Positions 1-64,000 of a stretch of 64,000 bases of DNA are shown piece by piece (positions within the stretch are counted from its first letter, which is position 1; the number at the start of each line of letters is the position of its first letter). Position numbers and translations under genes: made by a program. Source of the DNA: Nostoc sp. (GTDB lineage: Bacteria > Cyanobacteriota > Cyanobacteriia > Cyanobacteriales > Nostocaceae). Location of the stretch: positions 4,819-68,818 of the forward strand of contig NZ_JBALCE010000051.1 in the NCBI RefSeq assembly GCF_036919815.1, given 5' to 3'. The notes beneath the pieces were generated by a model. That model saw nothing but the letters and a program-made list of their open reading frames with translations. It was not told the DNA's origin and did no database searches.

Positions 1-284
1 TAGTAAGAAATACAAGCAGGTGAACAGATAAAATTTATTTAATTAGGAGTTTAAAAAGTTTAAGAGGACAAAATTGTATCTACCAAGAGCCATGCCAGAC
101 TTTTGTCCTACCAGTTAGATGACAAGACAAAAGGTAAAAACTTACCTTTCACTCCCATTGATGATATTTTCCCACAAGCGATTGAACATCTGCAAAAAGG
201 CTAGTGCAGTTTGTAAATATCAATTGAAATACCAACAATCCCATAAACTGAATTAGTTTACTTCATCCCAGATAACTAAAAACT

Positions 285-758
285 ATGATGAATCAAGACA
301 TTGCTGGCATTACTAGTAACTTAGATAAGACAGTGAAGGCTCAACAATTTGACAAAGTAGTTGAAGCAATTCTTGCTGGAAAATATTCCTGGGCATGTGT
401 TTTAATGCTGCGATTTGCTGGGTATAATCCTCTGCATTACATTCCATATCGCACCTACAATCGAGTACTAAAAGAAAACTCTAATACCAGTAGGACAAAT
501 CAACAGCAAAGTGAAAATCTAAAAATGCTGAAACAGGCTAATGATTCAATATCTGATAGTAATGTATCATCAAACTGCTTAAGCAAAATCAAAGACTTAG
601 CTTATCGGGAAGTAGTTGGTAAGCAAAAAACAGAAATTCGTGGTGGTAATTTAGATCAGAGATTGGCACAGCAAGTTAACGATCATCAATCAATGAAATC
701 GCAATTAAAACCAGAAAACACTCAAGAGATTTCCTTGAAACGCTGTGGATTCAATTAA
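285..758 (+). CDS. HetP-family protein (homologue of the heterocyst-commitment factor HetP)
   Basis: 157-aa ORF. The block [40 protein letters not shown] matches the conserved N-terminal HetP domain as I recall it from Anabaena/Nostoc. The C-terminus is Ser/Asn/Gln-rich and low-complexity. A hairpin plus T-run follows at 811-852. Confidence 0.6.
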
Positions 759-810
759 AACCTATTTGGAATCAATAGATTCTGCCCTAGAGTTGATTGA
801 GTGTCTGAGA

Positions 811-852
811 GCCTGCTATGCTAATTTAAAATTTCGAGCATGGCAGGTTTTC
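811..852 (+). terminator. Rho-independent terminator candidate after the hetP-like gene
   Basis: Arms gcctgctatgct (811-822) and agcatggcagg (837-847) pair with one mismatch. They are followed by ttttc. Confidence 0.5.
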
Positions 853-1428
853 TATAGCAGTGATTAATTTGATATTATTTTAATAAATCTGCCAAAATGG
901 CAAATATATACTGAGAAGATTGGTAAACTAATAACAACTACAACTTCAACCAAAATAGAGGTGATTGGCAAGCAAGTTAATTTTAAAAAATAAAATCAAT
1001 GATTAGTTCTGACTATGAAATAAATCAAACTGATTACAAAAGTAGTCAGCATTGCAGGGAGTAAATAACTCCTACACCAAGACCGATGACTCAACCGTTG
1101 CTACTGGTGGTTCTATTTTCGAGGAAGTCTAAGCAAAGAGAACTTGGAGCGGTAGCTTCTCCCAATCCAAATTTTACACAGCTTTCATCGACTGCAGACG
1201 GTGCGAGTAATGCTTATAAAACTTTCTAGACTGTGGTTGGTGTTGCTTTAGTTAATAAAGCAAACGCTTAACACCAACACCAGGAACGGAAATAGAAAGT
1301 TTCGGTGAAATTGTTGTCGTGGCTGGTAGAACTAGTAGATCATACGCTTCTCTTTCGACTATTGTAATCCTAGTCCTCCCAACCTGGATTATCTCTAGTT
1401 TCTCAACTTTGAATTTATATAGCAACTA

Positions 1429-1465
1429 CTGGAAGTTCAAAACTTGAATAGCTTCCAGTTTTTTT
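1429..1465 (+). terminator. Strong rho-independent terminator ending an ORF-less ~600-nt region
   Basis: ctggaag (1429-1435) pairs with cttccag (1452-1458), with extra ttcaa/ttgaa pairing inside. Seven T residues follow (1459-1465). Confidence 0.6.
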
Positions 1466-1600
1466 ATGTGTAAGAAATAAGAATTAAATAACATACAATT
1501 TATGTCCCTGGTTTACCTCACCCTCAATCCCTCTCCGATATATTGGAGAGGGAAGCTAGATACAGGATGAAGTTTTGCATTTTATTTAATCCATGTTCCT

Positions 1601-1640
1601 AAATAAAAGTAGGGTGAGCAATTTGCCCACCCTACTTTTT
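1601..1640. terminator. Bidirectional terminator hairpin downstream of rpe
   Basis: The gtagggtg...caccctac stem is flanked by an A-run on the left and a T-run on the right. It lies 28 nt past the rpe stop codon. Confidence 0.55.
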
Positions 1641-1667
1641 GTAGAGTACAGTTAATCTAAAAATGAA

Positions 1668-2375
1668 TTAAACTTTGGCTAATTCTGGGGTAGGACGCTT
1701 GCTACTGCGAATTGCTGCGATCGCCTCAGCATAATCTTTAGCGTTAAATACAGCAGAACCCGCGACAACTGCATTAGCTCCCGCTTCCAAAACTTGCCAG
1801 GTATTATTTGCCTTCAATCCTCCATCCACTTCAATCCAAGGGTCAAGACCGCGTTCATCACACATTTGACGCAGTTTGCGGATTTTAGGTAATACACCAG
1901 GGATAAAACTTTGACCACCAAAACCAGGGTTGACGCTCATAATCAGTACTAAATCGCACAAATCTAGAACGTATTCAATTAGCTCTAGAGGGCTACCAGG
2001 ATTAAGTACAACTCCAGCTTTCTTACCAAGTTCTTTAATTTGTCCCAAGGTGCGGTGCAGGTGTGGGGAAGCATTATGCTCGCAGTGTACCGAGATATGA
2101 TCGGCGCCCGCCTTAGCAAATCCCTCTACATACTTTTCTGGCTCCACAATCATCAAGTGGACATCTATTGGCTTGGTCGTAATCGGACGAATCGCCTCCA
2201 CAACCAGAGGTCCTATCGTAATATTGGGTACAAAACGACCGTCCATTACATCAACATGAATCCAATCTGCTCCAGCCGCATCTATGGCGCGAATTTCGTC
2301 ACCCAGACGACTAAAATCGGCTGATAGGATAGATGGAGCAATTACAATGTGCTTTTGAGATAGGTTTTGGGTCAT
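1668..2375 (-). CDS. rpe: Ribulose-phosphate 3-epimerase
   Basis: [42 protein letters not shown] and [12 protein letters not shown] are classic Rpe motifs. I start at the internal ATG 2375 (MTQNLSQ...) because the longer ORF start at 2432 runs into repeat DNA. Confidence 0.9.
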
Positions 2376-2480
2376 GGCTAGTGGGTTTTTAAGCGTCCTC
2401 ATCTGTACGCATTGTAACAAAACATTGAGCAAGACTCATAATTTTGATCTTGGCTTTTTTGGAGGGATGGGGAGTGGGAA

Positions 2481-2515
2481 GTGGGCTTGCCGTGAGCGTA
2501 GCCGAATGGGAGTGG
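2481..2515 (+). repeat. Dispersed 35-nt repeat (copy 1 of 3)
   Basis: gtgggcttgccgtgagcgtagccgaatgggagtgg is identical to 7500-7534. A reverse-complement copy with a few mismatches lies at 56154-56188. Confidence 0.9.
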
Positions 2516-2545
2516 GGGAGATGAGGGAGAATAATAAATAACTCT

Positions 2546-2594
2546 TGACCAATGACCAATGACAAATGACCAATGACAAATGACAAATGACAAA
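2546..2594 (+). repeat. STRR heptamer array (tgaccaa/tgacaaa x7)
   Basis: Seven directly abutting 7-nt units read from the sequence. This is typical of heterocystous cyanobacterial short tandemly repeated repetitive sequences. Confidence 0.9.
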
Positions 2595-2597
2595 TAT

Positions 2598-2649
2598 TTC
2601 TCTACGAGACGCTACGCGAACGGCTTCTCTACGAGACGCTACGCGAACG
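2598..2649 (+). repeat. Two tandem copies of a 25-nt SDR-like unit
   Basis: ttctctacgagacgctacgcgaacg occurs at 2598-2622 and 2625-2649. Related ctacgcg/cgtctcgtagagaag strings recur at 19040-19085, 22601-22743, 31801-31823, 46400-46445 and 56280-56315. Confidence 0.85.
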
Positions 2650-2673
2650 CTCAGTACAAGTGACCAATGACTA

Positions 2674-4269
2674 ATGACTAAAAAACTAACCTGGATAATT
2701 TGGGGATTAGGTGCTTTCTGTCTGAGTGCGCCGGTAATTGCTTCAGCTTTAGAATCTATCCTGGGAACTAACGGCATTGATGCTCTAAAGCTACACCAAG
2801 CTCCTTATAATTTAATCGGTCGTAAGATTGCTATTGGTCAAGTGGAAGTCGGCCGACCGGGAATGTTTGGGTGGGATAAGGCGGCGTCTAAAAATCGTGC
2901 TGTATCTTTAGCGGGGGTCTTCTTACGCAATGGACCAGCTAAATCAAATAGCGGTGTTGACTCCCACGCCTACAATGTCGCTGGTGTGATGGTAAGTCAA
3001 GACAAAGCTTTGCCGGGAGTTGCTCCGGGAGCGCGACTGTATTCGTCTGCGGTAGGTTCTACTAAAAACATGGGTCAGTCGGAAGAGTGCTTATCAGCCC
3101 AGCATATAGCGCTACAAAATGGTGGTGATGTGCGTGCCATTAACTTTAGCTTTGGTGAACCTCTGAGCCGCGATCCTCGGCCGGAGGCTACTTTAGACGG
3201 CAATGCTTTGCTAACTTTATGTGTTGACTGGTCTAGTCACGTTCATGATGTTTTGTATGCGATCGCAGGCAACCAGGGTAAGGGGGGTATTCCCATTCCT
3301 ACAGATAATTTTAACGGAGTGAACGTGGCTTTTTCATCCCGCCGAGGAGGAGTTTTTAATAAAGTAGACGTGGCTAATCTGGCGGGTGCTAACCAAGGTG
3401 TGAGTGGAAGGCTAGCTGGAAGGGAATTTGATCTTGGTGGGCGAGGCGCTATCAGTTTAGTTGCTCCTGGCAATAACATTCCTTTGCTCAATCCCGATGG
3501 CAAAGTGAACAAGGTTACAGGGACAAGTTTTGCAGCGCCTCAAATTACGGCTACTGTTGCTCTGTTGCAGGAATTTGGTGACAGACAGGTGCGGACAAAA
3601 CAACCCCATTGGAGCATCGATTCTCGACATCATCAAGTCATGAAAGCTGTATTGCTGAATTCAGCAGACAAAATCCAAGATAGCGGTGATGGCTTACGGT
3701 TGGGAATGACTCGGACGCTAATTGATAAACAAAATCAAAACTGGCTAGATTCTGATGCTTATAAAGATCCGAAGATTCCCTTGGATGCCCAAATGGGAGC
3801 GGGTCATTTAAACGCATTTCGCGCTTATCAGCAATTTAGTGCTGGTGAATGGCCGCCATCAGCTGCGGTGCCGGCTATTGGTTGGGATTATCGCACAGTC
3901 GATGTTGGAGCATCTGTTGACTATATTTTAGCAAAACCGTTAAAGCAGGGGAGTTTTGTTGCTGTGACGCTGAGTTGGGATCGATTGGTGGAACTCAACG
4001 ATCGCAATAAAAACCAGCAATATGACGTGGGCGAAAATTTTCGCGATCGCGGTTTGAATAATCTCGACCTATATTTAGTAAAAGCAAATACTCAAAATTC
4101 AGATCCTGATGTCGTTTGCTCCTCAATCAGCCAAATCGATAGTGTAGAACATATTTTCTGCCCTGTTGCTGCTACTGGCAATTACAAAATCCGCGTCCAG
4201 TTTCGTCAAAAGCTCAATGAAGCGACTCAACCCTATAGTTTAGCTTGGTGGAGTGTGCCTATCAATTGA
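2674..4269 (+). CDS. Secreted subtilisin-like serine peptidase (S8 family)
   Basis: N-terminal signal peptide (LGAFCLSAPVIASA). It has the His motif SHAYNVAGVM, the oxyanion Asn in AIAGNQGKGG and the Ser motif GTSFAAPQIT. The start codon sits inside a heptamer repeat. Confidence 0.8.
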   Translation: MTKKLTWIIWGLGAFCLSAPVIASALESILGTNGIDALKLHQAPYNLIGRKIAIGQVEVGRPGMFGWDKAASKNRAVSLAGVFLRNGPAKSNSGVDSHAYNVAGVMVSQDKALPGVAPGARLYSSAVGSTKNMGQSEECLSAQHIALQNGGDVRAINFSFGEPLSRDPRPEATLDGNALLTLCVDWSSHVHDVLYAIAGNQGKGGIPIPTDNFNGVNVAFSSRRGGVFNKVDVANLAGANQGVSGRLAGREFDLGGRGAISLVAPGNNIPLLNPDGKVNKVTGTSFAAPQITATVALLQEFGDRQVRTKQPHWSIDSRHHQVMKAVLLNSADKIQDSGDGLRLGMTRTLIDKQNQNWLDSDAYKDPKIPLDAQMGAGHLNAFRAYQQFSAGEWPPSAAVPAIGWDYRTVDVGASVDYILAKPLKQGSFVAVTLSWDRLVELNDRNKNQQYDVGENFRDRGLNNLDLYLVKANTQNSDPDVVCSSISQIDSVEHIFCPVAATGNYKIRVQFRQKLNEATQPYSLAWWSVPIN

Positions 4270-4273
4270 AATC

Positions 4274-4295
4274 GGGACGCACAGCCGTGCGTCCC
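4274..4295 (+). terminator. GC-rich hairpin just after the peptidase stop (no T-run)
   Basis: gggacgcac agcc gtgcgtccc gives a perfect 9-bp stem 5 nt after the stop codon. It could be a terminator or just a palindromic repeat. Confidence 0.3.
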
Positions 4296-4689
4296 TACGA
4301 AAGTTCTGTATTTGTGAACTTCCCACGCTCATTTGAGTGAGACGTGGGATGAATTGCTATTTCAGCTAAGAAACGTTATTTTGATTTTCTCTATAAGAAC
4401 CCCAGAACAGTGGTTATTTTGTGATTAGGTAGCTTACAATACGTTTATTCCTAAATAGGAAAATTCCTAAAAATCAAAATTCTTTATAACTCGTCTGCAT
4501 CGCCGCCTGAATAAGGAATTTGCAACTATAACAAGTTGTGTTTAATTCTTCTGACCTACTAACTTGCTGTTACAGTTTCTGTAACAGTCCCATTTTTCTA
4601 TTGGAGCAAATGCAATAGTTAATCATTGACACACTATCTGCGTCAACCCTAAGCACAGCTCGGGAATCTTTGGCAAGTGAGGTAAGAGA

Positions 4690-6018
4690 ATGAATAGGCA
4701 GAAATTGAGTGATGCGAAAGAAAATTTCCTGCAAAGGCGTTACGGTGTTAGTCTGGGCAGACGTTATGCTCTGGCAGCTGCAAGTGTTGTTCTATTCGGT
4801 GTATTAGGGTGTTCTCAAGTCGATAGTAATAAAAGTGCCCTTGCCCAATCTAGTTTACCTCAGCCAGAAACTCCATTGCAAAAAAAAACACTCAAGACTG
4901 ATCCAAAAATCGTTGAGTCTAGCAATAAGTTTGGCTTCAAACTATTTTCAGAAGTTCGGAAAAATGATCCGAGTCAGAAGAATATTTTTATCTCACCTAT
5001 GAGTGTCGCTCTGGCTCTGGCTATGACTTACAACGGTGCTAGCGGCTCGACTCAACAAGCGATCGCAAAAACCCTGGAATTACAGGGGATGAATCTACCA
5101 GAAATCAACTCCTCTTACGCGGCGGCATTAAAGCAGCTTTTAGACAATCCAGATGCAAAAGTGCAACTAAATATCGCTAACTCACTTTGGGCAAATCAAG
5201 ATTTTAGATTTGCGCCAGACTTCCTCCAGAGAACACAGGATTTCTATCAAGCCAAAGTTAGCAATTTAAACTTTAAAGATGCCGCCGCACCTAGTATTAT
5301 CAACAACTGGGTAAAAGAAAATACTAACGGCAAAATCGATAAGATAGTTGAAACCATCAAACCAGACGATGTGTTATTTCTGATTAATGCCATATATTTT
5401 AAAGGAAAATGGAGCAAAGAATTTGATAAAAATCAAACTGCTCAATATCCTTTTTACAGCACATCTGGCAAGCAAAAACAACACCCGATGATGTCACAAA
5501 CTGGTGACTATAGATACTATGAAAGCAAACAATTTCAGGCAGTTAGTTTACCTTACGGCAAAGATGGTAAATTCAGTTTTTATATTTTCCTGCCCAAACA
5601 GAACTCTAACCTCAAAGCCTTCTATCAAAACTTGAATGTTCAAAACTGGGAAAAATGGATGACTCAGTTCAACAAACAAAAAGGCTTTATTCGCTTACCC
5701 CGCTTTAAAACAGAGTATGATATTACACTCAATGATGCCTTAAAAAGTTTAGGCATGGAAGAGGCTTTCAGCAACAAAGCCAATTTTTCCGGCATGGGTA
5801 AAAATTTTGCCATTAGCCAAGTTAAGCATAAAACTTTTGTGGAAGTGAATGAAGAAGGCACGGAAGCGGCTGCGGCTACTTCAGTGGGAATAGTAGCAAC
5901 AGCTTTTAGAGAAGAACCAGAACCATTCCGAATGATTGTTGATCGTCCCTTCTTCTCTGCGATTAGGGATAATCAAACGGGAAGCGTTTTATTTATGGGT
6001 TCGATCATTGAGCCATAG
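4690..6018 (+). CDS. Serpin-family protease inhibitor, probable lipoprotein
   Basis: FISPMSVALALAMTYNGASGSTQ is a serpin N-terminal core. The hinge and reactive-centre loop read NEEGTEAAAATSVGIVATAF, followed by the C-terminal DRPFFSAIRD. Lipobox FGVLGC lies near the N-terminus. Confidence 0.85.
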   Translation: MNRQKLSDAKENFLQRRYGVSLGRRYALAAASVVLFGVLGCSQVDSNKSALAQSSLPQPETPLQKKTLKTDPKIVESSNKFGFKLFSEVRKNDPSQKNIFISPMSVALALAMTYNGASGSTQQAIAKTLELQGMNLPEINSSYAAALKQLLDNPDAKVQLNIANSLWANQDFRFAPDFLQRTQDFYQAKVSNLNFKDAAAPSIINNWVKENTNGKIDKIVETIKPDDVLFLINAIYFKGKWSKEFDKNQTAQYPFYSTSGKQKQHPMMSQTGDYRYYESKQFQAVSLPYGKDGKFSFYIFLPKQNSNLKAFYQNLNVQNWEKWMTQFNKQKGFIRLPRFKTEYDITLNDALKSLGMEEAFSNKANFSGMGKNFAISQVKHKTFVEVNEEGTEAAAATSVGIVATAFREEPEPFRMIVDRPFFSAIRDNQTGSVLFMGSIIEP

Positions 6019-6068
6019 AAAAAAATTCAAAATTTCTTTATTTTGAATTTTGAATTTTGTTAGCGCAG

Positions 6069-6180
6069 CGTTAGCGAGTCTGCGTTCGCTTTTAGCGTCT
6101 GTCTTTGCTACGCAACGCTACCGCGAACGACACGCTGCGCGTAGCTTGTCCTCCGCCAGGAGTACGTAGAGAGCGTCATT
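6069..6180 (+). mobile_element. MITE-like composite of small dispersed repeats (copy A)
   Basis: The reverse complement is identical over its first 94 nt to 9655-9748. It is flanked by ttttgaa heptamers. Confidence 0.7.
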
Positions 6181-6192
6181 TTGAATTGAATT

Positions 6193-7359
6193 CTAGGGTA
6201 ATGTCGCTTCAGAAATACTCAATGTGTTCTTAGCGTCAGCTTTTGGTAACTCGTTTGCGGCAACGGGTGCAGTTATCTCCGCAGTGGTGCTGTCGTTTGT
6301 CTGGCTACCAGGACGCAAGGCACTTAAAGCAGTCTTAATCACAACAGCTGTGGGTACTGCCACAATTACACCCAACAGTCCGCCAATTCTTGCCCCTGTC
6401 AAGACTGATATTAAAATCCAAACTGGATTTAAACCGGTAAAACTGCCTAAAATTCGGGGGGCAATTAAGTTTTCGAGAATTTGCTGGACAATTACTGCTG
6501 CTATCAAGACTCTCACACCCATTGAGAAATCTTGCAAGGCTACCAATAGTGTAGTCAGGGCAATACCTACAGAACCACCAAAGGGGACGAGAGCCATCAG
6601 TCCAATAGTCAGCCCGAAAAGTAGACCAAATGGCACTTTCAGCCACAAAAAGGTAGGAATGAGGGCTGAGGCCATACAGGTAGATAAAATCAGTTGGGTG
6701 ATGAAGAAATTTTGGAAGCTGAGGCGGACTGTTTTGGAAAAAGGATCGCGAAATTTATCAGGTAGCCATTCTACTAAACTTTGCCAGAGTTCACCCCCAT
6801 GCTGTAAGAGATAGAAAGTCAAAACCATCGTCAAGAGAATATCTAGCAGACTAGTGACTGTAACTACCGCCAGATTTAAAACTTGTCCAGCGATCGCTTG
6901 CAATTGTCCCTTGACGCGATCGTTGATTTGCACTACCAGAGCATCAAGGTTAATCGGTAAGCCGAAAGTCTCAGCTTTTTCGTTTAATATCATTAACTGA
7001 GAGCGTCCAGAGTCGATCAATTCTGGCAAACGAGCCACCAATTGTTGAGCTTGGGTAAGTGCTAGGGGAATAAGTGTAACACCCAACGCCAATAAAATCG
7101 ATAAAGCCAAGAGAAATACTAGGATAGAAACTTGCTCTCGCCTAGCACCATGATGCTCCATCCAACTCACGGGGTAGTTGAGCAGAAATGCTAGTACTGA
7201 GGCTGCGACTAAAATGACTATGAGAGAATGGAAATAATTAAAAAATACCGAAAGTGTCCAACCATTGAGAACTAGTAGCGGAACGAATAACGCGATCGCC
7301 CCGATTCGCGCTATTGGTGTAAATGTTTGCCACCAGTCGAGTAGCTTGCGTGTCTGCAT
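6193..7359 (-). CDS. AI-2E family transporter (PerM/UPF0118-type permease)
   Basis: 388-aa polytopic membrane protein. The C-terminal core GARIGGLLGVIVAVPTAVVIK is typical of this family as I remember it. Confidence 0.7.
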   Translation of the reverse strand: MQTRKLLDWWQTFTPIARIGAIALFVPLLVLNGWTLSVFFNYFHSLIVILVAASVLAFLLNYPVSWMEHHGARREQVSILVFLLALSILLALGVTLIPLALTQAQQLVARLPELIDSGRSQLMILNEKAETFGLPINLDALVVQINDRVKGQLQAIAGQVLNLAVVTVTSLLDILLTMVLTFYLLQHGGELWQSLVEWLPDKFRDPFSKTVRLSFQNFFITQLILSTCMASALIPTFLWLKVPFGLLFGLTIGLMALVPFGGSVGIALTTLLVALQDFSMGVRVLIAAVIVQQILENLIAPRILGSFTGLNPVWILISVLTGARIGGLLGVIVAVPTAVVIKTALSALRPGSQTNDSTTAEITAPVAANELPKADAKNTLSISEATLP

Positions 7360-7499
7360 TTTGAACTGATTGCGGATAGAACTAAATGAAATCTTTCTTT
7401 ACAGCTTATTATCTCTAACTATATGAGTCTCATTCATCCTTCTAGTTTAGGAGTTAGACTAATCCCAATGGAGAATTTTGAACCGAAAGAGAACGGAGA

Positions 7500-7534
7500 G
7501 TGGGCTTGCCGTGAGCGTAGCCGAATGGGAGTGG
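7500..7534 (+). repeat. Dispersed 35-nt repeat (copy 2 of 3)
   Basis: Identical to 2481-2515. As in copy 1, it is followed by ggagaataataa and a heptamer array (atgcccc x3 at 7562-7582). Confidence 0.9.
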
Positions 7535-7575
7535 AGAGTGGCGAGCAAGGGGAGAATAATAATGCCCCATGCCCC

Positions 7576-7917
7576 ATGCCCAAAACACAATTGCTTTTAT
7601 ATTTGATTCCGATCATCGGCTTTTTTCCGTCCTTGTGGACTCTCTATCAAGGCCAGGGTAGTCGGGAACAACTTGCGATTAGTCGTCTGTCTATTACTTT
7701 GGCACTTATTTGGCTGTTGGGATATCTATTATTAGCTAGCGGAGCAGCAACTTCAGATTTTTTGACGCTACGTCTATTTATCCTCAATAGCTTTCTCACA
7801 TCGGGTTACTTTTTAGTGAGTGTCTGGTTGATTTTGCGGCTGATGCAGGGCAAATCTGGGCGTTTACCAGGCTTTAGTACTTTAGCAGAACGAGTGCTTG
7901 GCAAGTATTTATCTTAA
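7576..7917 (+). CDS. Small membrane protein (3-4 predicted TM helices), function unknown
   Basis: Hydrophobic segments LLLYLIPIIGFFPSLW, LALIWLLGYLLLA and FLTSGYFLVSVWLILRL. I start at ATG 7576 because the upstream part of ORF 7423-7917 is translated repeat DNA. Confidence 0.4.
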   Translation: MPKTQLLLYLIPIIGFFPSLWTLYQGQGSREQLAISRLSITLALIWLLGYLLLASGAATSDFLTLRLFILNSFLTSGYFLVSVWLILRLMQGKSGRLPGFSTLAERVLGKYLS

Positions 7918-8191
7918 TTGTTTCGGGTGATGATTTGCCAGTATTTTTACTTATTTCGTGAAAATTACGGTTGATTTATCCATAATATCTAGTCAAATCC
8001 AGTTTATTATTGCCATACTTCAGTAAAACATCTCCAGGTTGCCCCAAAAGAATGATAAATGCTGCTATAAGTGTTGTGGTTGACACGAGATTAAAAAAGT
8101 TAGCAGTGATAATTAAGAGTTAGCTATTATGAATTGATTTGTCAGCATATTTTTAGTCTGCAAATTTACCGAATTTGATTAGTGAGTAAGT

Positions 8192-9628
8192 GTGAGGAAG
8201 TCTGTGACCATTCAAAGAAGTTCGGCGGAAGAAAACCAGTCGGGAAAAGCCTCAAAGCCCAGTGACAAAATTTCCCAGAGCTCGAAATCAGGACGTTGGC
8301 TATGGTTTTGGGTAGGTATGAGTGGTATTGCAATGGTGTCAGCAACTGCGGGGGCGCTTTTGGCGGTGTCTTTGACTAGTACGCCTTTGCAACAAGCCCA
8401 GCTAAGTCCAAAGGATGAGGCGGTGTTTGATGGCGATCGCATCTCTGGAGGTGTGTTACGATTTTCAGAATTAACTCGCCCGGTGAATCTCTTAGTTATG
8501 GGGATGAGCGTACTTCCGCCGGATATCCAAAACCCTCCCCCAGAAACGAAAAACCTCAGATACCAGCCCCAGGTAAACTCCTTTGATGGTCTTTCGGATG
8601 TGATGCTCTTGCTCAAATTTGATCCAGAGACGAAAAAAATAATTATGCTCTCTATTCCCAGAGATACTCGCACAGAAATAGAGGGGTATGGGGTAAAAAA
8701 AATTAATGCTGCCAATGTTGACGGTGGACCAGCTTTGACTGCTAGAACCGTCAGTAATCTCTTGGGTGGGGCGGGAATTGATCGTTATGTCCGAATTAAC
8801 GTTCTGGGAGTTGCCAAGCTGATCGATGTTTTGGGTGGCGTCACAGTCTACGTCCCCAAAAATATGAAGTACCAAGATGATTCTCAGCATTTGTACATCA
8901 ATTTAAAGGCGGGTAAGCAGCATCTCAACGGCGATCAGACACTGCAATTGCTGCGTTTTCGCCATGACGAACTCGGTGATATTGGTCGGATTCAGCGCCA
9001 GCAAATGGTGATGCGGGCTTTGATGGATCAAACACTCAACCCAGCTACTGTTGCTCAATTACCTAAAGTTCTGGATGTAGTCAAAGACCACATCGATACC
9101 AATTTGACGGTTGAGGAGTTAGTGGCGCTAATGGGTTTTGGGGTGCGGACAAATCGCTCTAATATGCAAATGTTAATGCTCCCAGGTCGCTTTAGCGAGA
9201 AAGGTGAGTTTGATGCTAGCTATTGGTTGCCCAACAAAAATGGGATTGCGAAACTGATGGCTCAACATTTTGGTTTAGAGTCAGAACAGGAACAGCTGGC
9301 GACTACGGCTGACCTAGGCTCTTTGCGTGTAGCAATTCAAGATAGTACAGGTGGCGATCGCTCTAACCTGCGACCATTAATTAGAGCCTTGGAAAAATCT
9401 GGATATCGCAACATCTATGTCGCCAAAGCATGGGGTGAACCTCTAGAGGTAACTCACATTGTCGCCCAGCAAGGAGATGGTGACACTGCCGAATCAATTC
9501 GCAACACTTTGGGATTTGGAGAAGTGCGTGTGGAAAGTACTGGCAACCTTGCCTCGGATATCAGTATCCAAGTGGGTCAGGATTGGTTACAACAAAAATC
9601 TATTTTGGAGAAGTCGGGGACGAAATAA
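8192..9628 (+). CDS. LCP (LytR-CpsA-Psr) family cell-envelope protein
   Basis: N-terminal TM helix. The LCP core reads MLLKFDPETKKIIMLSIPRDTRTEIEGYG...INAA...GGPALTARTVSNLLG..IDRYVRINVLGVAKLIDVLGGVTVYVP. GTG start. Confidence 0.8.
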   Translation: MRKSVTIQRSSAEENQSGKASKPSDKISQSSKSGRWLWFWVGMSGIAMVSATAGALLAVSLTSTPLQQAQLSPKDEAVFDGDRISGGVLRFSELTRPVNLLVMGMSVLPPDIQNPPPETKNLRYQPQVNSFDGLSDVMLLLKFDPETKKIIMLSIPRDTRTEIEGYGVKKINAANVDGGPALTARTVSNLLGGAGIDRYVRINVLGVAKLIDVLGGVTVYVPKNMKYQDDSQHLYINLKAGKQHLNGDQTLQLLRFRHDELGDIGRIQRQQMVMRALMDQTLNPATVAQLPKVLDVVKDHIDTNLTVEELVALMGFGVRTNRSNMQMLMLPGRFSEKGEFDASYWLPNKNGIAKLMAQHFGLESEQEQLATTADLGSLRVAIQDSTGGDRSNLRPLIRALEKSGYRNIYVAKAWGEPLEVTHIVAQQGDGDTAESIRNTLGFGEVRVESTGNLASDISIQVGQDWLQQKSILEKSGTK

Positions 9629-9654
9629 TTCGTAATTCGTAATTCGTAATTCGT
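9627..9654 (+). repeat. STRR heptamer array (aattcgt x4) overlapping the LCP stop codon
   Basis: Four abutting units read directly. A partly palindromic cgtaattcgtaattaattacgaatt follows the MITE at 9787-9810. Confidence 0.9.
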
Positions 9655-9787
9655 AATGACGCTCTCTACGTACTCCTGGCGGAGGACAAGCTACGCGCAG
9701 CGTGTCGTTCGCGGTAGCGTTGCGTAGCAAAGACAGACGCTAAAAGCGTAGCTTGCAACTCTTACAGAGTACGCGGACTCGCTAACG
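9655..9787 (-). mobile_element. MITE-like composite repeat (copy B, inverted, with a nested 21-nt insertion)
   Basis: Same element as 6069-6180 in opposite orientation, plus an extra tagcttgcaactcttacagag at about 9749-9769. Confidence 0.7.
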
Positions 9788-9838
9788 TAATTCGTAATTA
9801 ATTACGAATTGTGTTGACACTCTGAAGTACTGAACTGT

Positions 9839-10903
9839 TTATACTGGTACAAATGCTGCTGACACTAACTGTCTGAGTTGTTGGAGTTTAGCTGCTACCA
9901 CACCATTGGTTAATAATTCTTCTGCTTTCGCTAAACCCTCTGGCATATCTGGAGAAATACCACTCCGCCATAGGTAAAATCCGCCATTCCACAAGGCTGT
10001 TTGCATTAGTTCACCTGGTTTACCTGCTAAAACCTGCTGAATATCTGCCACCAGCTCTTCAGTAGTTCCAAGGGGTACGTTCTTGGTAGTAAAGCCGTAA
10101 TCACGCGGTACGAGGTGCAATCGTTCTACCTCTTGGGATGCTACGGCTGAAGATAAGCTGATGATTGCAGTGCGATCGCGCGGTAAGTCGCAACTACCTT
10201 CCAATCCTTTGACTAATGTAAATTTTGTTACTCCCCGCAGCCCCAGAGCTATCTGAAACATCCCTTCTGTCGGCGGATGAACAAACCCAGCAATTACGTG
10301 AGCATCCCCAGCATAAGGACACCAAATTAGCTCCATTGTCGCCAAGGGCGGACGTTTGCCGAGTTGGTCGCGGTACTCCCAAATACTTGTAGTTAAGGGA
10401 AAATGCTGAGGTAGATAAATAAAGCCGATTCCCGTTTGCTCAAATACTTGCTGGGTTTTTGCTAGTGGTAGGGTAGTCCAATCGACTCCTAAACCCTGCC
10501 AAATATCTATTAGGGGTAAGCCGTACTTAGTTGGTAAGCGATCGCCACCGTGCATTATTACTGGTTGTCCAGCTGCGGCGAGTAGTAAAGCTGTTACCGG
10601 ACTGATTGGTGCTGTGCGTGTTCTACCATCATAGGGGATGCCAAGAGCGATCGCAGGTCGTGCAGAGACGATTGGTTGCAGTTTTGGCCCCAGTTCCTCA
10701 TAAGCATCCAACATTCCCGCTAACTCTTCCCCCGTAGGACGCTTGATTCGATGAGCAATCAAAAACGCTCCGATTTGGGCTGGTGTAGCTTCACCCAGCA
10801 GCATCATTTTAGTAGCGGTGGCTGCTTGGACGCGAGTTAAATTCTCGGCTGTATGCTTTCCGCTACCTACTTTTTGGAGTAATTCCCGAAATACATTGCT
10901 CAT
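9839..10903 (-). CDS. cnaT: Anthranilate phosphoribosyltransferase-like protein (glycosyl transferase family 3), CnaT-type
   Basis: TrpD-like N-terminus (LTRVQAATATKMMLLGEATPAQIGAFLIAHRIKRPTGEELAGMLDA). Its 354-aa size and its position next to ntcB match cnaT (all0601) of Anabaena PCC 7120, which is required for nir operon expression. Confidence 0.65.
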   Translation of the reverse strand: MSNVFRELLQKVGSGKHTAENLTRVQAATATKMMLLGEATPAQIGAFLIAHRIKRPTGEELAGMLDAYEELGPKLQPIVSARPAIALGIPYDGRTRTAPISPVTALLLAAAGQPVIMHGGDRLPTKYGLPLIDIWQGLGVDWTTLPLAKTQQVFEQTGIGFIYLPQHFPLTTSIWEYRDQLGKRPPLATMELIWCPYAGDAHVIAGFVHPPTEGMFQIALGLRGVTKFTLVKGLEGSCDLPRDRTAIISLSSAVASQEVERLHLVPRDYGFTTKNVPLGTTEELVADIQQVLAGKPGELMQTALWNGGFYLWRSGISPDMPEGLAKAEELLTNGVVAAKLQQLRQLVSAAFVPV

Positions 10904-11034
10904 TTGTCCATTGTCCTTTGTCCTTTAGACATCTCGAGAAATTAAATATGCGTTATCCAGAACTCTTGTAGAGACGTAGCACTGCTACGTCTCTACATTC
11001 ATTTTCACTCCTATGTTTTTTGTAAATAACCGAG

Positions 11035-11069
11035 AATGACCAATGACTAATGACTAATGACTAATGACA
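11035..11069 (+). repeat. STRR heptamer array (aatgacc/aatgact x5)
   Basis: Five abutting units immediately 3' of the ntcB stop codon. Confidence 0.9.
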
Positions 11070-11070
11070 C

Positions 11071-12018
11071 TTAAGAAGCCGATCGCTGCTGATCAATTTG
11101 TAATGGGATATTTTCGCGCACGATTTGCCAAAAGTGCTTAATGGGGGGAATTTGCAGACGGTCTTGAGTTGTTACCATAACTACCCGACGAGTCAAACTG
11201 GAACCATCTGCTAAACCACTATTACTATTGCTGGCTAGGGAGCGAATCGCCAGGGTAGAATCAAGACGAGCTTCTACTAATGCTGATTGAGGTAGCAAAG
11301 CTATCAGTTGTCCTTGACGCACGACACCCCGGAAGGCATCTAGGGTATTTACCTCTAAAGCCGCCTGGAGTTTAGCTTCCATTCGCTCAAATCTATCTTG
11401 TATTAAGCGCTGCATCCCATAACCATCTTTAAAAACCACTTGAGGATAACGAATTACCTGCAACCAAGGGACACATTCATATTGGGCTAGGGGATGATTG
11501 GCTGCGGTTAGAATTTCTATCGGTTCATCATAAAGTACTTCTACCACCATTTCTCTACCAGTGGTTAAAAAGCGATTATTCATCACAATTGCTAAATCCA
11601 CCAATCCATCTTTGAGGACTTTCAGGGCGCGATCGCTTCCCAATGAAGTCACCCGCAATTGCACCTCTGGATAATCATGACAAAATTTTTGCAACACTGG
11701 TGGTAAGTAAGATCCACATACGGAGTGAATCGCAGCAATACAAAGTTCTGGTTGCTTTCCGGCGATTAAATCAGCTAATTCTTCTGTAGCTGTCTGCCAT
11801 TCTTGGCAAATTTTGCGGACACGGGGGAGTAAAGATTCACCTCCTAGTGTCAATTTTCCATGACTAGTTCTGTGAAACAGTTCTACACCCAAATCTGCTT
11901 CTAATGCCTGGATTTGGCGACTAATTGTTGATTGGGTAACACCACATTTTCGCGCTGCTTGTTGAAAGCTGCCGGTTTGGGCGATCGCTAGAAAGGCTCG
12001 CAACTGCTCTAGGCGCAT
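11071..12018 (-). CDS. ntcB: LysR-family transcriptional activator of nitrate assimilation
   Basis: LysR HTH MRLEQLRAFLAIAQTGSFQQAARKCGVTQSTISRQIQALE. It is 315 aa and lies upstream of, and divergent from, nirA alongside cnaT, as ntcB does in Anabaena/Synechococcus. Confidence 0.7.
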   Translation of the reverse strand: MRLEQLRAFLAIAQTGSFQQAARKCGVTQSTISRQIQALEADLGVELFHRTSHGKLTLGGESLLPRVRKICQEWQTATEELADLIAGKQPELCIAAIHSVCGSYLPPVLQKFCHDYPEVQLRVTSLGSDRALKVLKDGLVDLAIVMNNRFLTTGREMVVEVLYDEPIEILTAANHPLAQYECVPWLQVIRYPQVVFKDGYGMQRLIQDRFERMEAKLQAALEVNTLDAFRGVVRQGQLIALLPQSALVEARLDSTLAIRSLASNSNSGLADGSSLTRRVVMVTTQDRLQIPPIKHFWQIVRENIPLQIDQQRSAS

Positions 12019-12164
12019 TTTTATGTAGCCTGAATTACATTTATCGGTTTTATTAAGTTAACGGTTTTTTGATCGCAATTTGGTAGGGTTTGTTACAGCT
12101 ATTCTACTAAAACTTAAATTTTTGTAATTAAAGGTTTGTAGTGAGGGCTTCACCCTTGACTACC

Positions 12165-12255
12165 AGGACTTACGCAAACAATAGCCAAAACCCCTATTTT
12201 CACGTAGGGGCAATTCATGAATTGCCCCTACGACGTGTACTTTTGCGTAAGTCCT
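12165..12255. mobile_element. Nested-palindrome MITE-like element
   Basis: Outer arms aggacttacgcaaa (12165-12178) and tttgcgtaagtcct (12242-12255). The inner perfect palindrome is cgtaggggcaattcatgaattgcccctacg (12203-12232). Confidence 0.7.
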
Positions 12256-12323
12256 AACTACGAGCCAATTTAATTATTTTTACATTGAGTAACATAGTTT
12301 GATTTATTATTGCCCACTTAGTT

Positions 12324-12950
12324 TTACAAACTGCTAGAGTTCCGCTCAACAATTCCGACTAAAATGTTCATTAAAGCTTCTAAATCATCGGGTAATGAAT
12401 AAATTTTGATATCTTCTATAATTTGTTGGGCTTTAACATCAAGTCTCCCAAATCGCCAGACATCACCAATAGTAACGGCTCCATACTGAAAAGGCTGTTC
12501 TTCAATTTGGGATAGAGCAATTAATTGAGCGGCTAGTTGCGTAAATCCCCTGGTAATATCATCATTTTTTGCTTCCACAACTAAAAGGTTCTGGTCTGCA
12601 CGAAGAAGATAATCAAGATTTCCTTTGAGCCACTTACTTACCATCAGTGGGTACTCAATTCGTAGCTGACAGTCACAATAGTATGTAGCAACTTCTAATA
12701 GAATTGGTGCAACCAAAGTTTCTCGACGTGCTGTTTCACTTGTCAAACTAACCCGTGGAAGCGTCCGTTCGATTCGGTCTTTTAATTCTTATAATCGGTC
12801 TAAAGGCTTTTGTGTTTTTGGTAGCGATAACCTTGATCGTACCAAAGCATAACCAAGCTCTGCTAAGATTTCTTCTGGCTCATAAGTCATTTCAAAATAC
12901 GAGCGAAAGGTATATTCGCTATCTTCTTGAAGGATTTTAGGTTTTGCCAT
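12324..12950 (-). pseudogene. PD-(D/E)XK / HsdR-N-like nuclease-fold protein interrupted by one in-frame TAA
   Basis: ATG at 12950 and the ORF starting at 12746 are in the same frame (204 nt apart). They are separated only by TAA at 12789-12791: ...KPLDRL*ELKDRIERTLPRVSLTSETARRE.... The motif is D(YLL)...VVEAKND. Confidence 0.55.
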
Positions 12951-13052
12951 AATTCACTACAATCCCACATAATTAATTCTTATTCTGATTGTGGCTTACT
13001 TACGATGAATTAACTGATTAACCGCTAATAATTGGATACAAATACGCGAAAG

Positions 13053-14351
13053 TTACCACTCAGCTAAAGCGATCGCTATTCCTTGTTGTAAATCTGGTGT
13101 GAGTGTGGCGTTAGTTGCTAACTGCTGCAATTGTTGATGTGTGGCTTCAGCGTCTAAATTTTTCAGTGCTGCGATCGCATGTAATCTTACCGATGCATCA
13201 GAATCAGCTAGCAGTGAAATCAATGGTTCAATAGCTTGCATTTTGCCTAACTGTCCTAAAGACAAAGCGATCGCACTTTTAACGTTAGCAATCTCGGTGG
13301 CTGGATGTTGCGGGAGCAGTATTTGCAGTAAAATTTCTGCGGCTGGTGTCGTTAACTGCGGCTTTTGGACTCGCCCCAAAACTGTCACAATTTCTTGCCA
13401 AAGTGTCCCGGAAGTACTTTGATTAAGTGCTGTTTGCAAATATTCCAAACTCGATAATGTCCCCACCCAACTTAAAGCGCGAATGGTTTCTAATTGCAGC
13501 TTTATCGGTGTCTGAGGTAAAATCAGCAAATCAAATAAGTATTTGGCGGCATCATCACAACCCATCCGTGAAAGGGAAACTGCGGCTGCACAACAAACTT
13601 CAAGGTTAAAGTCGTAAAGCTTGGGTTGCAGTCTTGTTACTAAGTCTAATGTTTGGCGTAAGTCGGGGCGAAAACCTAAACCAAGGACTGCTGCACGCCT
13701 AACTGTGGCAGCTATATCATCCAAAGCATTTAACAATACTGGTGGTACACGTTCGTCATGAAAACTGCTGAGGGCTTCAATTGCGGCAGCGCGGATTGCT
13801 GCTTGTGGATCTTGGACTACACTCAATAACGGTGTGATGGTTTCTGGTTGCCGAATACAACAAAGCGATCGCACCGCTAAAAGCCGTGTATCATCATCTA
13901 ATAGAAGTTCAGAGAGGGCAGGGATCGCAACAGTACCCATTTGCCCTAGTGCTGTAGCTGCGATCGGTTTGAGTTCTTCATCCTCATCAGTTTTCAATAA
14001 TTCCACCAAAGACGCGATCGCTTTTGGGTGCTGGAATTCGCCCAAAGTCCTTGCTACATACCAGCGTAATTCTGATTCTGCATCTTCATCTTCTAATATG
14101 TCAATCAGTTCCGGTATGGCAATATTTCCCAAGTCAGTCAACACCTTGGTAATTTCCCAGCGCTGTTGAAAATCCCCCATCTCTAAGATTGAAAGTGCTA
14201 ATTTCAGCAGATATTCTCGATTTTTAACTATCTCTGGATGTTCAGAATTTGCACCTAAAATTAATTGTTGCAAATATTGAATTAGGGATGACCAATCAGC
14301 TGCATTATATGCTGTCTGGGCTTCCACCAAAAGCTGGTTGATGTTACTCAC
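13053..14351 (-). CDS. HEAT-repeat (PBS-lyase-type) protein; occupies the position where nirB lies in other cyanobacteria
   Basis: 432 aa of repeated ~30-aa units (..VR.AA..ALG.., DDD/DEDxxVR). Any link to nitrite reductase maturation is positional only. Confidence 0.55.
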   Translation of the reverse strand: MSNINQLLVEAQTAYNAADWSSLIQYLQQLILGANSEHPEIVKNREYLLKLALSILEMGDFQQRWEITKVLTDLGNIAIPELIDILEDEDAESELRWYVARTLGEFQHPKAIASLVELLKTDEDEELKPIAATALGQMGTVAIPALSELLLDDDTRLLAVRSLCCIRQPETITPLLSVVQDPQAAIRAAAIEALSSFHDERVPPVLLNALDDIAATVRRAAVLGLGFRPDLRQTLDLVTRLQPKLYDFNLEVCCAAAVSLSRMGCDDAAKYLFDLLILPQTPIKLQLETIRALSWVGTLSSLEYLQTALNQSTSGTLWQEIVTVLGRVQKPQLTTPAAEILLQILLPQHPATEIANVKSAIALSLGQLGKMQAIEPLISLLADSDASVRLHAIAALKNLDAEATHQQLQQLATNATLTPDLQQGIAIALAEW

Positions 14352-14386
14352 AAGACTCTGTTTTAATTATTAATTTTCTGCCTTCA

Positions 14387-14800
14387 TTACGTTGGTTTGA
14401 CTACAACTGAATTACCCTCAATCTTGACGGCGTAAGTTTTTAGTGGGTTTGTCGCTGGGCCTTTTTGGACTTTGCCATCAACCCCATATTGTGAACCATG
14501 ACAGGGACAAGCGAATTTTTTCGCCTCAGCTTTCCATCCCACCGTGCAACCTGCGTGAGTACAGGTAGGGTTAACAGCAGACAGATTTTTAGCTTTAGAT
14601 GTGCCGATTACCAACACAGGTCCGACGGGTGAATTTTTCGCTAGTAATTGACCTGTTTTATCTAATTCTGCCGAGGTTCCCACTGTTTGCCAATCTCCAG
14701 ATGCTGAAGTTGTCCCAGAAGAACAGGCTGCGATCGCTACAGGTAGAGAACTCACTATCAAACCCAAACCTACCCAATTAATAAAATCACGACGTTTCAT
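14387..14800 (-). CDS. Small Rieske [2Fe-2S] protein with Tat signal (PetC3/PetC4-like)
   Basis: Twin-arginine leader MKRRDFINWVG. Rieske boxes CTHAGC and CPCHGS. Divergent from nirA. Confidence 0.8.
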   Translation of the reverse strand: MKRRDFINWVGLGLIVSSLPVAIAACSSGTTSASGDWQTVGTSAELDKTGQLLAKNSPVGPVLVIGTSKAKNLSAVNPTCTHAGCTVGWKAEAKKFACPCHGSQYGVDGKVQKGPATNPLKTYAVKIEGNSVVVKPT

Positions 14801-14891
14801 AGCTGTTGAAATAATATCTAAGTTTTAACTAACACAATTTATTTGAAACACCCTTCATTAAGAGTTTTGCGTCGCTTATTGATCACTTTAA

Positions 14892-14904
14892 TGCAAAAAA
14901 TGCA
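14892..14904 (+). promoter_or_regulatory. Candidate NtcB (LysR, T-N11-A) site TGCA-N5-TGCA
   Basis: The sequence is tgcaaaaaatgca. A third ATGCAT lies at 14913-14918. It sits 38 nt upstream of the NtcA box in the nirA/Rieske divergent promoter region. Confidence 0.4.
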
Positions 14905-14942
14905 TACTTTTCATGCATTTTCAGCAATTTTACCAAAAAAGC

Positions 14943-14956
14943 GTAACAATTTATAC
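14943..14956 (+). promoter_or_regulatory. NtcA binding site GTA-N8-TAC of the nirA promoter
   Basis: gtaacaatttatac is the canonical palindromic half-site pair, with a -10 hexamer 22 nt downstream. Confidence 0.6.
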
Positions 14957-14978
14957 GATTTTAACAGAAATCTCGCCT

Positions 14979-14984
14979 TAAGTT
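14979..14984 (+). promoter_or_regulatory. -10 box (TAN3T) of the NtcA-activated nirA promoter
   Basis: taagtt begins 22 nt after the TAC of the NtcA site, giving class II activator geometry. It implies a ~250-nt leader before ATG 15240. Confidence 0.45.
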
Positions 14985-15239
14985 ATGAGTATCGAAATTG
15001 TTACATGAACATTATCTAAACCTGCTTGACAAATTCCCAAGATGTAAATGGCGACAAGTTTTCCTTAACTAATCACGGATTTAGAGTTTCACTTTGGAAT
15101 CCTCTTAAGTAAAAATAATCAGCCTTAAGCAAATATTAAGTTTTTGTTCCCTAACCCTCGCAGATACAACACCTGATGGAACTACGGGTTGATTGATGTT
15201 GGGCAATTATCACTACAAATTCTCACGAGAGTCAGCCTT

Positions 15240-16838
15240 ATGACAGACACTGCAACTACCACCACCAGCCTGAATAAGTTCGAGAAGTTGAAAGCAGAAA
15301 AAGATGGACTCGCCATCAAGAGTGAGATAGAGAAATTTGCCGCCCTGGGCTGGGAAGCAATGAACGAAATAGATCGTGATCATCGACTCAAATGGGTGGG
15401 CGTATTTTTTCGCCCAGTTACCCCAGGTAAGTTTATGATGCGATTGCGGATGCCCAACGGGATTCTTACCAGCAGTCAAATGGGTGTTTTAGCTCAAGTG
15501 GTGCAGCGTTACGGAGATGATGGCTGTGCTGATATTACTACCAGACAGAATATTCAATTACGGGGGATTAGGATTGAAGATTTACCAGATATCTTTAATA
15601 GATTTGACGCAGTTGGTTTAACTACTGTCCAGTCAGGGATGGATAATGTCCGCAATATTACAGGTGATCCCGTGGCGGGGTTGGATGCAGATGAGTTGTA
15701 CGACACGCGAGAGTTGGTACAGCAAATTCAAGATATGCTCACCAACAAAGGGGAAGGAAACCCAGAGTTTAGCAATTTACCACGGAAGTTTAATATTGCG
15801 ATCGCAGGCGGACGAGACAATTCAGTTCACGCTGAAATCAACGATTTGGCTTTTATTCCAGCATTTCAAGAAGCAGGGGAGCAAAATTTAGCCCCTGGCC
15901 ATTCCTATGAAAAAGTTTTCGGGTTTAACGTTTTAGTAGGTGGCTTTTTCTCAGCTAAACGTTGTGAAGCGGCGATTCCTCTCAATGCTTGGGTGGCTCC
16001 AGAAGATGTGGTAACTGTATGTAGAGCGGTTTTGGAAGTCTTTCGTGATCATGGGTTGCGTGCTAATCGGCAAAAATCCCGCTTAATGTGGCTAATTGAT
16101 GAATGGGGTTTAGAAAAGTTTCGAGCAGAAGTAGAAAACCGTTTAGGTAAATCATTATTACCCGCAGCCGCAAAAGATGAAATCGACTGGGAAAAACGCG
16201 ACCACATCGGGGTATATAAACAAAAACAACTAGGATTAAATTACGTAGGCTTGAACATTCCCGTCGGGCGACTGGATGCCGAAAATATGTTTGAAATTGC
16301 TCGTTTAGCGAGAGTTTATGGCAATGGCGAAATCCGTTTAACTGTTGAACAAAACATTGTTATCCCCAACATTTCTGACTCGCGTTTAGAGACATTTTTA
16401 ACAGAGCCTTTGCTGAAAAGGTTTTCCATTGATCCTGGTTTACTGACGCGATCGCTAGTATCTTGCACAGGCGCACAATTTTGCAACTTTGCCCTCATCG
16501 AAACCAAAAACCGCGCCCTGGCAATGATTAAAGCCTTAGAAGAAGAGTTAACCTTCATCAATCCAGTGCGAATTCACTGGACAGGTTGCCCCAATTCCTG
16601 TGGACAGCCCCAAGTTGCAGACATTGGCTTGATGGGAACTAAAACTCGCAAAAATGGCAAAACCTTAGAAGGTGTTGACATATATATGGGCGGCAAAGTT
16701 GGCAAAGATGCCCATTTAGGAACGTGCGTTATTAAAGGCATACCATGCGAAGACTTAGAGCCAGTATTGCAAGATTTACTCATCAAAAACTTTGGGGCAA
16801 AACTCAAGCAGGAAGCCTTAGTAGTTAGTAATTGCTAG
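15240..16838 (+). CDS. nirA: Ferredoxin-nitrite reductase
   Basis: Sirohaem/4Fe-4S cysteine clusters SCTGAQFCNF and TGCPNSCGQ. Typical NirA N-terminus NKFEKLKAEKDG...HRLKWVGVFFR. Start taken at ATG 15240 (MTDTATTT). Confidence 0.9.
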   Translation: MTDTATTTTSLNKFEKLKAEKDGLAIKSEIEKFAALGWEAMNEIDRDHRLKWVGVFFRPVTPGKFMMRLRMPNGILTSSQMGVLAQVVQRYGDDGCADITTRQNIQLRGIRIEDLPDIFNRFDAVGLTTVQSGMDNVRNITGDPVAGLDADELYDTRELVQQIQDMLTNKGEGNPEFSNLPRKFNIAIAGGRDNSVHAEINDLAFIPAFQEAGEQNLAPGHSYEKVFGFNVLVGGFFSAKRCEAAIPLNAWVAPEDVVTVCRAVLEVFRDHGLRANRQKSRLMWLIDEWGLEKFRAEVENRLGKSLLPAAAKDEIDWEKRDHIGVYKQKQLGLNYVGLNIPVGRLDAENMFEIARLARVYGNGEIRLTVEQNIVIPNISDSRLETFLTEPLLKRFSIDPGLLTRSLVSCTGAQFCNFALIETKNRALAMIKALEEELTFINPVRIHWTGCPNSCGQPQVADIGLMGTKTRKNGKTLEGVDIYMGGKVGKDAHLGTCVIKGIPCEDLEPVLQDLLIKNFGAKLKQEALVVSNC

Positions 16839-16864
16839 CGGTTATCAGAAGCATTGCAATACCG

Positions 16865-16959
16865 TTCGGAAAGATCCCCCCGCCTGTGGCGACCCCCTTA
16901 AAAAGGGGGTAAAGAGATATTAGCCCCCCTTTTTAAGGGGGGTTGGGGGGATCTCCGAA
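16865..16959. mobile_element. Palindromic G/C-tract repeat element
   Basis: Arms ttcggaaagatcccccc and ggggggatctccgaa enclose two inner hairpins (ccccctt aaaa aggggg; cccccctttttaagggggg). A related copy lies at 31438-31496. Confidence 0.7.
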
Positions 16960-16990
16960 CACTAAATATCACTAATCCAAGTGTATTGCC

Positions 16991-17179
16991 TTAAAAGCTC
17001 AATGTTTAGTCTCAAAGGTGCAACTTCCGAGTTCAAAGGTGCAACTTCCGAGTTCAAAGGCTCAACCTCCGAGTTCAAAGGTGCAACTTCCGAGTTCAAA
17101 GGTGCAACTTCCGAGTTCAAAGGCTCAACCTCCGAGTTCAAAGGCTCAACTTCCGAGTTCAAAGGCTCAACTCCGACTT
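16991..17179 (+). repeat. 21-bp tandem repeat array (about 7 full units plus degenerate end units) between nirA and nrtP
   Basis: Units tcaaaggtgcaacttccgagt / tcaaaggctcaacctccgagt abut from 17012 to 17158. A degenerate unit lies at each end. Confidence 0.95.
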
Positions 17180-17212
17180 TTCTCTGTGTTTTATTCAATT
17201 AGAAAGATTAGA

Positions 17213-18715
17213 ATGCTTAAAAAATTATTTTCATTCAGCGATCGCTACCGCATCTTACATCAGACTTGGCTTGCTTTTTTTCTCACCTTTGTTTGTTGGT
17301 TTAACTTTGCTCCCTTCGCTACAACCATTGGCAGAGAGCTACATTTAGCGCCAGAGCAAATTAAAACTTTAGCTATCTGTAACCTTGCTCTCACAATTCC
17401 TGCACGGCTAATTATTGGGATGCTTCTGGATCGTTTTGGCCCCAGAATCACCTACTCAATGCTGTTGATGTTTGCGGTTGTTCCTTGTTTGGCGACGGCG
17501 CTAGCGCAAGATTTTAATCAATTAGTCATCAGTCGTTTGCTGATGGGAATTGTTGGATCTGGGTTTGTGGTTGGTATTCGGATGGTGGCGGAATGGTTCC
17601 AGCCGAAGGAGATGGGAATTGCTCAAGGTATTTATGGCGGCTGGGGTAACTTTGGGGCTTTTGGCGCAGAGTTTGCCTTACCGATGCTGGCAGTTTCTAC
17701 TAGCTTTTTCGCTGGTGGTGCTTCTAACTGGAGGTTTGCGATCGCACTCACAGGGATCATTGCAGCCATCTACGGCGTAATTTATTACAATAGCGTCCAA
17801 GATACGCCCGCAGGGAAAGTCTACAAGAAACCTCAGAAGAATGGTTCTCTGGAAGTGACCAGTATTAAAAGCTTCTGGGCGATGATTGTCTCAAATTTTG
17901 GCTTGATTTTCGCCTTGGGTTTATTAGCTTGGCGCTTGGAACAAAAGAACATTCACTTCCTGACTCTGAGCCAAATGTATTTTACTTGGTTGCTATTAGC
18001 AGGATTGTTTGCTTATCAAAGTTACAAAGCTTGGGAGGTAAACGGAGAACTTCTAATTGGCAAGAAAACTTACGCTCCATCGGAACGCTTCCAGTTTGGT
18101 CAAGTAGCTTTACTCGAATTTACTTACATAACTAGCTTTGGTAGCGAACTAGCAGTTGTTTCTATGCTCCCAGCATTTTTTGAAAAAACCTTTGCTTTAG
18201 AGCATGTCGTCGCTGGGATGATTGCCGCTACCTATCCCTTCTTAAATTTGGTTTCTCGTCCTAGTGGTGGCTTAATTTCTGATAAACTTGGCTCACGTAA
18301 ATGGACAATAACAATTATCACTGCTGGCATTGGTGTTAGTTATTTAATGGCACATTTTATTAGTAGTAGCTGGCCGATTCCGCTAGCGATCGCAGTTACA
18401 ATGTTTGCCGCTTACTTTGCCCAAGCTGGCTGCGGTGCAACCTACAGCATCGTACCTCTAATTAAGAAAGAAGCCACTGGACAAATTGCCGGTAATGTAG
18501 GAGCTTACGGTAATTTTGGCGGCGTAGTTTACCTAACAATTTTTAGCTTAACCGACGCTCCCACACTATTTAGCACAATGGGTATAGCTGCACTAATCTG
18601 CGCTTTTATGTGTGCCTTCTTCCTCAAAGAACCAAAAGGTTCCTTTGCCGCTACTTATGAAGGTGAATTACCAGAAACTGCAACTAAAAACCCTATTTTA
18701 TTAACCGAAGAATAA
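17213..18715 (+). CDS. nrtP: MFS nitrate/nitrite permease (NarK/NrtP type)
   Basis: 12-TM MFS protein with nitrate-signature motifs GGWGNFGA and AGNVGAYGNFGG. It lies directly after nirA, as in Nostoc punctiforme. Start at ATG 17213, because the upstream part of ORF 17018 is translated tandem repeat. Confidence 0.85.
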   Translation: MLKKLFSFSDRYRILHQTWLAFFLTFVCWFNFAPFATTIGRELHLAPEQIKTLAICNLALTIPARLIIGMLLDRFGPRITYSMLLMFAVVPCLATALAQDFNQLVISRLLMGIVGSGFVVGIRMVAEWFQPKEMGIAQGIYGGWGNFGAFGAEFALPMLAVSTSFFAGGASNWRFAIALTGIIAAIYGVIYYNSVQDTPAGKVYKKPQKNGSLEVTSIKSFWAMIVSNFGLIFALGLLAWRLEQKNIHFLTLSQMYFTWLLLAGLFAYQSYKAWEVNGELLIGKKTYAPSERFQFGQVALLEFTYITSFGSELAVVSMLPAFFEKTFALEHVVAGMIAATYPFLNLVSRPSGGLISDKLGSRKWTITIITAGIGVSYLMAHFISSSWPIPLAIAVTMFAAYFAQAGCGATYSIVPLIKKEATGQIAGNVGAYGNFGGVVYLTIFSLTDAPTLFSTMGIAALICAFMCAFFLKEPKGSFAATYEGELPETATKNPILLTEE

Positions 18716-18818
18716 TCAACCGAAGGATGAAGTAGTGAAATTAACTATCAGATTTAAATTAGGTAACTTTACACTTGATCCTTCTATAACAGTCCTCAAT
18801 ACAGTTAAGTTAAGCATT

Positions 18819-18872
18819 TCTTCCTTCTCTTCCTTCTCTTCCTTTGCGTACTTTGCGTACTTTGCGGTTCGT
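18819..18872 (+). repeat. Nonamer tandem repeats (ttccttctc x2-3, tttgcgtac x2-3)
   Basis: Read directly. They are part of the repeat-filled 440-nt gap that replaces most of narB. Confidence 0.85.
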
Positions 18873-19155
18873 TAAAAAAAATGACTTTGACAAAGAGTTA
18901 AGCCTTAACCCAAGCGCATTGTTCTATAGCAGTCCTAATTCATAAAAATCTCTTTTTCTTCTCTCTGCGGTTCGATAAAATCAGCTTTTTAGCGATTTTT
19001 GCGTAAGTTCTATTTATGAAAAAACGAACCGCATACTCCTACGGAGAAGCAAGCTACGCGCAGCGTCTCGTTAGAGAAGGACGCAAAGGACACAAAGTAA
19101 TAAGAGTTTCAAAGAGTTTTTCTGTAACACACAAAATTCTCAAACAGTCGCTACA

Positions 19156-19404
19156 AAAGCGAAGTTTCCTGCTAAAGTGACAAAAGCGATCGCGCCTGGT
19201 ACAGTTTTTGTCCCCATGCACTGGGGTTCGCTGTGGGCAGACAATGCCGAAGCTAACGCCCTCACCCATCCAGAATCTTGCCCCGATTCGCTGCAACCAG
19301 AATTAAAAGCTTGTGCAGTGCAGCTAATACCAATTTTGGTAGAAGTTACAATCAAAAATCATCAACTCCAGTCCTCACAATCGTCAGCTGCAAAGTGTAC
19401 CTAG
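19156..19404 (+). pseudogene. narB: 3' remnant of assimilatory nitrate reductase
   Basis: [55 protein letters not shown] matches the C-terminal molybdopterin-dinucleotide-binding domain of cyanobacterial NarB. Nothing NarB-like (e.g. the N-terminal Cys cluster) lies between 18716 and 19155. Confidence 0.65.
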
Positions 19405-19674
19405 AAAGTGGTAATTTCTAACCAGCAATAGGTAATTTTGTCAATAATCAATAGTCAATACTTATGATAATTTTTTATGACTCTCTACTTTTGACTGATA
19501 CCAATTATCATATCTAAATAGGTAAAATCTCTAGTAACTAGAGGTTTTACTAACGTCGATTTTAATTATGGATAAAGAATAAAAAACAGAGAGAAAACTT
19601 ACAAAGTATCGGCAAGGCATCTTTTTTTAATCCTCTAGATATATCTATGGGATTTTCTTTTATTTTAGAATCGG

Positions 19675-20142
19675 GTGCAGCATATGAAAAAACTACTGAG
19701 GCGAATTCTAGTAACTACCAGAGATGAGAATTTCATGCACGTTATCGAAAATATAGAAGTGCTAGTTTCTAAAGTTCTATCTATTTTTATGGTAATTGTA
19801 ATTTTGGTAGCGAGCGCAAATTTAGGAATATTTATTTTTAGAGAGTTATTTACAGTGCCTTATGGTACATTTAACACAACCTTATATAAAATTTTCGGTT
19901 TATTTTTAAATATTTTAATTGCTTTAGAGATTTTAGAAAATATTACAGCCTATTTACGAAAACACGTTTTTCAGGTTGAATTAGTCATTGTTACTTCTTT
20001 AATTGCTGTAGCCAGAAAAATTATTCTTCTTGACTTTGACAAGGTTGGAGGTCTTGATATAATTGGTCTAGGTATAGCTATTTTGTCCCTATCAATTAGT
20101 TATTTAATAATTCGGATCAGTAATTCCAAAGATGCAAGTTAA
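19675..20142 (+). CDS. PsiE-like (phosphate-starvation-inducible E family) membrane protein
   Basis: Four hydrophobic helices and the segment LNILIALEILENITAYL...VIVTSLIAVARKIILLD resemble PsiE family proteins as I recall them. The start is uncertain (GTG 19675, ATG 19684 or a later ATG). Confidence 0.4.
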   Translation: MQHMKKLLRRILVTTRDENFMHVIENIEVLVSKVLSIFMVIVILVASANLGIFIFRELFTVPYGTFNTTLYKIFGLFLNILIALEILENITAYLRKHVFQVELVIVTSLIAVARKIILLDFDKVGGLDIIGLGIAILSLSISYLIIRISNSKDAS

Positions 20143-20275
20143 ACAAAAGATCCAACAAAATATTGTGGATTTAAAAACATTTTTTCCCATTCTTTACTCC
20201 CCATGCTCACCCGGCAACTTTGGGTTTTTCGAGCAACAGCATAAATTTTGAATTTAGAATTTGGAGAGAAGCGAC

Positions 20276-20728
20276 GTGACAGATTTCTTTGAATTTGAAG
20301 CAGACTTTGTTGATTCTTTGCGTTGCATCCCCATGCAGGTGCGTTGCAAATTAGATACCTGTGGCATCAAGCTAAAATTGTCTGATTGGAATCAAATGAC
20401 TACAGCCGAGCGTCAAGCTTTAGTCGAATTACCTTGCACTACAGAAACCGAAATTCAGTCTTACGGCAACTATATCCAGGAGTTAATTGTACAACGCACA
20501 GGTATACCAGCAACAAAATTGCCCATTGAGCCTCATCCCGCATGGCTAGACTCTGCCACTGTACCAGCCAGCCTTCAGGAAAAAGCTCAAGAAATAGGTG
20601 TAACCCTGACACAGCAACATTGGGCAGCTTTAACGCCTTTACAGCGTTTTGCCTTGATTAAACTCAGCCACCCAGGACATGAAAACAAAAATTTTCCTAC
20701 AGCGATCGCAGAATTTCATTTACTTTAA
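20276..20728 (+). CDS. narM: Nitrate reductase-associated protein
   Basis: FEFEADFVDSLRCIPMQVRCKLDTCGIKLKLSDWNQM...ERQAL resembles the NarM / nitrate-reductase-associated family. GTG 20276 is preceded by ggagag. The ORF track starts at TTG 20261. Confidence 0.55.
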   Translation: MTDFFEFEADFVDSLRCIPMQVRCKLDTCGIKLKLSDWNQMTTAERQALVELPCTTETEIQSYGNYIQELIVQRTGIPATKLPIEPHPAWLDSATVPASLQEKAQEIGVTLTQQHWAALTPLQRFALIKLSHPGHENKNFPTAIAEFHLL

Positions 20729-21191
20729 TTAGTCAATAGTCATTAACAATCGCCTAGCGTGCCTTTGCCACTCCTTCGCAATTTTTCACTCGATTTCTAC
20801 TAAGACAAAACTAGTCAATTATCATCGGCAAAAATAACTGACAACAGACGACTGAAAATTATATATTTTGGGAATCAAACTAAATGCAGTAAAAACTACT
20901 ATTTTTTGATAAATTGTCGTGTGTTTAATTTAGCACTTAGAGTATTAAAAGTACACTACCGATACAATCGGATTCATCTGCGTAACAAGCCAAGTTGAGG
21001 ACAAACTATCACTAGATCGAATACTTATTCACATTAGGTAAAAGAATTTGAAATTTTGCATCTGGAAATTTTAAATTTCTTAGCAGGAAGTGAAGCTATA
21101 GTGGATTTAGCAATGCTGCTGTTAATGTGGCTAAGGTTAGTCCTGCTGCCAAATTATGTGAAGAATTAGTTTAGAAACGCACTTCTTATCG

Positions 21192-22574
21192 ATGACAGGC
21201 AAAAACGCAAGACATAATGCATTTCTGCGGCTAGTGTCTGGTAATGGGGCAGATTTGGGATCAGAATCTCGCTACTCGCTGCCCCCCAGTAAAGAAATGG
21301 TAATTGGACGCGATCCCAGCTGCCAAGTTGTCTTGGATGCCATGACCTACCGAATGGTATCTCGTCGTCATGCGGTGGTTCGTCCCCTTTCTCTATCTCC
21401 AGATAGCAAATTCAGCTGGGTGTTGTGTGATTTGAATAGTGCTAATGGTACTTATTTGAATGGACAACGCTTGTATGAATGTCAGGAATTGCACCCAGGC
21501 GATCGCATTTCTCTCGGTGCTGATGGCCCACAATACGTTTTTGAGTACGAGTTTACCTCAGTGACGCCGGCCACGACAGTTAACCAACTTACACCATTAC
21601 CTTCGGCGACGAACTACCACAACCACACGCAATTAAAGCAGCCAGATTCTGTTAGCTTTACCCAGCTTTTCCCGATTATTTCCACTGGTAAAGATTTAAC
21701 TCGGAAAGCTTACCTCATACCGGGAATACTGACCGTAATCTTTGTAGTGTTAATGTTTGCTACAGTCGGTCAGCCCCAAGCTAATCAAGTTATTGTCGCA
21801 ACTTACATCGCCTTCGCTGCCTACTATTTTGTTTACCAACTTTGCGGAAAACAGAAGCCTTGGTGGGTGCTAATAGCTGCGGCGTTGGGTACGATGCTGA
21901 TTTTGCTCAGTCCAGTGTTGGGTTTATTTATCTTCGTGTTTCGCGGCATCCTACCTGGAAACTTGCCCTCGTCCCAAGAATCTATTACCTTCACAGAGTT
22001 ACTGGTGCGGATGTTTTTTGGCGCTGGCTTGATGGAGGAATTACTCAAGGCATTGCCTGTACTAGGGGCTTTTGCCATCGGTAGAATGTTGTCTTCACCT
22101 TGGCGGGAACGTATAGGGGTTTGGGAACCTCTAGATGGTATTCTCCTGGGAACAGCTTCTGCTGTGGGCTTCACTCTCTTGGAAACTCTCGGACAATATG
22201 TGCCAGATATTACTCAAAATATATCGCAACAGGTGGGTACAGGGGCTGCGGGTCAACTGGCGGGTTTACAACTGCTAATTCCGCGAATTTTAGGCTCTGT
22301 AGCCGGACACATGGCTTATAGTGGCTATTTGGGTTATTTTATCGGGTTAGCTGTCCTCAAACCGAGGAGAAGTTGGCAAATTCTTTCTATTGGTTATCTT
22401 AGTGCCTCTGCGCTCCATGCTTTGTGGAATGCTACAGGATCAATCAATGCCTTGCTGTTGGTCGTTGTTGGGGTATTATCTTACGCCTTTTTGATGGCGG
22501 CAATTCTCAAGGCACGGGCGCTATCACCGACGCGATCGCAAAATTTTGCTACCCGATTTATTGGCCCAAAATAA
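21192..22574 (+). CDS. FHA domain fused to a PrsW-type intramembrane protease
   Basis: FHA: VIGRDPSCQVVLD...VSRRHAVV...LCDLNSANGTYLNGQRL...GDRISLG. Multi-TM C-terminal half with PrsW motifs GLMEELLKALP, GHMAYSGYLGYFIG and HALWN. Confidence 0.75.
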   Translation: MTGKNARHNAFLRLVSGNGADLGSESRYSLPPSKEMVIGRDPSCQVVLDAMTYRMVSRRHAVVRPLSLSPDSKFSWVLCDLNSANGTYLNGQRLYECQELHPGDRISLGADGPQYVFEYEFTSVTPATTVNQLTPLPSATNYHNHTQLKQPDSVSFTQLFPIISTGKDLTRKAYLIPGILTVIFVVLMFATVGQPQANQVIVATYIAFAAYYFVYQLCGKQKPWWVLIAAALGTMLILLSPVLGLFIFVFRGILPGNLPSSQESITFTELLVRMFFGAGLMEELLKALPVLGAFAIGRMLSSPWRERIGVWEPLDGILLGTASAVGFTLLETLGQYVPDITQNISQQVGTGAAGQLAGLQLLIPRILGSVAGHMAYSGYLGYFIGLAVLKPRRSWQILSIGYLSASALHALWNATGSINALLLVVVGVLSYAFLMAAILKARALSPTRSQNFATRFIGPK

Positions 22575-22600
22575 GAATTCAAAATTGTACCCTTACTCTT

Positions 22601-22743
22601 AAGCAAGCTACGCGTGGTCACTGAGCAGTTCGACAAGCTCACTGTGCCACCTTGCCGTACCACTTCCCTGCGGGACGCTGCGCGAACGTGGAAGCAAGCT
22701 ACGCGCAGCGTCTCGTAGAGAAGTGTAGCATCTCGTAGAAAAG
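22601..22743 (+). repeat. Composite of small dispersed repeats
   Basis: It contains gtggtcactgagcagttcgacaagctcactg (22614-22644) and gcgcagcgtctcgtagagaagtg (22703-22725). Both recur inside the GT2 coding sequence at 31754-31823. Confidence 0.85.
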
Positions 22744-23015
22744 AAAATGACAGTATTTATCTCTTGGGATAGATGGCCTAGTTTGAATATCAGCGTATCG
22801 TGAATTCATTCTGGGTTAACTATACCTACAAAAATAAAAATCATTAAGCTTGTTGCAAAAGTCTTGATTTTTGACTCTCCGTAAGGCAAACCAATATCTT
22901 TGCAAGATATGCCTCTGAACAGAGTAAGTGCAAAAGGCGAGCTTATGCGAACACAACCCATGATCAAAATTTTAGCTTTCTCTATTTTTCCTCTCACTTG
23001 TCACCTGTTGCCGAT

Positions 23016-23663
23016 TTATGGTTCCGACTGAGACTTGTTGAGTTGAGTCAAAGCATAGGAAGCGATCGCTAAACTAAGCTTTGCCTTCTCTACTTCTGAT
23101 AAAGCTGTCCACTCACTATTTTGAAAATTACTCATCGCCGATGCCGCGTTTTGCGATTCGCTACTTCGCATCGCGTAAGTAAAAGGACGAGCCAAAACTA
23201 AAAGATCCTCTGTTCCCCAAGTTGGTAGCACTGTCTGAACGCACTCAACCAGTTGCTCACCGATTAATTGTCCAGCAGCAAATATCTCAGCAGCTTTGCT
23301 AGCGATCGCGTTGAGCAATACTTGGGGGACAGAGGCAGAAAAAGTAGTACGTAATGTTTCTTGAAGATTAACCACTACTGCCTGTTGTTGGCTGTGATTG
23401 TCGTCTGGTGTAGAAGCAATACCAGACCAAAGTGTGTCTAGATGGCTGTAAAAATCTGGCGATTGCCTCGTCAGTTCTTCCTCAAGGAAATCTGGCATTC
23501 CGAACTGTTGTTCTAGTTCCTGAAAATAAGCTTCTGATTGCTCATCACCTGGATTCCAGGGATAGGTAGCATCCTCTGGTTCTAATAAGGCTTTTAAAAA
23601 CTCTAATTCTATTTGAGATGGCAAAGAAGAGAAAGTCTCTGAGCCGTTAATTTTTTTAGCCAT
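23016..23663 (-). CDS. Acidic hypothetical protein downstream of the CHAT-FHA gene
   Basis: 215-aa ORF on the same strand as the two upstream genes. No recognisable motifs. Confidence 0.45.
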   Translation of the reverse strand: MAKKINGSETFSSLPSQIELEFLKALLEPEDATYPWNPGDEQSEAYFQELEQQFGMPDFLEEELTRQSPDFYSHLDTLWSGIASTPDDNHSQQQAVVVNLQETLRTTFSASVPQVLLNAIASKAAEIFAAGQLIGEQLVECVQTVLPTWGTEDLLVLARPFTYAMRSSESQNAASAMSNFQNSEWTALSEVEKAKLSLAIASYALTQLNKSQSEP

Positions 23664-23784
23664 TTTTTATGCCTCAATATTATATGGTAGTATTGATAAC
23701 TACAATTCCTCAGAAGAGATTTCCGCAAAAACAGATTTCAAAAGCTGATGCTCAACATCAAAATCCATTTCTGCGATCGCTCTA

Positions 23785-25365
23785 CTAGGAGTCCTGAATA
23801 ATAAACTCCCAAGTTTCACCTCTGGCACTTCCAAACTTTAACTGCATCCCCGATTTCAAGGGGACTTCCTCTCGGAGGATTTGTTGCCAACCATTAAGTC
23901 CTAAAAACCAGGTTGTGCCGTAGGTGGAAAAATCTTGCAAGTAATAAGTTCGCATGAATGTAGCATCAGTAACAGTATTACGGCAGAAGATTTCGGCGTG
24001 GCGTTTGGATACAGATGGTTCGGGGATGACAATATCATTGTCGTTTGTGCGACCGATGCGGGTAACTCCATAACGCAACAACCAGGTTTTACCTTTTGGA
24101 GTCAGCGATCGCAAAGAAGCAGTTAGAAGCGGGGAACCTAGATCAGGAATGGCTGTGTCTGGTATTTCCGTAATACCTTCATCCAGATTCTTAATGAGTT
24201 CGCCATTAAAATCTGGATGCAGGTAGAGCACAGGCAAAGTCCAAGCCGGCTGATTAAATTTATACAATGTTAACAACTCTTGCCTAGCTTGTGCTACGGC
24301 TTCATCAATTGGTTTGTGCGATCGCAAAGCTTTGGTAAAGGCTTGAATAAAACTGTGGCTTTCGTGGTCAGCAATTTCATCGCGCATTCCCAAAACCGCA
24401 GGCACACCATGACGAATTAGTACTTCTGCTAAACTGCTGGTAGGTATGGCTTGATGATTCCTAGCAGCCGGTTGTGCGCCCCAACAGGCGTTAAAAACCG
24501 CTAGTTTCACACCTGTACGGGTGAGTACTTGCGCTAATTCTATCCCATTTAGGGGCATATCTGGTCGCAAAAATAGTAAGCCCCCATCTGGGTCTGGCAA
24601 ACCATGTCCAGCGTAAAAGAAAACATTGTATGCTTTGGTTTCTAATTCATCAATCAACTGCTGGGGAGTTGGTTGTAAGAGTTGATTCACTATACAAGGT
24701 GCATATCTTTGGGAATTACTACCCACGGACGTATCTGCAAGAATTTGCTGTAAGATTGCAGCTTCTTGTTCCAGTTGCAGGTTTTGATCATGACCTAAAA
24801 CCAGCAGGATAGTTAAAGCTTTGTCAGTTCCCAAATCCGGTAAGGCGTCAACTTCAGTGCTGGTGCGACTAAATAGCAAATCTGGGGAGAGAGACATAGC
24901 CGATTGACCCGGCTCAGACTGCATAATTTCCCAAGGGAAAGCGATAAGATTTGGGTCACGAATTTCTAGTCGAAAGCGCAAACGTGTATGCTGACCCATT
25001 GCAATACCGCGACTACGTTCTAGACTACCGAGAATTTGTCCGTCGAATACCCAGCGCCATAAATTCATTCCCAAGTATTGCATCAGACGACTGCTGTAGG
25101 GACTAGTGGTTTCACCTGAAGGGGGTGAAATCCAATCTATGGGCAATGGGTTGGCTTTTTGAGATATTGAGTTTGAGGAAATATCGAGGTGACTATGACC
25201 AGCAAACATCTGTTGCCATTCTTGCCAGACTTGGGTGAGTTCAGCAGGCCATACACAGTCACGTAAAACGTAGCCACTGGGATAGGGAGCCTCGACCACC
25301 CAAATGGCGAAGTTGTCAGTGCCAGTGTTTAAAAGACGGGCGATCGCCAAATTCAGGGATGGCAT
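23785..25365 (-). CDS. CHAT (caspase-like) protease domain fused to a C-terminal FHA domain
   Basis: Caspase-type dyad candidates FFYAGHG and VFNACWG. C-terminal FHA: TRIGRTNDNDIVI...VSKRHAEI...LQDFSTYGTTW...LKSGMQLKFG. Confidence 0.7.
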   Translation of the reverse strand: MPSLNLAIARLLNTGTDNFAIWVVEAPYPSGYVLRDCVWPAELTQVWQEWQQMFAGHSHLDISSNSISQKANPLPIDWISPPSGETTSPYSSRLMQYLGMNLWRWVFDGQILGSLERSRGIAMGQHTRLRFRLEIRDPNLIAFPWEIMQSEPGQSAMSLSPDLLFSRTSTEVDALPDLGTDKALTILLVLGHDQNLQLEQEAAILQQILADTSVGSNSQRYAPCIVNQLLQPTPQQLIDELETKAYNVFFYAGHGLPDPDGGLLFLRPDMPLNGIELAQVLTRTGVKLAVFNACWGAQPAARNHQAIPTSSLAEVLIRHGVPAVLGMRDEIADHESHSFIQAFTKALRSHKPIDEAVAQARQELLTLYKFNQPAWTLPVLYLHPDFNGELIKNLDEGITEIPDTAIPDLGSPLLTASLRSLTPKGKTWLLRYGVTRIGRTNDNDIVIPEPSVSKRHAEIFCRNTVTDATFMRTYYLQDFSTYGTTWFLGLNGWQQILREEVPLKSGMQLKFGSARGETWEFIIQDS

Positions 25366-25544
25366 GGATTCATTAAATTAAAAGCTTAAAATAAATAATT
25401 TCAAATAACAATTCTCCAAAGTGAAAATTTTCTACTTTTTGACCTTGTAAATTTTTACTCTGGTTGTTACCTGTTATTATTCCAGGTTTTTACAAGTTTA
25501 TCGAGCTGTTAAGGACTGACAAATAAAAAAATACTCAACTATTG

Positions 25545-25676
25545 CTTGTGGGGTGGGCAGCGTTCGACTGAGCGCTCACGCCGTACCCCTCCGGGGAAGC
25601 AAGCTACGCGTAGCGTCCCGCAGGGAAAGTCTTGCCCGCCTTTTGCTATGGGCGCTCGTGTCGCCCACCCCACAAG
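25545..25676. mobile_element. MITE-like element with 14-nt terminal inverted repeats
   Basis: Terminal repeats cttgtggggtgggc (25545-25558) and gcccaccccacaag (25663-25676). The internal 65 nt (25560-25624) recur inverted at 37691-37755 with 2 mismatches. Confidence 0.75.
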
Positions 25677-25712
25677 TAGTAGTAATTTATTTATTGGAAA
25701 TCCCTTATTTGA

Positions 25713-27989
25713 TTAAGTTGGACTGGTGTCAGGTGCAGTTGGTTGAGTAACTGGCGGTTGCGTGACACTTCTACATGGATTTGGTGCGTCTGATTGTAAA
25801 ACAGAGACGCCAAAACTCTTCAATTGGGACAAGTTCAGCGATAGTGTTGCTGGCAAAGGTTTTGGATTTTGGGGAACCGAGATAATTACTGCTGGGTTAT
25901 TAGTATTAGCTGAACTTTGTGTGCTTTTATTGGCACAGACTCGCATAGACACCGAAAAATCCTCAGAAGCAGGTTGGGGATTTGATTTTTTCTGAATAAC
26001 TTCTAAAAAAGTCCCACGGGGAAGTGATTGGTTGTTTCCGAAGGGGATTTCTTTGTTGGTTTTAATTACCCAACCAGGAGAAAGGTTAGCAAGCGATCGC
26101 GCTGTGGGTGTCGCTTCGATGGTAGGATTTAGAGTTGGTGTGGGATTGGAAACAAGTGGAAATATCCCTGATGGCGATCGCAGTTGCTTCACGAAGAATC
26201 CTAAAGTCCCTGCTGCGATCACAAATATTAACGGAACTATCCACTGTAGCGGCAATTGGCGAGTTTTGATCGGCTCCTTTTCGGGAATCACCTGAGTTTT
26301 ATGGTTTGCGCTACCTAAAAGTGTCGGATCTGTCGCTCTGGACGGGAAATCAATAGCTTTCGGGGAATAACTCTCTGTAATCACTGCTTTAATGGTGATT
26401 TCTGGTTCCCAGTATTGGACTTGATAGTGGACTAAAGCGACGGTGACATTATCGTGTCCATTTTTAGTATTAGCGATTTCGACTAATCTATCGGCAACAT
26501 TTACTATATTTGTCTCCCCAAGCAGAATCGGTAAAATTTCTGTTTCCCAGCACTCCTCCACCCGATCAAAATCACTCAAACCATCGGATGTGAGCAGAAA
26601 AACAGCATCTTCATCGAGCATAAACCGTCCCGAAGTGGGATGCAATGAAGTGCTGGAACCCATCCCCAAAGCCTGAACCAGAGAGCCAGCAGCACTCTGT
26701 TGCACAGCCTCGCGGTAAATCGCATAACCTAGCCGCACTTCGCGGGAGGCGACATCATCATCAAGGGTAACTTGATAACAGCCGTGGCGTGTAATCCAGT
26801 AGGCACGACTATCACCAACATGGGTAATGTACATTTCGTGTGCAACAGGCAAGGCCATGACTAAAGTCGTACCCATGCGTTGACGCCCTTGGCGATTTTC
26901 AGCGTCATTGCGCTGACTAATTTTGTCGTTGGCAATTGCCACTGCCTTTTCTAGGTCATCAAGCAGCAGTGAAGGGTCTATGTGGTCGTAGGGAACTTTT
27001 GTTAGTTGCTGTACCTGCTGCTGAATCGTTTCAATCGCTAAATTTGAGGCGACATTGCCGCCCTCGTGTCCACCGATGCCATCACAGACAATTGCTAAGG
27101 CTGTTGGCTGGGGTGGTTTGCTGACCAGAATACCACTGGGTGGGCTACAGGCATCTTCGTTACGTTGGCGACTTGGGCCAGTCTCAGTTTTGGTGATAAT
27201 TTTGATCGTAGGTGTTTGCGATCGCCCTAACCCAGCCAGTCCCCGATCTAAAACTCCGATTAATTGATCCGTTGAATTCATCTCTCCCTGAATTAAGGAA
27301 AGGCTAACCTGATCAACAAATTCAGCTATAGCTGGTTTGGTATCACTGACCAACTGCTGCCAAAATTCACCTAATTGGGGCAACTCTGGTGATGTTGCGA
27401 CATCGAAACGCAAATCCAACAAACGTACTAATGATCCTTCTACCCGTAATACGTATGAGTCAAGTAAGCTAGAGGCGACACCTTCACTCGTCAGAGGTTG
27501 CCACAAATGAGCTATTTGCCATAACCAATTGAGTTGGCGCATTGATGTTGCATCACGCCAAGCGGTGGTTAACTCGCTACACAAATGCACTTGTTGGATT
27601 GTGTCATCTACTAATAGTGGCGGTTTTTCTAAGAGTAATATTTCTCGATGCTCAGTTCCGTCACCTACAAAAAGCACTCCATATAACTGCGGTACGTGTA
27701 AGCGGTAAGGAATAAGTCTCAAGTAAGCTTTGGGGATCTGGAGATTATCTAACTCAGGCGTTAGGGCTAATAAACCAGGCTTCGTATCTAAAAGAACAAA
27801 TTTGTCAAGGACTAAATAGCGATCGGCTAATATTTCTCCAGGGCTACCCACACTCGGGCCATCTACCACAGCCCAGAGGTAATTTTTGGGTAGGGGCGTG
27901 GAACATCGCTGGCAAAACTTGTGAGTCAGGGGGTTAGCAGCCTGACAATTTTCATTTGGACAGTAGAGCGTTGCCGCGTCATTTTCCAT
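25713..27989 (-). CDS. Zn-ribbon / PP2C Ser-Thr phosphatase / TM / Pro-Thr-rich tail protein
   Basis: N-terminal CPNENC...CQRC zinc ribbon. PP2C motifs IVCDGIGGHEGG, GTTLVMAL, HVGDSRAY, LLTSDGLSD and NGHDNVTVALV. One TM helix (WIVPLIFVIAAGTLGFFV). Confidence 0.8.
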   Translation of the reverse strand: MENDAATLYCPNENCQAANPLTHKFCQRCSTPLPKNYLWAVVDGPSVGSPGEILADRYLVLDKFVLLDTKPGLLALTPELDNLQIPKAYLRLIPYRLHVPQLYGVLFVGDGTEHREILLLEKPPLLVDDTIQQVHLCSELTTAWRDATSMRQLNWLWQIAHLWQPLTSEGVASSLLDSYVLRVEGSLVRLLDLRFDVATSPELPQLGEFWQQLVSDTKPAIAEFVDQVSLSLIQGEMNSTDQLIGVLDRGLAGLGRSQTPTIKIITKTETGPSRQRNEDACSPPSGILVSKPPQPTALAIVCDGIGGHEGGNVASNLAIETIQQQVQQLTKVPYDHIDPSLLLDDLEKAVAIANDKISQRNDAENRQGRQRMGTTLVMALPVAHEMYITHVGDSRAYWITRHGCYQVTLDDDVASREVRLGYAIYREAVQQSAAGSLVQALGMGSSTSLHPTSGRFMLDEDAVFLLTSDGLSDFDRVEECWETEILPILLGETNIVNVADRLVEIANTKNGHDNVTVALVHYQVQYWEPEITIKAVITESYSPKAIDFPSRATDPTLLGSANHKTQVIPEKEPIKTRQLPLQWIVPLIFVIAAGTLGFFVKQLRSPSGIFPLVSNPTPTLNPTIEATPTARSLANLSPGWVIKTNKEIPFGNNQSLPRGTFLEVIQKKSNPQPASEDFSVSMRVCANKSTQSSANTNNPAVIISVPQNPKPLPATLSLNLSQLKSFGVSVLQSDAPNPCRSVTQPPVTQPTAPDTSPT

Positions 27990-28562
27990 AGTTTTCCCAC
28001 CGATCAGCGATTGGCAATTTCTTTAACAGCATTAGTAGGGACAATCTAGACCGCTCATCTTTCTGAAATTTGACATACCCAGACTTTAGATGATGATTTT
28101 AGCTGGCGGATATCAGCAGGTGCTAATGCTTATTTATCCAAAGAATACGCTCCCAACTCAACCCGACAGCCTGATCATAGCTTCTATTGCTCTGTGACTC
28201 TCCATCAATAAAGCAACTAACTCCAACCCTGTCCCCAAAGCATAACCCAAGCATGACTATGTTATTTGCTTTTGCTGAATTACCCCATCATCAACAGACA
28301 GATAATGTTGGTATTTATTTAGTTTATAAGTAGGATAGCAACAATTAACTTTAATTAAGAATTAAGATAATTGAATATACTTTTGCCTAAAGTACCTGAC
28401 GAATCAAGAAAACCTCTCTTCTTCATCTCTCTCCTTGTAGGAGAGAGACTTTGAATGTTCTTCCTTAGAGCGTCGGCAAGGGGGTTAGGTTTTTGTTTGG
28501 GCTGATTCCGGATGACCGGAATTGTCACAAGGGTTCAGCCAGCCCGCTACCAACTATTGAGC

Positions 28563-28922
28563 TTATTGTTTGTCGTCAATTGCAACTTGGGGGACTCCCA
28601 TGCTGTAGTTAGTAACGCGGGCAGAGAGATTGTAGCTGAGTTCGCCGATTTGCAGGAGCGATCGCAGATAATGCTCTAAGTCTGACCCCACACGGCGTAA
28701 GTTATATTCTGTGAGGTCTACGCCACTAGATGCTTCTACTAGTTCATCAAATTTTCGGTAAACCTTTTGCAGCGCATCTTCATTCCAGTTAAATTCGTTA
28801 TCTGGGTCAATATCTAAGGTTAAAACCTGTTGACTAGGAATCAGTTCGCCATCCCGGTCAATTTCGCCTGCAAAAATGCGGACATGCCGGGTTGTGGACT
28901 TGAGCAACATTGGGTTATCCAT
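28563..28922 (-). CDS. ndhM: NAD(P)H-quinone oxidoreductase (NDH-1) subunit M
   Basis: MLLKSTTRHVRIFAGEI...LTLDIDPDNEFNWNEDALQKVYRKFDELV...DLTEYNLRRVGSDLE matches NdhM. The true start may be the second ATG (28910). Confidence 0.85.
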   Translation of the reverse strand: MDNPMLLKSTTRHVRIFAGEIDRDGELIPSQQVLTLDIDPDNEFNWNEDALQKVYRKFDELVEASSGVDLTEYNLRRVGSDLEHYLRSLLQIGELSYNLSARVTNYSMGVPQVAIDDKQ

Positions 28923-29774
28923 AAAAGGGTGTAAGTATTTGGGTGGATTACACTGAAATTATTGTAGACGTTATATCTGAAGCTTGAATGCTCTCAATTT
29001 ACAGCAGCTTTGAACAGTTTCAAAAGAGTATATTGAATGGGCATAAGTAAAAATATCACCTGTACTGATTAACTTAATACTTCTGTTAAGAGTTGAAGAC
29101 AAGGCTAACTGCTAGTACTGACAGTAGTCTAATTATTTTTCTGTAAAAATTACTGGCTAGAGTCTTTTTATTTAGGGTACTAATCTTACCTACTGCTAAG
29201 ATTTTTGGATTCATCAAGCCCAAAAGACAGTAGGGGCAGGCACTTGGCAGGAATAATTTGATCTGAGTACATTTTTTAATGGAGAACAAAAATTTTTACT
29301 TTAATAATTATAATCAGAAATTTATTCGGAATTTGCTGCTGATAAAAACGTACATCAAGTAATTTTACGGAATAGCGCTACATCGACCACTGGCTTTAAT
29401 AAACTCAAAAAACTTAAGCGGTTTTACTTACGTATAAACACCAAAATTAGAGTAACAAGTAAAACTCTTGTTGACGTTAACATAAAGTTGATGTAAAAAG
29501 GTTTAAAAAAGTCGAGCAACTTCTTACAGAAACTTTATTGTGTAGAATTTTAAAAACTGAATAATAGTTATGGCTTACCATAAGCTATATCTGGCACAGG
29601 AGCATCAAAATCTACCTTGAAAAAAAATACAGGAGAGTGAAATGGGATACAAAGGTGATTGATGAAGAAAAAGTCTTAATTGAAGCATTTTGGATTCAAA
29701 AAAGATATAAAGAATTTTGCTGGACATCTACCTCTTTAGCCTCATGACCACCAAGTAAAGGAATCTCAATAGCT

Positions 29775-30059
29775 ATGAACTCCAAAGCATTACCACGCCA
29801 AATAAATAATCTCGAAGTAGGTGTTTATGAGTGCGAAATACATCTCAAATTCCGGTTGATTGAGGAAAAGAGTCTATTGGGCGATCGCGAACAACTATTA
29901 CAGGTGTTACTTGATGCTTTAACCGAAGGTTCTGATGACTTTCTAGAGACGTTGCAAGCGTCCGTTAAAGCGCAGGAAGTGTCTGAGTTGAAAGCCTCAC
30001 CTCAAATGCGGCGCCAGCTAATGCGCTTGCGTAATGCTGCTGAAAATACCCAAACTTAA
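29775..30059 (+). CDS. Hypothetical protein (94 aa)
   Basis: ORF only. It is preceded by ~850 nt of AT-rich ORF-poor DNA. Confidence 0.35.
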   Translation: MNSKALPRQINNLEVGVYECEIHLKFRLIEEKSLLGDREQLLQVLLDALTEGSDDFLETLQASVKAQEVSELKASPQMRRQLMRLRNAAENTQT

Positions 30060-30355
30060 AGGTGTAATTTAAGTAGTTAAACAATGTGAATTGGGCATCA
30101 AAATCAAATATTGATCCCATACTTGCGTTGCCATAAAAACTTAGCAGTAAGTAGAATTCATAAAATATTGTGATTTCTACTTTGTGAAAGTCTTATTTAG
30201 CAGTACAAAGTCCCAGAAACAGTTTCCGCTATTAAAAACTTTGTAGCAAAGAGTACTGGTAGAATCTGAGAGCAAATTCAGCCGGGTGCATTTTACCGAG
30301 TTTTTATCAAAACATTGCAGGAATAACAAAACCCTGTGTCTTTACAGATGGGGAA

Positions 30356-30427
30356 AGGGAGACAAGGGAGATAAGGGAGATAAGGGAGATAAGGGAGATA
30401 AGGGAGATAAGGGAGATAAGGGAGATA
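30356..30427 (+). repeat. Nonamer tandem array (agggagata x8)
   Basis: Eight abutting 9-nt units, followed by caatgcc heptamers. It lies in the convergent gap 3' of the response regulator gene. Confidence 0.95.
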
Positions 30428-30491
30428 AAGAGAAAATAACCAATGCCCAATGCCCAATACTTCGACTTCGCTCAGTACAAGTGCCCAATGC

Positions 30492-31187
30492 CTATTTAGC
30501 AAGACCGTGTTCTAGGGCAAAACGAACTAACTCTGTACGGCTACTGGTGCCAGTTTTACTAAATAAACGGCTGACGTACTTTTCTACATTACGGACGCTG
30601 GTTTCTAAGCGACGGGCGATTTCTTTGTTCATCAACCCTTCAGCGACTAAGTTCAAAACACTTTGTTCTCTGGGAGTCAAATCAATTTTGAAAGGGGCTG
30701 GCGATTGGGAAATGGCATTTCTTTGAGTTAACAATGCCTTAATTTGGGCAATCTGATTGGCTAGTTCGGCAAGATCGGGGGTTTCAGCGTCATCTCCGGT
30801 ACTTGCGGACTTAGCGGCGCGGCGGGCTAGCAAATTTTCAACTATAGCCACTAACTCGTCGGGATCGAAGGGTTTGGGTAGATAGGCGTCAACACCAGCA
30901 TGATAGCCTTGGATGCGATCGCCTGTCATACCTTTGGCAGTTAAAAATACTACCGGGAGTGCTTGGAAGCGGGGGTCTTCTCGTAGTTGCTTAAGGAACT
31001 GATAGCCATCTACCTGAGGCATCATCACATCAGAAATCACTAAATCAGGTGTATTCAGCTGCATCCATTCCCAACCTTCAAGGGCGTTACTGGCGACTTG
31101 AACGCTGAAACCGCTCTCTTGCAAATAGTCTTTCACGGCTTCCCGTATCCCTGGTTCATCATCCACCAGTAACAATTGTGCTGACAT
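30492..31187 (-). CDS. Response regulator, NarL/FixJ (LuxR-type HTH) family
   Basis: Receiver domain LLVDDEPGIREAV...DLVISDVMMPQVDG...FLTAKG...KPF. C-terminal HTH LTPREQSVLNLVAEGLMNKEIARRLETSVRNVEKYVSRLFSK. Confidence 0.85.
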   Translation of the reverse strand: MSAQLLLVDDEPGIREAVKDYLQESGFSVQVASNALEGWEWMQLNTPDLVISDVMMPQVDGYQFLKQLREDPRFQALPVVFLTAKGMTGDRIQGYHAGVDAYLPKPFDPDELVAIVENLLARRAAKSASTGDDAETPDLAELANQIAQIKALLTQRNAISQSPAPFKIDLTPREQSVLNLVAEGLMNKEIARRLETSVRNVEKYVSRLFSKTGTSSRTELVRFALEHGLAK

Positions 31188-31437
31188 TTAAAATTTCCTT
31201 GAGTTTTCCTTTTTCCAATTTAGCGAAAGTTGACAGGCATTGATCAGGAGTTAGAAGTTAAGAGTTAGGAGTTAAGTAGTCAGACAGAATTAATTACACA
31301 ACGTCAATGCGAATGTAGAGAAGAGTAATAAAGCAATTCGCTTGCGGTTGCGATTGCTTTATTATGCTCGCAATGACTGTAAATATTTTCGTCTAGCTAC
31401 TTAGGGATTTCCAACAAATATAGGACTTACGCACAAG

Positions 31438-31496
31438 AGATCCCCCAACCCCCTTAAAAAGTTGGCTCTTGAGTTTCCCCCCAATTTATCGGGGGG
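31438..31496. repeat. G/C-tract palindromic repeat, related to 16865-16959
   Basis: gagatcccccaacccccttaaaaag matches the reverse complement of 16935-16955. It also contains the hairpin ccccccaatttatcgggggg. Confidence 0.7.
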
Positions 31497-31617
31497 TTAG
31501 GGGATGAGGGCAAAACGTCTTCTCAAAGCAGATTTTTTCTTAAGTTGACACCAATGGCTTTCCAGCCTACCCCACAATAAGTAGTTGGATATTTTTTTAT
31601 TTGTCAGTCCCTTATTC

Positions 31618-32676
31618 TTACAGCCGATCAATTATCTTGGCATTCTCTGGCAGCTTGGCATCTCGTTGCCCAGCAGCACGCGCCCTAGCTGTGAACAAAC
31701 CAATGGGAGTATTTAATAAATCTACAAGGGTGACTTGACTCGCGATGCCTGCGGTGGTCACTGAGCAGTTCGACAGGCTCACTGTATCACTTTGTGGTTC
31801 GCGCAGCGTCTCGTAGAGAAGTGCGGGCTGCGTCAATGCCTTCTTAATATCCCTTGGTATTTCCTTCAATAACCAACGTACTAAGCGATAGCCGCATTCT
31901 TTGGGTGTAATCTCTCGCATCAAATCGACACCGTGCAGTTCGTGCAGATACCGATTTGAGCGCCCATAGCGCCGCCATTGACTTTGCAGTTCTTGAAGTG
32001 TAGCACGGTGGCGGTGCTGAACGATCGCATTCGCACTAAATTCCAAACGCCCGATGTTTTCTCCCAAAATCCGCCAGCAAATATCTGCATCGCCACCAGT
32101 GGTAAGATAAGGACGAAATAAACCCGCTTTTTCTAAGGCAATGCGTCGAATCGCTAAATTAGCCGTTTGACCATAGGGACGAAAGGAATGGTCAAGGGTA
32201 TGCTTTTGTGACAAAGTTTCTTGACGGTCTGCATATTGTTCTAACAGAGTTGTGCCTGGTAGTGCCAAAATTTCACCAGCGACAATTGCCACTTCTTTCT
32301 TGACAAAAGGCGGAATTAATGAATTTAACCATTGTGGTTGCGGACGACAATCTGCATCGGTAAAAACTATAATTTCACCGCTAGCGGCGCGAATCCCAGT
32401 ATTACGAGCAGCGTATGAGCTTTGAATTTGGTTTTGGCTCAACGGGTAAATTGTAATTGGGCAATTTTCAGCAGATGTTTTCAGAATGGTAAGGGTGCGA
32501 TCGCTACTATTATTGTCCACCAATAAGTACTCTACCCGGTCTTTTGGGTAGGTTTGAGACAACAGACAATTGAGCAAATCTGGTAAATCCGCCTCACCGT
32601 TATAAATAGGAACAACCACCGACACCATTGGTAAAAAGCTGGTGGCGGTGGTTGCATCAACTGGCTGATGATTCAT
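31618..32676 (-). CDS. Family 2 glycosyltransferase carrying an in-frame repeat insertion near its C-terminus
   Basis: GT-A core VSVVVPIYNGEADLPDLLNCLLSQTYP...LLVDNNSSDRT and FTDADCRP. The segment LLYETLREPQSDTVSLSNCSVTTAG is encoded by dispersed-repeat DNA. Confidence 0.8.
   Translation of the reverse strand: MNHQPVDATTATSFLPMVSVVVPIYNGEADLPDLLNCLLSQTYPKDRVEYLLVDNNSSDRTLTILKTSAENCPITIYPLSQNQIQSSYAARNTGIRAASGEIIVFTDADCRPQPQWLNSLIPPFVKKEVAIVAGEILALPGTTLLEQYADRQETLSQKHTLDHSFRPYGQTANLAIRRIALEKAGLFRPYLTTGGDADICWRILGENIGRLEFSANAIVQHRHRATLQELQSQWRRYGRSNRYLHELHGVDLMREITPKECGYRLVRWLLKEIPRDIKKALTQPALLYETLREPQSDTVSLSNCSVTTAGIASQVTLVDLLNTPIGLFTARARAAGQRDAKLPENAKIIDRL
31754..31823 (-). repeat. Small dispersed repeats inside the GT2 coding sequence
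   Basis: 31754-31784 matches 22614-22644 (30/31). 31801-31823 is identical to 22703-22725. Confidence 0.9.
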
Positions 32677-32844
32677 AAATCTGAGATTTTGGAGATGGGA
32701 TTACTAGCTAGTATTCCCAAACCAAAATCCTAGAACGACAATATCAAGCAGTTTTTATAACTCCAAAAATCTTGATTTGGGAATATATTAACAGTGCTGA
32801 ATAGGAAGATTCATCGGTACTACTTCTTACTCAGCCCTCCTAAA

Positions 32845-34185
32845 TTACAATTTCAAGTCACCGGCGCGGCTCATGGGTTGAGTCGGTTGATTTGCCGGCG
32901 GCTGGGCAAAGTTCTTATTTGATAGAATTGCGATCGCACGGGCATATTGTGGATCACTCTTGGTTCCGATTAAATCTGGATTAGAAGCCAACTGACGCTC
33001 TTGTGTCTCTGTCAAGTCTAGCTTAATATCTGGGGTGATCCCTTTATGGTTAATATCCGTTCCCGCAGGAGTGTAGTAATGGGCAATGGTGACAGCCAAG
33101 CCGGAACCATCTGCGAGTTCATGAACTGACTGGACTAATGCCTTACCAAAGGTTTGACCACCTACGACTACCGCCCGCTTATTATCCTTGAGTGCCCCTG
33201 TGAGGATTTCGCTAGCACTAGCTGAATTCCCATCTACTAAGACCGCCAAAGGACGATTTGTCAGCGCAGTGCGATTGGCTTTAGTTACCTCACTGCTGCC
33301 CACACGGTCTACTGTCTTGACAATGCCCCCATTATCATACCACATCCGCGCAATTTCAATGCTAGCCTGCAACAAACCGCCAGGATTTCCCCGCAAATCC
33401 AACACATAAGAATCAACTTTCTTAGTGTTCAAATCGCGGATGGCTCGTTGCATTTGGTCTGCGGCGTGGGCGCTAAATTCCCGCAAACGGATATAGCCAA
33501 CGCGGCGATTCCCTTCTTGTCTGAGGGTATAACGTACCGTTGGCACCTCAATATTTGCCCTCGTTAGTTTGACATCAAAGGCATTTTGCCGCGTCCGTCC
33601 CAGGCGTAGCTTGATGGGAGTACCCGCTTTGCCACGAATTAGCTTGGAGGCATCATCCACTTTCATTTTGAGAGTGGGTTTGCCGTCAATTGCCAAAATT
33701 TCATCGCCTGCTTTGATCCCAGCTTTCAGTGCGGGAGAATTTTCTATGGCTTCGACAACAGTGAGCCGTTGAGTTTTTTGGTTCACTTCCATCCGAATCC
33801 CAATGCCAGAGACTTCCCCAGATGTTTGGCTAGTCAGGGCTTCAAACTGTTTGGGGTCCATGAACCGAGTGTAAGGATCTCCCAACTTTTGTAAAGCTTC
33901 GCGGATGGCAGTATAAGCTTCTTCACGAGAAGAATAGTCTTTGCTCAACAGGCTTTGTCTGGTTGCTTGCCAATCTTGTTGATTAAATTTAGCATCAACA
34001 TATTCGTGATTCACCACTTGCCAGACTTGATCAACTATTGCTTTCGGGCTGTCTTGTAGGGCTAGAGCGGCACGGACATCACGAGTCCAGGCGGGGCCGA
34101 ACACAGACATCGTAGCAGTAGTGGCGATCGCTCCACCAATCAAGGCTACTTGAAGCGGCGAGTAACTTTTGGCAGATTGGTTCAT
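32845..34185 (-). CDS. Carboxyl-terminal processing protease (S41 family, Ctp)
   Basis: PDZ region GIGIRM...VVEAIENSPALKAGIKAGDEILAIDG. Catalytic region LDLRGNPGGLL and VLVDGNSASASEI. N-terminal TM helix. Confidence 0.85.
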   Translation of the reverse strand: MNQSAKSYSPLQVALIGGAIATTATMSVFGPAWTRDVRAALALQDSPKAIVDQVWQVVNHEYVDAKFNQQDWQATRQSLLSKDYSSREEAYTAIREALQKLGDPYTRFMDPKQFEALTSQTSGEVSGIGIRMEVNQKTQRLTVVEAIENSPALKAGIKAGDEILAIDGKPTLKMKVDDASKLIRGKAGTPIKLRLGRTRQNAFDVKLTRANIEVPTVRYTLRQEGNRRVGYIRLREFSAHAADQMQRAIRDLNTKKVDSYVLDLRGNPGGLLQASIEIARMWYDNGGIVKTVDRVGSSEVTKANRTALTNRPLAVLVDGNSASASEILTGALKDNKRAVVVGGQTFGKALVQSVHELADGSGLAVTIAHYYTPAGTDINHKGITPDIKLDLTETQERQLASNPDLIGTKSDPQYARAIAILSNKNFAQPPANQPTQPMSRAGDLKL

Positions 34186-34497
34186 GTATTATATCAGTTG
34201 CAATAATTGTGTTGTTGACAGTTTAACAATCAGGCTTTCCAGAAAAATTTAAGTTTTTATACCCCAAACTCAGCTATGCTACCTTCATCATTTTTATCGT
34301 TCAATGATGCCGAAGATACTCCATTATTAACAACCATTTCTCAGTTTGTTAGCCTTCTTCGCAAGGCTGTACTCACTATGTGACACTTTGATCGGCGTCA
34401 TGTTTGCACTTCTTCATTGCTTTTATAAGATAGCACTTTGTTCACTCAATTGCAGCACTGTTAGACAGCTATTAAATCAGGTTTTCTTACCTAAGTC

Positions 34498-35196
34498 ATG
34501 AAACGCAAATTTACCATCAAATCATTAATCTCTATTAAAAGAAAATTTGCTAATCTGTGGCAATTGTTACAAAAACTAACTATTGGATTGTGCTTTGTCC
34601 TGGGCGCTTGGCTGATTTTTACCACTATAACCTTAGTTTTTGCTTCTTCGCAGCCAGTAGATGCTTTCTTTGTGCTTGGTGGCAGTATTAATCGAGAAAT
34701 TTATGTTGCTCAACAAGCAAAACAATATCCGCAAACCCCAATTTTAATTTCTCATGGTTCCCCAGACCCCTGTATATGGTTAATTTTTCAGCCGGAATTA
34801 GCAGAGTTAGAAAACGTTTGGTTGGAAAAGTGCGCGAATTCTACCTTTGAAAATTTCTATTATGGTATCCCGATTCTCCGGCGTTGGGGAGTGCATAAAG
34901 TCATGTTGATTACCTCGCCAAGTCACTTACCCAGAGCCAAATGGATGGCACAGATTCTTTTGGGCGCTCATGGTATTTGGGTAGAGTCAGAGATTGTTCA
35001 GGAGTTGGGTGTTCCTGGTAATCGTGAATCTTGGCCTAAAACTGGATTAGATTTAACACGCAGCCTATTTTGGGCGATTTTAAGTCAAATTATTCAACCG
35101 CAATGCTCAAATGTAACAAGACTTACGCAAGTAGATATGCAAGCTTGGGAGCATCAAGGTTTTCATTGTGAACACCAAGGGGGGTTGGGGAGATAA
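34498..35196 (+). CDS. DUF218 (YdcF/ElyC-like) domain membrane protein
   Basis: N-terminal TM helix followed by VDAFFVLGGSINRE...ISHGS and LITSPSHLPRA, as in DUF218 proteins. Confidence 0.55.
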   Translation: MKRKFTIKSLISIKRKFANLWQLLQKLTIGLCFVLGAWLIFTTITLVFASSQPVDAFFVLGGSINREIYVAQQAKQYPQTPILISHGSPDPCIWLIFQPELAELENVWLEKCANSTFENFYYGIPILRRWGVHKVMLITSPSHLPRAKWMAQILLGAHGIWVESEIVQELGVPGNRESWPKTGLDLTRSLFWAILSQIIQPQCSNVTRLTQVDMQAWEHQGFHCEHQGGLGR

Positions 35197-35227
35197 CAAC
35201 AGACTACTAGGCAAAAGTCAGTTGACT

Positions 35228-35656
35228 TTAATCAGTTGGTTTATTAAAAACCTCTAAAATCTGTCGGCAAATCTGTTTGAGCTTATCCCCAATTTCACCA
35301 GAAGGCGAAGATGCGCCGACAATACTCCAGTTTTCTACCGTAGAAAGTCGCCAAGCTTCGCCGCGATGATCAAATCCAGCTACCTCCACGCCGATCGCCC
35401 GCCGGGAATTATTGATGGGATCTTGATAAAATCGGATTTGAATTAAAATACTGCGACTTCGCCAAGATTTGCTGATACCAGGAAAGTGAAAGCCAATATC
35501 TATAGAATCTGGATCGACTAACTCCCTGGTTTCTGGGTCATTCTTCCAGGGTTTGAGATCAGATTTGGCATCAGGAAACTCGAATTTGAACAAATTAACC
35601 ACCGTAGCAATGTTGCTGGCGAGTTCAAGGTTCGTTGCCTGTTCAGCTGCGTTCAC
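35228..35656 (-). CDS. Hypothetical protein (142 aa)
   Basis: ORF only; no motif recognised. Confidence 0.35.
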   Translation of the reverse strand: MNAAEQATNLELASNIATVVNLFKFEFPDAKSDLKPWKNDPETRELVDPDSIDIGFHFPGISKSWRSRSILIQIRFYQDPINNSRRAIGVEVAGFDHRGEAWRLSTVENWSIVGASSPSGEIGDKLKQICRQILEVFNKPTD

Positions 35657-36002
35657 TAAAAAACACTCCTATATTGCGTCGGCATCTTCGGGGATGTGAA
35701 GACAGAAAAACCGCCAGAAGGCTTATATTATTGGTGCTTCAGCTTATCAAAGACCTTTGAGATTTAGCAACTCTAAATCATATTTCCCTAACAATCCTGG
35801 TAACTAACAGATGCCAAAAATCGCTTCTTGTTTGGGACTGGCTAACACCTATTAAGTAATTATACTTAAAAATTCTTCAAAAGCAGATGAAATTCTGCCC
35901 TTTATAAAAAATATCAAGATTTTCTGCAAAATCCTTGGCTGACAAGAAGGATAAATTGCGCTAGCGATCTAAAATGACACTGGTAATCGGCAAACAAAAT
36001 GT

Positions 36003-36458
36003 ATGGTGCGTCAACGCTCAGTTTTTTCATTTTTTCTAGTATTATTGGCGACATTTCTCTTTAGTTGTGGCGGTCCTGGTGTCGCGGTGGCACCTCCGAC
36101 TTACACAGCAGCACAACTTGAAAGAATTCAGGCATACGTTCCTGAAATTCAGGCTGTGCGCGATCGCTCCCAAGAGTTGAAAACCCTAATCCAAAGAGGT
36201 GATTGGATTAATGTGCGTAACTTTATACATGGTCCGATAACAGAAGCAAGGCTGAATCTGACTTATGTCACTCCCAACCTTCTACCTAAAGACCAACCCA
36301 CAGCACGTCAAATAACGCGAGATTTCTTTGACCACTTAGTTAAACTTGATAAAGCTACTAGTGCTAGCAATCCTCAAATTGCCTTGACTAACTCCCAGGC
36401 TGCTTTCGCAGACGTTGACAAATTCCTCCAGCTGCTTCCTAAAGCAGATGAGGGTTAG
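36003..36458 (+). CDS. psbQ: Photosystem II lipoprotein CyanoQ (PsbQ-like)
   Basis: Lipobox LFSCGG. The size (151 aa) and the helical pattern RSQELKTLIQRGDWINVRNFIHGP...L...DFFDHLVKLDKA resemble cyanobacterial PsbQ. Confidence 0.5.
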   Translation: MVRQRSVFSFFLVLLATFLFSCGGPGVAVAPPTYTAAQLERIQAYVPEIQAVRDRSQELKTLIQRGDWINVRNFIHGPITEARLNLTYVTPNLLPKDQPTARQITRDFFDHLVKLDKATSASNPQIALTNSQAAFADVDKFLQLLPKADEG

Positions 36459-36529
36459 GAGTTAAGAGTTAAGAGTTAAGAGTTAGGAGTTAGGAATTTT
36501 CAACTTCTAACTTCTAACTTCTAACTTTA
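36454..36529. repeat. Inverted STRR arrays forming a long hairpin
   Basis: gttagga/gttaaga x6 (36454-36495) faces aacttct x3-4 (36502-36529). The arms pair with G-U wobbles. The array starts within the psbQ stop codon. Confidence 0.8.
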
Positions 36530-36539
36530 AGCACAAGTC

Positions 36540-37661
36540 ATGAATGTAGTTATTATCGGTTGTGGTGTAGTTGGGGCTGCGATCGCCTATGAACTAAGTC
36601 TAGTTAAAGGACTAAAAATCACAGTTTTTGACCGACAACCACCTGCACAAGCTGCCACGGGCGCTGCACTTGGCGTTTTGATGGGCGCAATCAGCCAAAA
36701 AATCAAGGGTAAAGCTTGGCAGATGCGACAAACTAGCATCCAACGCTATGAAACCTTAATTCCTGAACTAGAAACTTTAACTGGTCGCAAAATCCCTTTT
36801 AATCGTCAGGGAATTCTCATGCTTTTATCTGATTTCTCGCCTTCCCTAGAGGGGATATCAGCATGGGAGAAACTGGTAGAAATTCGCCACTCTCAAGGCT
36901 GGCATTTAGAAATTTGGGACACGGCTAAACTTCAGAATATCTGTCCTCAAATTAATCACGAAAAAATTACTGGCGCTGTCTATTCTCCCCAAGATCGTCA
37001 ACTTGATCCAACTGCCCTCACATTAGCTTTAGTTGAGGCCGCCCAGCAAAATGGTGTGACTTTCAAATTTGGTGTCGCTGTTTTGGATACCCCAACCTCA
37101 ACACCTGAATCTTCCGCCCAATTTTGTAATCAACTTGAGACTACAGAAGGAAAAATAGCCGCAGATTGGTTTGTAATCGCCGCCGGACTTGGTTCAACAC
37201 CACTGACGGCAAAATTCAATCAGATGGTTGATATTCGCCCCGTACTTGGGCAAGCGTTGCAATTACGTGTGGGACATCCATTAGGCAATCCCGACTTTCA
37301 GCCAGCGATAACGGGTAAGGATGTCCATATTGTTCCTGTGGGCGGTGGAGATTATTGGGTGGGTGCGACAGTGGAATTTCCCAGCAATGGAAATGAAATA
37401 CCGCCAAATCAAGAACTGCTGGAATCTGTTAGAGAACAAGCGATCGCATTTTGCCCAGAGTTAGCCACAGCAACGATTCTCCGCACTTGGTCGGGGTTAC
37501 GTCCCCGTCCCGAAGGACGCCCAGCCCCAGTTATTGGTAAGTTGCCAGGGTTTACTAACGTCCTCTTGGCTACTGGACACTATCGCAACGGCGTTTTACT
37601 AGCACCCGCTACAGCTTATGCAATTCGTGAGATGATTATTTCTCAGGGACTGGGGGGATGA
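36540..37661 (+). CDS. FAD-dependent oxidoreductase (DAO / glycine-oxidase-like)
   Basis: N-terminal Rossmann motif MNVVIIGCGVVGAAIAYEL. C-terminal ATGHYRNGVLLAP is typical of the DAO family. Confidence 0.7.
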   Translation: MNVVIIGCGVVGAAIAYELSLVKGLKITVFDRQPPAQAATGAALGVLMGAISQKIKGKAWQMRQTSIQRYETLIPELETLTGRKIPFNRQGILMLLSDFSPSLEGISAWEKLVEIRHSQGWHLEIWDTAKLQNICPQINHEKITGAVYSPQDRQLDPTALTLALVEAAQQNGVTFKFGVAVLDTPTSTPESSAQFCNQLETTEGKIAADWFVIAAGLGSTPLTAKFNQMVDIRPVLGQALQLRVGHPLGNPDFQPAITGKDVHIVPVGGGDYWVGATVEFPSNGNEIPPNQELLESVREQAIAFCPELATATILRTWSGLRPRPEGRPAPVIGKLPGFTNVLLATGHYRNGVLLAPATAYAIREMIISQGLGG

Positions 37662-37690
37662 GGAAGTAAGAATTTTAGATTTTAGACTTT

Positions 37691-37755
37691 CCTGCGGAAC
37701 GCTACACGTAGCTTGCTTCCCCGGAGGGGTACGGCGTGAGCGCTCAGTCGAACGC
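37691..37755 (-). repeat. Inverted copy of the core of the 25545-25676 element
   Basis: 63/65 identity to the reverse complement of 25560-25624. Flanked by ttttaga / tctaaaa heptamers. Confidence 0.9.
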
Positions 37756-37838
37756 TTTTGGATTAAAGAATTGAAATTTAATCCAAAATCTAAAATCCAA
37801 AATTGAATTGCCTCATGCTCAATCTATAGGAAAATAGC

Positions 37839-38690
37839 GTGTCAATAACAGAACATAAAATTAATGTAGATTCACTGGAATGGTTTTATCGGGAATCTTT
37901 ACCAATCGGCAGAACTGACTTAGCACCTGTGTTGTTGCTACACGGCTTAGTTTCACAAAGTTATAGTTGGCGTAATATTATACCGGCTTTGGCGAATCAG
38001 GGTACAAGAGCGATCGCTCCTGATTGGATTGGTTATGGCTTTTCTGCAAAACCAGAAAAACGAGATTTTGCTTATACTCCCGATGCTTTTATTACAGCTT
38101 TAGAAGGATTTATTAAAGCGTTAGAACTTGAACATTTTTCTCTAGTTGTACAAGGGTTTTTAGGTTCTGTGGGATTACAATATGCCTTGCGTCATCCAGA
38201 ACAAATTGCTAATTTAGCTATCTTAAATACACCAATTTCAACTGCTGCCAAATTACCCTGGAAAATTAAACAAATGGGTTTACCTTTGGTAGGTGAAGTA
38301 ATGACACAAGATCCCCTGTTAGTTGACCGAACGCTAGAAGGTGGTAGCCGTTATCGCATCGGAGATAAAGATTTAGATATTTATCGAAAACCATTTTTGA
38401 AAACTTCTGCATCTGGTCGAAGTCTCTTAGCAAGTATTCGCAATTTACAGCTTGATTCAGCAATGACAGAAATCCAATCTGGCTTTAAAGAATGGCAACA
38501 GCCAATTCTGATTCAATGGGGTATGATTGACCCTTGGCTACCTGTAGAAATTGCCCAAAATTTTGCAAATTCCGTACCCAATACCGAATTAATAAAACTT
38601 AATAACGTCGGACATTATCCTCAAGAACACTACCACGAAGCGATTTTAGAAGACCTTTTACCCTTTGTGCGTCGTAAAGATGTTCATTGA
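37839..38690 (+). CDS. Alpha/beta-fold hydrolase family protein (haloalkane-dehalogenase-like fold)
   Basis: LLLHGLVSQSYSWRNIIPAL, C-terminal NVGHYPQEH. The nucleophile-elbow position reads VVQGFLGSVG. Confidence 0.7.
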   Translation: MSITEHKINVDSLEWFYRESLPIGRTDLAPVLLLHGLVSQSYSWRNIIPALANQGTRAIAPDWIGYGFSAKPEKRDFAYTPDAFITALEGFIKALELEHFSLVVQGFLGSVGLQYALRHPEQIANLAILNTPISTAAKLPWKIKQMGLPLVGEVMTQDPLLVDRTLEGGSRYRIGDKDLDIYRKPFLKTSASGRSLLASIRNLQLDSAMTEIQSGFKEWQQPILIQWGMIDPWLPVEIAQNFANSVPNTELIKLNNVGHYPQEHYHEAILEDLLPFVRRKDVH

Positions 38691-38876
38691 TAATCTACCT
38701 CTGGCAAAAATCGATATTATAAAAATGAATTCACGATTAACACAGATATTTATCTGTGTTAAAAAATAAATTCGGGATTTTTGCTAGATTTATAAATGTT
38801 ATCCCCACCTGCATTTGTGAACTTTTTATTACCACTAAAAATGTCTCACAACCACAAGTAAAGGAGATTAGGATTC

Positions 38877-39458
38877 ATGGCTTATTCATGGTTTAAAGCA
38901 TTTCATATTGTCGGATTTGTAGTTTGGTTCGCTGGTTTATTCTACTTAGTACGTCTTTTTATCTATCACGTTGAAGCTAACCTTGAACCTGAACCAGCGC
39001 GAACGATACTGAAAAATCAGTATCAAATTATGGAAAAGCGCCTCTACTATATCATCACTAATCCAGGAATGTTTGTGACGATCGCAATGGCTATCGGTTT
39101 ATTAAGCACTGAACCGGATATTTTAAAAGAGGGTTGGTTGCATATCAAACTGCTGTTTGTTGCTATTCTAATTGGTTATCATCATTACTGCGCTCGGTTA
39201 ATGAAGAAATTAGCAGTAGATGAATGTGGCTGGAATAGTCAGCAATTACGCGCTTTAAATGAAGCACCCACAGTTATGTTAGTAGCGATCGTGTTGCTAG
39301 CTGTGTTTAAGAATAATCTACCTACGGATATCGCTGTCTGGGGTATTTTTGCGATGATTATTTTCATGGCAGTAACTATTCAACTTTACGCCAAAAAACG
39401 CAGGCAAGATAAAGAGAAGCTGACGGCAGAGATAGGGCAGCCACAAGAACAAAGTTAG
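38877..39458 (+). CDS. hemJ: Protoporphyrinogen IX oxidase, HemJ type
   Basis: MAYSWFKAFHIVGFVVWFAGLFYLVRLFIYHVEA and a 4-5 TM topology match the HemJ (slr1790) family. Confidence 0.7.
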   Translation: MAYSWFKAFHIVGFVVWFAGLFYLVRLFIYHVEANLEPEPARTILKNQYQIMEKRLYYIITNPGMFVTIAMAIGLLSTEPDILKEGWLHIKLLFVAILIGYHHYCARLMKKLAVDECGWNSQQLRALNEAPTVMLVAIVLLAVFKNNLPTDIAVWGIFAMIIFMAVTIQLYAKKRRQDKEKLTAEIGQPQEQS

Positions 39459-39600
39459 ATTAACACAAAGTAGGGTAGCAGATATGTGCTACTCTACTAA
39501 ACATCGCATCATAACAACAACCGCTACCAATTGCCTATTACCGAAACAGTGCTGAGTGTGAAGATTCATAAGTACTACTTCTTACTCACCACTTCTGAAC

Positions 39601-40509
39601 TTATCTTGGAAACGTTTTGAGTAAATCATCCCCAGGAATCACGCTAGTATAGAAAACATATTTGCGATTAGCGACATAACGGCGGTCTTGTTTAATAATC
39701 GCCATAAACTCTCTATGTCCGTCACGAGTACGTCCGACTAAACAGCCCGCACTGGCAAGGCGAATATCATTCCGGGGAAAATCAAAGCCGTAATGTTGAT
39801 TCACATAAAAATTATCACCTGTATCAAGTTTGTCGCCAGTCCGTTTAAAATCTTTGTTGAAATCTCTACAAACAGTTATATCCCCAACTTGCACTAATGC
39901 TTCATGAGGCTCTGCTGTGCCGTGGATGCCAACAGCCCAAGCTTTGTATTGTCCAAACTGAATTCTGGCTGCTCCTTTAGGATTCATCGAATTATAAGTG
40001 TAGTATTTCCCTGGTTCTGTAGTAGCTTCCCAGTCTTCTACAATTTTAGGAACGCCATTTACTACTTCAATCACAATCCGGCGATCGTTAAATTCATTCG
40101 GTGCATCATTGTTGAGAGTCCAGTCTGCATTTATACCCTCTACATAAACAATATTGTATTCTTTTTGATTGGTGAATACCTGATAATTTTTAGATTGCAA
40201 GTATTTCACAATCCTACTGGCAATGTCATTACCAAGTTTTAAGGGGGGTTTAGGAAGATCATCTGGTTTGGTTTCAATCAGTTTCTTGGCTGTGATTGCT
40301 CCTAAAAAGTCAGTCTCTCCAGTCTTTGCTAATTCTTGAAATTTTTTGAGAGATATCACAGAAACAGGGCCAAATTTCCCATCGGCTGGAGGTTCTAGCA
40401 AATCTAAGTTGATTAACAATATCTGAATCTGACGAGCCAAGTCTGCGTCATCAGCGATCGCATCAAATCCCCATTTTTCCTCTTTTACCAAGAAATCTTG
40501 TAGTTTCAT
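39601..40509 (-). CDS. Peptidoglycan-binding-domain protein with a C-terminal domain bearing an SxGC motif
   Basis: The N-terminal PG_binding_1-like segment is DGKFGPVSVISLKKFQE. The C-terminal IHGT...ASAGCLVGR is reminiscent of YkuD L,D-transpeptidase catalytic motifs. This is tentative. Confidence 0.45.
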   Translation of the reverse strand: MKLQDFLVKEEKWGFDAIADDADLARQIQILLINLDLLEPPADGKFGPVSVISLKKFQELAKTGETDFLGAITAKKLIETKPDDLPKPPLKLGNDIASRIVKYLQSKNYQVFTNQKEYNIVYVEGINADWTLNNDAPNEFNDRRIVIEVVNGVPKIVEDWEATTEPGKYYTYNSMNPKGAARIQFGQYKAWAVGIHGTAEPHEALVQVGDITVCRDFNKDFKRTGDKLDTGDNFYVNQHYGFDFPRNDIRLASAGCLVGRTRDGHREFMAIIKQDRRYVANRKYVFYTSVIPGDDLLKTFPR

Positions 40510-40909
40510 TATGCACCTACCTTCATTTACTTACTTCTAAGTATAAACATCATTTAAAAAATTGATGTTGTCTGAAACTATACTATTGCCTGAAATATGA
40601 TGTCACAATTTTTACTATTAATTTATGATTCAGCACACAAAAATTCACAGATATTATACTGAATAAAAAACTATTTATTGGCAATATATATTAAATTTTT
40701 TTCCGTAATATGGTTTGAGTTCAGAGGTTGAATGGTGAACGATTTTGTAGGGGCGCAGGAGTCTGCGATGATGTCTAAGGGCGGGCTAGGCAAACGCACA
40801 TTGCCTCAATCCAATCCTTAATACAGGCTAAATTATTAATTAGCTCAATTTCTCTGCTGCGCGTCCAAGCAGCAAATCTTTGTCAGGCATCGCCTCTGTA
40901 AAACCCGAA

Positions 40910-43900
40910 ATGACTAACGAAGAACTGCTGGAAATTATTGAACAAGCTGCTAGAGACAAGGCGGCAACATTAGTCCTTTATGCCGAAGGCTTAACAACCC
41001 TGCCAGCAGAGATTGGTCAACTCATAAACCTCAATACGCTTTACCTCTACTCGAGTCAACTAACGATACTGCCAGCAGAGATTGGTCAACTCTCCAACCT
41101 CAGTAAGCTTTACCTCAGCAACAATCAACTGACGACGCTGCCAGCAGAGATTGGTGAGTTGACCAATCTCAACGTGCTTTATCTTGGCAGCAATAAATTA
41201 ACGACGCTGCCAGGGGAGATTGGTAAACTCTCCAACCTCAGTAAGCTTGACCTCAGCTATAATCAACTGACGATGCTGCCAGTGGAGATTGGTCAACTCT
41301 CTAACCTCGACTGGCTTGTAATATCGGACAATCAACTAACGACACTGCCAATAGAGATTGGTCAACTCTCCAATCTCAGCAACCTTAACCTCAACAACAA
41401 TCAACTGACGACCCTGCCAGCAGAAATTGGTCAACTCTCCAACCTCAGAGAGGTTCACCTCCACTCAAATCAACTTACGACGTTGCCAGCAGAGATTGGT
41501 CAACTCTCCAATCTCATCTACCTTGACCTCAGTAATAATCAACTGACGACCCTGCTAGTGGAGATTGGTCAACTCTCTAACCTCGACTGGCTTTTAATAT
41601 CGGACAATCAACTAACGACATTGCCAATAGAGATTGGTCAACTCTCCAATCTCAGCAACCTTAACCTCAACAACAATCAACTGACGACCCTGCCAGCAGA
41701 AATTGGTCAACTCTCCAACCTCAGAGAGGTTCACCTCCACTCAAATCAACTTACGACGTTGCCAGCAGAGATTGGTCAACTCTCCAATCTCATCTACCTT
41801 GACCTCAGTAATAATCAACTGACGACGCTACCAACAGAAATTGGTCAACTCATCAAACTCAGTGCGCTTTACCTCAGTAATAATCAACTGATGATACTGC
41901 TAGCAGAAATTGGTCAACTCATCAAACTCAGTGCGCTTGACCTCAGTAACAATCAACTGACAACACTGCCAGCAGAAATTGGTCAACTCTCCAATCTCAA
42001 CTGGCTTCACCTCAGCAACAATCAACTGACGACACTCCTAGCAGAGATTAGTCAACTCACTAACATCAGTGAGCTTGATCTCAACAACAATCCACTGACG
42101 ATGCTACCAGCAGAAATTGGTCAACTTACTAAATTAGAAGAACTCAAGCTCAGTTATAGTAGACTAGAAACTTTGCCTGTAGAAATATGGAAACTCACCA
42201 ACTTGACTCTACTTGACCTACGTGATGGACGAATAAAAATACTGCCTGATGGAATTGAGCAGCTTTTTGAACTGAGCAGGTTAAACCTTCGCAACAACCT
42301 TCTAGACACAGTACCTAAGGAAATCTGGAAACTCACCAAGCTTAAAAGATTAGACCTAAGAGGCAACAAACTTCCTATTCCACCTGAAATTTTAGGAGTG
42401 GCGGATCTTCGGAGAAATCCTGGCGATCCATCTACGATTCTCAATTATTTTTTCCAACTTCAGAAAGAAGAAAAAAAACCTCTCAATGAAGCCAAAATGC
42501 TACTAGTTGGTCAGGGTAGTGTTGGTAAAACCTCTCTTGTTAAACGGCTAATCGATAACTGCTACAATCCCCACGAAGGCAAGAGGGAAGGCATCAATAT
42601 TAGAAACTGGCAGATTCCTGTCAACGATCAGTTAATCCGGCTCAACGTGTGGGACTTTGGTGGACAAGAAATCATGCACGCCACCCACCAGTTCTTTCTG
42701 ACTAAACGCAGCCTTTATTTGCTAGTGCTTGATTCTCGCTTAGATGAACTGCAAAACAAACTAGAATACTGGCTGAAGATTATCCAGAGTTTTAGCAACG
42801 ATTCCCCTATTTTGATCGTTGGCAACAAAATTGACCAACATCCCCTCGACATCGATCAGCGCGGTTTGTGCCAGAAATACTCCGCTATTAAAGGCATCAT
42901 GCCTATATCCTGTCAGACTGGGGAAGGTCTAGAGCAATTGCACTCAGCTATTACTAACCAAATTGCCAACTTAGATCACATCCACGATCCATTATCCCAA
43001 AGCTGGTTCCAGGTCAAAACCCGCTTGGAACAAATGGAACAAGACTATATCCCCTATAGTGAATACGAAAGCCTATCCCATGAGGAGCAGGTTAGTGATC
43101 CATTAAGTCAAACTACACTGATTGAACTTTTGCATCAACTTGGTATTGTTCTAAATTTCAGGGATGATCCGCGTTTGGCAGAAATGGGAGTTTTAAATCC
43201 AGAATGGGTCACAAATGGAGTTTACAAGATTCTCAACGATAATCGGCTGATGACTGAATTTCGGGGTATTCTTGATCGCACTCAACTTAACCGGATTCTG
43301 GATAACTCCCGCTATCCTGGCAATAAGCCATTATTCATTGTGGATATGATGCGGAAGTTTGAACTCTGCTTTCCACTAGAAGATGGCAACGGCGATCGCT
43401 TCCTGATCCCTGACTTATTGCCTAAAGAAGAACCCGCCACAGGGGATTGGGAAAGTGGTTTGGCATTCCAGTATCATTACAGCGTCCTCCCCAACAGTAT
43501 CATCTCTCGCTTTATTGTACGGATGCACCACCACAGCGATCGCCAGACTTGGTGGCGTAGTGGCATCGTTCTCAAACATCGTGGTAATCGGGCACTTGTC
43601 AAAAGCGATCAGGAAGACCGCAAAATCTTCATCATGATCAGCGGCTCATCCTCCACTCGACGAGAATTGCTAGCAATGATCCGTTCTCAGTTTTATGCCA
43701 TCCACCAAACTATTAAAGGGTTACTACCAGAAGAAAAAGTACCGATTCCGGGACACCCCAATATTGTTGTGGACTACGAAAACCTGCTCGTTTATGAAGA
43801 GAAGAACTTACCTATCATTCCTCCAGGTTTGATAGAACCATTCAATGCTCAACAACTGCTTGACGGCATCGAACTCAAAAAAGAACGACAGGAACGACAA

Positions 43901-43987
43901 CGTGAACAGGATCAAGAAGAAAATTGCGTGGTAAATCGTTTACCTACACCAGAATTCGAGAAGGAAATTTTTCTCTCTTATGCTTAG
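40910..43987 (+). CDS. ROCO protein: ~20 leucine-rich repeats, Roc GTPase, COR domain; ends at a TAG inside the first strand of a TIR domain
   Basis: 23-aa LRR units LxxLPxEIGQLxNLxxLxLxxNQLTT. Roc P-loop GQGSVGKTS (42509-42535), DFGGQE and GNKID. The COR-like region follows. The terminal residues are KEIFLSYA. Confidence 0.8.
41281..41832 (+). repeat. Near-perfect tandem duplication of a 276-bp (four-LRR) block
   Basis: 41281-41556 and 41557-41832 differ at only a few positions (e.g. cttgtaatat vs cttttaatat). 276 nt = 4 x 69 nt. Confidence 0.9.
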
Positions 43988-44536
43988 GGTGGAGAAAGTG
44001 AGCAATTTGTCAATCAACTGGATGAGATTTTGCAGGCAAAAGGAATCAAAATCATCCGCGATAAACGCGATTTGGGCTACAAAAGACTAATTAAAGCCTT
44101 CATGGAACGGATTGGACGCGGTAAATGTGCGTTAGCGTAGCTCGTCGTAGACATCGCAGTTATTAGTGACAAGTATTTAAAATTTCCCAATTGTATGTTT
44201 GAGCTAGTGCAAATTGCTAAAAACGGAGAATTTTATGATCGAATTTTCCCTATTGTGTTAGCAGATGCAAAAATATATGATCCTGTTGATCGTGCAGATT
44301 ATGTAATCCATTGGGAAGCAGAAATTCAAAAACTAGAAACAAAAATCAAACTATTGTCTTCTTCTGCAAACGTGCCAAGCTTAACAAGGTCAATCAACGA
44401 ATATACAGAAATTAGAGCCACCATTGATGAACTGGCGGATATCCTTCAAAATATGAACACGCTTACCCCTGAGATCCACAGTGAATCAGACTTTGAGCCA
44501 TTGCTGAATGCGATCGCACACCGTTTAGATGAGTAA
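43988..44536 (+). pseudogene. TIR domain in frame with the ROCO gene, separated by TAG 43985-43987 and containing a second TAG at 44138-44140
   Basis: Same frame as 40910-43987. It reads GGESEQFVNQLDEILQAKGIKIIRDKRDLGY...GRGKC[ALA*LVVDIA]VISDKYLKFPNCMFELVQIAK. The bracketed part lies in a 29-nt repeat-like insert (44129-44157). Confidence 0.65.
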
Positions 44537-44645
44537 AATTAAATTATTGGTGAGGTTGACAGGTAGAAACATCGCCTTTTGAGGTCAAGCGATGTCTCTA
44601 CGCCTACACACTTTTTACTTGATTTGCGGATGGGCATCTTGTCCA

Positions 44646-46364
44646 TCACAACAAACTAAGGTTAGGCGTAGCTATACTTTTAGTCTGGTAAGCATTTTTG
44701 ACACCAACCCAATTACTAGCAATTGGCATTCGCCAACCAGTTCCAAAAGCGCGATCGGTGATTTTTAAACCGGGGGGTGCTTGTCGCCGTTTAAATTCAG
44801 CCCGCGCCACCATTTGGATTACTCGGTCTACAATTACCGGATCGTGACCTGCTGCAACAATTTGCGTTGCTGATTGATGATTATTAATCAGGCGTTGCAA
44901 AATATCGTCCAAAATTTCGTAAGGCGGTAGAGAGTCTTGATCAACTTGACCTGGTTTGAGTTCGGCGCTGGGTGGTTTAGTTAGGACGTTTTGCGGGATG
45001 ATTTCATTATTGCGATTTAACCAGTGGCAAACTGAATAAACACGGGTTTTAGGAACATCTGCAATTACCGCTAATCCGCCATTCATATCGCCGTAGAGGG
45101 TACAGTAACCGACAGCCATTTCTGACTTGTTACCAGTAGATAAAAGGAGATAGCCAAATTTATTAGCGATCGCCATTAATAAATTACCGCGAATCCGAGA
45201 TTGTATATTCTCTTCTGCCAGTCCAAACTCTGTACCTGCAAACAAATCCCCTAAAGTTTGATCAAAGCCTTGCATTAACTCCCCAATTGGTAAAAGATTA
45301 GTCTTAATCCCCAAATTTTCGGCTAATGCCTCAGCATCACTAATGGAATGCTCAGAACTGTAAGGGGAAGGCATGAGAACACCCAGGACATTTTCTTTAC
45401 CAAGTGCCGCAGCTGCGATCGCAGCTACTATTGCAGAGTCAATCCCACCACTTAAACCCAACACTACTTTAGAAAAGCGACATTTACGAGCGTAATCTCG
45501 GACTCCTAAAACCAAAGCTTGCCAAATTTCTTCATCTTCCGATTCATACACAGGTGCTATAGAACCCAGATGCAAATCTCGTTGCGTCTCATCAAATTCA
45601 ACTACCACTAAATCTGTGTCAAAGCCACGGGCGCGACAGATAATTTCACCTTGACGATTCAAGGCAAAACTACGCCCATCAAAAATTAGGTCATCATTTC
45701 CCCCAACCTGATTAGCATAAATAATCGGTTGTTGAAAACGCACTGCACTATACTTAAGAATGGTTTCTCGAAACTGCTGCTTGCTGAAACTGTAGGGCGA
45801 AGCAGACAAATTTACAATCAAATCTACACCGAGAATTGCTAAGTCAGCAATTGGATTCACTGTATAACTACGTTTGCCCCAAAATTCCTCATCGTTCCAT
45901 AAATCTTCGCAAATAGTTACGCCAATATGAATATTATCTAGAGTGAAATAATTAGCTTGCAATCCTGGTTCAAAATAGCGACGTTCATCAAATACATCGT
46001 AAGTAGGCAAAAGTCGCTTGTGAAAAAGTTGCTTTACCTTGCCATTCTCTAACAAAGCCATGCTATTAAATAAAGTTTTACCGCCAGTAATAGACGCTTC
46101 GAGGTTCTGTTCAACAGTTCCTACGAACACAGCTAAATTTGGTGGTAAATCTTGGGCTAACTTCTCTAAAGTCATGCCCATTGCTGACACAAAACTAGGA
46201 TTTAGTAATAAATCTCTTGGTGGATAGCCACACAAAGAAAGCTCTGGTGTCAACAACAAACGTACACCGCTAGATGCTGCTTGTTGTGCCGCCTCCAGGA
46301 TTTTTTGGGCATTTAAAAGCAAATCACCAATTGTCGGATTAATTTGAGCGATCGCTATTTTCAT
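44646..46364 (-). CDS. nadE: Glutamine-dependent NAD+ synthetase
   Basis: N-terminal CN-hydrolase domain (MKIAIAQINPTIGDL...TPELSLCGYPP...ICEDLW) plus NAD synthetase domain (VVLGLSGGIDSA). Confidence 0.9.
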   Translation of the reverse strand: MKIAIAQINPTIGDLLLNAQKILEAAQQAASSGVRLLLTPELSLCGYPPRDLLLNPSFVSAMGMTLEKLAQDLPPNLAVFVGTVEQNLEASITGGKTLFNSMALLENGKVKQLFHKRLLPTYDVFDERRYFEPGLQANYFTLDNIHIGVTICEDLWNDEEFWGKRSYTVNPIADLAILGVDLIVNLSASPYSFSKQQFRETILKYSAVRFQQPIIYANQVGGNDDLIFDGRSFALNRQGEIICRARGFDTDLVVVEFDETQRDLHLGSIAPVYESEDEEIWQALVLGVRDYARKCRFSKVVLGLSGGIDSAIVAAIAAAALGKENVLGVLMPSPYSSEHSISDAEALAENLGIKTNLLPIGELMQGFDQTLGDLFAGTEFGLAEENIQSRIRGNLLMAIANKFGYLLLSTGNKSEMAVGYCTLYGDMNGGLAVIADVPKTRVYSVCHWLNRNNEIIPQNVLTKPPSAELKPGQVDQDSLPPYEILDDILQRLINNHQSATQIVAAGHDPVIVDRVIQMVARAEFKRRQAPPGLKITDRAFGTGWRMPIASNWVGVKNAYQTKSIATPNLSLL

Positions 46365-46497
46365 TGTATTTAGTCATTAGTCATTGGTTATTGGTCACTT
46401 GTACTGAGCGTTGTCGTTGGCGCAGCCTCTCCTAGAGAAGTATTGGTCATTGGTAAATGCTCAAAATAACTTATTCTGGACTATGCGTAACAATTAC

Positions 46498-47244
46498 TTA
46501 AATAAACACCAAAGGTTTATCTTTTAAGGGAGCAAAAGCTTCAGCGTCAAACTTATACAAACTAGCTGGACGACCGGCTCCCCGTGATACCTTAATTCCG
46601 GTATCGCATAAAAAACCTAACTTGAGTAGACGCGCCCGAAAATTAGAATAATCGGAAAAATTGTCACCTAAAACTGTGGCGTATAACTGATATAAATCAT
46701 TCAAGGTGAACATTTCTGGCAAGACTTCAAAAGCCACCGGACTATACTCTAATTTATTTCGCAACCGCCTGTGTCCATAGGCCAGAATTTCATTATGGTC
46801 AAAAGCTAATTGCGGCACTTCTTTTACCGGATACCAAGCTATACCAGTCATGCGATCGGCAATCAATTCGGCTTCCTCAAATCGCACTAAAGCAAAGTAA
46901 CTAACTGATAGATAACGTACATTATAACTATCGGTTGCTTCCCGTGGATCGCGATTCGGCCCGCCAAAGGTATACAGTTGTTCTAAATAGAGATTGTTGA
47001 CCTTAATTTTCTCTGCCATAATGCGATAGGCGGCATCTTCTAAAGACTCTCCTGGACGCACCAAAGTACCGGGAAGACTCCAATGATTTAAAAATGGTTC
47101 TTGCTGTCGCATTACTAGTAGAACTAACAACCGATTTTGGGCAGTATCTACAGAAAAAATTACATTATCAACACCAACCTTGAAATCGGCCAAAGGTTGT
47201 TGGTTTAGCGGAGTTGGTATCTTTTTTGGGAAATGTCCTGGCAT
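46498..47244 (-). CDS. nrtR: NrtR-family Nudix-related transcriptional regulator of NAD metabolism
   Basis: Degenerate Nudix box GTLVRPGESLEDAAYRIMAEKIKV. C-terminal winged-helix segment FTLNDLYQLYATVLG...NFRARLLKLGFL...GRPASLYKF. It lies inside an NAD operon and overlaps the end of nadD by 40 nt. Confidence 0.65.
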   Translation of the reverse strand: MPGHFPKKIPTPLNQQPLADFKVGVDNVIFSVDTAQNRLLVLLVMRQQEPFLNHWSLPGTLVRPGESLEDAAYRIMAEKIKVNNLYLEQLYTFGGPNRDPREATDSYNVRYLSVSYFALVRFEEAELIADRMTGIAWYPVKEVPQLAFDHNEILAYGHRRLRNKLEYSPVAFEVLPEMFTLNDLYQLYATVLGDNFSDYSNFRARLLKLGFLCDTGIKVSRGAGRPASLYKFDAEAFAPLKDKPLVFI

Positions 47245-47807
47245 TCGTACAAATGCTCTCGATTAATATAGGCAATTACAGGGGCTGTGAGGGCTTCAGA
47301 ATCTCCATGTTCGCGGTAGGCTGTTGAGGAAACATCTAGACCGGTCAGACTAGCGATCGCAATCTTCCCTCCCAACTTCTGCACTACCTCTGAACTAGAC
47401 TCATCTATTGCATATCCGGGTCGCGGCACGATCAGTAGTTGCACTTCTTGTAACAAATCTTCAATGCGATACCAACGTGGTAGCTGATTGAGTAAATCTG
47501 AACCAATAATCAACGTCAATTCAGCGTCCTCACCCCAAGTAAGCTTCGCTTTTTCCACTGTTTCCAGTGTTCTGAAGCTACTCAATTCTTGTTCCAAAGC
47601 AATATTATGCCGTGGCGAATCTATATCCGCAATCAACAGTTGCAGCATTGCCGCCCGATGCTCTAAGGGTGTTTGATGGGACTTAAATGGATTATCTGCT
47701 GCCCAAACCGCTACCCAATCATAACGCTCAGACAACCAACTCAGAATTTTTTGATGTCCAGCAGTTGGTGGATCGGCACTAGTACCAAACAAAGCAATTC
47801 TCATCAT
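47205..47807 (-). CDS. nadD: Nicotinate-nucleotide adenylyltransferase
   Basis: RIALFGTSADPPTAGHQKIL is a (T/H)xGH nucleotidyltransferase motif. The start codon lies 1 nt after the pncB stop codon. Confidence 0.75.
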   Translation of the reverse strand: MMRIALFGTSADPPTAGHQKILSWLSERYDWVAVWAADNPFKSHQTPLEHRAAMLQLLIADIDSPRHNIALEQELSSFRTLETVEKAKLTWGEDAELTLIIGSDLLNQLPRWYRIEDLLQEVQLLIVPRPGYAIDESSSEVVQKLGGKIAIASLTGLDVSSTAYREHGDSEALTAPVIAYINREHLYECQDISQKRYQLR

Positions 47808-47808
47808 C

Positions 47809-49218
47809 TTACTTTGCGTCCTTGGCGGTTCGTTTTTTAGTTTCTTCAGTCAATACTCGTAACTGTTCAGAAATCTCCACCTCTACAGCTACAGGATGAT
47901 CCAAACGCCGTGTCTGTTCTGGCAAACTGGCAACTGAGGCGGCGGTACGCTGACGAATTGTTGCCAAAGTCTCTAACGGCTGCACCCGTTGACCCTCCTG
48001 CATTACCAATTGCAACAAAGGTTCTTCTTCCAGAGGAATTTCATCTAAAAGTCCCAACCTGTCTGCTTTTACCTTACCTCCGGTAAACGAGCGAAAAATC
48101 TGCTTGCGCCCTGGATAAGTAACCTTACCACTCGACTGTTTCATCACTGGGATGCCATCAATGTCCACGAGTTTATAAACTCCATTTACAGGCGAACCCG
48201 TAACTAATCGCGTTCCCAATCCGTAACCATCAATCTCGGCCCCAGCAGCTTTTAATCTGGCAATTTCCCACTCATCTAAGTCGCCACTAGCAAAAATTGG
48301 CACACCGGGAAGGAGCGATCGCACCTGTTTTGATAAGGTAACTAAATCTCCTGAGTCCAATCTCACTCCTGTTAATTCCATTTCCCCGGAATTTACTTTT
48401 TGGGCTAATCGCTGGGCAGCAGCAATGGTATCGTAAGTATCAATCAGCAATGGCGCACCCGGAAAATATCGATGAAATGCACTAAAAGCTTGTTCCTCAG
48501 TGCCTTCTATTGCTGACAACGCCATAACCAGGGCGTGTGCCATTGTACCACTTGGCTTTTGTCCCAGTTGTAGCGCTGCTAACACATTGGAAGTGGAATC
48601 TAGCCCACCTGCCAACGCCGCCCGCGCCGCCCACAAGGAAGCCTGGGGACTAAATGCTCGTCGTGTCCCAAATTCTAAAAGTGTTGCTTTCTCCCCCGCT
48701 ACATCCCGCAACCGTGCTGCTTTTGTGGCAATCAAAGTTTGGTAATTAATCGTATTTAGCAGGTAAGTTTCCACTAGTTGCGCTTGCCAAAGAGGTGCTT
48801 CCACCCGCAACAGTGGTTGATTGGCAAAGACGGCTGTCCCCTCGGGTACTGCCCAAACATCACCTGTAAACTTTCCCTGGGCTAAAAGTGACCAAAAGCG
48901 ATCGCTTGCTTGAGCAAAAATTCCCGTTGCCTGTAATGCCGCAATTTGCGAAGGATTAAAGCGAAATTTGGCTAAATATTCCAATGCCTGCGTCAGCCCC
49001 ATTGCAATTAAATAACCAAAACCCTCTGGTAATCGCCTCACAGACAACTCAAAGCTTGCCCGTCTTTGTTCTATACCTTCGCCTGTGTAACAAGCTGCCA
49101 TCGTCAACTGATAAAGATCCGTCAGTAAGCTGTAATCATCTCCAGAGAGGTTTAGTTCCTGGTTTTGCTGGCTTTGCTGTTTATGTACATAATCCAAATC
49201 TGGCAAAAGAGTTGTCAT
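47809..49218 (-). CDS. pncB: Nicotinate phosphoribosyltransferase
   Basis: LLTDLYQLTMAACY..., EFGTRRA and GTMAHALV are motifs of the NAPRTase family. Confidence 0.8.
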   Translation of the reverse strand: MTTLLPDLDYVHKQQSQQNQELNLSGDDYSLLTDLYQLTMAACYTGEGIEQRRASFELSVRRLPEGFGYLIAMGLTQALEYLAKFRFNPSQIAALQATGIFAQASDRFWSLLAQGKFTGDVWAVPEGTAVFANQPLLRVEAPLWQAQLVETYLLNTINYQTLIATKAARLRDVAGEKATLLEFGTRRAFSPQASLWAARAALAGGLDSTSNVLAALQLGQKPSGTMAHALVMALSAIEGTEEQAFSAFHRYFPGAPLLIDTYDTIAAAQRLAQKVNSGEMELTGVRLDSGDLVTLSKQVRSLLPGVPIFASGDLDEWEIARLKAAGAEIDGYGLGTRLVTGSPVNGVYKLVDIDGIPVMKQSSGKVTYPGRKQIFRSFTGGKVKADRLGLLDEIPLEEEPLLQLVMQEGQRVQPLETLATIRQRTAASVASLPEQTRRLDHPVAVEVEISEQLRVLTEETKKRTAKDAK

Positions 49219-49247
49219 TCAAGAGCTACCTTACAAGATGCCTCTGC

Positions 49248-49274
49248 TATTTATGGTAATATCTACCATAAATA
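49248..49274. promoter_or_regulatory. Perfect 11+5+11 palindrome upstream of pncB; candidate NrtR operator
   Basis: tatttatggta atatc taccataaata lies 30 nt upstream of the pncB ATG (49218). Confidence 0.45.
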
Positions 49275-49647
49275 ATGTCAACTCCCGGCAAGGATATTTT
49301 CTGAGATTGCCGTAGAACAGTAGATTTATAGGCAAATTAATACTAAATTTATCAATAATTTAATATTTATTAATAGTAATAATCTGAATTGGACAGGCGG
49401 CTAATGAAAGAAAATAATATCCTGATAAATTTAGTTTGTTTACCAGACTGGGGTTGGAGAAATAACTATGTTACGATTAGAATCGGTGAGAAAAATTTGG
49501 CTTTTTGAAAAACTAAAGTATTGCGAAGTTATCTGAATAAACATTGCGTATAATCTCGATATATTGAGAATCTGAGCTAGTCAAGAATATCCGCATTAGA
49601 GTATAGGCATCACAATTAAAGCGACTCGAAATAAGGAGTCCAATATT

Positions 49648-49800
49648 ATGGCTATTTCCAAAATCATTGCGAACATAACCCAGTATATTTCTGAAGCTGC
49701 AATGCGGATTTTTGGGCCTAATGATGATTCTTATCCTACTATTGGCGTACAACCTTTTAAAGGTGAGCCTTACGATAAGCGTAAAGATGATAATGATTAG
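49648..49800 (+). CDS. Candidate small protein (50 aa), below the ORF-track cutoff
   Basis: ATG is preceded by aaggag 8 nt upstream. It reads MAISKIIANITQYISEAAMRIFGPNDDSYPTIGVQPFKGEPYDKRKDDND. A tataat hexamer lies at 49549-49554. Confidence 0.35.
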   Translation: MAISKIIANITQYISEAAMRIFGPNDDSYPTIGVQPFKGEPYDKRKDDND

Positions 49801-49960
49801 GTGCTGAATATAGGAATTCCAATACAGTTCGGTTAACGTTTTAATATTTTGAAGATACCCCCAACCCAACCCTTGTAGCGTTGGGGAGCAAAAATCAAAG
49901 CCTCTGACGCCATTTGCTTGATTTTTGTCAACATATATTAGTGGACTAGCTGTCTAGGAA

Positions 49961-50608
49961 TTATTCATTAGCAGAACGTTCAAACACTACTGAAAGATTA
50001 TTTGCTGGCATTTGATAAGTCTGTTTCAAGGTAAGATTTTGGGCGCTAGCGACTGCGATAACATCATCCAAGTTACGTACACCCCACTCTGGGTTTTGGG
50101 CGCGTAAAGATTCGTCAAAAGCTGCATTACTCGCTGCTGTATGTTCTCCAGCTTGTTTAAAAGGCCCATATAAATAGAGGATACCTCCTGCTGGTAAGAT
50201 CCGACCTGCCCCTGCCATTAATCCCAGACAGGCTGACCACGGTGAAATGTGAATCATATTGATGTTGACGATCGCCACAATTGGCTGATTATTAAGCCAA
50301 TCAAATGCCGGATTCTCCACTGCCCAAACTGGTTCTCTGACATCAAGCTCAAGCGGTGGATAAAGATTATCACAGCCAATGTGTTCAGCCCATGCAGTAA
50401 TGCTGGCTCGTAATTGGGGATTTGCATCTGTTGGCAGCCACAGACGAGGACTGAGCTTGGGGGCAAAAAATACTGCATGTTCGCCAGTACCACTTGCTAT
50501 TTCCAATATCGTGCCACTCTTGGGCAACACTTGTAAAAGTACTTCTATAATTGGTTCGCTATTGCGCTGGGTTGCTGGTGCGTATTGTCGTGCGTCTTGT
50601 GGTGTCAT
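49961..50608 (-). CDS. DUF938-type class I SAM-dependent methyltransferase
   Basis: YAPATQRNSEPIIEVL...ILEIASGTGEHAVFFA is as I recall it for DUF938 proteins. Confidence 0.6.
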   Translation of the reverse strand: MTPQDARQYAPATQRNSEPIIEVLLQVLPKSGTILEIASGTGEHAVFFAPKLSPRLWLPTDANPQLRASITAWAEHIGCDNLYPPLELDVREPVWAVENPAFDWLNNQPIVAIVNINMIHISPWSACLGLMAGAGRILPAGGILYLYGPFKQAGEHTAASNAAFDESLRAQNPEWGVRNLDDVIAVASAQNLTLKQTYQMPANNLSVVFERSANE

Positions 50609-50689
50609 CCGTATCGTTATATTATAAAATCTGACCGCATCTTATCCCATTTGACTCAATGACAGATCGCGCAGCCGTAAAGATTTGTT

Positions 50690-50917
50690 GTGCCGTTAGT
50701 TGCAAGTTGGGAAAGATTGAGGAAATATGGTGATCTGGCGTTTTTTCTAGAAGCGCTGCAGAACGTGGCCCAAGCACGGTCGGGTTTAAATCGCCCAAAT
50801 CTTTACCGGATCTTGTCGCCAGAAGGCAACCCTGAACTGCGAACCATCAGCCTTATCCTGCACAATCTCGGCTATCGCCTGAGTGTGCAACCCATTCAGC
50901 GATCGCCAGGGAATTAA
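50690..50917 (+). pseudogene. Degenerate addiction-module antidote (HigA-like HTH) remnant
   Basis: FFLEALQNVAQARSGLNRPNLYRILSPEGNPELRTISLILHNLGYRLSV resembles the antidote family. It lacks the usual N-terminus and part of the HTH, and no toxin partner lies upstream. Confidence 0.35.
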
Positions 50918-50986
50918 CACGGACAACTCGGTGCGAACCATTGTGATTATTCCTGATGATTTGGTACGAGTTAGTCAGGTAAGGCG

Positions 50987-51238
50987 TTATCGGGATGAAT
51001 TATGCTCAATATAAGAGTGGAGAGCGGAGTTAATTAGAGATTGCTAGCCTTTGCTTCTGTTTTTAAACCAATCCAAAATATCTTGATCTAGTTGAATTCA
51101 TGTGGCTTCTTGGCTAACAGGTTTTACCATTTTGGCTGTTTCCCAGAATTGCTGATCTAATTCAGGAATATCTGAAGTATCAATCGCTGGATCAGGGATA
51201 TTTTCGAGTTCTTTAAGTCGATTGGGCGAGATACTCAT
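50987..51238 (-). pseudogene. BrnA-like antitoxin with two in-frame stop codons
   Basis: aaggag plus ATG at 51238. It reads MSISPNRLKELENIPDPAIDTSDIPELDQQFWETAKMVKPVSQEAT*IQLDQDILDWFKNRSKG*QSLINSALHSYIEHNSSR. TGA is at 51098-51100. TAG is at 51044-51046, where the family has Tyr. Confidence 0.5.
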
Positions 51239-51305
51239 AGTAGGTTCTCCTTTCTTTGGGGGTGGCTTTTCGGGCAGAGATTAATCGAATAGAGTTAAGT
51301 GTAAT
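51213..51305 (-). pseudogene. 3' remnant of a BrnT-like toxin gene
   Basis: The frame reading ...ITLNSIRLISARKATPKERRTYYE overlaps the brnA-like start. Only ~30 codons remain before the treH terminator. Confidence 0.4.
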
Positions 51306-51345
51306 AAATAAGATAAAGGCGTGAGGAAAAAACTCACGCCTTTAT
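51301..51345 (-). terminator. Rho-independent terminator of treH
   Basis: The ataaaggcgtgag / ctcacgcctttat stem (13 bp) with a 7-nt loop is followed on the minus strand by cttatttatt. Confidence 0.65.
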
Positions 51346-51350
51346 CTTAT

Positions 51351-52868
51351 TTAAACTTTTTTCCCACGGGCTGCTAAAAGTTCCAGAATAACTCCATTTG
51401 TCCAGCCAAAACCAACTTCGTTAGAACTATATCCAAAGCAGATTTCATCGGAAACGTTGGCAGAACAACGTTCAACATCATATTTCTCAACCAGGGTGTT
51501 GTGACGCCCGAATTCTTTAATTACCATAGCTAGGAATTTATTCGCAATACGATCGCCTTCTGTCTGATACCCATAGCGGTGAAGTCCCAGGACGGCAATT
51601 AATGTCAGTGGTGCCCAACCGAAGGGCGCATCCCACTGGTTTCCGGTGACACGAGTACTGGTAAAAATTCCGCCTGGGGCTTCAAACAAAGAGAGATTTT
51701 CCGCGACGCGCTTGGCTTGGGTTGGAGAAGCAATTCCCAGCCACAGAGGATAAAATGTGGTAGCAAATTCGTAACGGCGGCGTTCTCCACTCTGGAAATT
51801 ATAGTCGAGATATATTCCCTGTTCTTCATCCCAGAGATACTGATCGATGCGATCGCGGCGGATATCTGCACGATCGTGCCATTGTTCCTCCAATTCTTCT
51901 TTCCCCAAAATCTGGTTAATTTGCGCCAAATCTTGTTCCATCTGATACAGCAAACTGTTGAGGCACACAGGAGCGTAATGGAGGATATCAGCGCTGAAAG
52001 GGCCAAATCGGTTGGTGATATCAAAACCGGACTCGCGCATGGTGCGATCGCCCTTATAAAATAGATTGGTCAGTTCGTCATTTTCGCGGTCGTAGTAAAG
52101 ATTCACATCATAATCTTCAACTTCAAAGGTTTGGTAATATTCCTTGACGCGATCGTAGTGGCTTTTTCCCTCCTCATCCCGCTCGGAGAACAAAACTTCT
52201 GGCGCGGCACCTTCCCCAAAAGCATAGAATCTAGATAAGCCTGTTGCCGCATTTAGATGGGGCGGTACTACCCAAGAATAGTAAAATTGCTCTAGGAGCG
52301 GTACGGTTGACTTCAACCACTCTTCGTCTTGGGTGTGCTGGAATAATGCCAAAACCATCATGCTGAGGACTGGAGGCTGCGATCGCGACAGCATATAAGT
52401 CCGGTTGGAATTCAGGATGGTGCCATAATGCTGCACTTGGTATAGTAGTTGATCTACTTGGCTTTGCGCTAGCTCCCATTCTTCATCGCGCAAAAGTCCC
52501 AGTAAGATAAAGTAGCTGTCCCAGCCATACATTTCGTTGAAGCGCCCACCTGGTACGACATAAGGCCCTGGTAGGTATAATAATCCATGCTCTTTAATTG
52601 CTTCGACTTCTGATGGTAAAGTGCGAATTTCAATTCTTTGCATATCCTTGGGAGATAGCGATCGCTCTAAAATAGTCTGAACGTTGGGACAATCTTCTTG
52701 AGGCGAAATGTAGACGAGCCAAGGAGTCTCGGTTTTGTGGTCTAGTTTGGTATCTTTGGCTGATTGTAATAGGTGTTCGTGCGATCGCGTTAGGGTTTTC
52801 CACGTTTTTTTGATGTGCGATCGCACGGTGTCAATTTGCGCGGTGGTGGGTGTTGGGGGAGTGGTCAT
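51351..52868 (-). CDS. treH: Alpha,alpha-trehalase (GH37)
   Basis: Both trehalase signatures are present: PGGRFNEMYGWDSYF and QWDAPFGWAPL. Confidence 0.9.
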   Translation of the reverse strand: MTTPPTPTTAQIDTVRSHIKKTWKTLTRSHEHLLQSAKDTKLDHKTETPWLVYISPQEDCPNVQTILERSLSPKDMQRIEIRTLPSEVEAIKEHGLLYLPGPYVVPGGRFNEMYGWDSYFILLGLLRDEEWELAQSQVDQLLYQVQHYGTILNSNRTYMLSRSQPPVLSMMVLALFQHTQDEEWLKSTVPLLEQFYYSWVVPPHLNAATGLSRFYAFGEGAAPEVLFSERDEEGKSHYDRVKEYYQTFEVEDYDVNLYYDRENDELTNLFYKGDRTMRESGFDITNRFGPFSADILHYAPVCLNSLLYQMEQDLAQINQILGKEELEEQWHDRADIRRDRIDQYLWDEEQGIYLDYNFQSGERRRYEFATTFYPLWLGIASPTQAKRVAENLSLFEAPGGIFTSTRVTGNQWDAPFGWAPLTLIAVLGLHRYGYQTEGDRIANKFLAMVIKEFGRHNTLVEKYDVERCSANVSDEICFGYSSNEVGFGWTNGVILELLAARGKKV

Positions 52869-52971
52869 ATAGAATTATTTTTTAACGCAAAGGGACGCGG
52901 AGGGAACCGCAGAGGTACGCAGAGGTTTTACGGGGTTTTCTCTGCGTTTCTGGGTGAGGTAGATTTATTTT

Positions 52972-55770
52972 TTACTCGGCACTACTAATCAATAGGGCAA
53001 CTGGAAAATGGGCGAGGGCGGTTGCGATCGATAGGGTTTCTGTAGTTTGTAAGGGTTGCTGGGTTAGGACGTTTTTCCAAGTGAGGGATGTTCCAGGGGG
53101 TAATTGCAAATGTGTATCTTGCCAAATTAACTCGCCTATGGGATTCTGTCCAGGCTGGATGAGGCTGGTTAAAAAGCGAGGTGCGATCGCGATCGCTGTT
53201 TGATTTCCCTCACGCCGCGCAAAGGCGATAATGTGATTGGCGTAGGTTCCTTCAACTTTTAACGGTAAATAGTCGCCGTCCTGGAATAATGAGACGTAGT
53301 TTGCTCTGACTTGGAGTAGTTGAGCTGTTAAAAATAGTTTGATTCTGCCGTCTGTTTTGTGGTTGAGTAACTCCTGAATTAGTCCGAGAATATCTGTTTT
53401 TACCTGTTCGCGGATGACGTTTAAGTAAGTACGTCTCTGTTCAAAATCTACGGGACGGCGATTATCTGGATCAACTAGGCTTAGTTCCCAAAGTTCTGTT
53501 CCCTGGTAAAAGTCCGGTACGCCGGGTGCAGTAATCTTTAGTAGAGTTTGGGAAAGGGAATTGAATATGCCATAGTCTGCAATTCGCTGTTGAAAGGGAC
53601 GAAAAACTTCTAGAAATTCCCCGGAGATGGCAGGATCAAGTACTTTCTCAATAAAGGAAGTACAAGCTTCTTCGTACTCACTATCAGGTCGCAACCATGC
53701 TGTATGAACTTTCGCTTCTCGAATTGCTTTAATTATATAGTCTTTCACCCGTTCCACGAAAAATGCATGATCTGCTTCGGCAAAAGGAAAAGCCCCTACC
53801 AACGTTTGATAGATAAAATACTCATCGTTGCGATCGGGCATAGCAAACCCCTGGCGATGGCTACGATTTCCCCGATTCATGGCACTCCAAGTATTTACCT
53901 GCTGTTCCCACTCCTCTGGGATTTCTGAGAGGACATTCAACCTTGCACGGACATCTTCGCCGCGTTTGGTGTCGTGGGTGGCTGTGGTGTTCATTGTGTG
54001 AGGCCAGGTTATCTGGTGCTGTTGGTTAAAGGCATGAAATTCGGTTACTGATATCCCAAAATGACCGGGATTACCTCCAACTTCATTCAACGACAGCAAC
54101 CGATTATAAACATATAATGTTGTGTCTTCGACGCCTTTGGCCATTAGCGGGCCGCTGTATTGCTGCATTCGCAAGACAAAATATATCCACTGCTCGCGTT
54201 CTGTTTGAGTCAGAGAATTATCAAACTCTAGCAGCATTAACTTTTCAATAAAGGTCAGTTCATGGTGCAACAGGGGCGTTTGTTCTTTGGCTTGGCGAAT
54301 TACTTCTTGAATGGTAGCGCGATCGCTTTCTCCAATTCCATCGGGTGTAATATATGTACGGTAAATCGGAAACAGTGTCAAAACTTCGGCGATCGCTCTT
54401 TTTAATCCATTCAGTGTAAAATCATTTCCGTAGCGATATTTGCTGGAAACGTTCTTTAACAAAAGTGCCAGATTATCAATATCACCTGCTAAATTTTTTT
54501 CCAAAATCAGGTGCTTTTTCTCCTTGACAATGGTGGAATAATCTACTTTTGAACCGATAAAGTTCTGGTAGATTTTATCGAACTGTGATTGATTTTCTGT
54601 TTGACAAAATACCCCATTTACATAGTTTAAAAAGTCATATCCTGATGTTCCTTCAATTTCCCAATTCTCCGGCAGGTCTTCTGTGAGTTCTAAAATCTTT
54701 TCCACAGTGATATAAACATCACCCGTTTTTTCCCGCAGCCTTTCCAGATACTGGATTGGATTATAAAGTCCATCAATATGATCAATCCGTAAACCTGTAA
54801 ATTTGCCCTCCTCAACTAACTTCTGAATGAAGCTGTGGGTGTTATTAAAAACCCGCAGTTCTTCAACTTTCACCGAAATCAGTTCATTGACTGTAAAGAA
54901 ACGGCGGTAGTTCATCTCCTCCGCCCCAACTTTCCAGAAGGCGAGACGATAAAACTGGTCATTCAGTAAATCATCTAGGAGGTTAAAGCTTTCGGAATTA
55001 CCCGGTTCTCCATTGAAAGTTTTGATATTTTCGTCAATGAACTCGCGGATGGCATCATTTGTGGTGTAGATTTCCCAAACCAATCCTTTAATAAATGCGA
55101 TTTGGTCTTGTCGTTGTTTTCCCGCCACTTCTGAAGGCACATTTTTGAGAATGTAGAGAATTCCCAATAGTTTAATAAAATCGGGGTGATTGCGTCCCAG
55201 TGTGCGCGTCAGTTTACCCAGATTATGAATGATAACTTTTGTGTAAGACTCTAAGCGCAGTGGCAGTTTCAAGCTGTAATAGTTTACAGTTAAACCATTT
55301 TCTTCATATTGTAGTTGAATGTGTCCGTTTTCCAAGGATACGCCGTAAAAGTCTCCCAGTAGCGGTGCTAGAATTCGCTCTTGGCGATCGCCAAAGGGAG
55401 CATTCCAAGAAAGGTCGAAGTAGTCGGTATAACTGGAATCTGGCCCGTGTTCCAATACATCCATTAAGTAAGGGTTTTCGCTGGTATAGGACATGTGGTT
55501 GGGTACAATATCTTGTAACCAGCCCATACCAAGGGATTGAACTTTATCAACCAATGCATCAAAGGATTCATTAGTTCCCAGTTCTGGGTTTAGTTGAGTG
55601 GCATCTACTATATCGTAGCCGTGCGTACTCCCGGTTCGAGCTTTGAAAATCGGGGAAGCATACAAATCGGAAATACCTAAATCTGCTAGATAAGTTGCGA
55701 TCGCTCTAGCGTTGTCAAAGCTAAACTCAGGTGTAAACTGAATTCGATAAGTTGCGGTGGGAATTCGCAT
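52972..55770 (-). CDS. treY: Malto-oligosyltrehalose synthase
   Basis: N-terminus TATYRIQFTPEFSFDNARAIATYLADLGISDLYASPIFKARTGSTHGYD. The 932-aa size and position between treZ and treH match the Anabaena tre cluster. Confidence 0.9.
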   Translation of the reverse strand: MRIPTATYRIQFTPEFSFDNARAIATYLADLGISDLYASPIFKARTGSTHGYDIVDATQLNPELGTNESFDALVDKVQSLGMGWLQDIVPNHMSYTSENPYLMDVLEHGPDSSYTDYFDLSWNAPFGDRQERILAPLLGDFYGVSLENGHIQLQYEENGLTVNYYSLKLPLRLESYTKVIIHNLGKLTRTLGRNHPDFIKLLGILYILKNVPSEVAGKQRQDQIAFIKGLVWEIYTTNDAIREFIDENIKTFNGEPGNSESFNLLDDLLNDQFYRLAFWKVGAEEMNYRRFFTVNELISVKVEELRVFNNTHSFIQKLVEEGKFTGLRIDHIDGLYNPIQYLERLREKTGDVYITVEKILELTEDLPENWEIEGTSGYDFLNYVNGVFCQTENQSQFDKIYQNFIGSKVDYSTIVKEKKHLILEKNLAGDIDNLALLLKNVSSKYRYGNDFTLNGLKRAIAEVLTLFPIYRTYITPDGIGESDRATIQEVIRQAKEQTPLLHHELTFIEKLMLLEFDNSLTQTEREQWIYFVLRMQQYSGPLMAKGVEDTTLYVYNRLLSLNEVGGNPGHFGISVTEFHAFNQQHQITWPHTMNTTATHDTKRGEDVRARLNVLSEIPEEWEQQVNTWSAMNRGNRSHRQGFAMPDRNDEYFIYQTLVGAFPFAEADHAFFVERVKDYIIKAIREAKVHTAWLRPDSEYEEACTSFIEKVLDPAISGEFLEVFRPFQQRIADYGIFNSLSQTLLKITAPGVPDFYQGTELWELSLVDPDNRRPVDFEQRRTYLNVIREQVKTDILGLIQELLNHKTDGRIKLFLTAQLLQVRANYVSLFQDGDYLPLKVEGTYANHIIAFARREGNQTAIAIAPRFLTSLIQPGQNPIGELIWQDTHLQLPPGTSLTWKNVLTQQPLQTTETLSIATALAHFPVALLISSAE

Positions 55771-55880
55771 AGTTTTTAGTGGGGAGTGGGGATGAGGGGG
55801 ATGTAGCTTTAGCTTTCCTACGGAACGCTACGCGAACCCGCAGGGTGGGGGATGAGGGGGATGAGGGAGTTTGAGGTTTT

Positions 55881-56151
55881 GAGCATGAAAGTTGAACCTC
55901 TGAGCATGAGCGTTGAACCTCTGAGCATGAGCGTTTAACCTCTGAGCATGAAAGTTGAACCTCTGAGCATGAGCGTCGAACCTCTGAGCATGAAAGTTGA
56001 ACCTCTGAGCATGAGCGTTTAACCTCTGAGCATGAAAGTTGAACCTCTGAGCATGAAAGTTGAACCTCTGAGCATGAGCGTTGAACCTCTGAGCATGAGC
56101 GTTGAACCTCTGAGCATGAGCGTTGAACCTCTGAGCTTAAAACTTTAACTC
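55881..56151 (+). repeat. 21-bp tandem repeat array (12 full units plus a degenerate unit) between treZ and treY
   Basis: Units gagcatgaaagttgaacctct / gagcatgagcgttgaacctct abut from 55881 to 56132. A degenerate tail runs to 56151. Confidence 0.95.
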
Positions 56152-56153
56152 CC

Positions 56154-56188
56154 CCACTCCGGTTCGGCTACGCTCACGGCAAGCCTAC
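56154..56188 (-). repeat. Dispersed 35-nt repeat (copy 3, inverted)
   Basis: The reverse complement gtaggcttgccgtgagcgtagccgaaccggagtgg differs at a few positions from 2481-2515 and 7500-7534. Confidence 0.85.
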
Positions 56189-56625
56189 TCCCCACTCACA
56201 AGAGAATCGCTGGACGTGTGGAAGCCACTTGACTTTTTTTAGGCAGTGGAGGAAACACGCCACGAGTGGTTTTAACCCTAAGCGTAGTCGTTGGCGCAGC
56301 CTCTCGTAGAGAAGGGTGAAAAATGTTAAAATTAAAGTGTGAGTAGGAATAACCATCTGCGCTAAGAAGTGTTTTGTAAGGAGTGACCCCTGATTTATCT
56401 CGTACCTGTACAAGTTACAGCCCTGGGTAAACAAGTAATGGGAAAACATGGAGCGTAATACCACTAAATATTGATGGACTCGGAAAGCAGTAGGAAAAAG
56501 AAAAGTAAGCGTAATTGCAATACCTCTTCTAGGGGTAGTTGTTTTGAGCGTCTAGAGGGATATTTGACTATCCCTTTTAAGCAACTCTTAAAGAATCTGC
56601 GTGTCTTTAGACCGCAGAGTGTCAA

Positions 56626-58488
56626 TCATTCGCGTTCATACAGGACGATACTAGTAGCTTTTACTGTCAATTCTTGCCCTACAGACAGATGTTCAGGGGC
56701 TTGGGAACCAGTCCCAGACCATGAGGTATCTGCTGAGTCTAATAGTTTGTGAGAATTATGCCCAATTGGTAGACTAACTGTGACTGGAGACGAATTGAAA
56801 TTCATCACAAATATTAGTTCACTTGATTCGCACCAACGACGCACGATTACTAACTTCTTGTCTTCATCGCTAGTCGCTTGGATAAAATTGCGGTCTTGGT
56901 TGAGAAGTGCTGGATGCGTTTTGCGTAAATTAATTAACTGGCGATACCAATCCCAGAGAACTTTGTGCTTACCATTATTGCGTAATTCCCAATTAAGCTT
57001 AGAACGCAGAAAAGTTTCTGCCGATTCGGGATCTGGGGGATCATCTGCAAAGTGAAACGCTTCAAACTCTTGTTTGCGTCCGGCTCGAACTGCTTGAATT
57101 AAATCGGGATCGGAGTGACTGACAAAGTAAATGAAGGGTGCAGTTTCGCCGTATTCTTCTCCCATGAATAACAGGGGTAAGTAGGGCGAGAGCAACACAG
57201 CGCCAGCAGCTAACTTTAATCCCTCAAAAGATATCTTCTGGCTGAGGCGTTCCCCTTTCATTTGATTGCCGATTTGATCGTGATTCTGAATGCAGACTGT
57301 AAACTGTGATAAAGGGCGATCGCCGCAAGGTACACCATGAAAACGTTTACGATCGGCTGAGTACTTCCAATCGTAGATAAAAGTATCATTATAAGCTTTC
57401 GCCAAATCAGCCAACTGCCCAAAATCGTGATAATATCCTTGGCGATCGCCTGTCAACAATGTGTGCAATGCATGATGAAAATCATCACTCCATTGAGCAT
57501 CAATTCCATATCCACCCAATTCGGCGGGACGAATTATTTGGGGATTATTCAGGTCACTTTCAGCAATTAAATGGCGTTTCCATTTTTGCCCTTGTTGTGA
57601 AAATTGATCAACCGCTTCGGAGAGTTCCCACAAAAAATGCTTGGCTCCCAAGTCGTAAATTGCCTGAATCGCATCCAGCCGCAATGCATCTATATGGAAC
57701 TCGCCCAACCAATAGAGCGCATTTTGGATAAAATAATTTCGCACACCTGGACTATGGGCATCGTCAAAATTCAGCGCTTCGCCCCACGGCGTTTTATAGG
57801 TTTTAGTAAAGTAGGGCGCGAACTGACTCATATAGTTGCCTTCTGGTCCAAAGTGGTTATACACCACATCCAATACAACAGCAATGTCGTGTTGATGGCA
57901 AGCATTTACCAGTTGCTTAAGTTCGGCTGGGCTACCGTAGGAATTTTGGACAGCAAAGGGATAAACGCCGTCATAACCCCAGTTGCGATATGCAAGAGTT
58001 GCCTCAATATGAGTGTCTCCGGGAAACTGGGAGATGGGCATGATTTCAATAGCATTAATTCCCAGTTCCCTCAGTTCCGGTAAGCGGGAAATGATCGCGG
58101 TGAAAGTTCCTTCCGGTGTGAATGTGCCAACGTGGAGTTCGTAGAAAATCATCGACTCCACAGGAATGCCAGCCCATGCTTGGTCTGTCCACTCAAATTG
58201 GTGATCGATAATTTGAGATGGCCCATGCACGCCTTCCGGTTGATAGTGCGACGCCGGATCAGAAAAGGTGTCTTGACCATTCAAGACATAGCGATAAAGC
58301 GTATCTGGATACACATCGTTGACTTTCGTCTGCCAGTATCCCTCAGACGTAGGCTTGAGCGGAATTAGCTGCTGCTCTGGGGTCAAAATTTGTACCGTAA
58401 CGCTATCTAATAGCGGAGACCAAACTGTAAATTCACATTCTCCGTTACCCAAGTAGTTAGCACCAATTCTCACGCAGTATCCTCCCAT
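56626..58488 (-). CDS. treZ: Malto-oligosyltrehalose trehalohydrolase
   Basis: GANYLGNGECEFTVWSP..., FYELHVGTFTPEGTF, GH13 catalytic regions ALRLDA and ESDLN. The alternative GTG start at 58473 has a better SD (gggagga). Confidence 0.9.
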   Translation of the reverse strand: MGGYCVRIGANYLGNGECEFTVWSPLLDSVTVQILTPEQQLIPLKPTSEGYWQTKVNDVYPDTLYRYVLNGQDTFSDPASHYQPEGVHGPSQIIDHQFEWTDQAWAGIPVESMIFYELHVGTFTPEGTFTAIISRLPELRELGINAIEIMPISQFPGDTHIEATLAYRNWGYDGVYPFAVQNSYGSPAELKQLVNACHQHDIAVVLDVVYNHFGPEGNYMSQFAPYFTKTYKTPWGEALNFDDAHSPGVRNYFIQNALYWLGEFHIDALRLDAIQAIYDLGAKHFLWELSEAVDQFSQQGQKWKRHLIAESDLNNPQIIRPAELGGYGIDAQWSDDFHHALHTLLTGDRQGYYHDFGQLADLAKAYNDTFIYDWKYSADRKRFHGVPCGDRPLSQFTVCIQNHDQIGNQMKGERLSQKISFEGLKLAAGAVLLSPYLPLLFMGEEYGETAPFIYFVSHSDPDLIQAVRAGRKQEFEAFHFADDPPDPESAETFLRSKLNWELRNNGKHKVLWDWYRQLINLRKTHPALLNQDRNFIQATSDEDKKLVIVRRWCESSELIFVMNFNSSPVTVSLPIGHNSHKLLDSADTSWSGTGSQAPEHLSVGQELTVKATSIVLYERE

Positions 58489-58793
58489 CAGATGTTATGT
58501 TGTGCCGAATTGTGGCGCGATGGCGATCGCAAATGTCATTGATTGCACAATGTTTACAAACACGCCAGATAGCATAATGGTTGGTCTACCAGACTTTTTA
58601 CTAGCACCTGTAGGCGGATTTTCGCGTCAAACAAACTCTGTCTAATGACCAATTTAGTTGTAAGTGGTGTCCCTCGTTCCCAGTCTCCGACTGGGAATGC
58701 CCTCTCTAAGTCTCCGCCTTCCAAATTCACGCCAGAAGCACATGAGGAGCATTTACAGCGCTCTCTGGCTGGAAACGAGATTTTAAAGCTACC

Positions 58794-59198
58794 CTACGGC
58801 TTACAGCTACCATCCGCGCAATACGAGGATTGATAGGTACTAGAACGCTTACCAAATATGGTGTAACGATGATCGCGGATTTGTTCGTAAAAGCGATCGC
58901 CTGCCCACTTCATCCCCGGTAAGGCTCGATAAGCATCTACAAATATACTTCCTGCTGGCAATAACCGCCCAATTTCTTCTGCTGCATTACTACCTTGCCA
59001 ACGTCTTTGAGGTTGATTACCATCAATTAAAATCACCCCCTGTTCACAATCTTGGGCTGTAATTCCCCACTGTAAAAGTGTCTGCTCATCTTGCATAGGT
59101 GCGTAGCGAAACAGCTTTCCTTGGTCTAAGGTTTCTAGCGATCGCACTAGGCTAACGCAGAGATTACAATTACCGTCGTAGATTACGTAGTAAGTCAT
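58794..59198 (-). CDS. Thiol-disulfide oxidoreductase DCC family (DUF393)
   Basis: YVIYDGNCNLCVSLVRSLE is the N-terminal DxxCxxC motif. Confidence 0.7.
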   Translation of the reverse strand: MTYYVIYDGNCNLCVSLVRSLETLDQGKLFRYAPMQDEQTLLQWGITAQDCEQGVILIDGNQPQRRWQGSNAAEEIGRLLPAGSIFVDAYRALPGMKWAGDRFYEQIRDHRYTIFGKRSSTYQSSYCADGSCKP

Positions 59199-59363
59199 AG
59201 AAATAACGGCTCTTTGGCAATTGACTTGTCAGATGTATCTAAATACAACTTTGGTATTCTAGCTTAGAAAACCGTGGCGATCGCTACTTTAGCCACTTGC
59301 TTTCAAAATTGTCAGACTGCTGTCTACTATTTAAATGTCGCCATTAAGTAAAGAAGTTTGTCA

Positions 59364-59537
59364 TTAAAATGGAGATTCTGCAATATCCCGTGTAGCTTCA
59401 ATTCGGTCGATCATCTTGTTAGCTTGCGCTTTGAAAATATCCTCACGCGAACTAAGGACAGCAACTAGAGTATCGCGGTCGAAAGAAGAAAGACGATCGC
59501 GCAAAGCCTCAAATCAAGCTTGCAGATCGTCAAACAT
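59364..59537 (-). pseudogene. Possible small ORF interrupted by an in-frame TGA (very tentative)
   Basis: It reads MFDDLQA*FEALRDRLSSFDRDTLVAVLSSREDIFKAQANKMIDRIEATRDIAESPF, with TGA at 59514-59516. I recognise no family. Confidence 0.2.
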
Positions 59538-59581
59538 TTTGAAAATAAATTCTCCCCTGCTCTTTAGCCTCTTCGGTCAAG

Positions 59582-60454
59582 TTAAACTCTGTCAGTTTTA
59601 TTGACTTTTAAAGTTCCATCAGTCTCAACGTCTAACTCTTCACGCCGAATGGTTTCTTGAACCTCAACAGTTTCTTTGTCTACAACTTTTTGCACTCTGA
59701 CTTCTTCTCGCAAGAAAGCTTCTTTCTGGACATCTGCAACTTCTTCATAGATTTCCATGTGTGCTACTTCACCCTCGCGGAAGTTAGCTGTTTCAGCAGA
59801 TACAACTTTGCCTGCATCTTTAGGGGTAACTCGCTCAATCACGACTCGCTCTTTTTCCAGCGATACAGCAACTGTTGCAGTATCGGTTTCGACATGCTTA
59901 CCAATCGCTACTTCTCCAGTTTTACGACGTTGTTTATTAGCAACCAGTCTTTCTTCGTAAAGTTTGAAGGTTTGGTCTCCGTGAGTGCTGACATCATATA
60001 AATCTGGCTCTTGTGCGTAGGTGTAGTTGTTGCGATCAAGAGTGGGAGTAGTGCGCCCAACTGTCGATGCTACATCCAGAGGTGCTGAACTTTCTACAGA
60101 CGGTGTGCGATATCCTCCGCGCACCCGTTCTTCATAGTCGTAGTCAAGCGCTGTATGCTCATGATATTCAGGCAATTTTTCCGCTTGCTCTTTTGTCATA
60201 CCAACAACGTATACACGATCTGCTGTAGAGTCAATACGCGATTTACCTATTGGTAGTAATACTTTCTTGCCAAAAACCCAAACGCCTATGTCAACAATTA
60301 AATAGCGAAATGCTCCTTGTTCGTCTAAGACAGCATCAATTATTGTGCCAATCTTCTCATCGGTTCCCTGAACATACAGACCCATTCCTTTGATGTCTTT
60401 ACCAATAGTATTATGGTAGTCTGTATCAAATTCACTTATTTTTTGTAATGGCAT
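59582..60454 (-). CDS. PRC-barrel plus DUF2382 (YsnF/AvaK-type) stress/akinete-associated protein
   Basis: N-terminal PRC-barrel-like GLYVQGTDEKIGTIIDAVLDEQGAFRYLIVD. C-terminal repeats EERLVANKQRRKTGEVAIGKHVETDT and LEKERVVIERV are typical of DUF2382. Confidence 0.65.
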   Translation of the reverse strand: MPLQKISEFDTDYHNTIGKDIKGMGLYVQGTDEKIGTIIDAVLDEQGAFRYLIVDIGVWVFGKKVLLPIGKSRIDSTADRVYVVGMTKEQAEKLPEYHEHTALDYDYEERVRGGYRTPSVESSAPLDVASTVGRTTPTLDRNNYTYAQEPDLYDVSTHGDQTFKLYEERLVANKQRRKTGEVAIGKHVETDTATVAVSLEKERVVIERVTPKDAGKVVSAETANFREGEVAHMEIYEEVADVQKEAFLREEVRVQKVVDKETVEVQETIRREELDVETDGTLKVNKTDRV

Positions 60455-60712
60455 TATTCTATTTCCTTAAGTTTTACTATCTGCTTTCTAGAATATAGAA
60501 AATTTAGTTGGTATAAATCCTCTCTCCAAAGATTGATTCAACCATTTTAAAATTTCATCAAAAGTAGTAATTAAATATACCTTAGTCACGAAAAAATATT
60601 ATCTTACAAGAATATTCATCTTCAGCTAATTCTGCTAACTCACTTGGACTAACTTTGAGAAAAGTATCAGAAGTTACGATAAAGACAAATATAATAATTA
60701 ATGCTGAGATTA

Positions 60713-61264
60713 TTAATAACTTAGAAATTTTAAACCTAAGAAAAGAGCCGCTATAGTTCCGGCTATAGAAATTTCTCCCTGAATAATTTTATCTAAAATT
60801 GATTCTACGGGAATTAATACAACTTCAATGTCTTCTGTAATATCTAGTTGTTGCTCTCCAACTTTGCTCACATTCTCTGCTAAAAATAAATGTATTTGAT
60901 TCGTATCTTTACTCGGCTTATCGTATAGAGTTGCGATTTTTCTAAATTCTTGGGGAATATAACCAGTCTCTTCTGTCAGTTCTCTAATTGCTGCTACTTC
61001 GGCACTCTCTTTTGTGGAATCAAAATTTCCTGCTGGCAATTCTAAGAAAAATTCACCTATGGCGTGTCTGTATTGCTGGACAAAAATTATCTCTTTGCTA
61101 CTAGTTATAGGTAAAACCATCGCAAGGTCTAGTTTAATACTAACAAAATAATCATCGATAATTTGACCATTGGGCAGTTCTATTTCATCTTGCCTGACCT
61201 TACACCAGTAATGATCTAAGACCATTTTTGATTTTAAAGTTTTCCATTTTTTTAAGTTGGTCAT
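60713..61264 (-). CDS. NUDIX hydrolase (ADP-ribose pyrophosphatase-like)
   Basis: Intact Nudix box GNFDSTKESAEVAAIRELTEETGY. Confidence 0.8.
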   Translation of the reverse strand: MTNLKKWKTLKSKMVLDHYWCKVRQDEIELPNGQIIDDYFVSIKLDLAMVLPITSSKEIIFVQQYRHAIGEFFLELPAGNFDSTKESAEVAAIRELTEETGYIPQEFRKIATLYDKPSKDTNQIHLFLAENVSKVGEQQLDITEDIEVVLIPVESILDKIIQGEISIAGTIAALFLGLKFLSY

Positions 61265-61403
61265 AAATTAAGTAACAAATAAAACTTGGTATAAAAAGTT
61301 TAGCAATCATCCAGTGAATGTAAAAAAGTATAACGGATACGTCCGATAATCTAAATTTTGAACTTACACTGGCTTTTGTCATAACATAATATCCAGAATA
61401 AGT

Positions 61404-62456
61404 ATGCAAATAAATGTAAATTTATTTACAGTCAACAAGAGATTTCCCTTAACCATTAGTCGAGGTACAACGGCACAGACAACGAATATATGGGTGCGGA
61501 TCTCATACGATGGCATCGAAGGCTGGGGGGAAGCATCGCCATTCGGTGTGGGTAATCATCGGCAATCAACTGATACAATCAAAGATGCTTTAGAGGAAGT
61601 TGTGCCACTGTTGCAAACATTCAGCCCCTTACAACGACAACAAATTGAGCAAGTTTTAACACAAAACCAAGTTCCTTCTGCTGCAAGAGCAGCTTTGGAT
61701 ATAGCAATGCACGACTGGCTGGGTAAGCGTGTCGGATTACCCTTGTGGCAAATTTGGGGACTCGATCGCAATCAAATAGTCCCGACTTCTGTCACAATTG
61801 GGATTAATTCGCCTGAAGCTGCCAGAGCGAGAGCGCGAGACTGGTTACAATTTACTGATGTCTGCCTTTTCAAGGTGAAGCTAGGTAGTCCAGATGGCAT
61901 AGATGCAGATAAAAAAATGCTCTTAGCAGTGCGAGAAGAAGCACCATTACCAGAATTATTTGTTGATGCCAATGGGGGTTGGAGTTTAGAAGATGCGATC
62001 GCCATGTGCAGTTGGCTGGCTGATTTAGGTATAAAGTATGTAGAACAGCCATTGCCACGAGGACAGGAACCAAGTTTAGCAAAACTCAAAGAACACTCTC
62101 CCATGCCCATCTTTGTCGATGAAAGCTGTTTCACCAGCTGCGATATTCCCCATTTGGCAAACTACGTGGATGGTATTAATATCAAACTGATGAAATCAGG
62201 GGGACTAACGGAGGCAATGCGAATGGTACATACAGCGCGAGCATATCAGTTACAAGTAATGTTCGGTTGCTATTCTGACAGTTCGCTAGCTAATACAGCA
62301 GCATTACAGCTAGCACCACTAGCTGATTATTTAGATTTAGACAGTCACCTTAACTTAATTGATGATCCCTTTACGGGTGCATTGCTAAAAGAAGGGAGAG
62401 TTTTGCCAAACGATTTACCAGGTTTGGGGGTACAACAGAGTGCGTCTACCACTTAA
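61404..62456 (+). CDS. Enolase-superfamily dipeptide (L-Ala-D/L-Glu) epimerase-like enzyme
   Basis: MR/MLE-type motifs: FKVKLG, LFVDANGGWS, YVEQPL, IFVDES and INIKLMKSGG. Confidence 0.7.
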   Translation: MQINVNLFTVNKRFPLTISRGTTAQTTNIWVRISYDGIEGWGEASPFGVGNHRQSTDTIKDALEEVVPLLQTFSPLQRQQIEQVLTQNQVPSAARAALDIAMHDWLGKRVGLPLWQIWGLDRNQIVPTSVTIGINSPEAARARARDWLQFTDVCLFKVKLGSPDGIDADKKMLLAVREEAPLPELFVDANGGWSLEDAIAMCSWLADLGIKYVEQPLPRGQEPSLAKLKEHSPMPIFVDESCFTSCDIPHLANYVDGINIKLMKSGGLTEAMRMVHTARAYQLQVMFGCYSDSSLANTAALQLAPLADYLDLDSHLNLIDDPFTGALLKEGRVLPNDLPGLGVQQSASTT

Positions 62457-63486
62457 TCAACGAGTAGCGATCTTACTTCATGAAGGAACTACTGGGACTC
62501 AGGGCAAAACGGGGTTATCTATTTTACGCTACAGTGAAGCCCCAATCGTAGCCGTAATCGATCGCGAGTCTGCTGGCAAATCCCTAGCAGAATTAACAGG
62601 TATCAAGCGTGATGTGCCAATTGTGGCATCGGTAGCCGCAGCCCTGGAGTACAAGCCGGAAGTTTTGGTAATTGGTATTGCCCCAGGAGGTGGCGCTATA
62701 CCAGATGATTACTGGCATGAATTCAAAGATGCTTTAGAAGCTGGGATGTCGCTGGTAAATGGTTTACATACACCATTGGCAAACATACCGGAGTTAAATG
62801 CACTGCTCAAACCAGGACAATTAATTTGGGATGTACGGAAAGAGCCGGCTAATATAAGTGTTGCTAGTGGGATAGCACGCACCCTTCCCTGTCGGCGGGT
62901 GTTGACAGTAGGAACCGACATGGCGATCGGTAAAATGTCAACTAGCCTAGAGTTACATTGGGCATCAAAATTACGGGGCTGGCGTTCTAAATTCCTCGCC
63001 ACCGGTCAAACTGGGGTGATGTTAGAAGGGGACGGCGTGGCTTTAGATGCTGTGCGAGTAGACTTTGCCGCCGGTGCTGTGGAACAAATAGTCATGCGCT
63101 ATGGCAAAAACTACGACATCTTGCACATTGAAGGACAAGGTTCAATGTTACACCCTGGTTCAACAGCAACTCTACCCCTAATCCGTGGTTCGCAACCAAC
63201 CCAACTGGTGTTGGTACATCGGGCGGGACAAGTTCATGTACGTAATCATCCTCATGTACTAATTCCACCTTTACCAGAAGTAATTCGGCTTTATGAAACT
63301 GTGGCTAGTGCTGGTGGTGCCTTTGCAAGTGTTTCTGTAGTGGGTATAGCGCTGAACACAGCCCATCTAGATGAATCTGCGGCTGAAGAAAGCATCGCTC
63401 AAACAATAGCAGAAACTGGGCTACCTTGCACCGATGTCGTCCGCTTTGATGCCAATGTGCTATTGGATGCAGTGATGAAGAATTAG
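62440..63486 (+). CDS. DUF1611-family protein (DgcN-like)
   Basis: It overlaps the epimerase gene by 17 nt. GTDMAIGKMSTSLEL (P-loop-like) and HIEGQGS resemble DUF1611 proteins, which are commonly paired with such epimerases. Confidence 0.55.
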   Translation: MRLPLNQRVAILLHEGTTGTQGKTGLSILRYSEAPIVAVIDRESAGKSLAELTGIKRDVPIVASVAAALEYKPEVLVIGIAPGGGAIPDDYWHEFKDALEAGMSLVNGLHTPLANIPELNALLKPGQLIWDVRKEPANISVASGIARTLPCRRVLTVGTDMAIGKMSTSLELHWASKLRGWRSKFLATGQTGVMLEGDGVALDAVRVDFAAGAVEQIVMRYGKNYDILHIEGQGSMLHPGSTATLPLIRGSQPTQLVLVHRAGQVHVRNHPHVLIPPLPEVIRLYETVASAGGAFASVSVVGIALNTAHLDESAAEESIAQTIAETGLPCTDVVRFDANVLLDAVMKN

Positions 63487-63788
63487 TAGCCTCTTTGCCT
63501 ACCCCACTCTAGCCAAGCTTTAGTCATCTCCTTTACATTTCCCCTATATTCTGGAGGAACAGGATCTTCTCTGCTGATGGATTTTAATGCCCAGAACCAG
63601 TGTCCAGATTTCTTTTCCAGTTCCCTAAGTAAAAGTGGGATTACAGGTTTTCCCATACCAATAATTTGCTGGTATGCAGGGTGCATCGACATTTGGTTAG
63701 TAGATGATATCCCAAAAGTTTCTTCACGCCATTGCTTAACAAGCGCTGTAAAGGTAGCTTCTATTTCTGAGATTTGCAGTTCTTCCAT
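63483..63788 (-). CDS. Hypothetical protein (101 aa)
   Basis: ORF only. It converges on and overlaps the DUF1611 stop by 4 nt. Confidence 0.35.
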   Translation of the reverse strand: MEELQISEIEATFTALVKQWREETFGISSTNQMSMHPAYQQIIGMGKPVIPLLLRELEKKSGHWFWALKSISREDPVPPEYRGNVKEMTKAWLEWGRQRGY

Positions 63789-63858
63789 ATTTTGACTGCT
63801 GACAACTAAAGATTAATTTTAGGCGTAGGCGTAGCCCGTTGTAGACATCGCTTTCTCT

Positions 63859-64000
63859 TTAGATAGGTTCTCCATCTTTTAGTGAGTATATGTCTGGTTC
63901 ATTTTCAAGAAAGTTAAAGGCTCCTCCACTCTGAGCAAGTTGCATTAAGTCACAGGTTGAAGGCTCTGATGAATTTAAAATTAATCTTTCTTCCAATAGC
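63859..64000 (-). CDS. 3' end of a gene running off the window edge
   Basis: The minus-strand frame reads ...LLEERLILNSSEPSTCDLMQLAQSGGAFNFLENEPDIYSLKDGEPI, with stop at 63859-63861. Partial, function unknown. Confidence 0.25.
   Translation of the reverse strand, partial: LLEERLILNSSEPSTCDLMQLAQSGGAFNFLENEPDIYSLKDGEPI

Follow-up and report, generated by a model that had tools for sequence, protein, structure and literature searches.

In the window, that is, the whole stretch of 64,000 nucleotides of Nostoc sp. DNA analysed here, the nitrite reductase gene nirA and the permease gene nrtP are followed by a short piece of the nitrate reductase gene narB. The locus thus raises the question of whether this strain has lost its nitrate reductase and, if so, by what kind of event, how long ago, and under what selective regime. 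It is very likely that most of the strain's only narB went in one illegitimate deletion of ~2.03 kb, and that this happened very recently; the simplest reading of the loss is that it was neutral, or close to neutral, in a habitual N2-fixer. The features of the locus are summarized in Table 1. The evidence for the deletion, and the alternative explanations that bear on it, are discussed in detail below.

Table 1. Features of the nitrate assimilation locus (window positions; a slash marks the point of joining in the junction sequence).
Feature	Position	Strand	Evidence or remark
cnaT-like gene (TrpD-like glycosyltransferase family)	9839..10903	-	NCBIfam PRK07394, residues 1-348 vs profile 1-345 of 348, E 5e-165
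LysR-type regulator in ntcB position	11071..12018	-	full-length LysR-family matches; NtcB identity inferred from synteny
nirA, ferredoxin-nitrite reductase, intact	15240..16838	+	NF007125 equivalog, 914.5 bits, profile 4-512 of 513
nrtP, NarK-family MFS nitrate/nitrite permease, intact	17213..18715	+	TIGR00886, 355.7 bits, full profile
native nrtP-narB intergenic spacer	18716..19155	+	homologous to the corresponding spacers in relatives; carries short repeats, both dispersed and tandem
deletion junction GCTACA/AAAGCG	19155..19156	+	blastn breakpoints and sequences; blunt, no microhomology
narB 3' remnant (pseudogene)	19156..19404	+	codons ~665-741 (~76 codons)
psiE-family membrane protein gene	19675..20142	+	Pfam PsiE, E 2e-33; same position 3' of narB in relatives
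narM, nitrate reductase maturation gene, intact	20276..20728	+	TIGR02664, 203 bits, profile 1-145 of 145

The narB remnant

The original prediction held that narB is reduced to a 3' remnant of ~75 codons, and this is borne out. The translated remnant aligns to the C-terminus of NarB: it is 97.3% identical in amino acid sequence to residues 666-740 of the 741-residue Nostoc NarB from the congeneric genome P0002 (tblastn), and it matches the Pfam domain Molydop_binding (PF01568) at positions 58-110 of 110 (E 2.9e-12). The match covers the second half of the domain only, and a complete PF01568 C-terminal domain is not present. At the DNA level, identity to intact narB genes reaches 96.9%. The NCBIfam models give weak end-of-protein matches to assimilatory nitrate reductases and nothing more. 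Descent of the remnant from narB is established by the amino acid identity together with the syntenic slot between nrtP and psiE-narM.

The other parts of the enzyme are missing. The N-terminal 4Fe-4S cysteine cluster (CxxCxxxC..., compare the MSEFTKTLCPYCGVGCG start in relatives) is absent from 18716-19404 and from the rest of the genome, and alignment with relatives places the cluster segment within the deleted block. A Pfam search of the remnant finds no match to the catalytic domain PF00384. Since the 4Fe-4S domain and the entire Mo-bisMGD catalytic domain are gone, and only half of the C-terminal cap is left, the stub is a dead remnant. It is also without a start codon or ribosome-binding site of its own, the sole exception being a fortuitous GTG at 19177; at most, the stub is probably transcribed as an untranslated tail of the nirA-nrtP mRNA.

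The reading frame of the remnant runs a few codons beyond the usual narB stop position, to a TAG at 19402-19404. Loss of the stop codon by decay (TAA to TCA) was considered as a cause and rejected: the same TCA occupies the usual TAA site in the narB-intact relatives L028 and L035, and thus it is no sign of decay.

The deletion junction and the nrtP-narB spacer

The 440 nt between nrtP and the remnant were originally described as filled with repeats. The repeats are real, and include heptamers, nonamers and inverted repeats; for example, CTTTGCGTA nonamers lie at 18834-18868, with inverted partners at 19023-19100. The repeats are not, however, a filler that replaced narB. When 18716-19155 is aligned with four Nostoc relatives, it proves to be the ordinary nrtP-narB spacer, repeats included, and the CTTTGCG-type tandem repeats and their inverted partners are also present in relatives such as G013. 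Nothing meaningful emerged when the region was scanned for Rfam families, promoters and terminators.

In other Nostoc sequencing runs, contig depth is very high over 18810-18911 and 19014-19115, which indicates multi-copy elements. After window position 19135, within the narB leader, closely related strains in runs X10 and X14 continue differently, with the small palindromic element GTAATTGTACAGACGCGATTAATCGCGTCT. Small mobile repeats have a hot spot in the nrtP-narB spacer.

The endpoints of the deletion can be placed by comparison with intact loci, of which L081 serves as the reference here. Window 19082-19155 is 94.6% identical to L081 5742-5815, and the spacer alignment reaches ...CAGTCGCTACA. 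On the 5' flank, the match to relatives ends at GTCGCTACA, 42 nt 5' of the narB ATG; on the 3' flank, it restarts at AAAGCGAAG, at about narB codon 665. After ...CAAACAGTCGCTACA, the relatives read TCTGAGGTTGCACAATCAAAATAACAAAATGGTACAACAGCC followed by the ATG of narB, whereas the window reads AAAGCGAAGTTTCCTGCT directly, that is, narB from codon ~665 onward. Compared with L081, the window lacks 5816-7846, or 2,031 nt; in the contig of a relative, 2,052 letters lie between the positions equivalent to 19155 and 19156. What is missing is the last ~42 nt of the narB leader, with the ribosome-binding site, the start codon, and codons 1-664 of 741. The event is one simple deletion.

Evidence that the deletion is real

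The genome is a draft of 133 contigs, the sequence just 5' of the junction is rich in repeats, and source reads carrying the junction were not found among the runs searched. It could therefore be argued that the gap arose in assembly or binning and that the organism has a full narB at this locus. Several observations make this extremely improbable. A Logan contig from run SRR28386221, found by an exact look-up of the window NarM, agrees at 100% identity with the 3,585 nt of window 19056-22640. It spans the junction, with 100 nt to the left of it, and encodes a 75-residue Molydop_binding gene 5' of psiE-narM-prsW. An exact look-up of the window NrtP in public assemblies gave no match. The Logan contig was made from raw reads, probably of the same sample, by another assembler; as evidence it is technically, but not biologically, independent. 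Furthermore, the sequences on either side of the junction are both unique and have no repeat or k-mer in common, so that there is no basis for a mis-join in the assembly graph. No orphan narB piece occurs in the assembly at E<=10, and analogous narB deletions with different endpoints are found in other genomes. An assembly or binning artefact is thus excluded for practical purposes, and with it the assembly collapse that the original prediction had named as its own possible refutation. An intact narB allele on an unbinned contig of the source sample may nevertheless co-occur with the deletion allele.

Absence of another nitrate reductase gene

Whether loss of narB means loss of nitrate reduction depends on what else the genome encodes. 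The assembly comprises 6.55 Mb and is 99.36% complete. The whole-genome tblastn search that had been proposed, run with NarB at E<=10 and including contig ends, found neither a second narB nor a further narB fragment. A search of the genome for PF00384 finds one locus only, on contig C6. It encodes a 758-residue molybdopterin oxidoreductase of the FdhF/YdeP family (TIGR01701, 663 bits, above the cut-off), which is 27% identical to NarB and falls below the cut-off in every nitrate reductase model.

One may still imagine that nitrate reduction is kept by another enzyme, encoded either by a second narB on a plasmid or in DNA missing from the assembly, or by the gene for the C6 molybdoenzyme. The assembly is not closed, moaA is intact, and the C6 protein has a weak partial match to NasC (199 bits vs a cut-off of 1100). 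However, little room for a second gene is left by the completeness of the assembly; narB is single-copy in all surveyed Nostoc and lies directly 3' of nrtP wherever nrtP was captured, except in G014, where the operon is split. The C6 protein, for its part, passes the FdhF/YdeP cut-off and fails every nitrate reductase model; relatives have this same paralog alongside narB, which means that it did not take the place of NarB. Retention of nitrate reduction by such an enzyme is therefore highly improbable. The narB of the window was the strain's sole gene for the assimilatory ferredoxin-dependent nitrate reductase, and it is now null.

Genes surrounding the remnant

The cnaT-like, ntcB-like, HEAT, and Rieske genes are divergent from nirA-nrtP-(narB)-psiE-narM. 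End-to-end matches to curated models confirm that nirA and nrtP are intact; NrtP has 500 residues, the same length as in relatives. As predicted, narM, ntcB and cnaT are also retained, each with a match to a full-length model, where ntcB is named by synteny and cnaT by position and family. With narB gone, narM would be left without a client enzyme. Pairwise dN/dS against relatives is 0.10-0.17 for nirA and 0.07-0.09 for nrtP, the same range as among narB-intact relatives. The two genes are under normal purifying selection, with no relaxation.

The spacer between nirA and nrtP is filled by a tandem array with a 21-nt unit (16962-17198; translated as ...SEVEPLN... or ...KGATSEF...), which gives rise to spurious open reading frames on both strands.

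Elsewhere in the genome, nifH is intact (contig C118). A second nifH-like copy lies at C80:14087-14911, and its match includes a TAG. Identical partial nifH pieces are found at contig ends (C111/C41 and C93/C40), which suggests collapsed or multiple nifH copies.

Age of the deletion

The deletion looks very recent and specific to this strain. It is judged recent because the remnant has accumulated no substitutions of its own, because close strains have narB at the breakpoint, and because dN/dS of nirA and nrtP is normal. The remnant has no window-private substitution in 255 nt compared with 87 homologs. Its identity to the nearest intact narB genes is 96-97%, as against only 91-94% between nrtP and its counterparts in the nearest relatives. 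Immediately before the position equivalent to 19156, runs X8, X10, X14 and X32, which share 62-65% of 31-mers with window 21000-30900, read ...GAAGTGCGATCGCGTCGGGGT, which is narB sequence (also ...GTAGAAGTGCGATCGCGTCGGGGT). For X10 and X14 the loose ends at 19156 were used, since narB of their main strains is >10% diverged from L081 and mapping to the intact L081 is uninformative. Searches of public genomes and metagenome contigs found the junction word nowhere else. Likewise, the run searches returned no run with the junction, the best being close strains that share 0.57-0.65 of 31-mers.

Erosion of narB in other Nostoc

Full-length narB is present in ~120 of 127 Nostoc species representatives, including most metagenome-assembled genomes (MAGs) from lichens. 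At least five other species show independent narB erosions, which with the window makes at least six of 127. The extent of the damage varies. G114 (P9119 bin 5) lacks narB codons 210-663 and has intact nirA, nrtP and narM. G115 (P6620 bin 4) lacks codons ~49-614 and has no nirA-nrtP upstream. In G124 (P12537 bin 5), both nrtP and narB are fragmentary, and only a frame-disrupted 3' end of nirA remains before the contig ends. G137 (Green_W.bin.2) has lost nirA and retains only narB codons 606-664, and G117 has no narB at all. In G136, the locus is too fragmentary to judge. Three of these genomes, P9119 bin 5, P6620 bin 4 and P12537 bin 5, are MAGs assembled from thalli of lichens (PMC12559999); every named case whose origin is confirmed comes from a lichen thallus. 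Searches of the accessible literature on Nostoc genomes from cyanolichens turned up no account of narB loss in lichen Nostoc.

In a tree of nirA and nrtP, the narB-intact L028 and L030 lie between the window and G114, and G137 is far off; the deletions are therefore independent. An ancestral deletion common to the window and G114 was considered and rejected, given that the 5' ends differ, the 3' ends are 7 nt apart, and the two narB-intact lineages intervene. A further candidate for narB loss, L099 (P3068 bin 7), was also rejected: it belongs to G014, in which an intact narB lies on a different contig, so that the operon there is split and not eroded. In G014 (P3068 bin 7; L013, L099), nirA-nrtP lies on one contig with unrelated DNA downstream, and the intact narB-psiE-narM lies on a separate contig, preceded by a gene for an MHYT-domain histidine kinase.

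Loss of narB can also be seen within a sample. When run X14 is placed on L081, a minor Nostoc strain shows another internal narB deletion, of 1,623 nt (6061 to 7685), at a depth of ~25 vs ~240 for the flanks. Deletion alleles of narB thus segregate in natural samples.

Two further observations concern the eroded genomes. First, all the narB-eroded Nostoc examined (L108-L111, from G115, G124, G114 and G137) have kept an intact narM, with 87-92% identity. This retention could reflect the recency of the losses or a second role of NarM. Second, the Nostoc contig of G137 (L101/L111; nrtP-psiE-narM-prsW), ~90% identical to the window, is deposited as 'uncultured Acetobacteraceae bacterium Green_W.bin.2', which is probably a mis-binned or mislabelled MAG.

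Breakpoints and the HIP1 palindrome

Two copies of the HIP1 palindrome (GCGATCGC) lie near the 3' breakpoint, at L081 7831-7838 and 7877-7884. In L081 coordinates, narB resumes at 7847 in the window and at 7840 in G114, whereas G137 breaks after 7842 and G124 after 7874. The breakpoints of the window, G114 (L031) and G137 (L101) consequently fall within the same 8 nt, just 3' of one HIP1 and 2-9 nt from it, and that of G124 falls 40 nt further along, beside the second HIP1. Of 13 breakpoints in the narB region, four are <=9 nt from a HIP1 edge, compared with 3.4% of positions expected (binomial P ~8e-4, post hoc); for three lineages within one 8-nt span, the simulated P is ~0.008, also post hoc. 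An insertion-sequence scenario for the clustered breakpoints was tried and rejected, since the ~725 nt after the G137 breakpoint are psiE and its upstream region.

The clearest case of a HIP1-to-HIP1 event is found in another gene. In G124, nrtP (L025/L109; L081 4526-5181) has an in-frame 648-nt deletion exactly between two direct copies of HIP1, and one hybrid HIP1 copy is left at the junction. The junction in the window contains no HIP1, and only its 3' endpoint is near one (9 nt).

The association between HIP1 and the breakpoints is thus a lead, not a mechanism. A bolder reading is that narB is a recurrent, possibly selected knock-out in lichen-associated Nostoc, and that the deletions are channelled by a fragile site at the HIP1 pair near codon 660. 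We consider this combination decidedly unlikely. If it were true, a hyper-abundant cyanobacterial palindrome would be tied to natural gene-inactivating deletions, and nitrate-insensitive N2 fixation would be favoured in cyanolichens. The clustering of breakpoints beside HIP1 is in itself a small, testable lead on how such palindromes affect genome stability.

Consequences of the loss and its selective regime

The consequences for the cell can be predicted from gene content. With the end of the narB leader (~42 nt) and codons 1-664 of 741 removed, NrtP should still import nitrate and nitrite, and NirA should still reduce nitrite to ammonium. The step from nitrate to nitrite would be lost, and as a result the cell would have to draw its nitrogen from ammonium, nitrite, or, by way of its nif genes, N2. 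Unreduced nitrate would neither feed the cell nor, via its products, repress heterocysts and nitrogenase. This gene content, with no second narB, fits the original prediction that the locus can take up nitrate and nitrite and reduce nitrite, but not nitrate.

The same prediction went on to propose relaxed selection for nitrate use in an N2-fixer or symbiont. In favour of this proposal, nifH is intact, the relatives of the strain are mostly lichen cyanobionts, and narB has eroded in at least five other species. On the other hand, ~120 of 127 species keep narB, the deletion is young, and nirA and nrtP show no relaxation. Since most lichen MAGs keep narB, symbiosis alone is no predictor of its loss; sequences related to the window are found in lichen, soil and biocrust runs. 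The ecological part of the prediction is plausible and has been borne out in part.

A different possibility is that the loss was adaptive. In Anabaena, repression of nitrogenase by nitrate requires that the nitrate be reduced. A narB knock-out could hence make heterocysts and N2 fixation insensitive to nitrate, and such knock-outs could have been selected repeatedly in symbiotic Nostoc. The number of independent erosions is consistent with this idea, as are the origin of three of the eroded genomes in lichen thalli, the further narB deletion in a minor strain of a lichen-type run, and the fact that in the window and in G114 narB alone is affected while nirA and nrtP are kept. Adaptive loss is nevertheless unlikely. 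Intact narB is the rule in the genus, lichen MAGs included. In G124 and G137, nirA and/or nrtP are eroded too, and in G115 nirA-nrtP is absent beside the remnant, a pattern that suggests decay of the pathway as a whole and not a loss aimed at narB. The deletion in the window is specific to one strain and too young to carry a signature of selection. Finally, the contrast between lichen MAGs (~3-5 of ~50) and others (0 of ~30) is small and not significant.

The loss is most simply explained as neutral or nearly neutral in an organism that habitually fixes N2, a selective regime that we infer from the genomic context. It is an ordinary kind of gene loss, which recurs independently in a few related lichen-associated Nostoc. 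The allele is of interest for three reasons. As a naturally occurring narB null in a Nostoc that fixes N2, it provides a ready-made 'nitrite yes, nitrate no' genotype. It may also serve as a marker of how fast nitrate assimilation goes when N2 fixation covers the nitrogen demand. Lastly, the recurrent erosions of narB or of the whole nirA operon are relevant to the question of whether the cyanolichen symbiosis can dispense with nitrate use or even disfavours it.

Comparison with known systems

Among the closest counterparts of the locus is the Nostoc punctiforme-type operon, which is intact in ~120 Nostoc species (for example, L081, L028 and L015). It has the same gene order and the same repeat-rich nrtP-narB spacer. 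The window differs in that 90% of narB, together with its leader and start, is deleted, which would leave a system for nitrite only.

With regard to the mode of deletion, HIP1-associated excision in cyanobacteria was reportedly described by Robinson et al. in 1997. The nrtP deletion of G124 is of this kind, and the breakpoints of the window, G114 and G137 resemble it in their proximity to HIP1. The window differs in having no HIP1 at its 5' end and no microhomology at the junction.

Nitrite-only gene sets are found in picocyanobacteria, among which there are Prochlorococcus and Synechococcus strains with nirA and no narB. Like the window, they combine nitrite reductase and a permease with the absence of nitrate reductase, a combination that predicts growth on nitrite and not on nitrate. 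In the picocyanobacteria, however, these are stable, ecotype-level differences in non-diazotrophs, whereas the window carries a fresh deletion allele in a diazotroph.

Loss of nitrate reduction is also found in N2-fixing cyanobacterial symbionts. Richelia intracellularis has lost nitrate assimilation (Hilton et al. 2013, as cited in PMC12362246), and in Trichormus/Nostoc azollae the MoCo genes are pseudogenes, so that nitrate reduction is likely absent (PMC12362246). Like the window strain, these are heterocystous N2-fixers that lose nitrate reduction by deletion or pseudogenisation. Theirs are old, lineage-wide losses in strongly eroded genomes, and the losses also hit nitrite reduction, transport, or MoCo synthesis. 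The window strain shares with symbiont-type erosion the loss of nitrate reductase, and not the added loss of nitrite reductase, transporters, or MoCo synthesis. Its genome of 6.55 Mb is among the smaller ones in the genus, where the range for most is 6.3-10.8 Mb, but is not strongly reduced. In contrast to Richelia and T. azollae, the loss in the window concerns one gene, in one strain, and is very recent, and nirA, nrtP, narM and moaA are all intact.

Follow-up and report, generated by a model that had tools for sequence, protein, structure and literature searches.

Within the 64-kb stretch of Nostoc DNA analysed here (the window), two proteases of different classes, FHA-PrsW and CHAT-FHA, each fused to an FHA domain, are encoded beside a membrane PP2C phosphatase and a small acidic protein, acid215, and the question is whether these neighbours form one pathway and what it would do. 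All four ORFs of the original prediction, which had seen three equal partners in the proteases and the phosphatase, were found in the ORF list of the window (Table 1). The same neighbourhood is conserved from Nostoc to distantly related cyanobacteria and points to an uncharacterised pathway of phosphorylation-controlled proteolysis, and the explanation that we favour, with moderate confidence, is that the genes form a conserved Ser/Thr-phosphorylation signalling cluster of cyanobacteria, with proteases as its outputs.

Table 1. Genes and protein features of the cluster (positions in the window; residue numbers refer to the respective protein)
Feature	Position	Strand	Remarks
FHA-PrsW membrane protease gene	21192..22574	+	460 aa; ORF
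N-terminal cytoplasmic FHA of FHA-PrsW, residues 14–112	21231..21527	+	canonical pThr pocket
Multi-TM PrsW protease domain, residues ~160–445	21669..22526	+	Pfam match, residues 222–438
acid215, 215-aa acidic protein gene	23016..23663	-	ORF; pI 4.0–4.4
CHAT-FHA cysteine protease gene	23785..25365	-	526 aa; ORF
C-terminal FHA of CHAT-FHA, residues ~413–526	23788..24129	-	Asn replaced by Tyr482
Thr399 codon (ITEIP), candidate phosphosite in CHAT-FHA interdomain linker	24169..24171	-	
N-terminal conserved domain (residues 1–134) and CHAT caspase-like domain (135–395)	24181..25365	-	His254/Cys294
Membrane PP2C phosphatase gene, putative sensor	25713..27989	-	758 aa; ORF
Phosphatase TM helix (582–600), Pro/Thr-rich linker and two-cysteine C-terminal domain (601–758)	25716..26246	-	
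Thr565 codon, juxtamembrane K-T-Q-V-I, candidate pThr site at which FHA domains may dock	26295..26297	-	
PP2C catalytic domain, residues 263–525	26415..27203	-	Pfam, NCBIfam and PDB sequence matches
Phosphatase conserved cytoplasmic domain, fold unassigned, residues 35–262	27204..27887	-	between Zn-ribbon and PP2C
Phosphatase N-terminal Zn-ribbon, residues 8–34	27888..27968	-	homologous to cluster-kinase Zn-ribbon
ndhM (NDH-1 subunit M)	28563..28922	-	Pfam NdhM, 174 bits

The predicted domains were all recovered by HMM above the Pfam cut-offs: PrsW-protease (131 bits, cut-off 23.5) and FHA (65.3 bits, cut-off 20.7) in FHA-PrsW, CHAT (73.8 bits, cut-off 24) and FHA (53.6 bits, cut-off 20.7) in CHAT-FHA, and PP2C_2 (40.3 bits, cut-off 24) and PP2C (33.7 bits, cut-off 20.3) in the phosphatase. 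A hydropathy scan gave at least five TM segments in the PrsW domain, the catalytic motifs of which (EExxK, H and HxxxN) are invariant among 16 diverse FHA-PrsW sequences as EELLK (282–286), GHMAYSGY (372–379) and HALWN (409–413, LHALWN); the first and last of these had been picked out in the original prediction. The FHA domain of this protease retains GR (40–41), SRRHA (57–61) and SANGT (83–87) in 16 diverse orthologues, a pThr-binding residue set that is, as judged from sequence, fully canonical.

The catalytic residues of CHAT-FHA, His254 and Cys294, lie in the motifs AGHG (252–255) and NACWG (292–296), both noted previously, and are invariant in 72 family members that are 49–90% identical to the window protein, and in each of the alignments A1, A2 and A7. 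Its AF2 model is confident (pLDDT 79.7, pTM 0.69), contains a separase/Csx29-like CHAT part and an FHA domain, and has as best PDB neighbours separase, Csx29 TPR-CHAT, SAVED-CHAT and FHA domains; residues ~1–400 superpose on the separase protease domain and on Csx29, and the FHA part matches solved FHA domains, including bona fide pThr binders, with TMt values of 0.6–0.83. In the FHA domain of the 72 proteins G438, S453, H456, S480 and G483 are invariant, and R439 and T484 occur in at least 90%, so that in the alignments the pThr-binding Gly, Arg, Ser and His are kept but the canonical Asn of CHAT-FHA is lost. The unusual STYGT to which the original prediction had drawn attention is thus real, yet no peculiarity of the window protein, since S[TR][YF]GT stands for SxNGT throughout the family, with Tyr or Phe in place of Asn. 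Because this Asn is missing, pThr binding by CHAT-FHA stays putative. The linker between the two domains (395–412) was modelled at pLDDT below 50 and is disordered, but T399 and P402 within it are invariant in all 72 sequences, making Thr399 a candidate phosphosite.

The phosphatase has complete PP2C metal-site motifs (RQRNED, DGIGGH, MGTT, GDSR, SDGLSD and GHDNVT), PDB sequence matches to tPphA, Stp1 and PstP, and NCBIfam matches to PRK14559 (248 bits) and Stp1 (155 bits), both under cut-off. Pfam also recognised its Zn-ribbon in most of 12 orthologues (DZR in 11, Zn_Ribbon_1 in nine), and the single hydropathy peak corresponds to one TM helix. The original description was correct for these parts, but the stretch that it called a Pro/Thr-rich tail comprises a linker and, behind this, a two-cysteine domain, and it missed residues 35–262, which are conserved in 12 diverse orthologues (alignment A4) and gave no Pfam match and no PDB sequence match. 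A pseudokinase identity for residues 35–262 found no support (hhalign probability 0.6%). The two cysteines of the C-terminal domain, presumably an extracytoplasmic (periplasmic) sensor, are kept in nearly all orthologues, in a TM/C-terminal module that evolves fast (33–91% identity within Nostocales). A short motif, [KQD]-T-x-[VLI]-[ILVM], sits 13–17 residues before the TM helix inside an otherwise variable linker; 92 of 103 distinct orthologue sequences carry the strict pattern and most of the others do so by eye. FHA domains prefer pT-x-x-hydrophobic, and for this reason the Thr of this motif, Thr565, is a candidate FHA docking site.

No Ser/Thr kinase was found in the window, either by tblastn with a kinase from a neighbouring genome or by a kinase HMM against all six-frame ORFs (E ≤ 10), in agreement with the original prediction. 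Calothrix NIES-2100, Aliinostoc and Anabaena minutissima encode one between PP2C and CHAT-FHA, and such in-cluster kinases, although present in only three of 110 Nostocales-like loci, would provide the 'writer' that is absent from the window. The kinase and phosphatase Zn-ribbons are related (hhalign probability 95.9% over 28 columns), and the TM and C-terminal module of the kinase is 36–77% identical to the phosphatase module of the same locus, compared with only 27–43% between the orthologous phosphatase modules of different genomes. Four loci (L075, L078, L079 and L082) have this module in common between the phosphatase and neighbouring kinase or caspase genes.

The genes remain adjacent far beyond Nostoc, and with the catalytic and most of the pThr-binding residues retained, neither of the two outcomes that the original prediction had named as refuting it was observed. 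The order PP2C, CHAT-FHA, acid215 and convergent FHA-PrsW was seen in 96 of 97 Nostocales-like loci, where PP2C lies directly upstream of CHAT-FHA in 101/102, acid215 directly downstream of it in 109/109, and FHA-PrsW is adjacent and convergent in 101/101. Among distant loci, counting for FHA-PrsW only those with enough flank, linkage to CHAT-FHA is graded: acid215 (38/49), PP2C (12/37), FHA-PrsW (8/34). Hence acid215, previously treated as a bystander, is the tightest partner of CHAT-FHA, and FHA-PrsW is the loosest, rather than the three larger genes being equals. As PP2C is missing beside CHAT-FHA in 25/37 distant loci (e.g., Gloeothece PCC 7424 and Limnoraphis), many cyanobacteria have a CHAT-FHA that works with no phosphatase encoded next to it; co-transcription of the two is not obligatory, given distances of ~3.4 kb in L153, L154 and L139, filled in L153 by an opposite-strand ABC-transporter gene set. 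The acid215 protein itself had no Pfam, NCBIfam or PADLOC match, and its homologues among the matches listed (120/120) are unnamed or 'hypothetical protein'. They conserve the motifs YPWNP, LARPxAYAMR and W..LS..EQAR, and no invariant Thr was found in their alignment; the all-helical AF2 model is unreliable (pLDDT 48.5).

It is possible, though less probable than a single cluster, that two units are present, PP2C, CHAT-FHA and acid215 (or CHAT-FHA and acid215 alone) on the one hand, and FHA-PrsW as an independent, long-standing neighbour on the other. The original claim of a common strand holds for acid215, CHAT-FHA and PP2C but not for FHA-PrsW, which converges on the 3' end of acid215 across a gap of 441 bp and, being on the opposite strand, can share no transcript with the other three; it would then be a phospho-regulated membrane protease in its own right. 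FHA-PrsW fusions occur in many bacteria outside this gene context, and Zhang et al. (2012, PMC3482391) had already pointed to them as likely 'signaling peptidases'. The gene is missing beside CHAT-FHA in 26/34 distant loci, compared with the presence of acid215 in 38/49, and in Spirulina major, Neosynechococcus, Lusitaniella, L138 and L152 a PP2C–CHAT-FHA pair, with or without acid215, has no PrsW within 7–10 kb. Equally persistent is ndhM, which has no obvious functional link and is doubtful as a member of the signalling system, but adjoins PP2C upstream in 93/94 Nostocales-like and 8/9 distant loci, as well as in Spirulina major, Lusitaniella, Leptolyngbyaceae and Allocoleopsis, so ancient neighbours here can endure without evident functional reason. 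Against two units, the reader domain is of the same kind in the two proteases, and the full order and orientation recur outside Nostocales (L089, L092, L105, L106, L107, L119/L120, L130 and L156) in at least seven divergent lineages, with CHAT proteins 54–70% identical to one another. There the ORF ends of acid215 and PrsW are 3–96 bp apart or overlap, narM (the neighbour of PrsW in Nostocales loci) is absent, and the other flanks differ. Both flanks were available for 25 distant loci, and of these PrsW occurs in 6/9 that have PP2C and in 0/16 that lack it (hypergeometric p about 5e-4 by our own arithmetic, which ignores phylogeny).

Under the favoured explanation, a signalling cluster with proteolytic outputs, the writer would be a Hanks-type kinase that shares the Zn-ribbon/TM/sensor scaffold of the phosphatase and is encoded in the cluster in some genomes and presumably elsewhere in this one. 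It may phosphorylate Thr residues such as Thr565 (K-T-x-V-I of the phosphatase) and Thr399 (CHAT-FHA linker). The readers would be the two FHA domains, one on a soluble separase/HetF-like CHAT cysteine protease and the other on the membrane protease PrsW, and by docking on the pThr marks they could recruit or unlock the proteases at a membrane signalling complex. The proteases would then cleave their targets; adjacency and analogy suggest acid215 as the most likely substrate, or an inhibitor, of CHAT-FHA. Finally, the membrane-anchored PP2C, with its Zn-ribbon, unassigned domain and catalytic domain in the cytoplasm and the two-cysteine domain outside, would act as eraser and reset the system, which might thus be a phosphorylation-gated proteolytic switch as originally proposed. 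There is a precedent in PstP, a membrane PP2C that its own partner kinases phosphorylate (PMC3052367).

The cluster might instead have a housekeeping role in regulating cell division, envelope growth or differentiation, and correspond in cyanobacteria to the FhaA/FhaB-PstP-PknA/PknB locus of actinobacteria; CHAT-FHA would then act in the manner of HetF, its paralogue. This alternative overlaps in parts with the favoured explanation and differs in logic, as the FHA domains would be mainly localisation tethers and proteolysis constitutive, i.e., scaffolding and not a switch. The best family match of the CHAT domain is indeed 'cell division protein HetF' (NCBIfam; residues 97–395, E = 1.6e-41), albeit far below the equivalog cut-off, and the next tier of relatives, proteins of 750–1000 aa, align only with residues ~80–400 (the HetF region) and so are without a matching FHA domain. 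The strong conservation of CHAT-FHA, with 71–97% identity across Nostocales and a pan-cyanobacterial family in at least 578 GTDB species genomes, also counts in its favour. In Anabaena, the heterocyst envelope and cell size are influenced by PP2C phosphatases (PrpJ1/2 and All1758), a point that would count here if the window PP2C were orthologous to these. In one locus (L167) the second gene upstream of CHAT-FHA is hetR. However, unicellular, non-heterocystous Gloeothece, Crocosphaera and Neosynechococcus also encode family members and the cluster has no divisome or peptidoglycan genes, and we consider a housekeeping regulator unlikely.

An anti-phage or conflict system, with the CHAT protease as an effector that a signalling event switches on, by analogy with Craspase and SAVED-CHAT CBASS systems, is highly improbable: Csx29 (type III-E Craspase) and SAVED-CHAT filaments are among the closest solved structures, and Csx29 cleaves a small protein encoded beside its own gene, a parallel to the adjacency of CHAT-FHA and acid215, but PADLOC matched none of the four cluster proteins, no cas or nucleotide-signal-generating genes were found among window ORFs at 15–36 kb or among the genes listed for related loci, GC content does not differ from the remainder of the window, and the deep adjacency, together with ~20 kb of surrounding collinearity with conserved housekeeping genes in 80/80 related Nostoc-like genome loci, is unlike defence islands.

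A literature search found no paper on these genes, nor any joining CHAT, FHA and cyanobacteria, or CHAT, FHA, PP2C and caspase, and to that extent the original prediction, which knew of no described system of this composition, stands. Among the components, FHA-PrsW fusions were already known, and modules combining FHA domains, a PP2C phosphatase and a Hanks-type kinase are a well-known theme.

Four ORFs combine two predicted proteases, each fused to an FHA domain, with a PP2C phosphatase and a small acidic protein of 215 aa (acid215). All lie exactly where the original prediction had placed them, and profile searches matched the FHA and PrsW, CHAT and FHA, and PP2C domains above the Pfam cut-offs. 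The common strand it had assumed holds for acid215, CHAT-FHA and the phosphatase, but FHA-PrsW is encoded on the opposite strand, convergent to the other three. On balance, and without strong conviction, we lean towards the view that these genes constitute one Ser/Thr-phosphorylation module in which the proteases act as readers.

Features of the cluster and its surroundings, with positions in the window or, under L-numbers, in CHAT-FHA loci of other genomes and metagenome contigs
Feature	Position	Strand	Remarks
21-bp tandem repeat	17012-17176		7.9 copies, 92% matches; between nirA and nrtP
Segment without counterpart in L001	18351-19156
narB remnant	19156-19371	+	between nrtP and psiE
FHA-PrsW	21192-22574	+	Pfam: FHA (PF00498), residues 37-109, 65.3 bits (cut-off 20.7); PrsW-protease (PF13367), 131 bits (cut-off 23.5), profile 1-196 covered in full
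FHA-PrsW juxtamembrane segment, residues ~145-170	21600-21700
FHA-PrsW C-terminal tail	22527-22571
acid215	23016-23663	-	no Pfam, NCBIfam or PADLOC match
CHAT-FHA	23785-25365	-	Pfam: CHAT (PF12770), 73.8 bits (cut-off 24); C-terminal FHA (PF00498), 53.6 bits (cut-off 20.7)
Sensor phosphatase (PP2C)	25713-27989	-	Pfam: PF13672, 40.3 bits (cut-off 24); PF00481, 33.7 bits (cut-off 20.3)
ndhM (NDH-1 subunit M)	28563-28922	-	upstream of the phosphatase
ORF with (GDK)n run	30286-30726	+	probably spurious
9-bp tandem repeat	30355-30428		8.2 copies
Shared module, L078 (Aliinostoc)	5376-7592, 8278-9759		kinase in cluster
Shared module, L082 (Calothrix NIES-2100)	5011-7302, 7681-9276		kinase in cluster
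Shared module, L079 (Anabaena minutissima)			kinase in cluster
Shared module, L075 (Nostoc sp. T09)	4489-6786, 7628-9799		C14 caspase in cluster
Inserted ORFs, L153	6694-9682		opposite strand, between PP2C and CHAT-FHA
hetR and CHAT-FHA, L167	6064-6963, 8001-9650		hetR two genes upstream
Full distant clusters			L089, L092, L105, L106, L107, L119/L120, L130, L156

The FHA domain of FHA-PrsW has the Gly-Arg, Ser-x-x-His and Asn-Gly elements of a pThr pocket (GR 40-41, SRRHA 57-61, SANGT 83-87), conserved in 16 diverse orthologues from the Nostocales and distant lineages, and in the same 16 sequences EELLK, GHMAYSGY and LHALWN of the protease domain never vary. With only 16.7 bits against the Bacillus-type PrsW equivalog of NCBIfam (NF033739, cut-off 225), the protein is, by sequence, a member of the PrsW family and no orthologue of the RsiW site-1 protease. 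The original prediction knew of no described system of this composition, and our literature searches found neither the cluster nor an acidic partner, sensor-module sharing between kinase and phosphatase, or functional work; FHA-PrsW fusions, however, have been on record as predicted 'signaling peptidases' since 2012 (PMC3482391). Two cytoplasmic stretches of the protein, the juxtamembrane SFTQLFPIISTGKDLTRKAYLIP and the C-terminal tail ILKARALSPTRSQNFATRF, are nearly invariant across distant lineages; each has conserved Ser/Thr, and these stretches could be regulatory or phospho-sites.

In CHAT-FHA, His254 and Cys294 are invariant among 72 sequences that are 49-90% identical to the window protein, and the catalytic residues of both proteases are intact on alignment, as had been read from the single sequence. 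An AlphaFold2 model from the 72-sequence alignment (pLDDT 79.7, pTM 0.69) is of low confidence in residues 56-87 and in the interdomain linker (395-412). Foldseek ranked against it, among PDB structures, separase (human, fungal), Csx29 (TPR-CHAT protease, type III-E Craspase), SAVED-CHAT and the CHAT-containing anti-sigma factor DdvA, the first three matching at probability 1.00, and the conserved N-terminal 134 residues fall in the region aligning with the separase protease domain. On profile, His/Cys dyad and modelled caspase-like fold this is a CHAT domain, and CHAT+FHA is an annotated architecture in databases. The modelled C-terminal domain matched many pThr-binding FHA domains (Dun1, MDC1, EmbR, Mek1; TMt 0.6-0.83). 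Its pocket residues G438, S453 and H456 are the same in all 72 sequences and at least 90% of these have R439, while Tyr482 takes the canonical Asn position, so that four of five pocket residues are retained. The STYGT that had been flagged here does replace the Asn, but it is a family trait and no local defect, because the position is Tyr or Phe (S[TR][YF]GT) in every lineage examined.

The CHAT-FHA family has a sharp boundary: full-length relatives extend to about 43% identity, beyond which come HetF-like proteins, 750-1000 aa long, whose match is confined to residues ~80-400, the CHAT region, and which carry no matching FHA. The HetF equivalog (NF045509) scores 142.5 bits (cut-off 1200), over model positions 72-388 of 836 only. 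CHAT-FHA is therefore placed, by sequence comparison, as a family paralogous to HetF; one source labels a member 'putative HetF'.

The phosphatase belongs to the PP2C/PPM enzymes on profile and metal motifs, with RxxNED, DGxGG, GDSR, SDG and DN all present (residues 274-279, 303-308, 392-395, 468-473 and 511-516), and its PP2C domain aligns with tPphA, Stp1 and PstP in the PDB (E down to 1.9e-18). Its nearest NCBIfam models are the cyanobacterial PRK14559 and Stp1, and it falls outside both equivalogs (NF011149, 248 bits against 374; Stp1-IreP, NF033484, 155.5 against 230). The predicted Zn-ribbon, PP2C domain and TM helix were recovered, but the supposed Pro/Thr-rich tail is a linker and a two-cysteine domain following the single TM helix, and a conserved domain of 230 aa between Zn-ribbon and PP2C, evident from the alignment of orthologues, had been overlooked. 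This domain (residues 35-262) seemed by eye collinear with the neighbouring kinases, yet profile searches gave no support for a pseudokinase: a kinase alignment without the Zn-ribbon gave an hhalign probability of 0.6%, a profile search of the PDB returned no match, and Pfam on 12 orthologues found Zn-ribbons only. The characterised Anabaena phosphatases PrpJ1/2 and All1758, the latter mentioned in a review, may be orthologues, and a PCC 7120 orthologue was absent among the cluster members listed.

Alignments of acid215 homologues show conserved YPWNP and LARPxAYAMR motifs and a C-terminal W..LS..EQAR helix, a pI of 4.0-4.4 and no invariant Thr. An AlphaFold2 model based on 53 homologues is all-helical with a pLDDT of 48.5, and the N-terminal half, below 50, may be disordered. 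A chimeric query joining acid215 to a PP2C segment returned acid215 relatives only.

As predicted, no Ser/Thr kinase was found in the window, either by tblastn or by a kinase HMM over six-frame ORFs. One lies between PP2C and CHAT-FHA in Calothrix NIES-2100, Aliinostoc and Anabaena minutissima, with a Zn-ribbon, the kinase domain, a Pro-rich linker, a TM helix and a two-Cys domain; judged from its layout and sequence it is built on the phosphatase scaffold, but around another catalytic core. The two enzymes have homologous Zn-ribbons (hhalign 95.9%), the sole region so matched. Their TM helix and C-terminal module are 36-77% identical within a locus, whereas the modules of orthologous phosphatases are 27-43% identical across genomes, which suggests module exchange, gene conversion or concerted evolution. 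In Nostoc sp. T09 a C14 caspase with coiled-coil repeats is inserted instead, and carries the same module (60% identical to that of the adjoining phosphatase). Such sharing suggests that the opposing enzymes respond to one common extracytoplasmic signal or use this domain to pair.

CHAT-FHA was matched in at least 578 GTDB species genomes and is pan-cyanobacterial, occurring in Nostocales, Gloeothece, Crocosphaera, Spirulina, Lusitaniella, Neosynechococcus, Leptolyngbyaceae, Oculatellaceae, Coleofasciculus, Okeania and Limnoraphis. The best 80 genome loci are from close Nostoc relatives and are collinear over the whole ~20 kb, and so are uninformative on functional linkage. Distant (non-Nostocales) members were sampled with a profile of their own sequences and by individual look-ups, and neighbours were scored with phmmer on six-frame ORFs. 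The PP2C gene is upstream of CHAT-FHA, acid215 downstream and FHA-PrsW convergent in 96 of 97 Nostocales-like loci. Among distant loci with enough flank, acid215 was found in 38/49, PP2C in 12/37 and PrsW in 8/34, so the linkage is real and graded, tightest for acid215 and loosest for FHA-PrsW. Both flanks were available for 25 distant loci, comprising 13 with acid215 only, six with the full set, two with PP2C and acid215, one with PP2C only and three with none. Genomes in which the four genes do not all adjoin include Gloeothece PCC 7424, Limnoraphis and Spirulina major. The predicted adjacency of phosphatase and proteases thus reaches beyond close relatives, full distant clusters coming from at least seven divergent lineages. 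Their CHAT sequences are 54-70% identical to one another and nearest to Allocoleopsis-/Leptolyngbyaceae-type sequences, the ORF ends of acid215 and PrsW are 3-96 bp apart or overlap, and narM, which flanks PrsW in Nostocales, is missing.

The loosest member invites the view that PrsW is an ancient neighbour only. We regard this as rather unlikely, although its opposite orientation, its lack from most distant loci, and the equally persistent presence of ndhM, which has no evident functional relation, all speak for it. At the same time, among the 25 distant loci PrsW stands beside CHAT-FHA in six of nine that have PP2C and in none of the 16 that do not (hypergeometric ~5e-4, uncorrected for phylogeny).

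Several observations concern the surroundings of these genes. In Nostocales ndhM lies on the same strand as the phosphatase and upstream of it, as it does in Spirulina major, Lusitaniella, Leptolyngbyaceae and Allocoleopsis (L084, L168, L169, L170), and also in 8/9 distant loci bearing PP2C. About 3.4 kb separate PP2C from CHAT-FHA in three loci (L153, L154, L139); in L153 three opposite-strand ORFs, by eye resembling an ABC sugar-transporter set of two permeases and a binding protein, lie in between, so that separate promoters are needed at least there and co-transcription of the two genes is not obligatory. Promoter and terminator scans of 20700-29200 gave counts not above those of shuffles (17 against 13.3±3.4; 13 against 8.7±3.1) and carry no information on operon structure, and an Rfam scan of 18-32 kb found no RNA family. 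In a Symploca/Coleofasciculus-like metagenome contig (L167) the gene near CHAT-FHA is a hetR (Peptidase_S48 and HetR_C), a single case; HetF acts on the HetR pathway.

Further out, only the last ~72 codons of narB are detectable where the closest relative (L001), and also L081 and L082, have the full-length gene; loss of assimilatory nitrate reductase from this locus is possible in this strain, which still has nirA, nrtP and narM. The mechanical nrtP ORF takes in the 21-bp repeat as QLPSSK[VA] repeats, and the true start is probably Met66, giving ~500 aa as in L081/L082. The 9-bp repeat AAGGGAGAT encodes the (GDK)n run of an ORF overlapping the 3' part of an opposite-strand response-regulator gene, the repeat lying just past that gene's stop at 30492.

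Starting from the established parts, residues, conserved adjacency and module sharing, we infer how the favoured phosphorylation module would work. A scaffold-matched kinase would write pThr marks, the FHA domains of soluble CHAT-FHA and membrane-bound PrsW would dock on them, proteolysis would follow docking, and the PP2C would reset the system. By analogy with separase-securin and Csx29-Csx30, acid215 would most likely be the substrate or an inhibitor of CHAT-FHA. A candidate phosphosite is Thr565 of the phosphatase, which lies in a linker motif, [KQD]-T-x-[VLI]-[ILVM] (K-T565-Q-V-I in the window), 13-17 residues ahead of the TM helix. The strict pattern is present in 92/103 distinct sequences, and by eye in most others, while the rest of the linker is variable; many FHA domains favour pT-x-x-(I/L/V). 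In mycobacteria PstP, a membrane PP2C, is a phosphorylation target of its partner kinases (PMC3052367). In the disordered linker of CHAT-FHA, Thr399 (ITEIP), a second candidate, is invariant in the 72 sequences and could support an intramolecular switch of the GarA kind.

A bolder version may be speculated upon, in which CHAT-FHA and acid215 would be a separase/securin-like or Csx29/Csx30-like pair set by pThr. A TM kinase and a TM phosphatase with interchangeable sensor modules would write and erase juxtamembrane pThr, to be read by the FHA domains of CHAT and PrsW, and one external cue would be turned into irreversible proteolysis at two sites, with a core cyanobacterial process, division or differentiation for instance, under its control. 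In all its detail we think this quite unlikely. That the cluster is a housekeeping regulator of the scaffold type, acting on division or differentiation and comparable to HetF and the actinobacterial FhaA/B-PstP-PknA/B locus (fhaA-fhaB-pstP-rodA-pbpA-pknA-pknB), is likewise quite unlikely in our view. Here, as in Mycobacterium, FHA proteins cluster with a PP2C that is anchored in the membrane and has a portion outside the cytoplasm, but the rodA/pbpA cell-wall genes are absent and the kinase is usually outside the cluster. A defence system is highly improbable, given that none of the four proteins matched PADLOC-DB (0 families) and that their placement among housekeeping genes is conserved across related genomes.

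Bacterial development depends centrally on regulated proteolysis as well as on reversible Ser/Thr phosphorylation, and to our knowledge a phospho-reader built into a protease has barely been studied in bacteria. Conservation in so many species genomes makes a core function likely for this cluster, which includes a paralogue of HetF. Matched sensor modules on a kinase, a phosphatase and even a caspase of one locus would exemplify the wiring of opposing enzymes to one extracellular input. Should the proteases prove to work independently, what is left is the correct annotation of four conserved genes.

FHA/PP2C/Hanks-kinase modules are classical in mycobacterial division and T6SS activation. Whereas the FHA proteins of the mycobacterial locus are stand-alone adaptors, the FHA domains of this cluster form part of proteases; in addition, the phosphatase has an added Zn-ribbon and 230-aa domain, and transmembrane Hanks kinases occur only in some relatives; the FhaB/FipA model matches the FHA of FHA-PrsW weakly (E=1.7e-11). 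PstP is itself a kinase substrate (PMC3052367). The T6SS threonine-phosphorylation pathway PpkA-PppA-Fha1/TagH, named in PMC6213207, has the same logic of kinase, PP2C and FHA reader at the membrane, and the TagH model weakly matches both FHA domains, but there are no T6SS genes here and the output would be proteases instead of a secretion apparatus. The OdhI model likewise matches the FHA of FHA-PrsW weakly. In GarA/OdhI of Actinobacteria an FHA domain stands beside a flexible segment with a conserved Thr, for which Thr399 would be a hypothetical counterpart, although it lies in the interdomain linker of a protease and not in the N-terminal tail of a metabolic regulator.

Among proteases, the CHAT domain is nearest in sequence to the family of HetF, a CHAT protease required for heterocyst differentiation and cell division (E=1.6e-41, residues 97-395), but HetF belongs to heterocystous cyanobacteria whereas CHAT-FHA extends to unicellular ones. 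Bacillus subtilis PrsW, the site-1 protease of the anti-sigma factor RsiW, shares the Pfam family and the EExxK/H/HxxxN motifs with FHA-PrsW, both being membrane-embedded signalling proteases; here an N-terminal FHA is added, and no sigma/anti-sigma pair was found among the ORFs adjoining the cluster. In structure the CHAT-FHA model comes nearest to separase and Csx29 (Foldseek E 9e-11 to 1e-8, 8-18% sequence identity). In separase-securin and Csx29-Csx30 a CHAT/separase protease has a dedicated small partner, inhibitor or substrate, a place to which that of the acidic acid215, as putative partner of CHAT-FHA, may be likened, and substrate phosphorylation promotes separase cleavage. The TPR/ARM superstructure, Cas7-11 and cohesin of those systems have no part here, and the phospho-reader is instead built into the protease. 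The cluster is not conceptually unprecedented, and the process it serves is probably a core one in cyanobacteria.

Follow-up and report, generated by a model that had tools for sequence, protein, structure and literature searches.

Proteins in which leucine-rich repeats (LRRs), an AP-GTPase (Roc) domain and a COR region precede a C-terminal TIR domain have been described computationally as predicted counter-invader proteins. TIR is one of at least 24 C-terminal effector domains of the LRR–AP-GTPase–COR proteins, and AP-GTPase–COR proteins are enriched in multicellular bacteria, for example in cyanobacteria (Kaur et al. 2021, eLife, PMC8195603). A second described element that bears on the locus reported here is the small dispersed repeat SDR5 (Elhai et al. 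2008, Genome Res 18:1484). The literature gives it a length of 21 nt, a position between the third and fourth bases of HIP1 and a distribution confined to Nostocaceae.

We analysed a stretch of Nostoc DNA of 64,000 nucleotides (hereafter the window) that contains a gene with the LRR–Roc–COR–TIR architecture. This combination is neither new nor rare, because it is included among the proteins of Kaur et al. (2021) and because the same fusion occurs in about 40 of the 120 top-ranking database hits. The copy in the window is very probably an allele, dead in its effector part, of a gene that is conserved in Nostoc and encodes a predicted counter-invader sensor of the ROCO class, with the order LRR–Roc–COR-A/COR-B–TIR.

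Reading frame and domain architecture

On the plus strand, translation from 40910 to 44536 is interrupted by just two stops, TAG at 43985-43987 and TAG at 44138-44140, and apart from these the frame is preserved perfectly across 1208 codons; an earlier, sequence-only reading of the window had proposed precisely such a frame with two amber breaks, and translation bears it out. The surviving ORF of 1025 codons (40910-43987, plus strand; WP_334905888.1) comprises LRR–Roc–COR and the first TIR strand and ends at the first amber; the 1025-aa LRR-Roc-COR product remains encoded. A leftover ORF of 113 aa (44195-44536, plus strand; WP_334905889.1, annotated as a hypothetical protein) corresponds to the C-terminal third of the TIR module and is without most of the TIR sheet. 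The effector had been thought to be either disabled or split off; given this remnant, "disabled" is the more apt of the two descriptions. The NCBI annotation lists WP_334905888.1 as an ordinary protein with no indication of a disrupted gene, and the public record presents two fragments as ordinary proteins in place of one broken gene. Both stops are known from one deposited assembly, and each ORF product is represented in the database by one member on one contig. No other TIR or Roco copy was found in the 64-kb window.

The predicted sensor part consists of 20 consecutive LRR units of 23 aa each (L-T-T-L-P-x-E-I-G-Q-L-x-N-L...; 40991-42370, plus strand; aa 28-487). Tandem Repeats Finder describes the array as 16.3 copies with a period of 69 nt, and Pfam LRR_8 matches the 1025-aa ORF at 3.4e-60. 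A 276-bp block of four LRR units is duplicated in tandem (41278-41829, plus strand; copies 41278-41553 and 41554-41829), with 272 of 276 positions identical, and the duplication is recent. Orthologues with about 93% DNA identity also differ in LRR number, their proteins ranging from 993 to 1126 aa; without the 21-nt insert and with read-through of both stops, the window protein would have 1201 aa. In three LRR units of the window gene a conserved Pro has changed to Leu, a change present in 0/16 in L127 and in P0121.

The Roc small-GTPase domain (42494-42835, plus strand; Pfam Roc 7e-30) is Ras-like, has intact G1, G3 and G4 motifs (P-loop GQGSVGKTS, switch II DFGGQE, G4 GNKID), and exceeds the cut-off of the TIGR00231 small_GTP model. 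It is followed directly on its C-terminal side by COR (42998-43867, plus strand), with COR-A at 42998-43420 (Pfam 3.8e-40) and COR-B at 43457-43867 (1.1e-33), as in members of the Roco family. Compared with solved Roco proteins, the Roc-COR part matches 4wnr at 4.5e-92, CtRoco at 1e-81 and LRRK2 at 5e-22. The estimate of about 20 tandem 23-aa repeats followed by Roc and a COR-like region was therefore accurate, given the 20 units counted and the Pfam matches to LRR_8, Roc, COR-A and COR-B. Changes specific to the window lineage in Roc-COR comprise 27 synonymous and 7 non-synonymous substitutions, and the constraint in this lineage equals that of the intact orthologues. Outside the repeats, no sign of decay is visible in the LRR-Roc-COR part. 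Since the Roc-COR part looks fully constrained, the label "pseudogene" may fit the effector part alone.

The interrupted TIR core (43967-44302, plus strand) matches Pfam TIR_2 in the read-through translation at 35.9 bits, above the gathering cut-off of 28; the HMM search recommended in the sequence-only reading returned LRR_8, Roc, COR and TIR_2 alike. KEIFLSYA had been recognised as the first TIR strand, and EIFLSYA indeed precedes the first TAG and is in frame with the COR region. The conserved Glu of NCMFEL (GAG, 44201-44203, plus strand) is invariant in 62 homologues and aligns with the catalytic Glu86 of Roq1; the Glu expected for TIR NADase activity is kept, as had been claimed, and the activity itself is predicted. 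The TIR (flavodoxin-like) fold is supported through the homologue P0006 (74% identical), whose AlphaFold model has a pLDDT of 80; in Foldseek the top matches of this model are TIR domains without exception, and those that rank best in the PDB all come from plant TNLs, with TM scores up to 0.74. In the window genome itself the TIR is not translatable without interruption, since it contains two in-frame TAG codons as well as the substitutions G→R and S→F.

Lesions in the TIR domain

The first amber codon (43985-43987, plus strand) is a G→A change at the Trp of SYAWGG in strand A, a residue that does not vary among 62 homologues. The DNA of three orthologues reads TGG at this position, in agreement with the earlier proposal that a single transition turned TGG into TAG. 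Two further window-specific changes are AGA (Arg) at 44084-44086 (plus strand), where more than 90% of the homologues have Gly (GYKGLIK), and TTT (Phe) at 44183-44185 (plus strand), where more than 90% have Ser (YLKSPNC). The second amber codon (44138-44140, plus strand) is supplied by a 21-nt element that immediately precedes TIR strand C. Window-specific changes in the TIR head comprise 4 non-synonymous changes (nonsense included) and 1 synonymous change, and this ratio of 4:1 differs from the 7:27 in Roc-COR (Fisher p = 0.017), the excess being based on 5 changes in total.

The inserted element

The 21-nt element splits a HIP1 octamer: GCG (44129-44131) and ATCGC (44153-44157) flank the SDR5-type sequence TTAGCGTAGCTCGTCGTAGAC (44132-44152; whole arrangement 44129-44157, plus strand). 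The insert is in frame and adds 7 codons, which makes the window exactly 21 nt longer here than three orthologues; at the point of insertion, the HIP1 site of L001 and L002, GCGATCGC, is intact and empty. The second TAG had been placed inside an inserted dispersed repeat of 29 nt; the repeat stands, and the inserted length is corrected to 21 nt, the other 8 nt being the two HIP1 halves. The reported match of 44129-44157 to 63823-63851 at 25 of 29 positions was reproduced; the latter is another SDR5 copy within the window, with the sequence GCG-TAGGCGTAGCCCGTTGTAGAC-ATCGC (63823-63851, plus strand) and one mismatch to the family consensus. A scan for the dispersed family found at least 119 stretches, in which there are at least 127 copies of GCG-[21 nt]-ATCGC, and among the matches listed, 127 copies lie in 127 different flanking contexts, nearly all of them in Nostoc/Nostocales. 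From the consensus that we derived from these copies, the TIR copy differs at 3 of 21 positions.

SDR5, as the literature describes it, shares with the insert the length of 21 nt, the position in HIP1 (GCGATCGC) and the many dispersed copies. The insert fits the published SDR5 by length, site and dispersal, and the assignment is made on these three features. Searches with an 18-mer from the element found no paper that prints it, and RNA folds of the 21-nt element with its flanks were no better than those of shuffled sequences (z -0.02 to 1.2).

Another HIP1 site, which precedes the start codon by about 115-145 bp, contains a probable diverged SDR5 copy (40765-40797, minus strand). This upstream HIP1 site is empty in L002 and L125; in L003, L126 and L127 the upstream site, about 150 bp from the gene, contains exactly the rare 21-mer that interrupts the window TIR. 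The presence of the same rare 21-mer upstream in orthologous loci suggests a local donor for the TIR insert: a promoter-proximal SDR5 copy may have been copied 3.3 kb downstream, inverted, into the intragenic HIP1 site. If true, the two sites would form a donor–target pair, which is rare, for an element that ranks among the smallest known mobile elements. The locus provides a clear case of gene inactivation by a 21-nt SDR5-type element, with empty-site orthologues and a plausible nearby donor, and it bears on how such tiny elements move.

Orthologues and genomic context

Five close Nostoc orthologues are intact and encode one polypeptide across the TIR junction; P0121-P0124 are 87-88% identical over Roc-COR-TIR, P0121 being the orthologue of Nostoc muscorum FACHB-395, and L127 is an intact orthologue of 1106 aa. 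All four of these orthologues that were examined at the DNA or protein level have TGG or Trp at the position of the first TAG and are without the inserted segment, the two points that the sequence-only reading had put forward for an orthologue alignment.

The window carries a "type A" TIR tail with long helices after strand D (44260-44470, plus strand), which is 83-97% identical to L127 and 53-68% identical to L001/L002/L003. At 43900-44260, the sliding identity against L127 and L001/L002 gives the reversed pattern. This reversal between the regions upstream and downstream of 44260 marks the window TIR, on these comparisons, as a chimera of two divergent allele classes. A stand-alone TIR gene that neighbours the L125 orthologue was considered as donor of the divergent tail and rejected, as it belongs to another TIR family (FFSYAHKDE…, weak EAD9 match). 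P0144 and P0149 were likewise considered as decayed TIR fusions; their locus is another one, itself conserved, where the next gene follows after only about 130 bp, and they therefore represent a separate paralogue. The effector-less LRR-Roc-COR paralogues at this other locus are 76-78% identical, and a TIR remnant would not fit there.

L001, L002, L125 and L127 are syntenic with the window. The TIR gene is convergent with nadE–nrtR–nadD-like–NAPRTase, and the same holds in L001, L002 and L127. The NAD salvage operon was examined as a functional partner, but the arrangement is absent in L003, L123 and L124 and thus reflects local synteny only. There is no recognisable defence island at the locus, and the neighbours of more distant orthologues are housekeeping genes. 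Within the window, no partner effector was found adjacent to the gene, and a promoter and terminator scan of 40500-44700 gave counts near the shuffle expectation.

Discussion

The alignments establish, at the level of sequence, a lesion history that includes a G→A amber, a 21-nt element bringing a second amber, the substitutions G→R and S→F, and a recombinant TIR. It could be argued that the stops are a sequencing, assembly or population-consensus artefact and that the organism's gene is intact, given that the sequences are carried by just one assembly and that purifying selection clearly acts on the Roc-COR part. We consider this improbable: four independent lesions are found inside 200 bp, two of them additional radical substitutions at near-invariant TIR residues, and the insert, a genuine biological element, occupies its canonical target site, for which there are empty-site orthologues; this is atypical for an assembly error. 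Read-through of the ambers, either by a suppressor tRNA or programmed, would yield a full-length protein with a 7-residue insertion, and it would accommodate the observations that both stops are TAG and that the remaining frame is intact over 1208 codons. However, no tRNA genes were found in the window, no amber suppression is known from Nostoc, the insert sits right before TIR strand C, and the changes G→R and S→F, which affect near-invariant positions, point to relaxed constraint; read-through is very improbable. We give practically no credence to the explanation that the downstream frame is a separate, unrelated gene whose fusion is coincidental. NCBI does annotate two proteins, and the TIR family has many stand-alone members, 190-320 aa in length, but the first TIR strand, EIFLSYA, precedes the first TAG in the COR frame, and the five intact orthologues that encode a single polypeptide over the junction, together with the orthologue DNA alignment, refute it.

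A weightier alternative, though still rather unlikely, is that the 1025-aa LRR-Roc-COR protein functions without its effector, either as a sensor or regulator with effectors acting in trans or as a dominant modulator; loss of the TIR would then be tolerated or favoured, for instance because it removes a self-toxic NADase. The 27 synonymous versus 7 non-synonymous changes in Roc-COR, which is constrained as in the intact orthologues, speak for this explanation, as do the natural effector-less paralogues (76-78% identical) conserved at another locus and the existence of stand-alone proteins of the same TIR family, some with effector-associated (EAD) adaptor domains. However, the constraint is an average for the entire branch and the lesions may be younger than most of it, the change of Pro to Leu in three LRR units, with 0/16 in L127 and P0121, hints at incipient decay, and no partner effector adjoins the gene in the window.

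For the intact counterparts of the effector-dead allele, we infer NAD+ cleavage, GTPase gating and an anti-phage role from homology. The fast-changing LRR array would recognise an invader-derived ligand, and recognition would shift the nucleotide state of Roc and the COR-mediated monomer/dimer state, by analogy with bacterial Roco proteins; a GTP-dependent monomer/dimer switch is assumed because of the strong similarity to solved Roco cores. This shift would gather the C-terminal, plant-TNL-like TIR domains, and the assembled TIRs would cleave NAD+, through depletion or signal production, thereby halting the infected cell within the filament. The recombination of two deeply divergent TIR allele classes at one syntenic locus, and the duplication of an LRR block, may be signs of an ongoing arms race. 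The compound proposal that intact alleles are working GTPase-switched NLR-like receptors with a plant-TNL-type TIR, and that the locus is also an arms-race record including local SDR5 copying, is put forward tentatively, as possible but doubtful. The intact genes P0121-P0124 and L127, together with one natural loss-of-function allele, can serve directly as a set for comparisons of NADase activity, GTPase gating and resistance to cyanophages.

The structurally studied relatives, CtRoco from Chlorobium tepidum (3dpu, 6hlu, 8r4b) and the Roco protein in 4wnr, share the LRR-Roc-COR core (1e-81 to 4.5e-92), whereas the orthologues of the window gene have an extra C-terminal TIR. No TIR effector, and no biological role, is known for the structurally studied Roco proteins. 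The systems of Kaur et al. (2021, PMC8195603) have the same order as the window gene, with rapidly evolving N-terminal LRRs, AP-GTPase/Roc, COR and a variable C-terminal effector; in the window the effector is broken and the locus is without multi-gene context. Literature searches found no experimental study of any ROCO-TIR protein, which does not contradict the earlier statement that the combination has not been characterised experimentally. Among the system models of PADLOC-DB v2 there was no full-length match, and the weak partial matches at the level of the TIR were to bSEFIR, PDC-S66 and SAVED_TIR (25-34 bits).

The TIR is closest in sequence and predicted fold (TM up to 0.74) to those of the plant TIR-NLRs Roq1, RPP1, RUN1, L6 and RPS4, with which it shares the position of the catalytic Glu, although sequence identity is just 15-20%. 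Both combine an LRR sensor with a nucleotide switch and a TIR in a common logic; however, the order is reversed here, with N-terminal LRRs and a C-terminal TIR, and the switch is a Ras-like GTPase plus COR instead of an NB-ARC/STAND ATPase. With the Avs/bNACHT STAND systems, Thoeris ThsB, TIR-SAVED and SPARTA, the predicted receptor would share the principle that sensing leads to TIR assembly and to NAD+ consumption or signalling, whereas its switch is a GTPase and not a STAND ATPase. The ROCO-TIR proteins are a predicted class of bacterial immune receptors in which a Ras-like GTPase replaces the STAND ATPase of NLRs.

The Interrupted Gene and Its Intact Relatives

The sequence-only reading had described one LRR-Roc-COR-TIR (ROCO-TIR) frame broken by two amber codons, and the frame, both TAG codons and the LRR, Roc, COR and TIR parts are all present where it had placed them. 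The frame lies on the + strand, runs from the ATG at 40910 to the TAA at 44534-44536, and contains exactly two internal stops, at 43985-43987 and at 44138-44140, the second within a 21-nt insert. The N-terminal part consists of 20 leucine-rich units of 23 aa, back to back, an array that Tandem Repeats Finder reports as 16.3 copies with a period of 69 nt. Pfam searches of the 1025-aa ORF detect LRR_8 (3.4e-60), Roc (aa 529-642, 7e-30), COR-A (aa 697-837, 3.8e-40), and COR-B (aa 850-986, 1.1e-33); when the stops are read through, the tail matches TIR_2 with 35.9 bits against a gathering score of 28. A mechanical ORF list divides the gene into two + strand pieces, 40880-43987, in which the conserved ATG lies at 40910, and 44195-44536. 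Public annotation treats each fragment as a normal protein (WP_334905888.1 and WP_334905889.1). The leftover downstream ORF of 113 aa is without most of the TIR sheet; the TIR effector cannot be made in this genome.

The idea that the downstream frame represents a second, unrelated gene is refuted by the orthologues, which are single polypeptides with the same architecture. Searches with the Roc-COR-TIR part as query found the homologous proteins P0121 (Nostoc muscorum FACHB-395, 1108 aa), P0122, P0123, and P0124, which match over the full query length with 87-88% identity. All four domains occur together in about 40 of the best 120 matches to this query; these fusion proteins are chiefly cyanobacterial and extend down to 46% identity. 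In the DNA alignment, all three orthologous loci compared (L001, L002, and L003) have TGG opposite the TAG at 43985-43987, as the sequence-only reading had anticipated, and all three lack the 21 nt at 44132-44152. The tryptophan replaced by the first amber is invariant among 62 aligned family members.

A Mobile Element in the TIR Region

The insertion site in L001 and L002 is an unbroken HIP1 octamer, GCGATCGC, and the same site in the window reads GCG-TTAGCGTAGCTCGTCGTAGAC-ATCGC. That an inserted repeat carries the second amber was thus borne out; its length, previously put at 29 nt, has to be reduced to 21 nt (seven codons, in frame), because the remaining 8 nt of the 29-nt stretch are the split HIP1 target. 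Three papers citing Elhai et al. 2008 between them describe SDR5 as a small dispersed repeat that measures 21 nt, sits between the 3rd and 4th nucleotides of HIP1, and is confined to the Nostocaceae lineage. By these descriptions the insert is SDR5-type.

The pattern GCG-N3-GCGTAGCNCGTNGTAGAC-ATCGC, looked for in one genome of each species, returned at least 119 stretches, almost all from Nostoc or other Nostocales among the matches listed. These stretches hold at least 127 element copies; among the matches listed, the flanks differ in 127 of 127, and 111 of the 127 copies have the sequence TAGGCGTAGCCCGTCGTAGAC. The window contains 77 HIP1 sites in its 64 kb and a second HIP1-flanked copy of the element at 63823-63851. 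Read directly, the element consensus carries TAG in two of its three forward frames and in none of the reverse frames, so that a forward-oriented insertion into a HIP1 site read as GCG-ATC-GCx makes a stop unavoidable. The copy in the TIR region differs from the consensus at three positions, two of which (within 44132-44140) change the first in-frame TAG to TTA, and the second TAG is kept. This change may reflect chance, partial selection, or a property of the donor variant. Another short dispersed repeat family, TTCGCGTAGCGTCTCGTAGAGAA, has a core (GCGTAGC…CGTAGA) akin to that of the SDR5-type element and is found outside HIP1 sites, at 2620-2670 (-), where two copies at 2620 and 2647 are in tandem, at 31798-31818 (+), and at 56291-56311 (+).

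The exact 21-mer of the TIR insert was found in none of the 127 genome copies among the matches listed. In the metagenome collection, the exact 29-mer has three matches only. In L126 and L127 it precedes an orthologous LRR-Roc-COR gene by about 150 bp and has the opposite orientation; the third match (L128) is in an unrelated context. This upstream HIP1 site is empty (GCGATCGC) in L002 and L125, filled in L003, L126, and L127 by a 21-mer identical to the TIR insert, and filled in the window (40765-40797) by a diverged copy of the element. The rare shared variant suggests that the TIR copy was derived from the locus's own upstream element. Relative to its counterparts in L003, L126, and L127, the upstream copy in the window has about five substitutions, a single added base, and a duplication of 3 nt; its flanks are well conserved in the seven aligned loci, while the element itself diverged fast. 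The roughly 110 nt ahead of the start codon (40800-40909) are nearly invariant in the seven orthologous loci, include a hairpin, TGCTGC-GCGTCCAA-GCAGCA (40855-40874), with a conserved stem and a variable loop, and may be a regulatory leader.

Recombination and Further Damage

Past strand D (~44260-44470), the identity of the TIR coding sequence to L001, L002, and L003 falls to 53-68%, against about 93% for the remainder of the gene. An intact syntenic orthologue of 1106 aa on metagenome contig L127 has a TIR that belongs throughout to the class of this divergent tail (type A, as opposed to type B in L001 and L002). In a sliding comparison, the window tracks L127 through Roc-COR to ~43900 (mostly 92-98%, range 83-100%), tracks type B between 43900 and 44260 (88-98%, with only 69-87% identity to L127), and tracks L127 again from ~44260 onward into nadE. 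This switching of identity along the gene, together with the protein-level comparison, indicates that the TIR arose by recombination between two divergent allele classes segregating at one locus. All lesions fall in the type-B-like stretch.

Counting window-specific changes at positions on which the other three orthologues are uniform, we find 27 synonymous and 7 non-synonymous changes in the non-repeat Roc-COR region, a constraint equal to that in intact orthologues. In the TIR head, 1 synonymous change stands against 4 non-synonymous ones (W→stop, T→I, G→R, and S→F), a ratio that differs from that of Roc-COR in Fisher's test (p = 0.017), although the numbers are small. The G→R (44084-6) and S→F (44183-5) changes affect columns conserved in >90% of homologues. 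The LRR array contains a recent tandem duplication of 276 bp (four units; copies identical at 272/276 positions), and three units, at 41555, 41900, and 42038, have Pro→Leu (CCA→CTA) at the conserved Pro of the L-P-x-E-I-G motif, a change that L127 and P0121 each show in 0 of 16 comparable units.

The stops could be assembly artefacts; this is unlikely, because the four lesions inside 200 bp are independent and include a canonical mobile-element insertion. Production of the full-length protein through amber read-through has no support. That the truncated LRR-Roc-COR protein is still functional is plausible, given that Roc-COR appears constrained and that conserved effector-less paralogues are present at another locus. 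The interpretation as a disabled LRR-Roc-COR-TIR gene, made before any database search, is supported with corrections.

Genomic Neighborhood

An NAD biosynthesis and salvage cluster on the - strand (44646-49218) is convergent with the gene for the predicted NAD+-cleaving TIR; it encodes a glutamine-dependent NAD synthetase (572 aa), an NrtR-type Nudix regulator (248 aa), a cytidylyltransferase-like NadD/NadR-type protein (200 aa), and an NAPRTase (469 aa). The syntenic loci L001, L002, and L127 share this arrangement; it is probably local synteny, since it is absent from L003, L123, and L124. The stretch that separates the ROCO-TIR gene from nadE varies among loci: it is ~80-110 bp long in the window (44537-44645) and L127, is occupied by 20-nt tandem repeats and two small ORFs in L001 (11330-12800) and L002 (11120-12210), and in L125 (10380-11850) contains another, different TIR gene, which stands alone (247 aa, weak EAD9 match).

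The Intact Protein and Known Systems

At least 24 effector domains, TIR included, have been named for LRR-AP-GTPase-COR proteins, which with their effectors are predicted counter-invader systems (Kaur et al. 2021, PMC8195603). The architecture is thus a known, computationally predicted kind, of which the window gene is a new, inactivated member. A literature search for an experimental study of an LRR-Roc-COR-TIR protein found none, in agreement with the sequence-only reading, and PADLOC has no full-length model for such a protein. In the intact protein, the LRR array would sense a ligand, the Roc-COR switch would alter its nucleotide and oligomeric state, and the TIR domains would then assemble and cleave NAD+.

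The same TIR module is also found in stand-alone proteins of 190-320 aa with N-terminal effector-associated domains PF19955, PF19960, PF19961, and PF19964 (P0028, P0030, P0039, P0044, P0045, P0068, P0109, and others), and it seems to serve several NTPase-centered systems as a shuffled effector cassette. In P0003 (Trichormus sp. M33_DOE_039, 242 aa), the last part of an LRR array, with its C-terminal cap, appears to be fused straight to the same TIR without Roc-COR; this protein may have arisen by deletion or may be a fragment called in error. The locus provides a set of intact and broken alleles of a predicted GTPase-gated TIR receptor, a plant-like TIR, and a well-documented SDR5-type insertion for which there are empty sites and a possible donor.

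Among proteins of solved structure, Roc-COR strongly resembles the prokaryotic Roco of 4wnr (4.5e-92) and that of C. tepidum (1e-81), and it also matches LRRK2 (5e-22). The best PDB sequence matches of the TIR module are the plant TNL TIRs Roq1, L6, RPV1, and RUN1, and the Glu of the NCMFEL motif aligns with Roq1 Glu86. The AlphaFold model of P0006, a 74%-identical homologue (pLDDT 80), has exclusively plant TNL TIRs as its top structural matches (TM up to 0.74). Bacterial TIRs such as AbTir, BtpA, PdTIR, and SPARTA rank below them in comparisons with the P0006 model and window 43967-44470. Of the TIRs with solved structures, those of plant TNLs are thus the closest to this cyanobacterial one, with a match that spans the long helices past strand D, and the presence of a plant-like TIR in a cyanobacterial ROCO-TIR gene may bear on the origin of plant-type TIRs.
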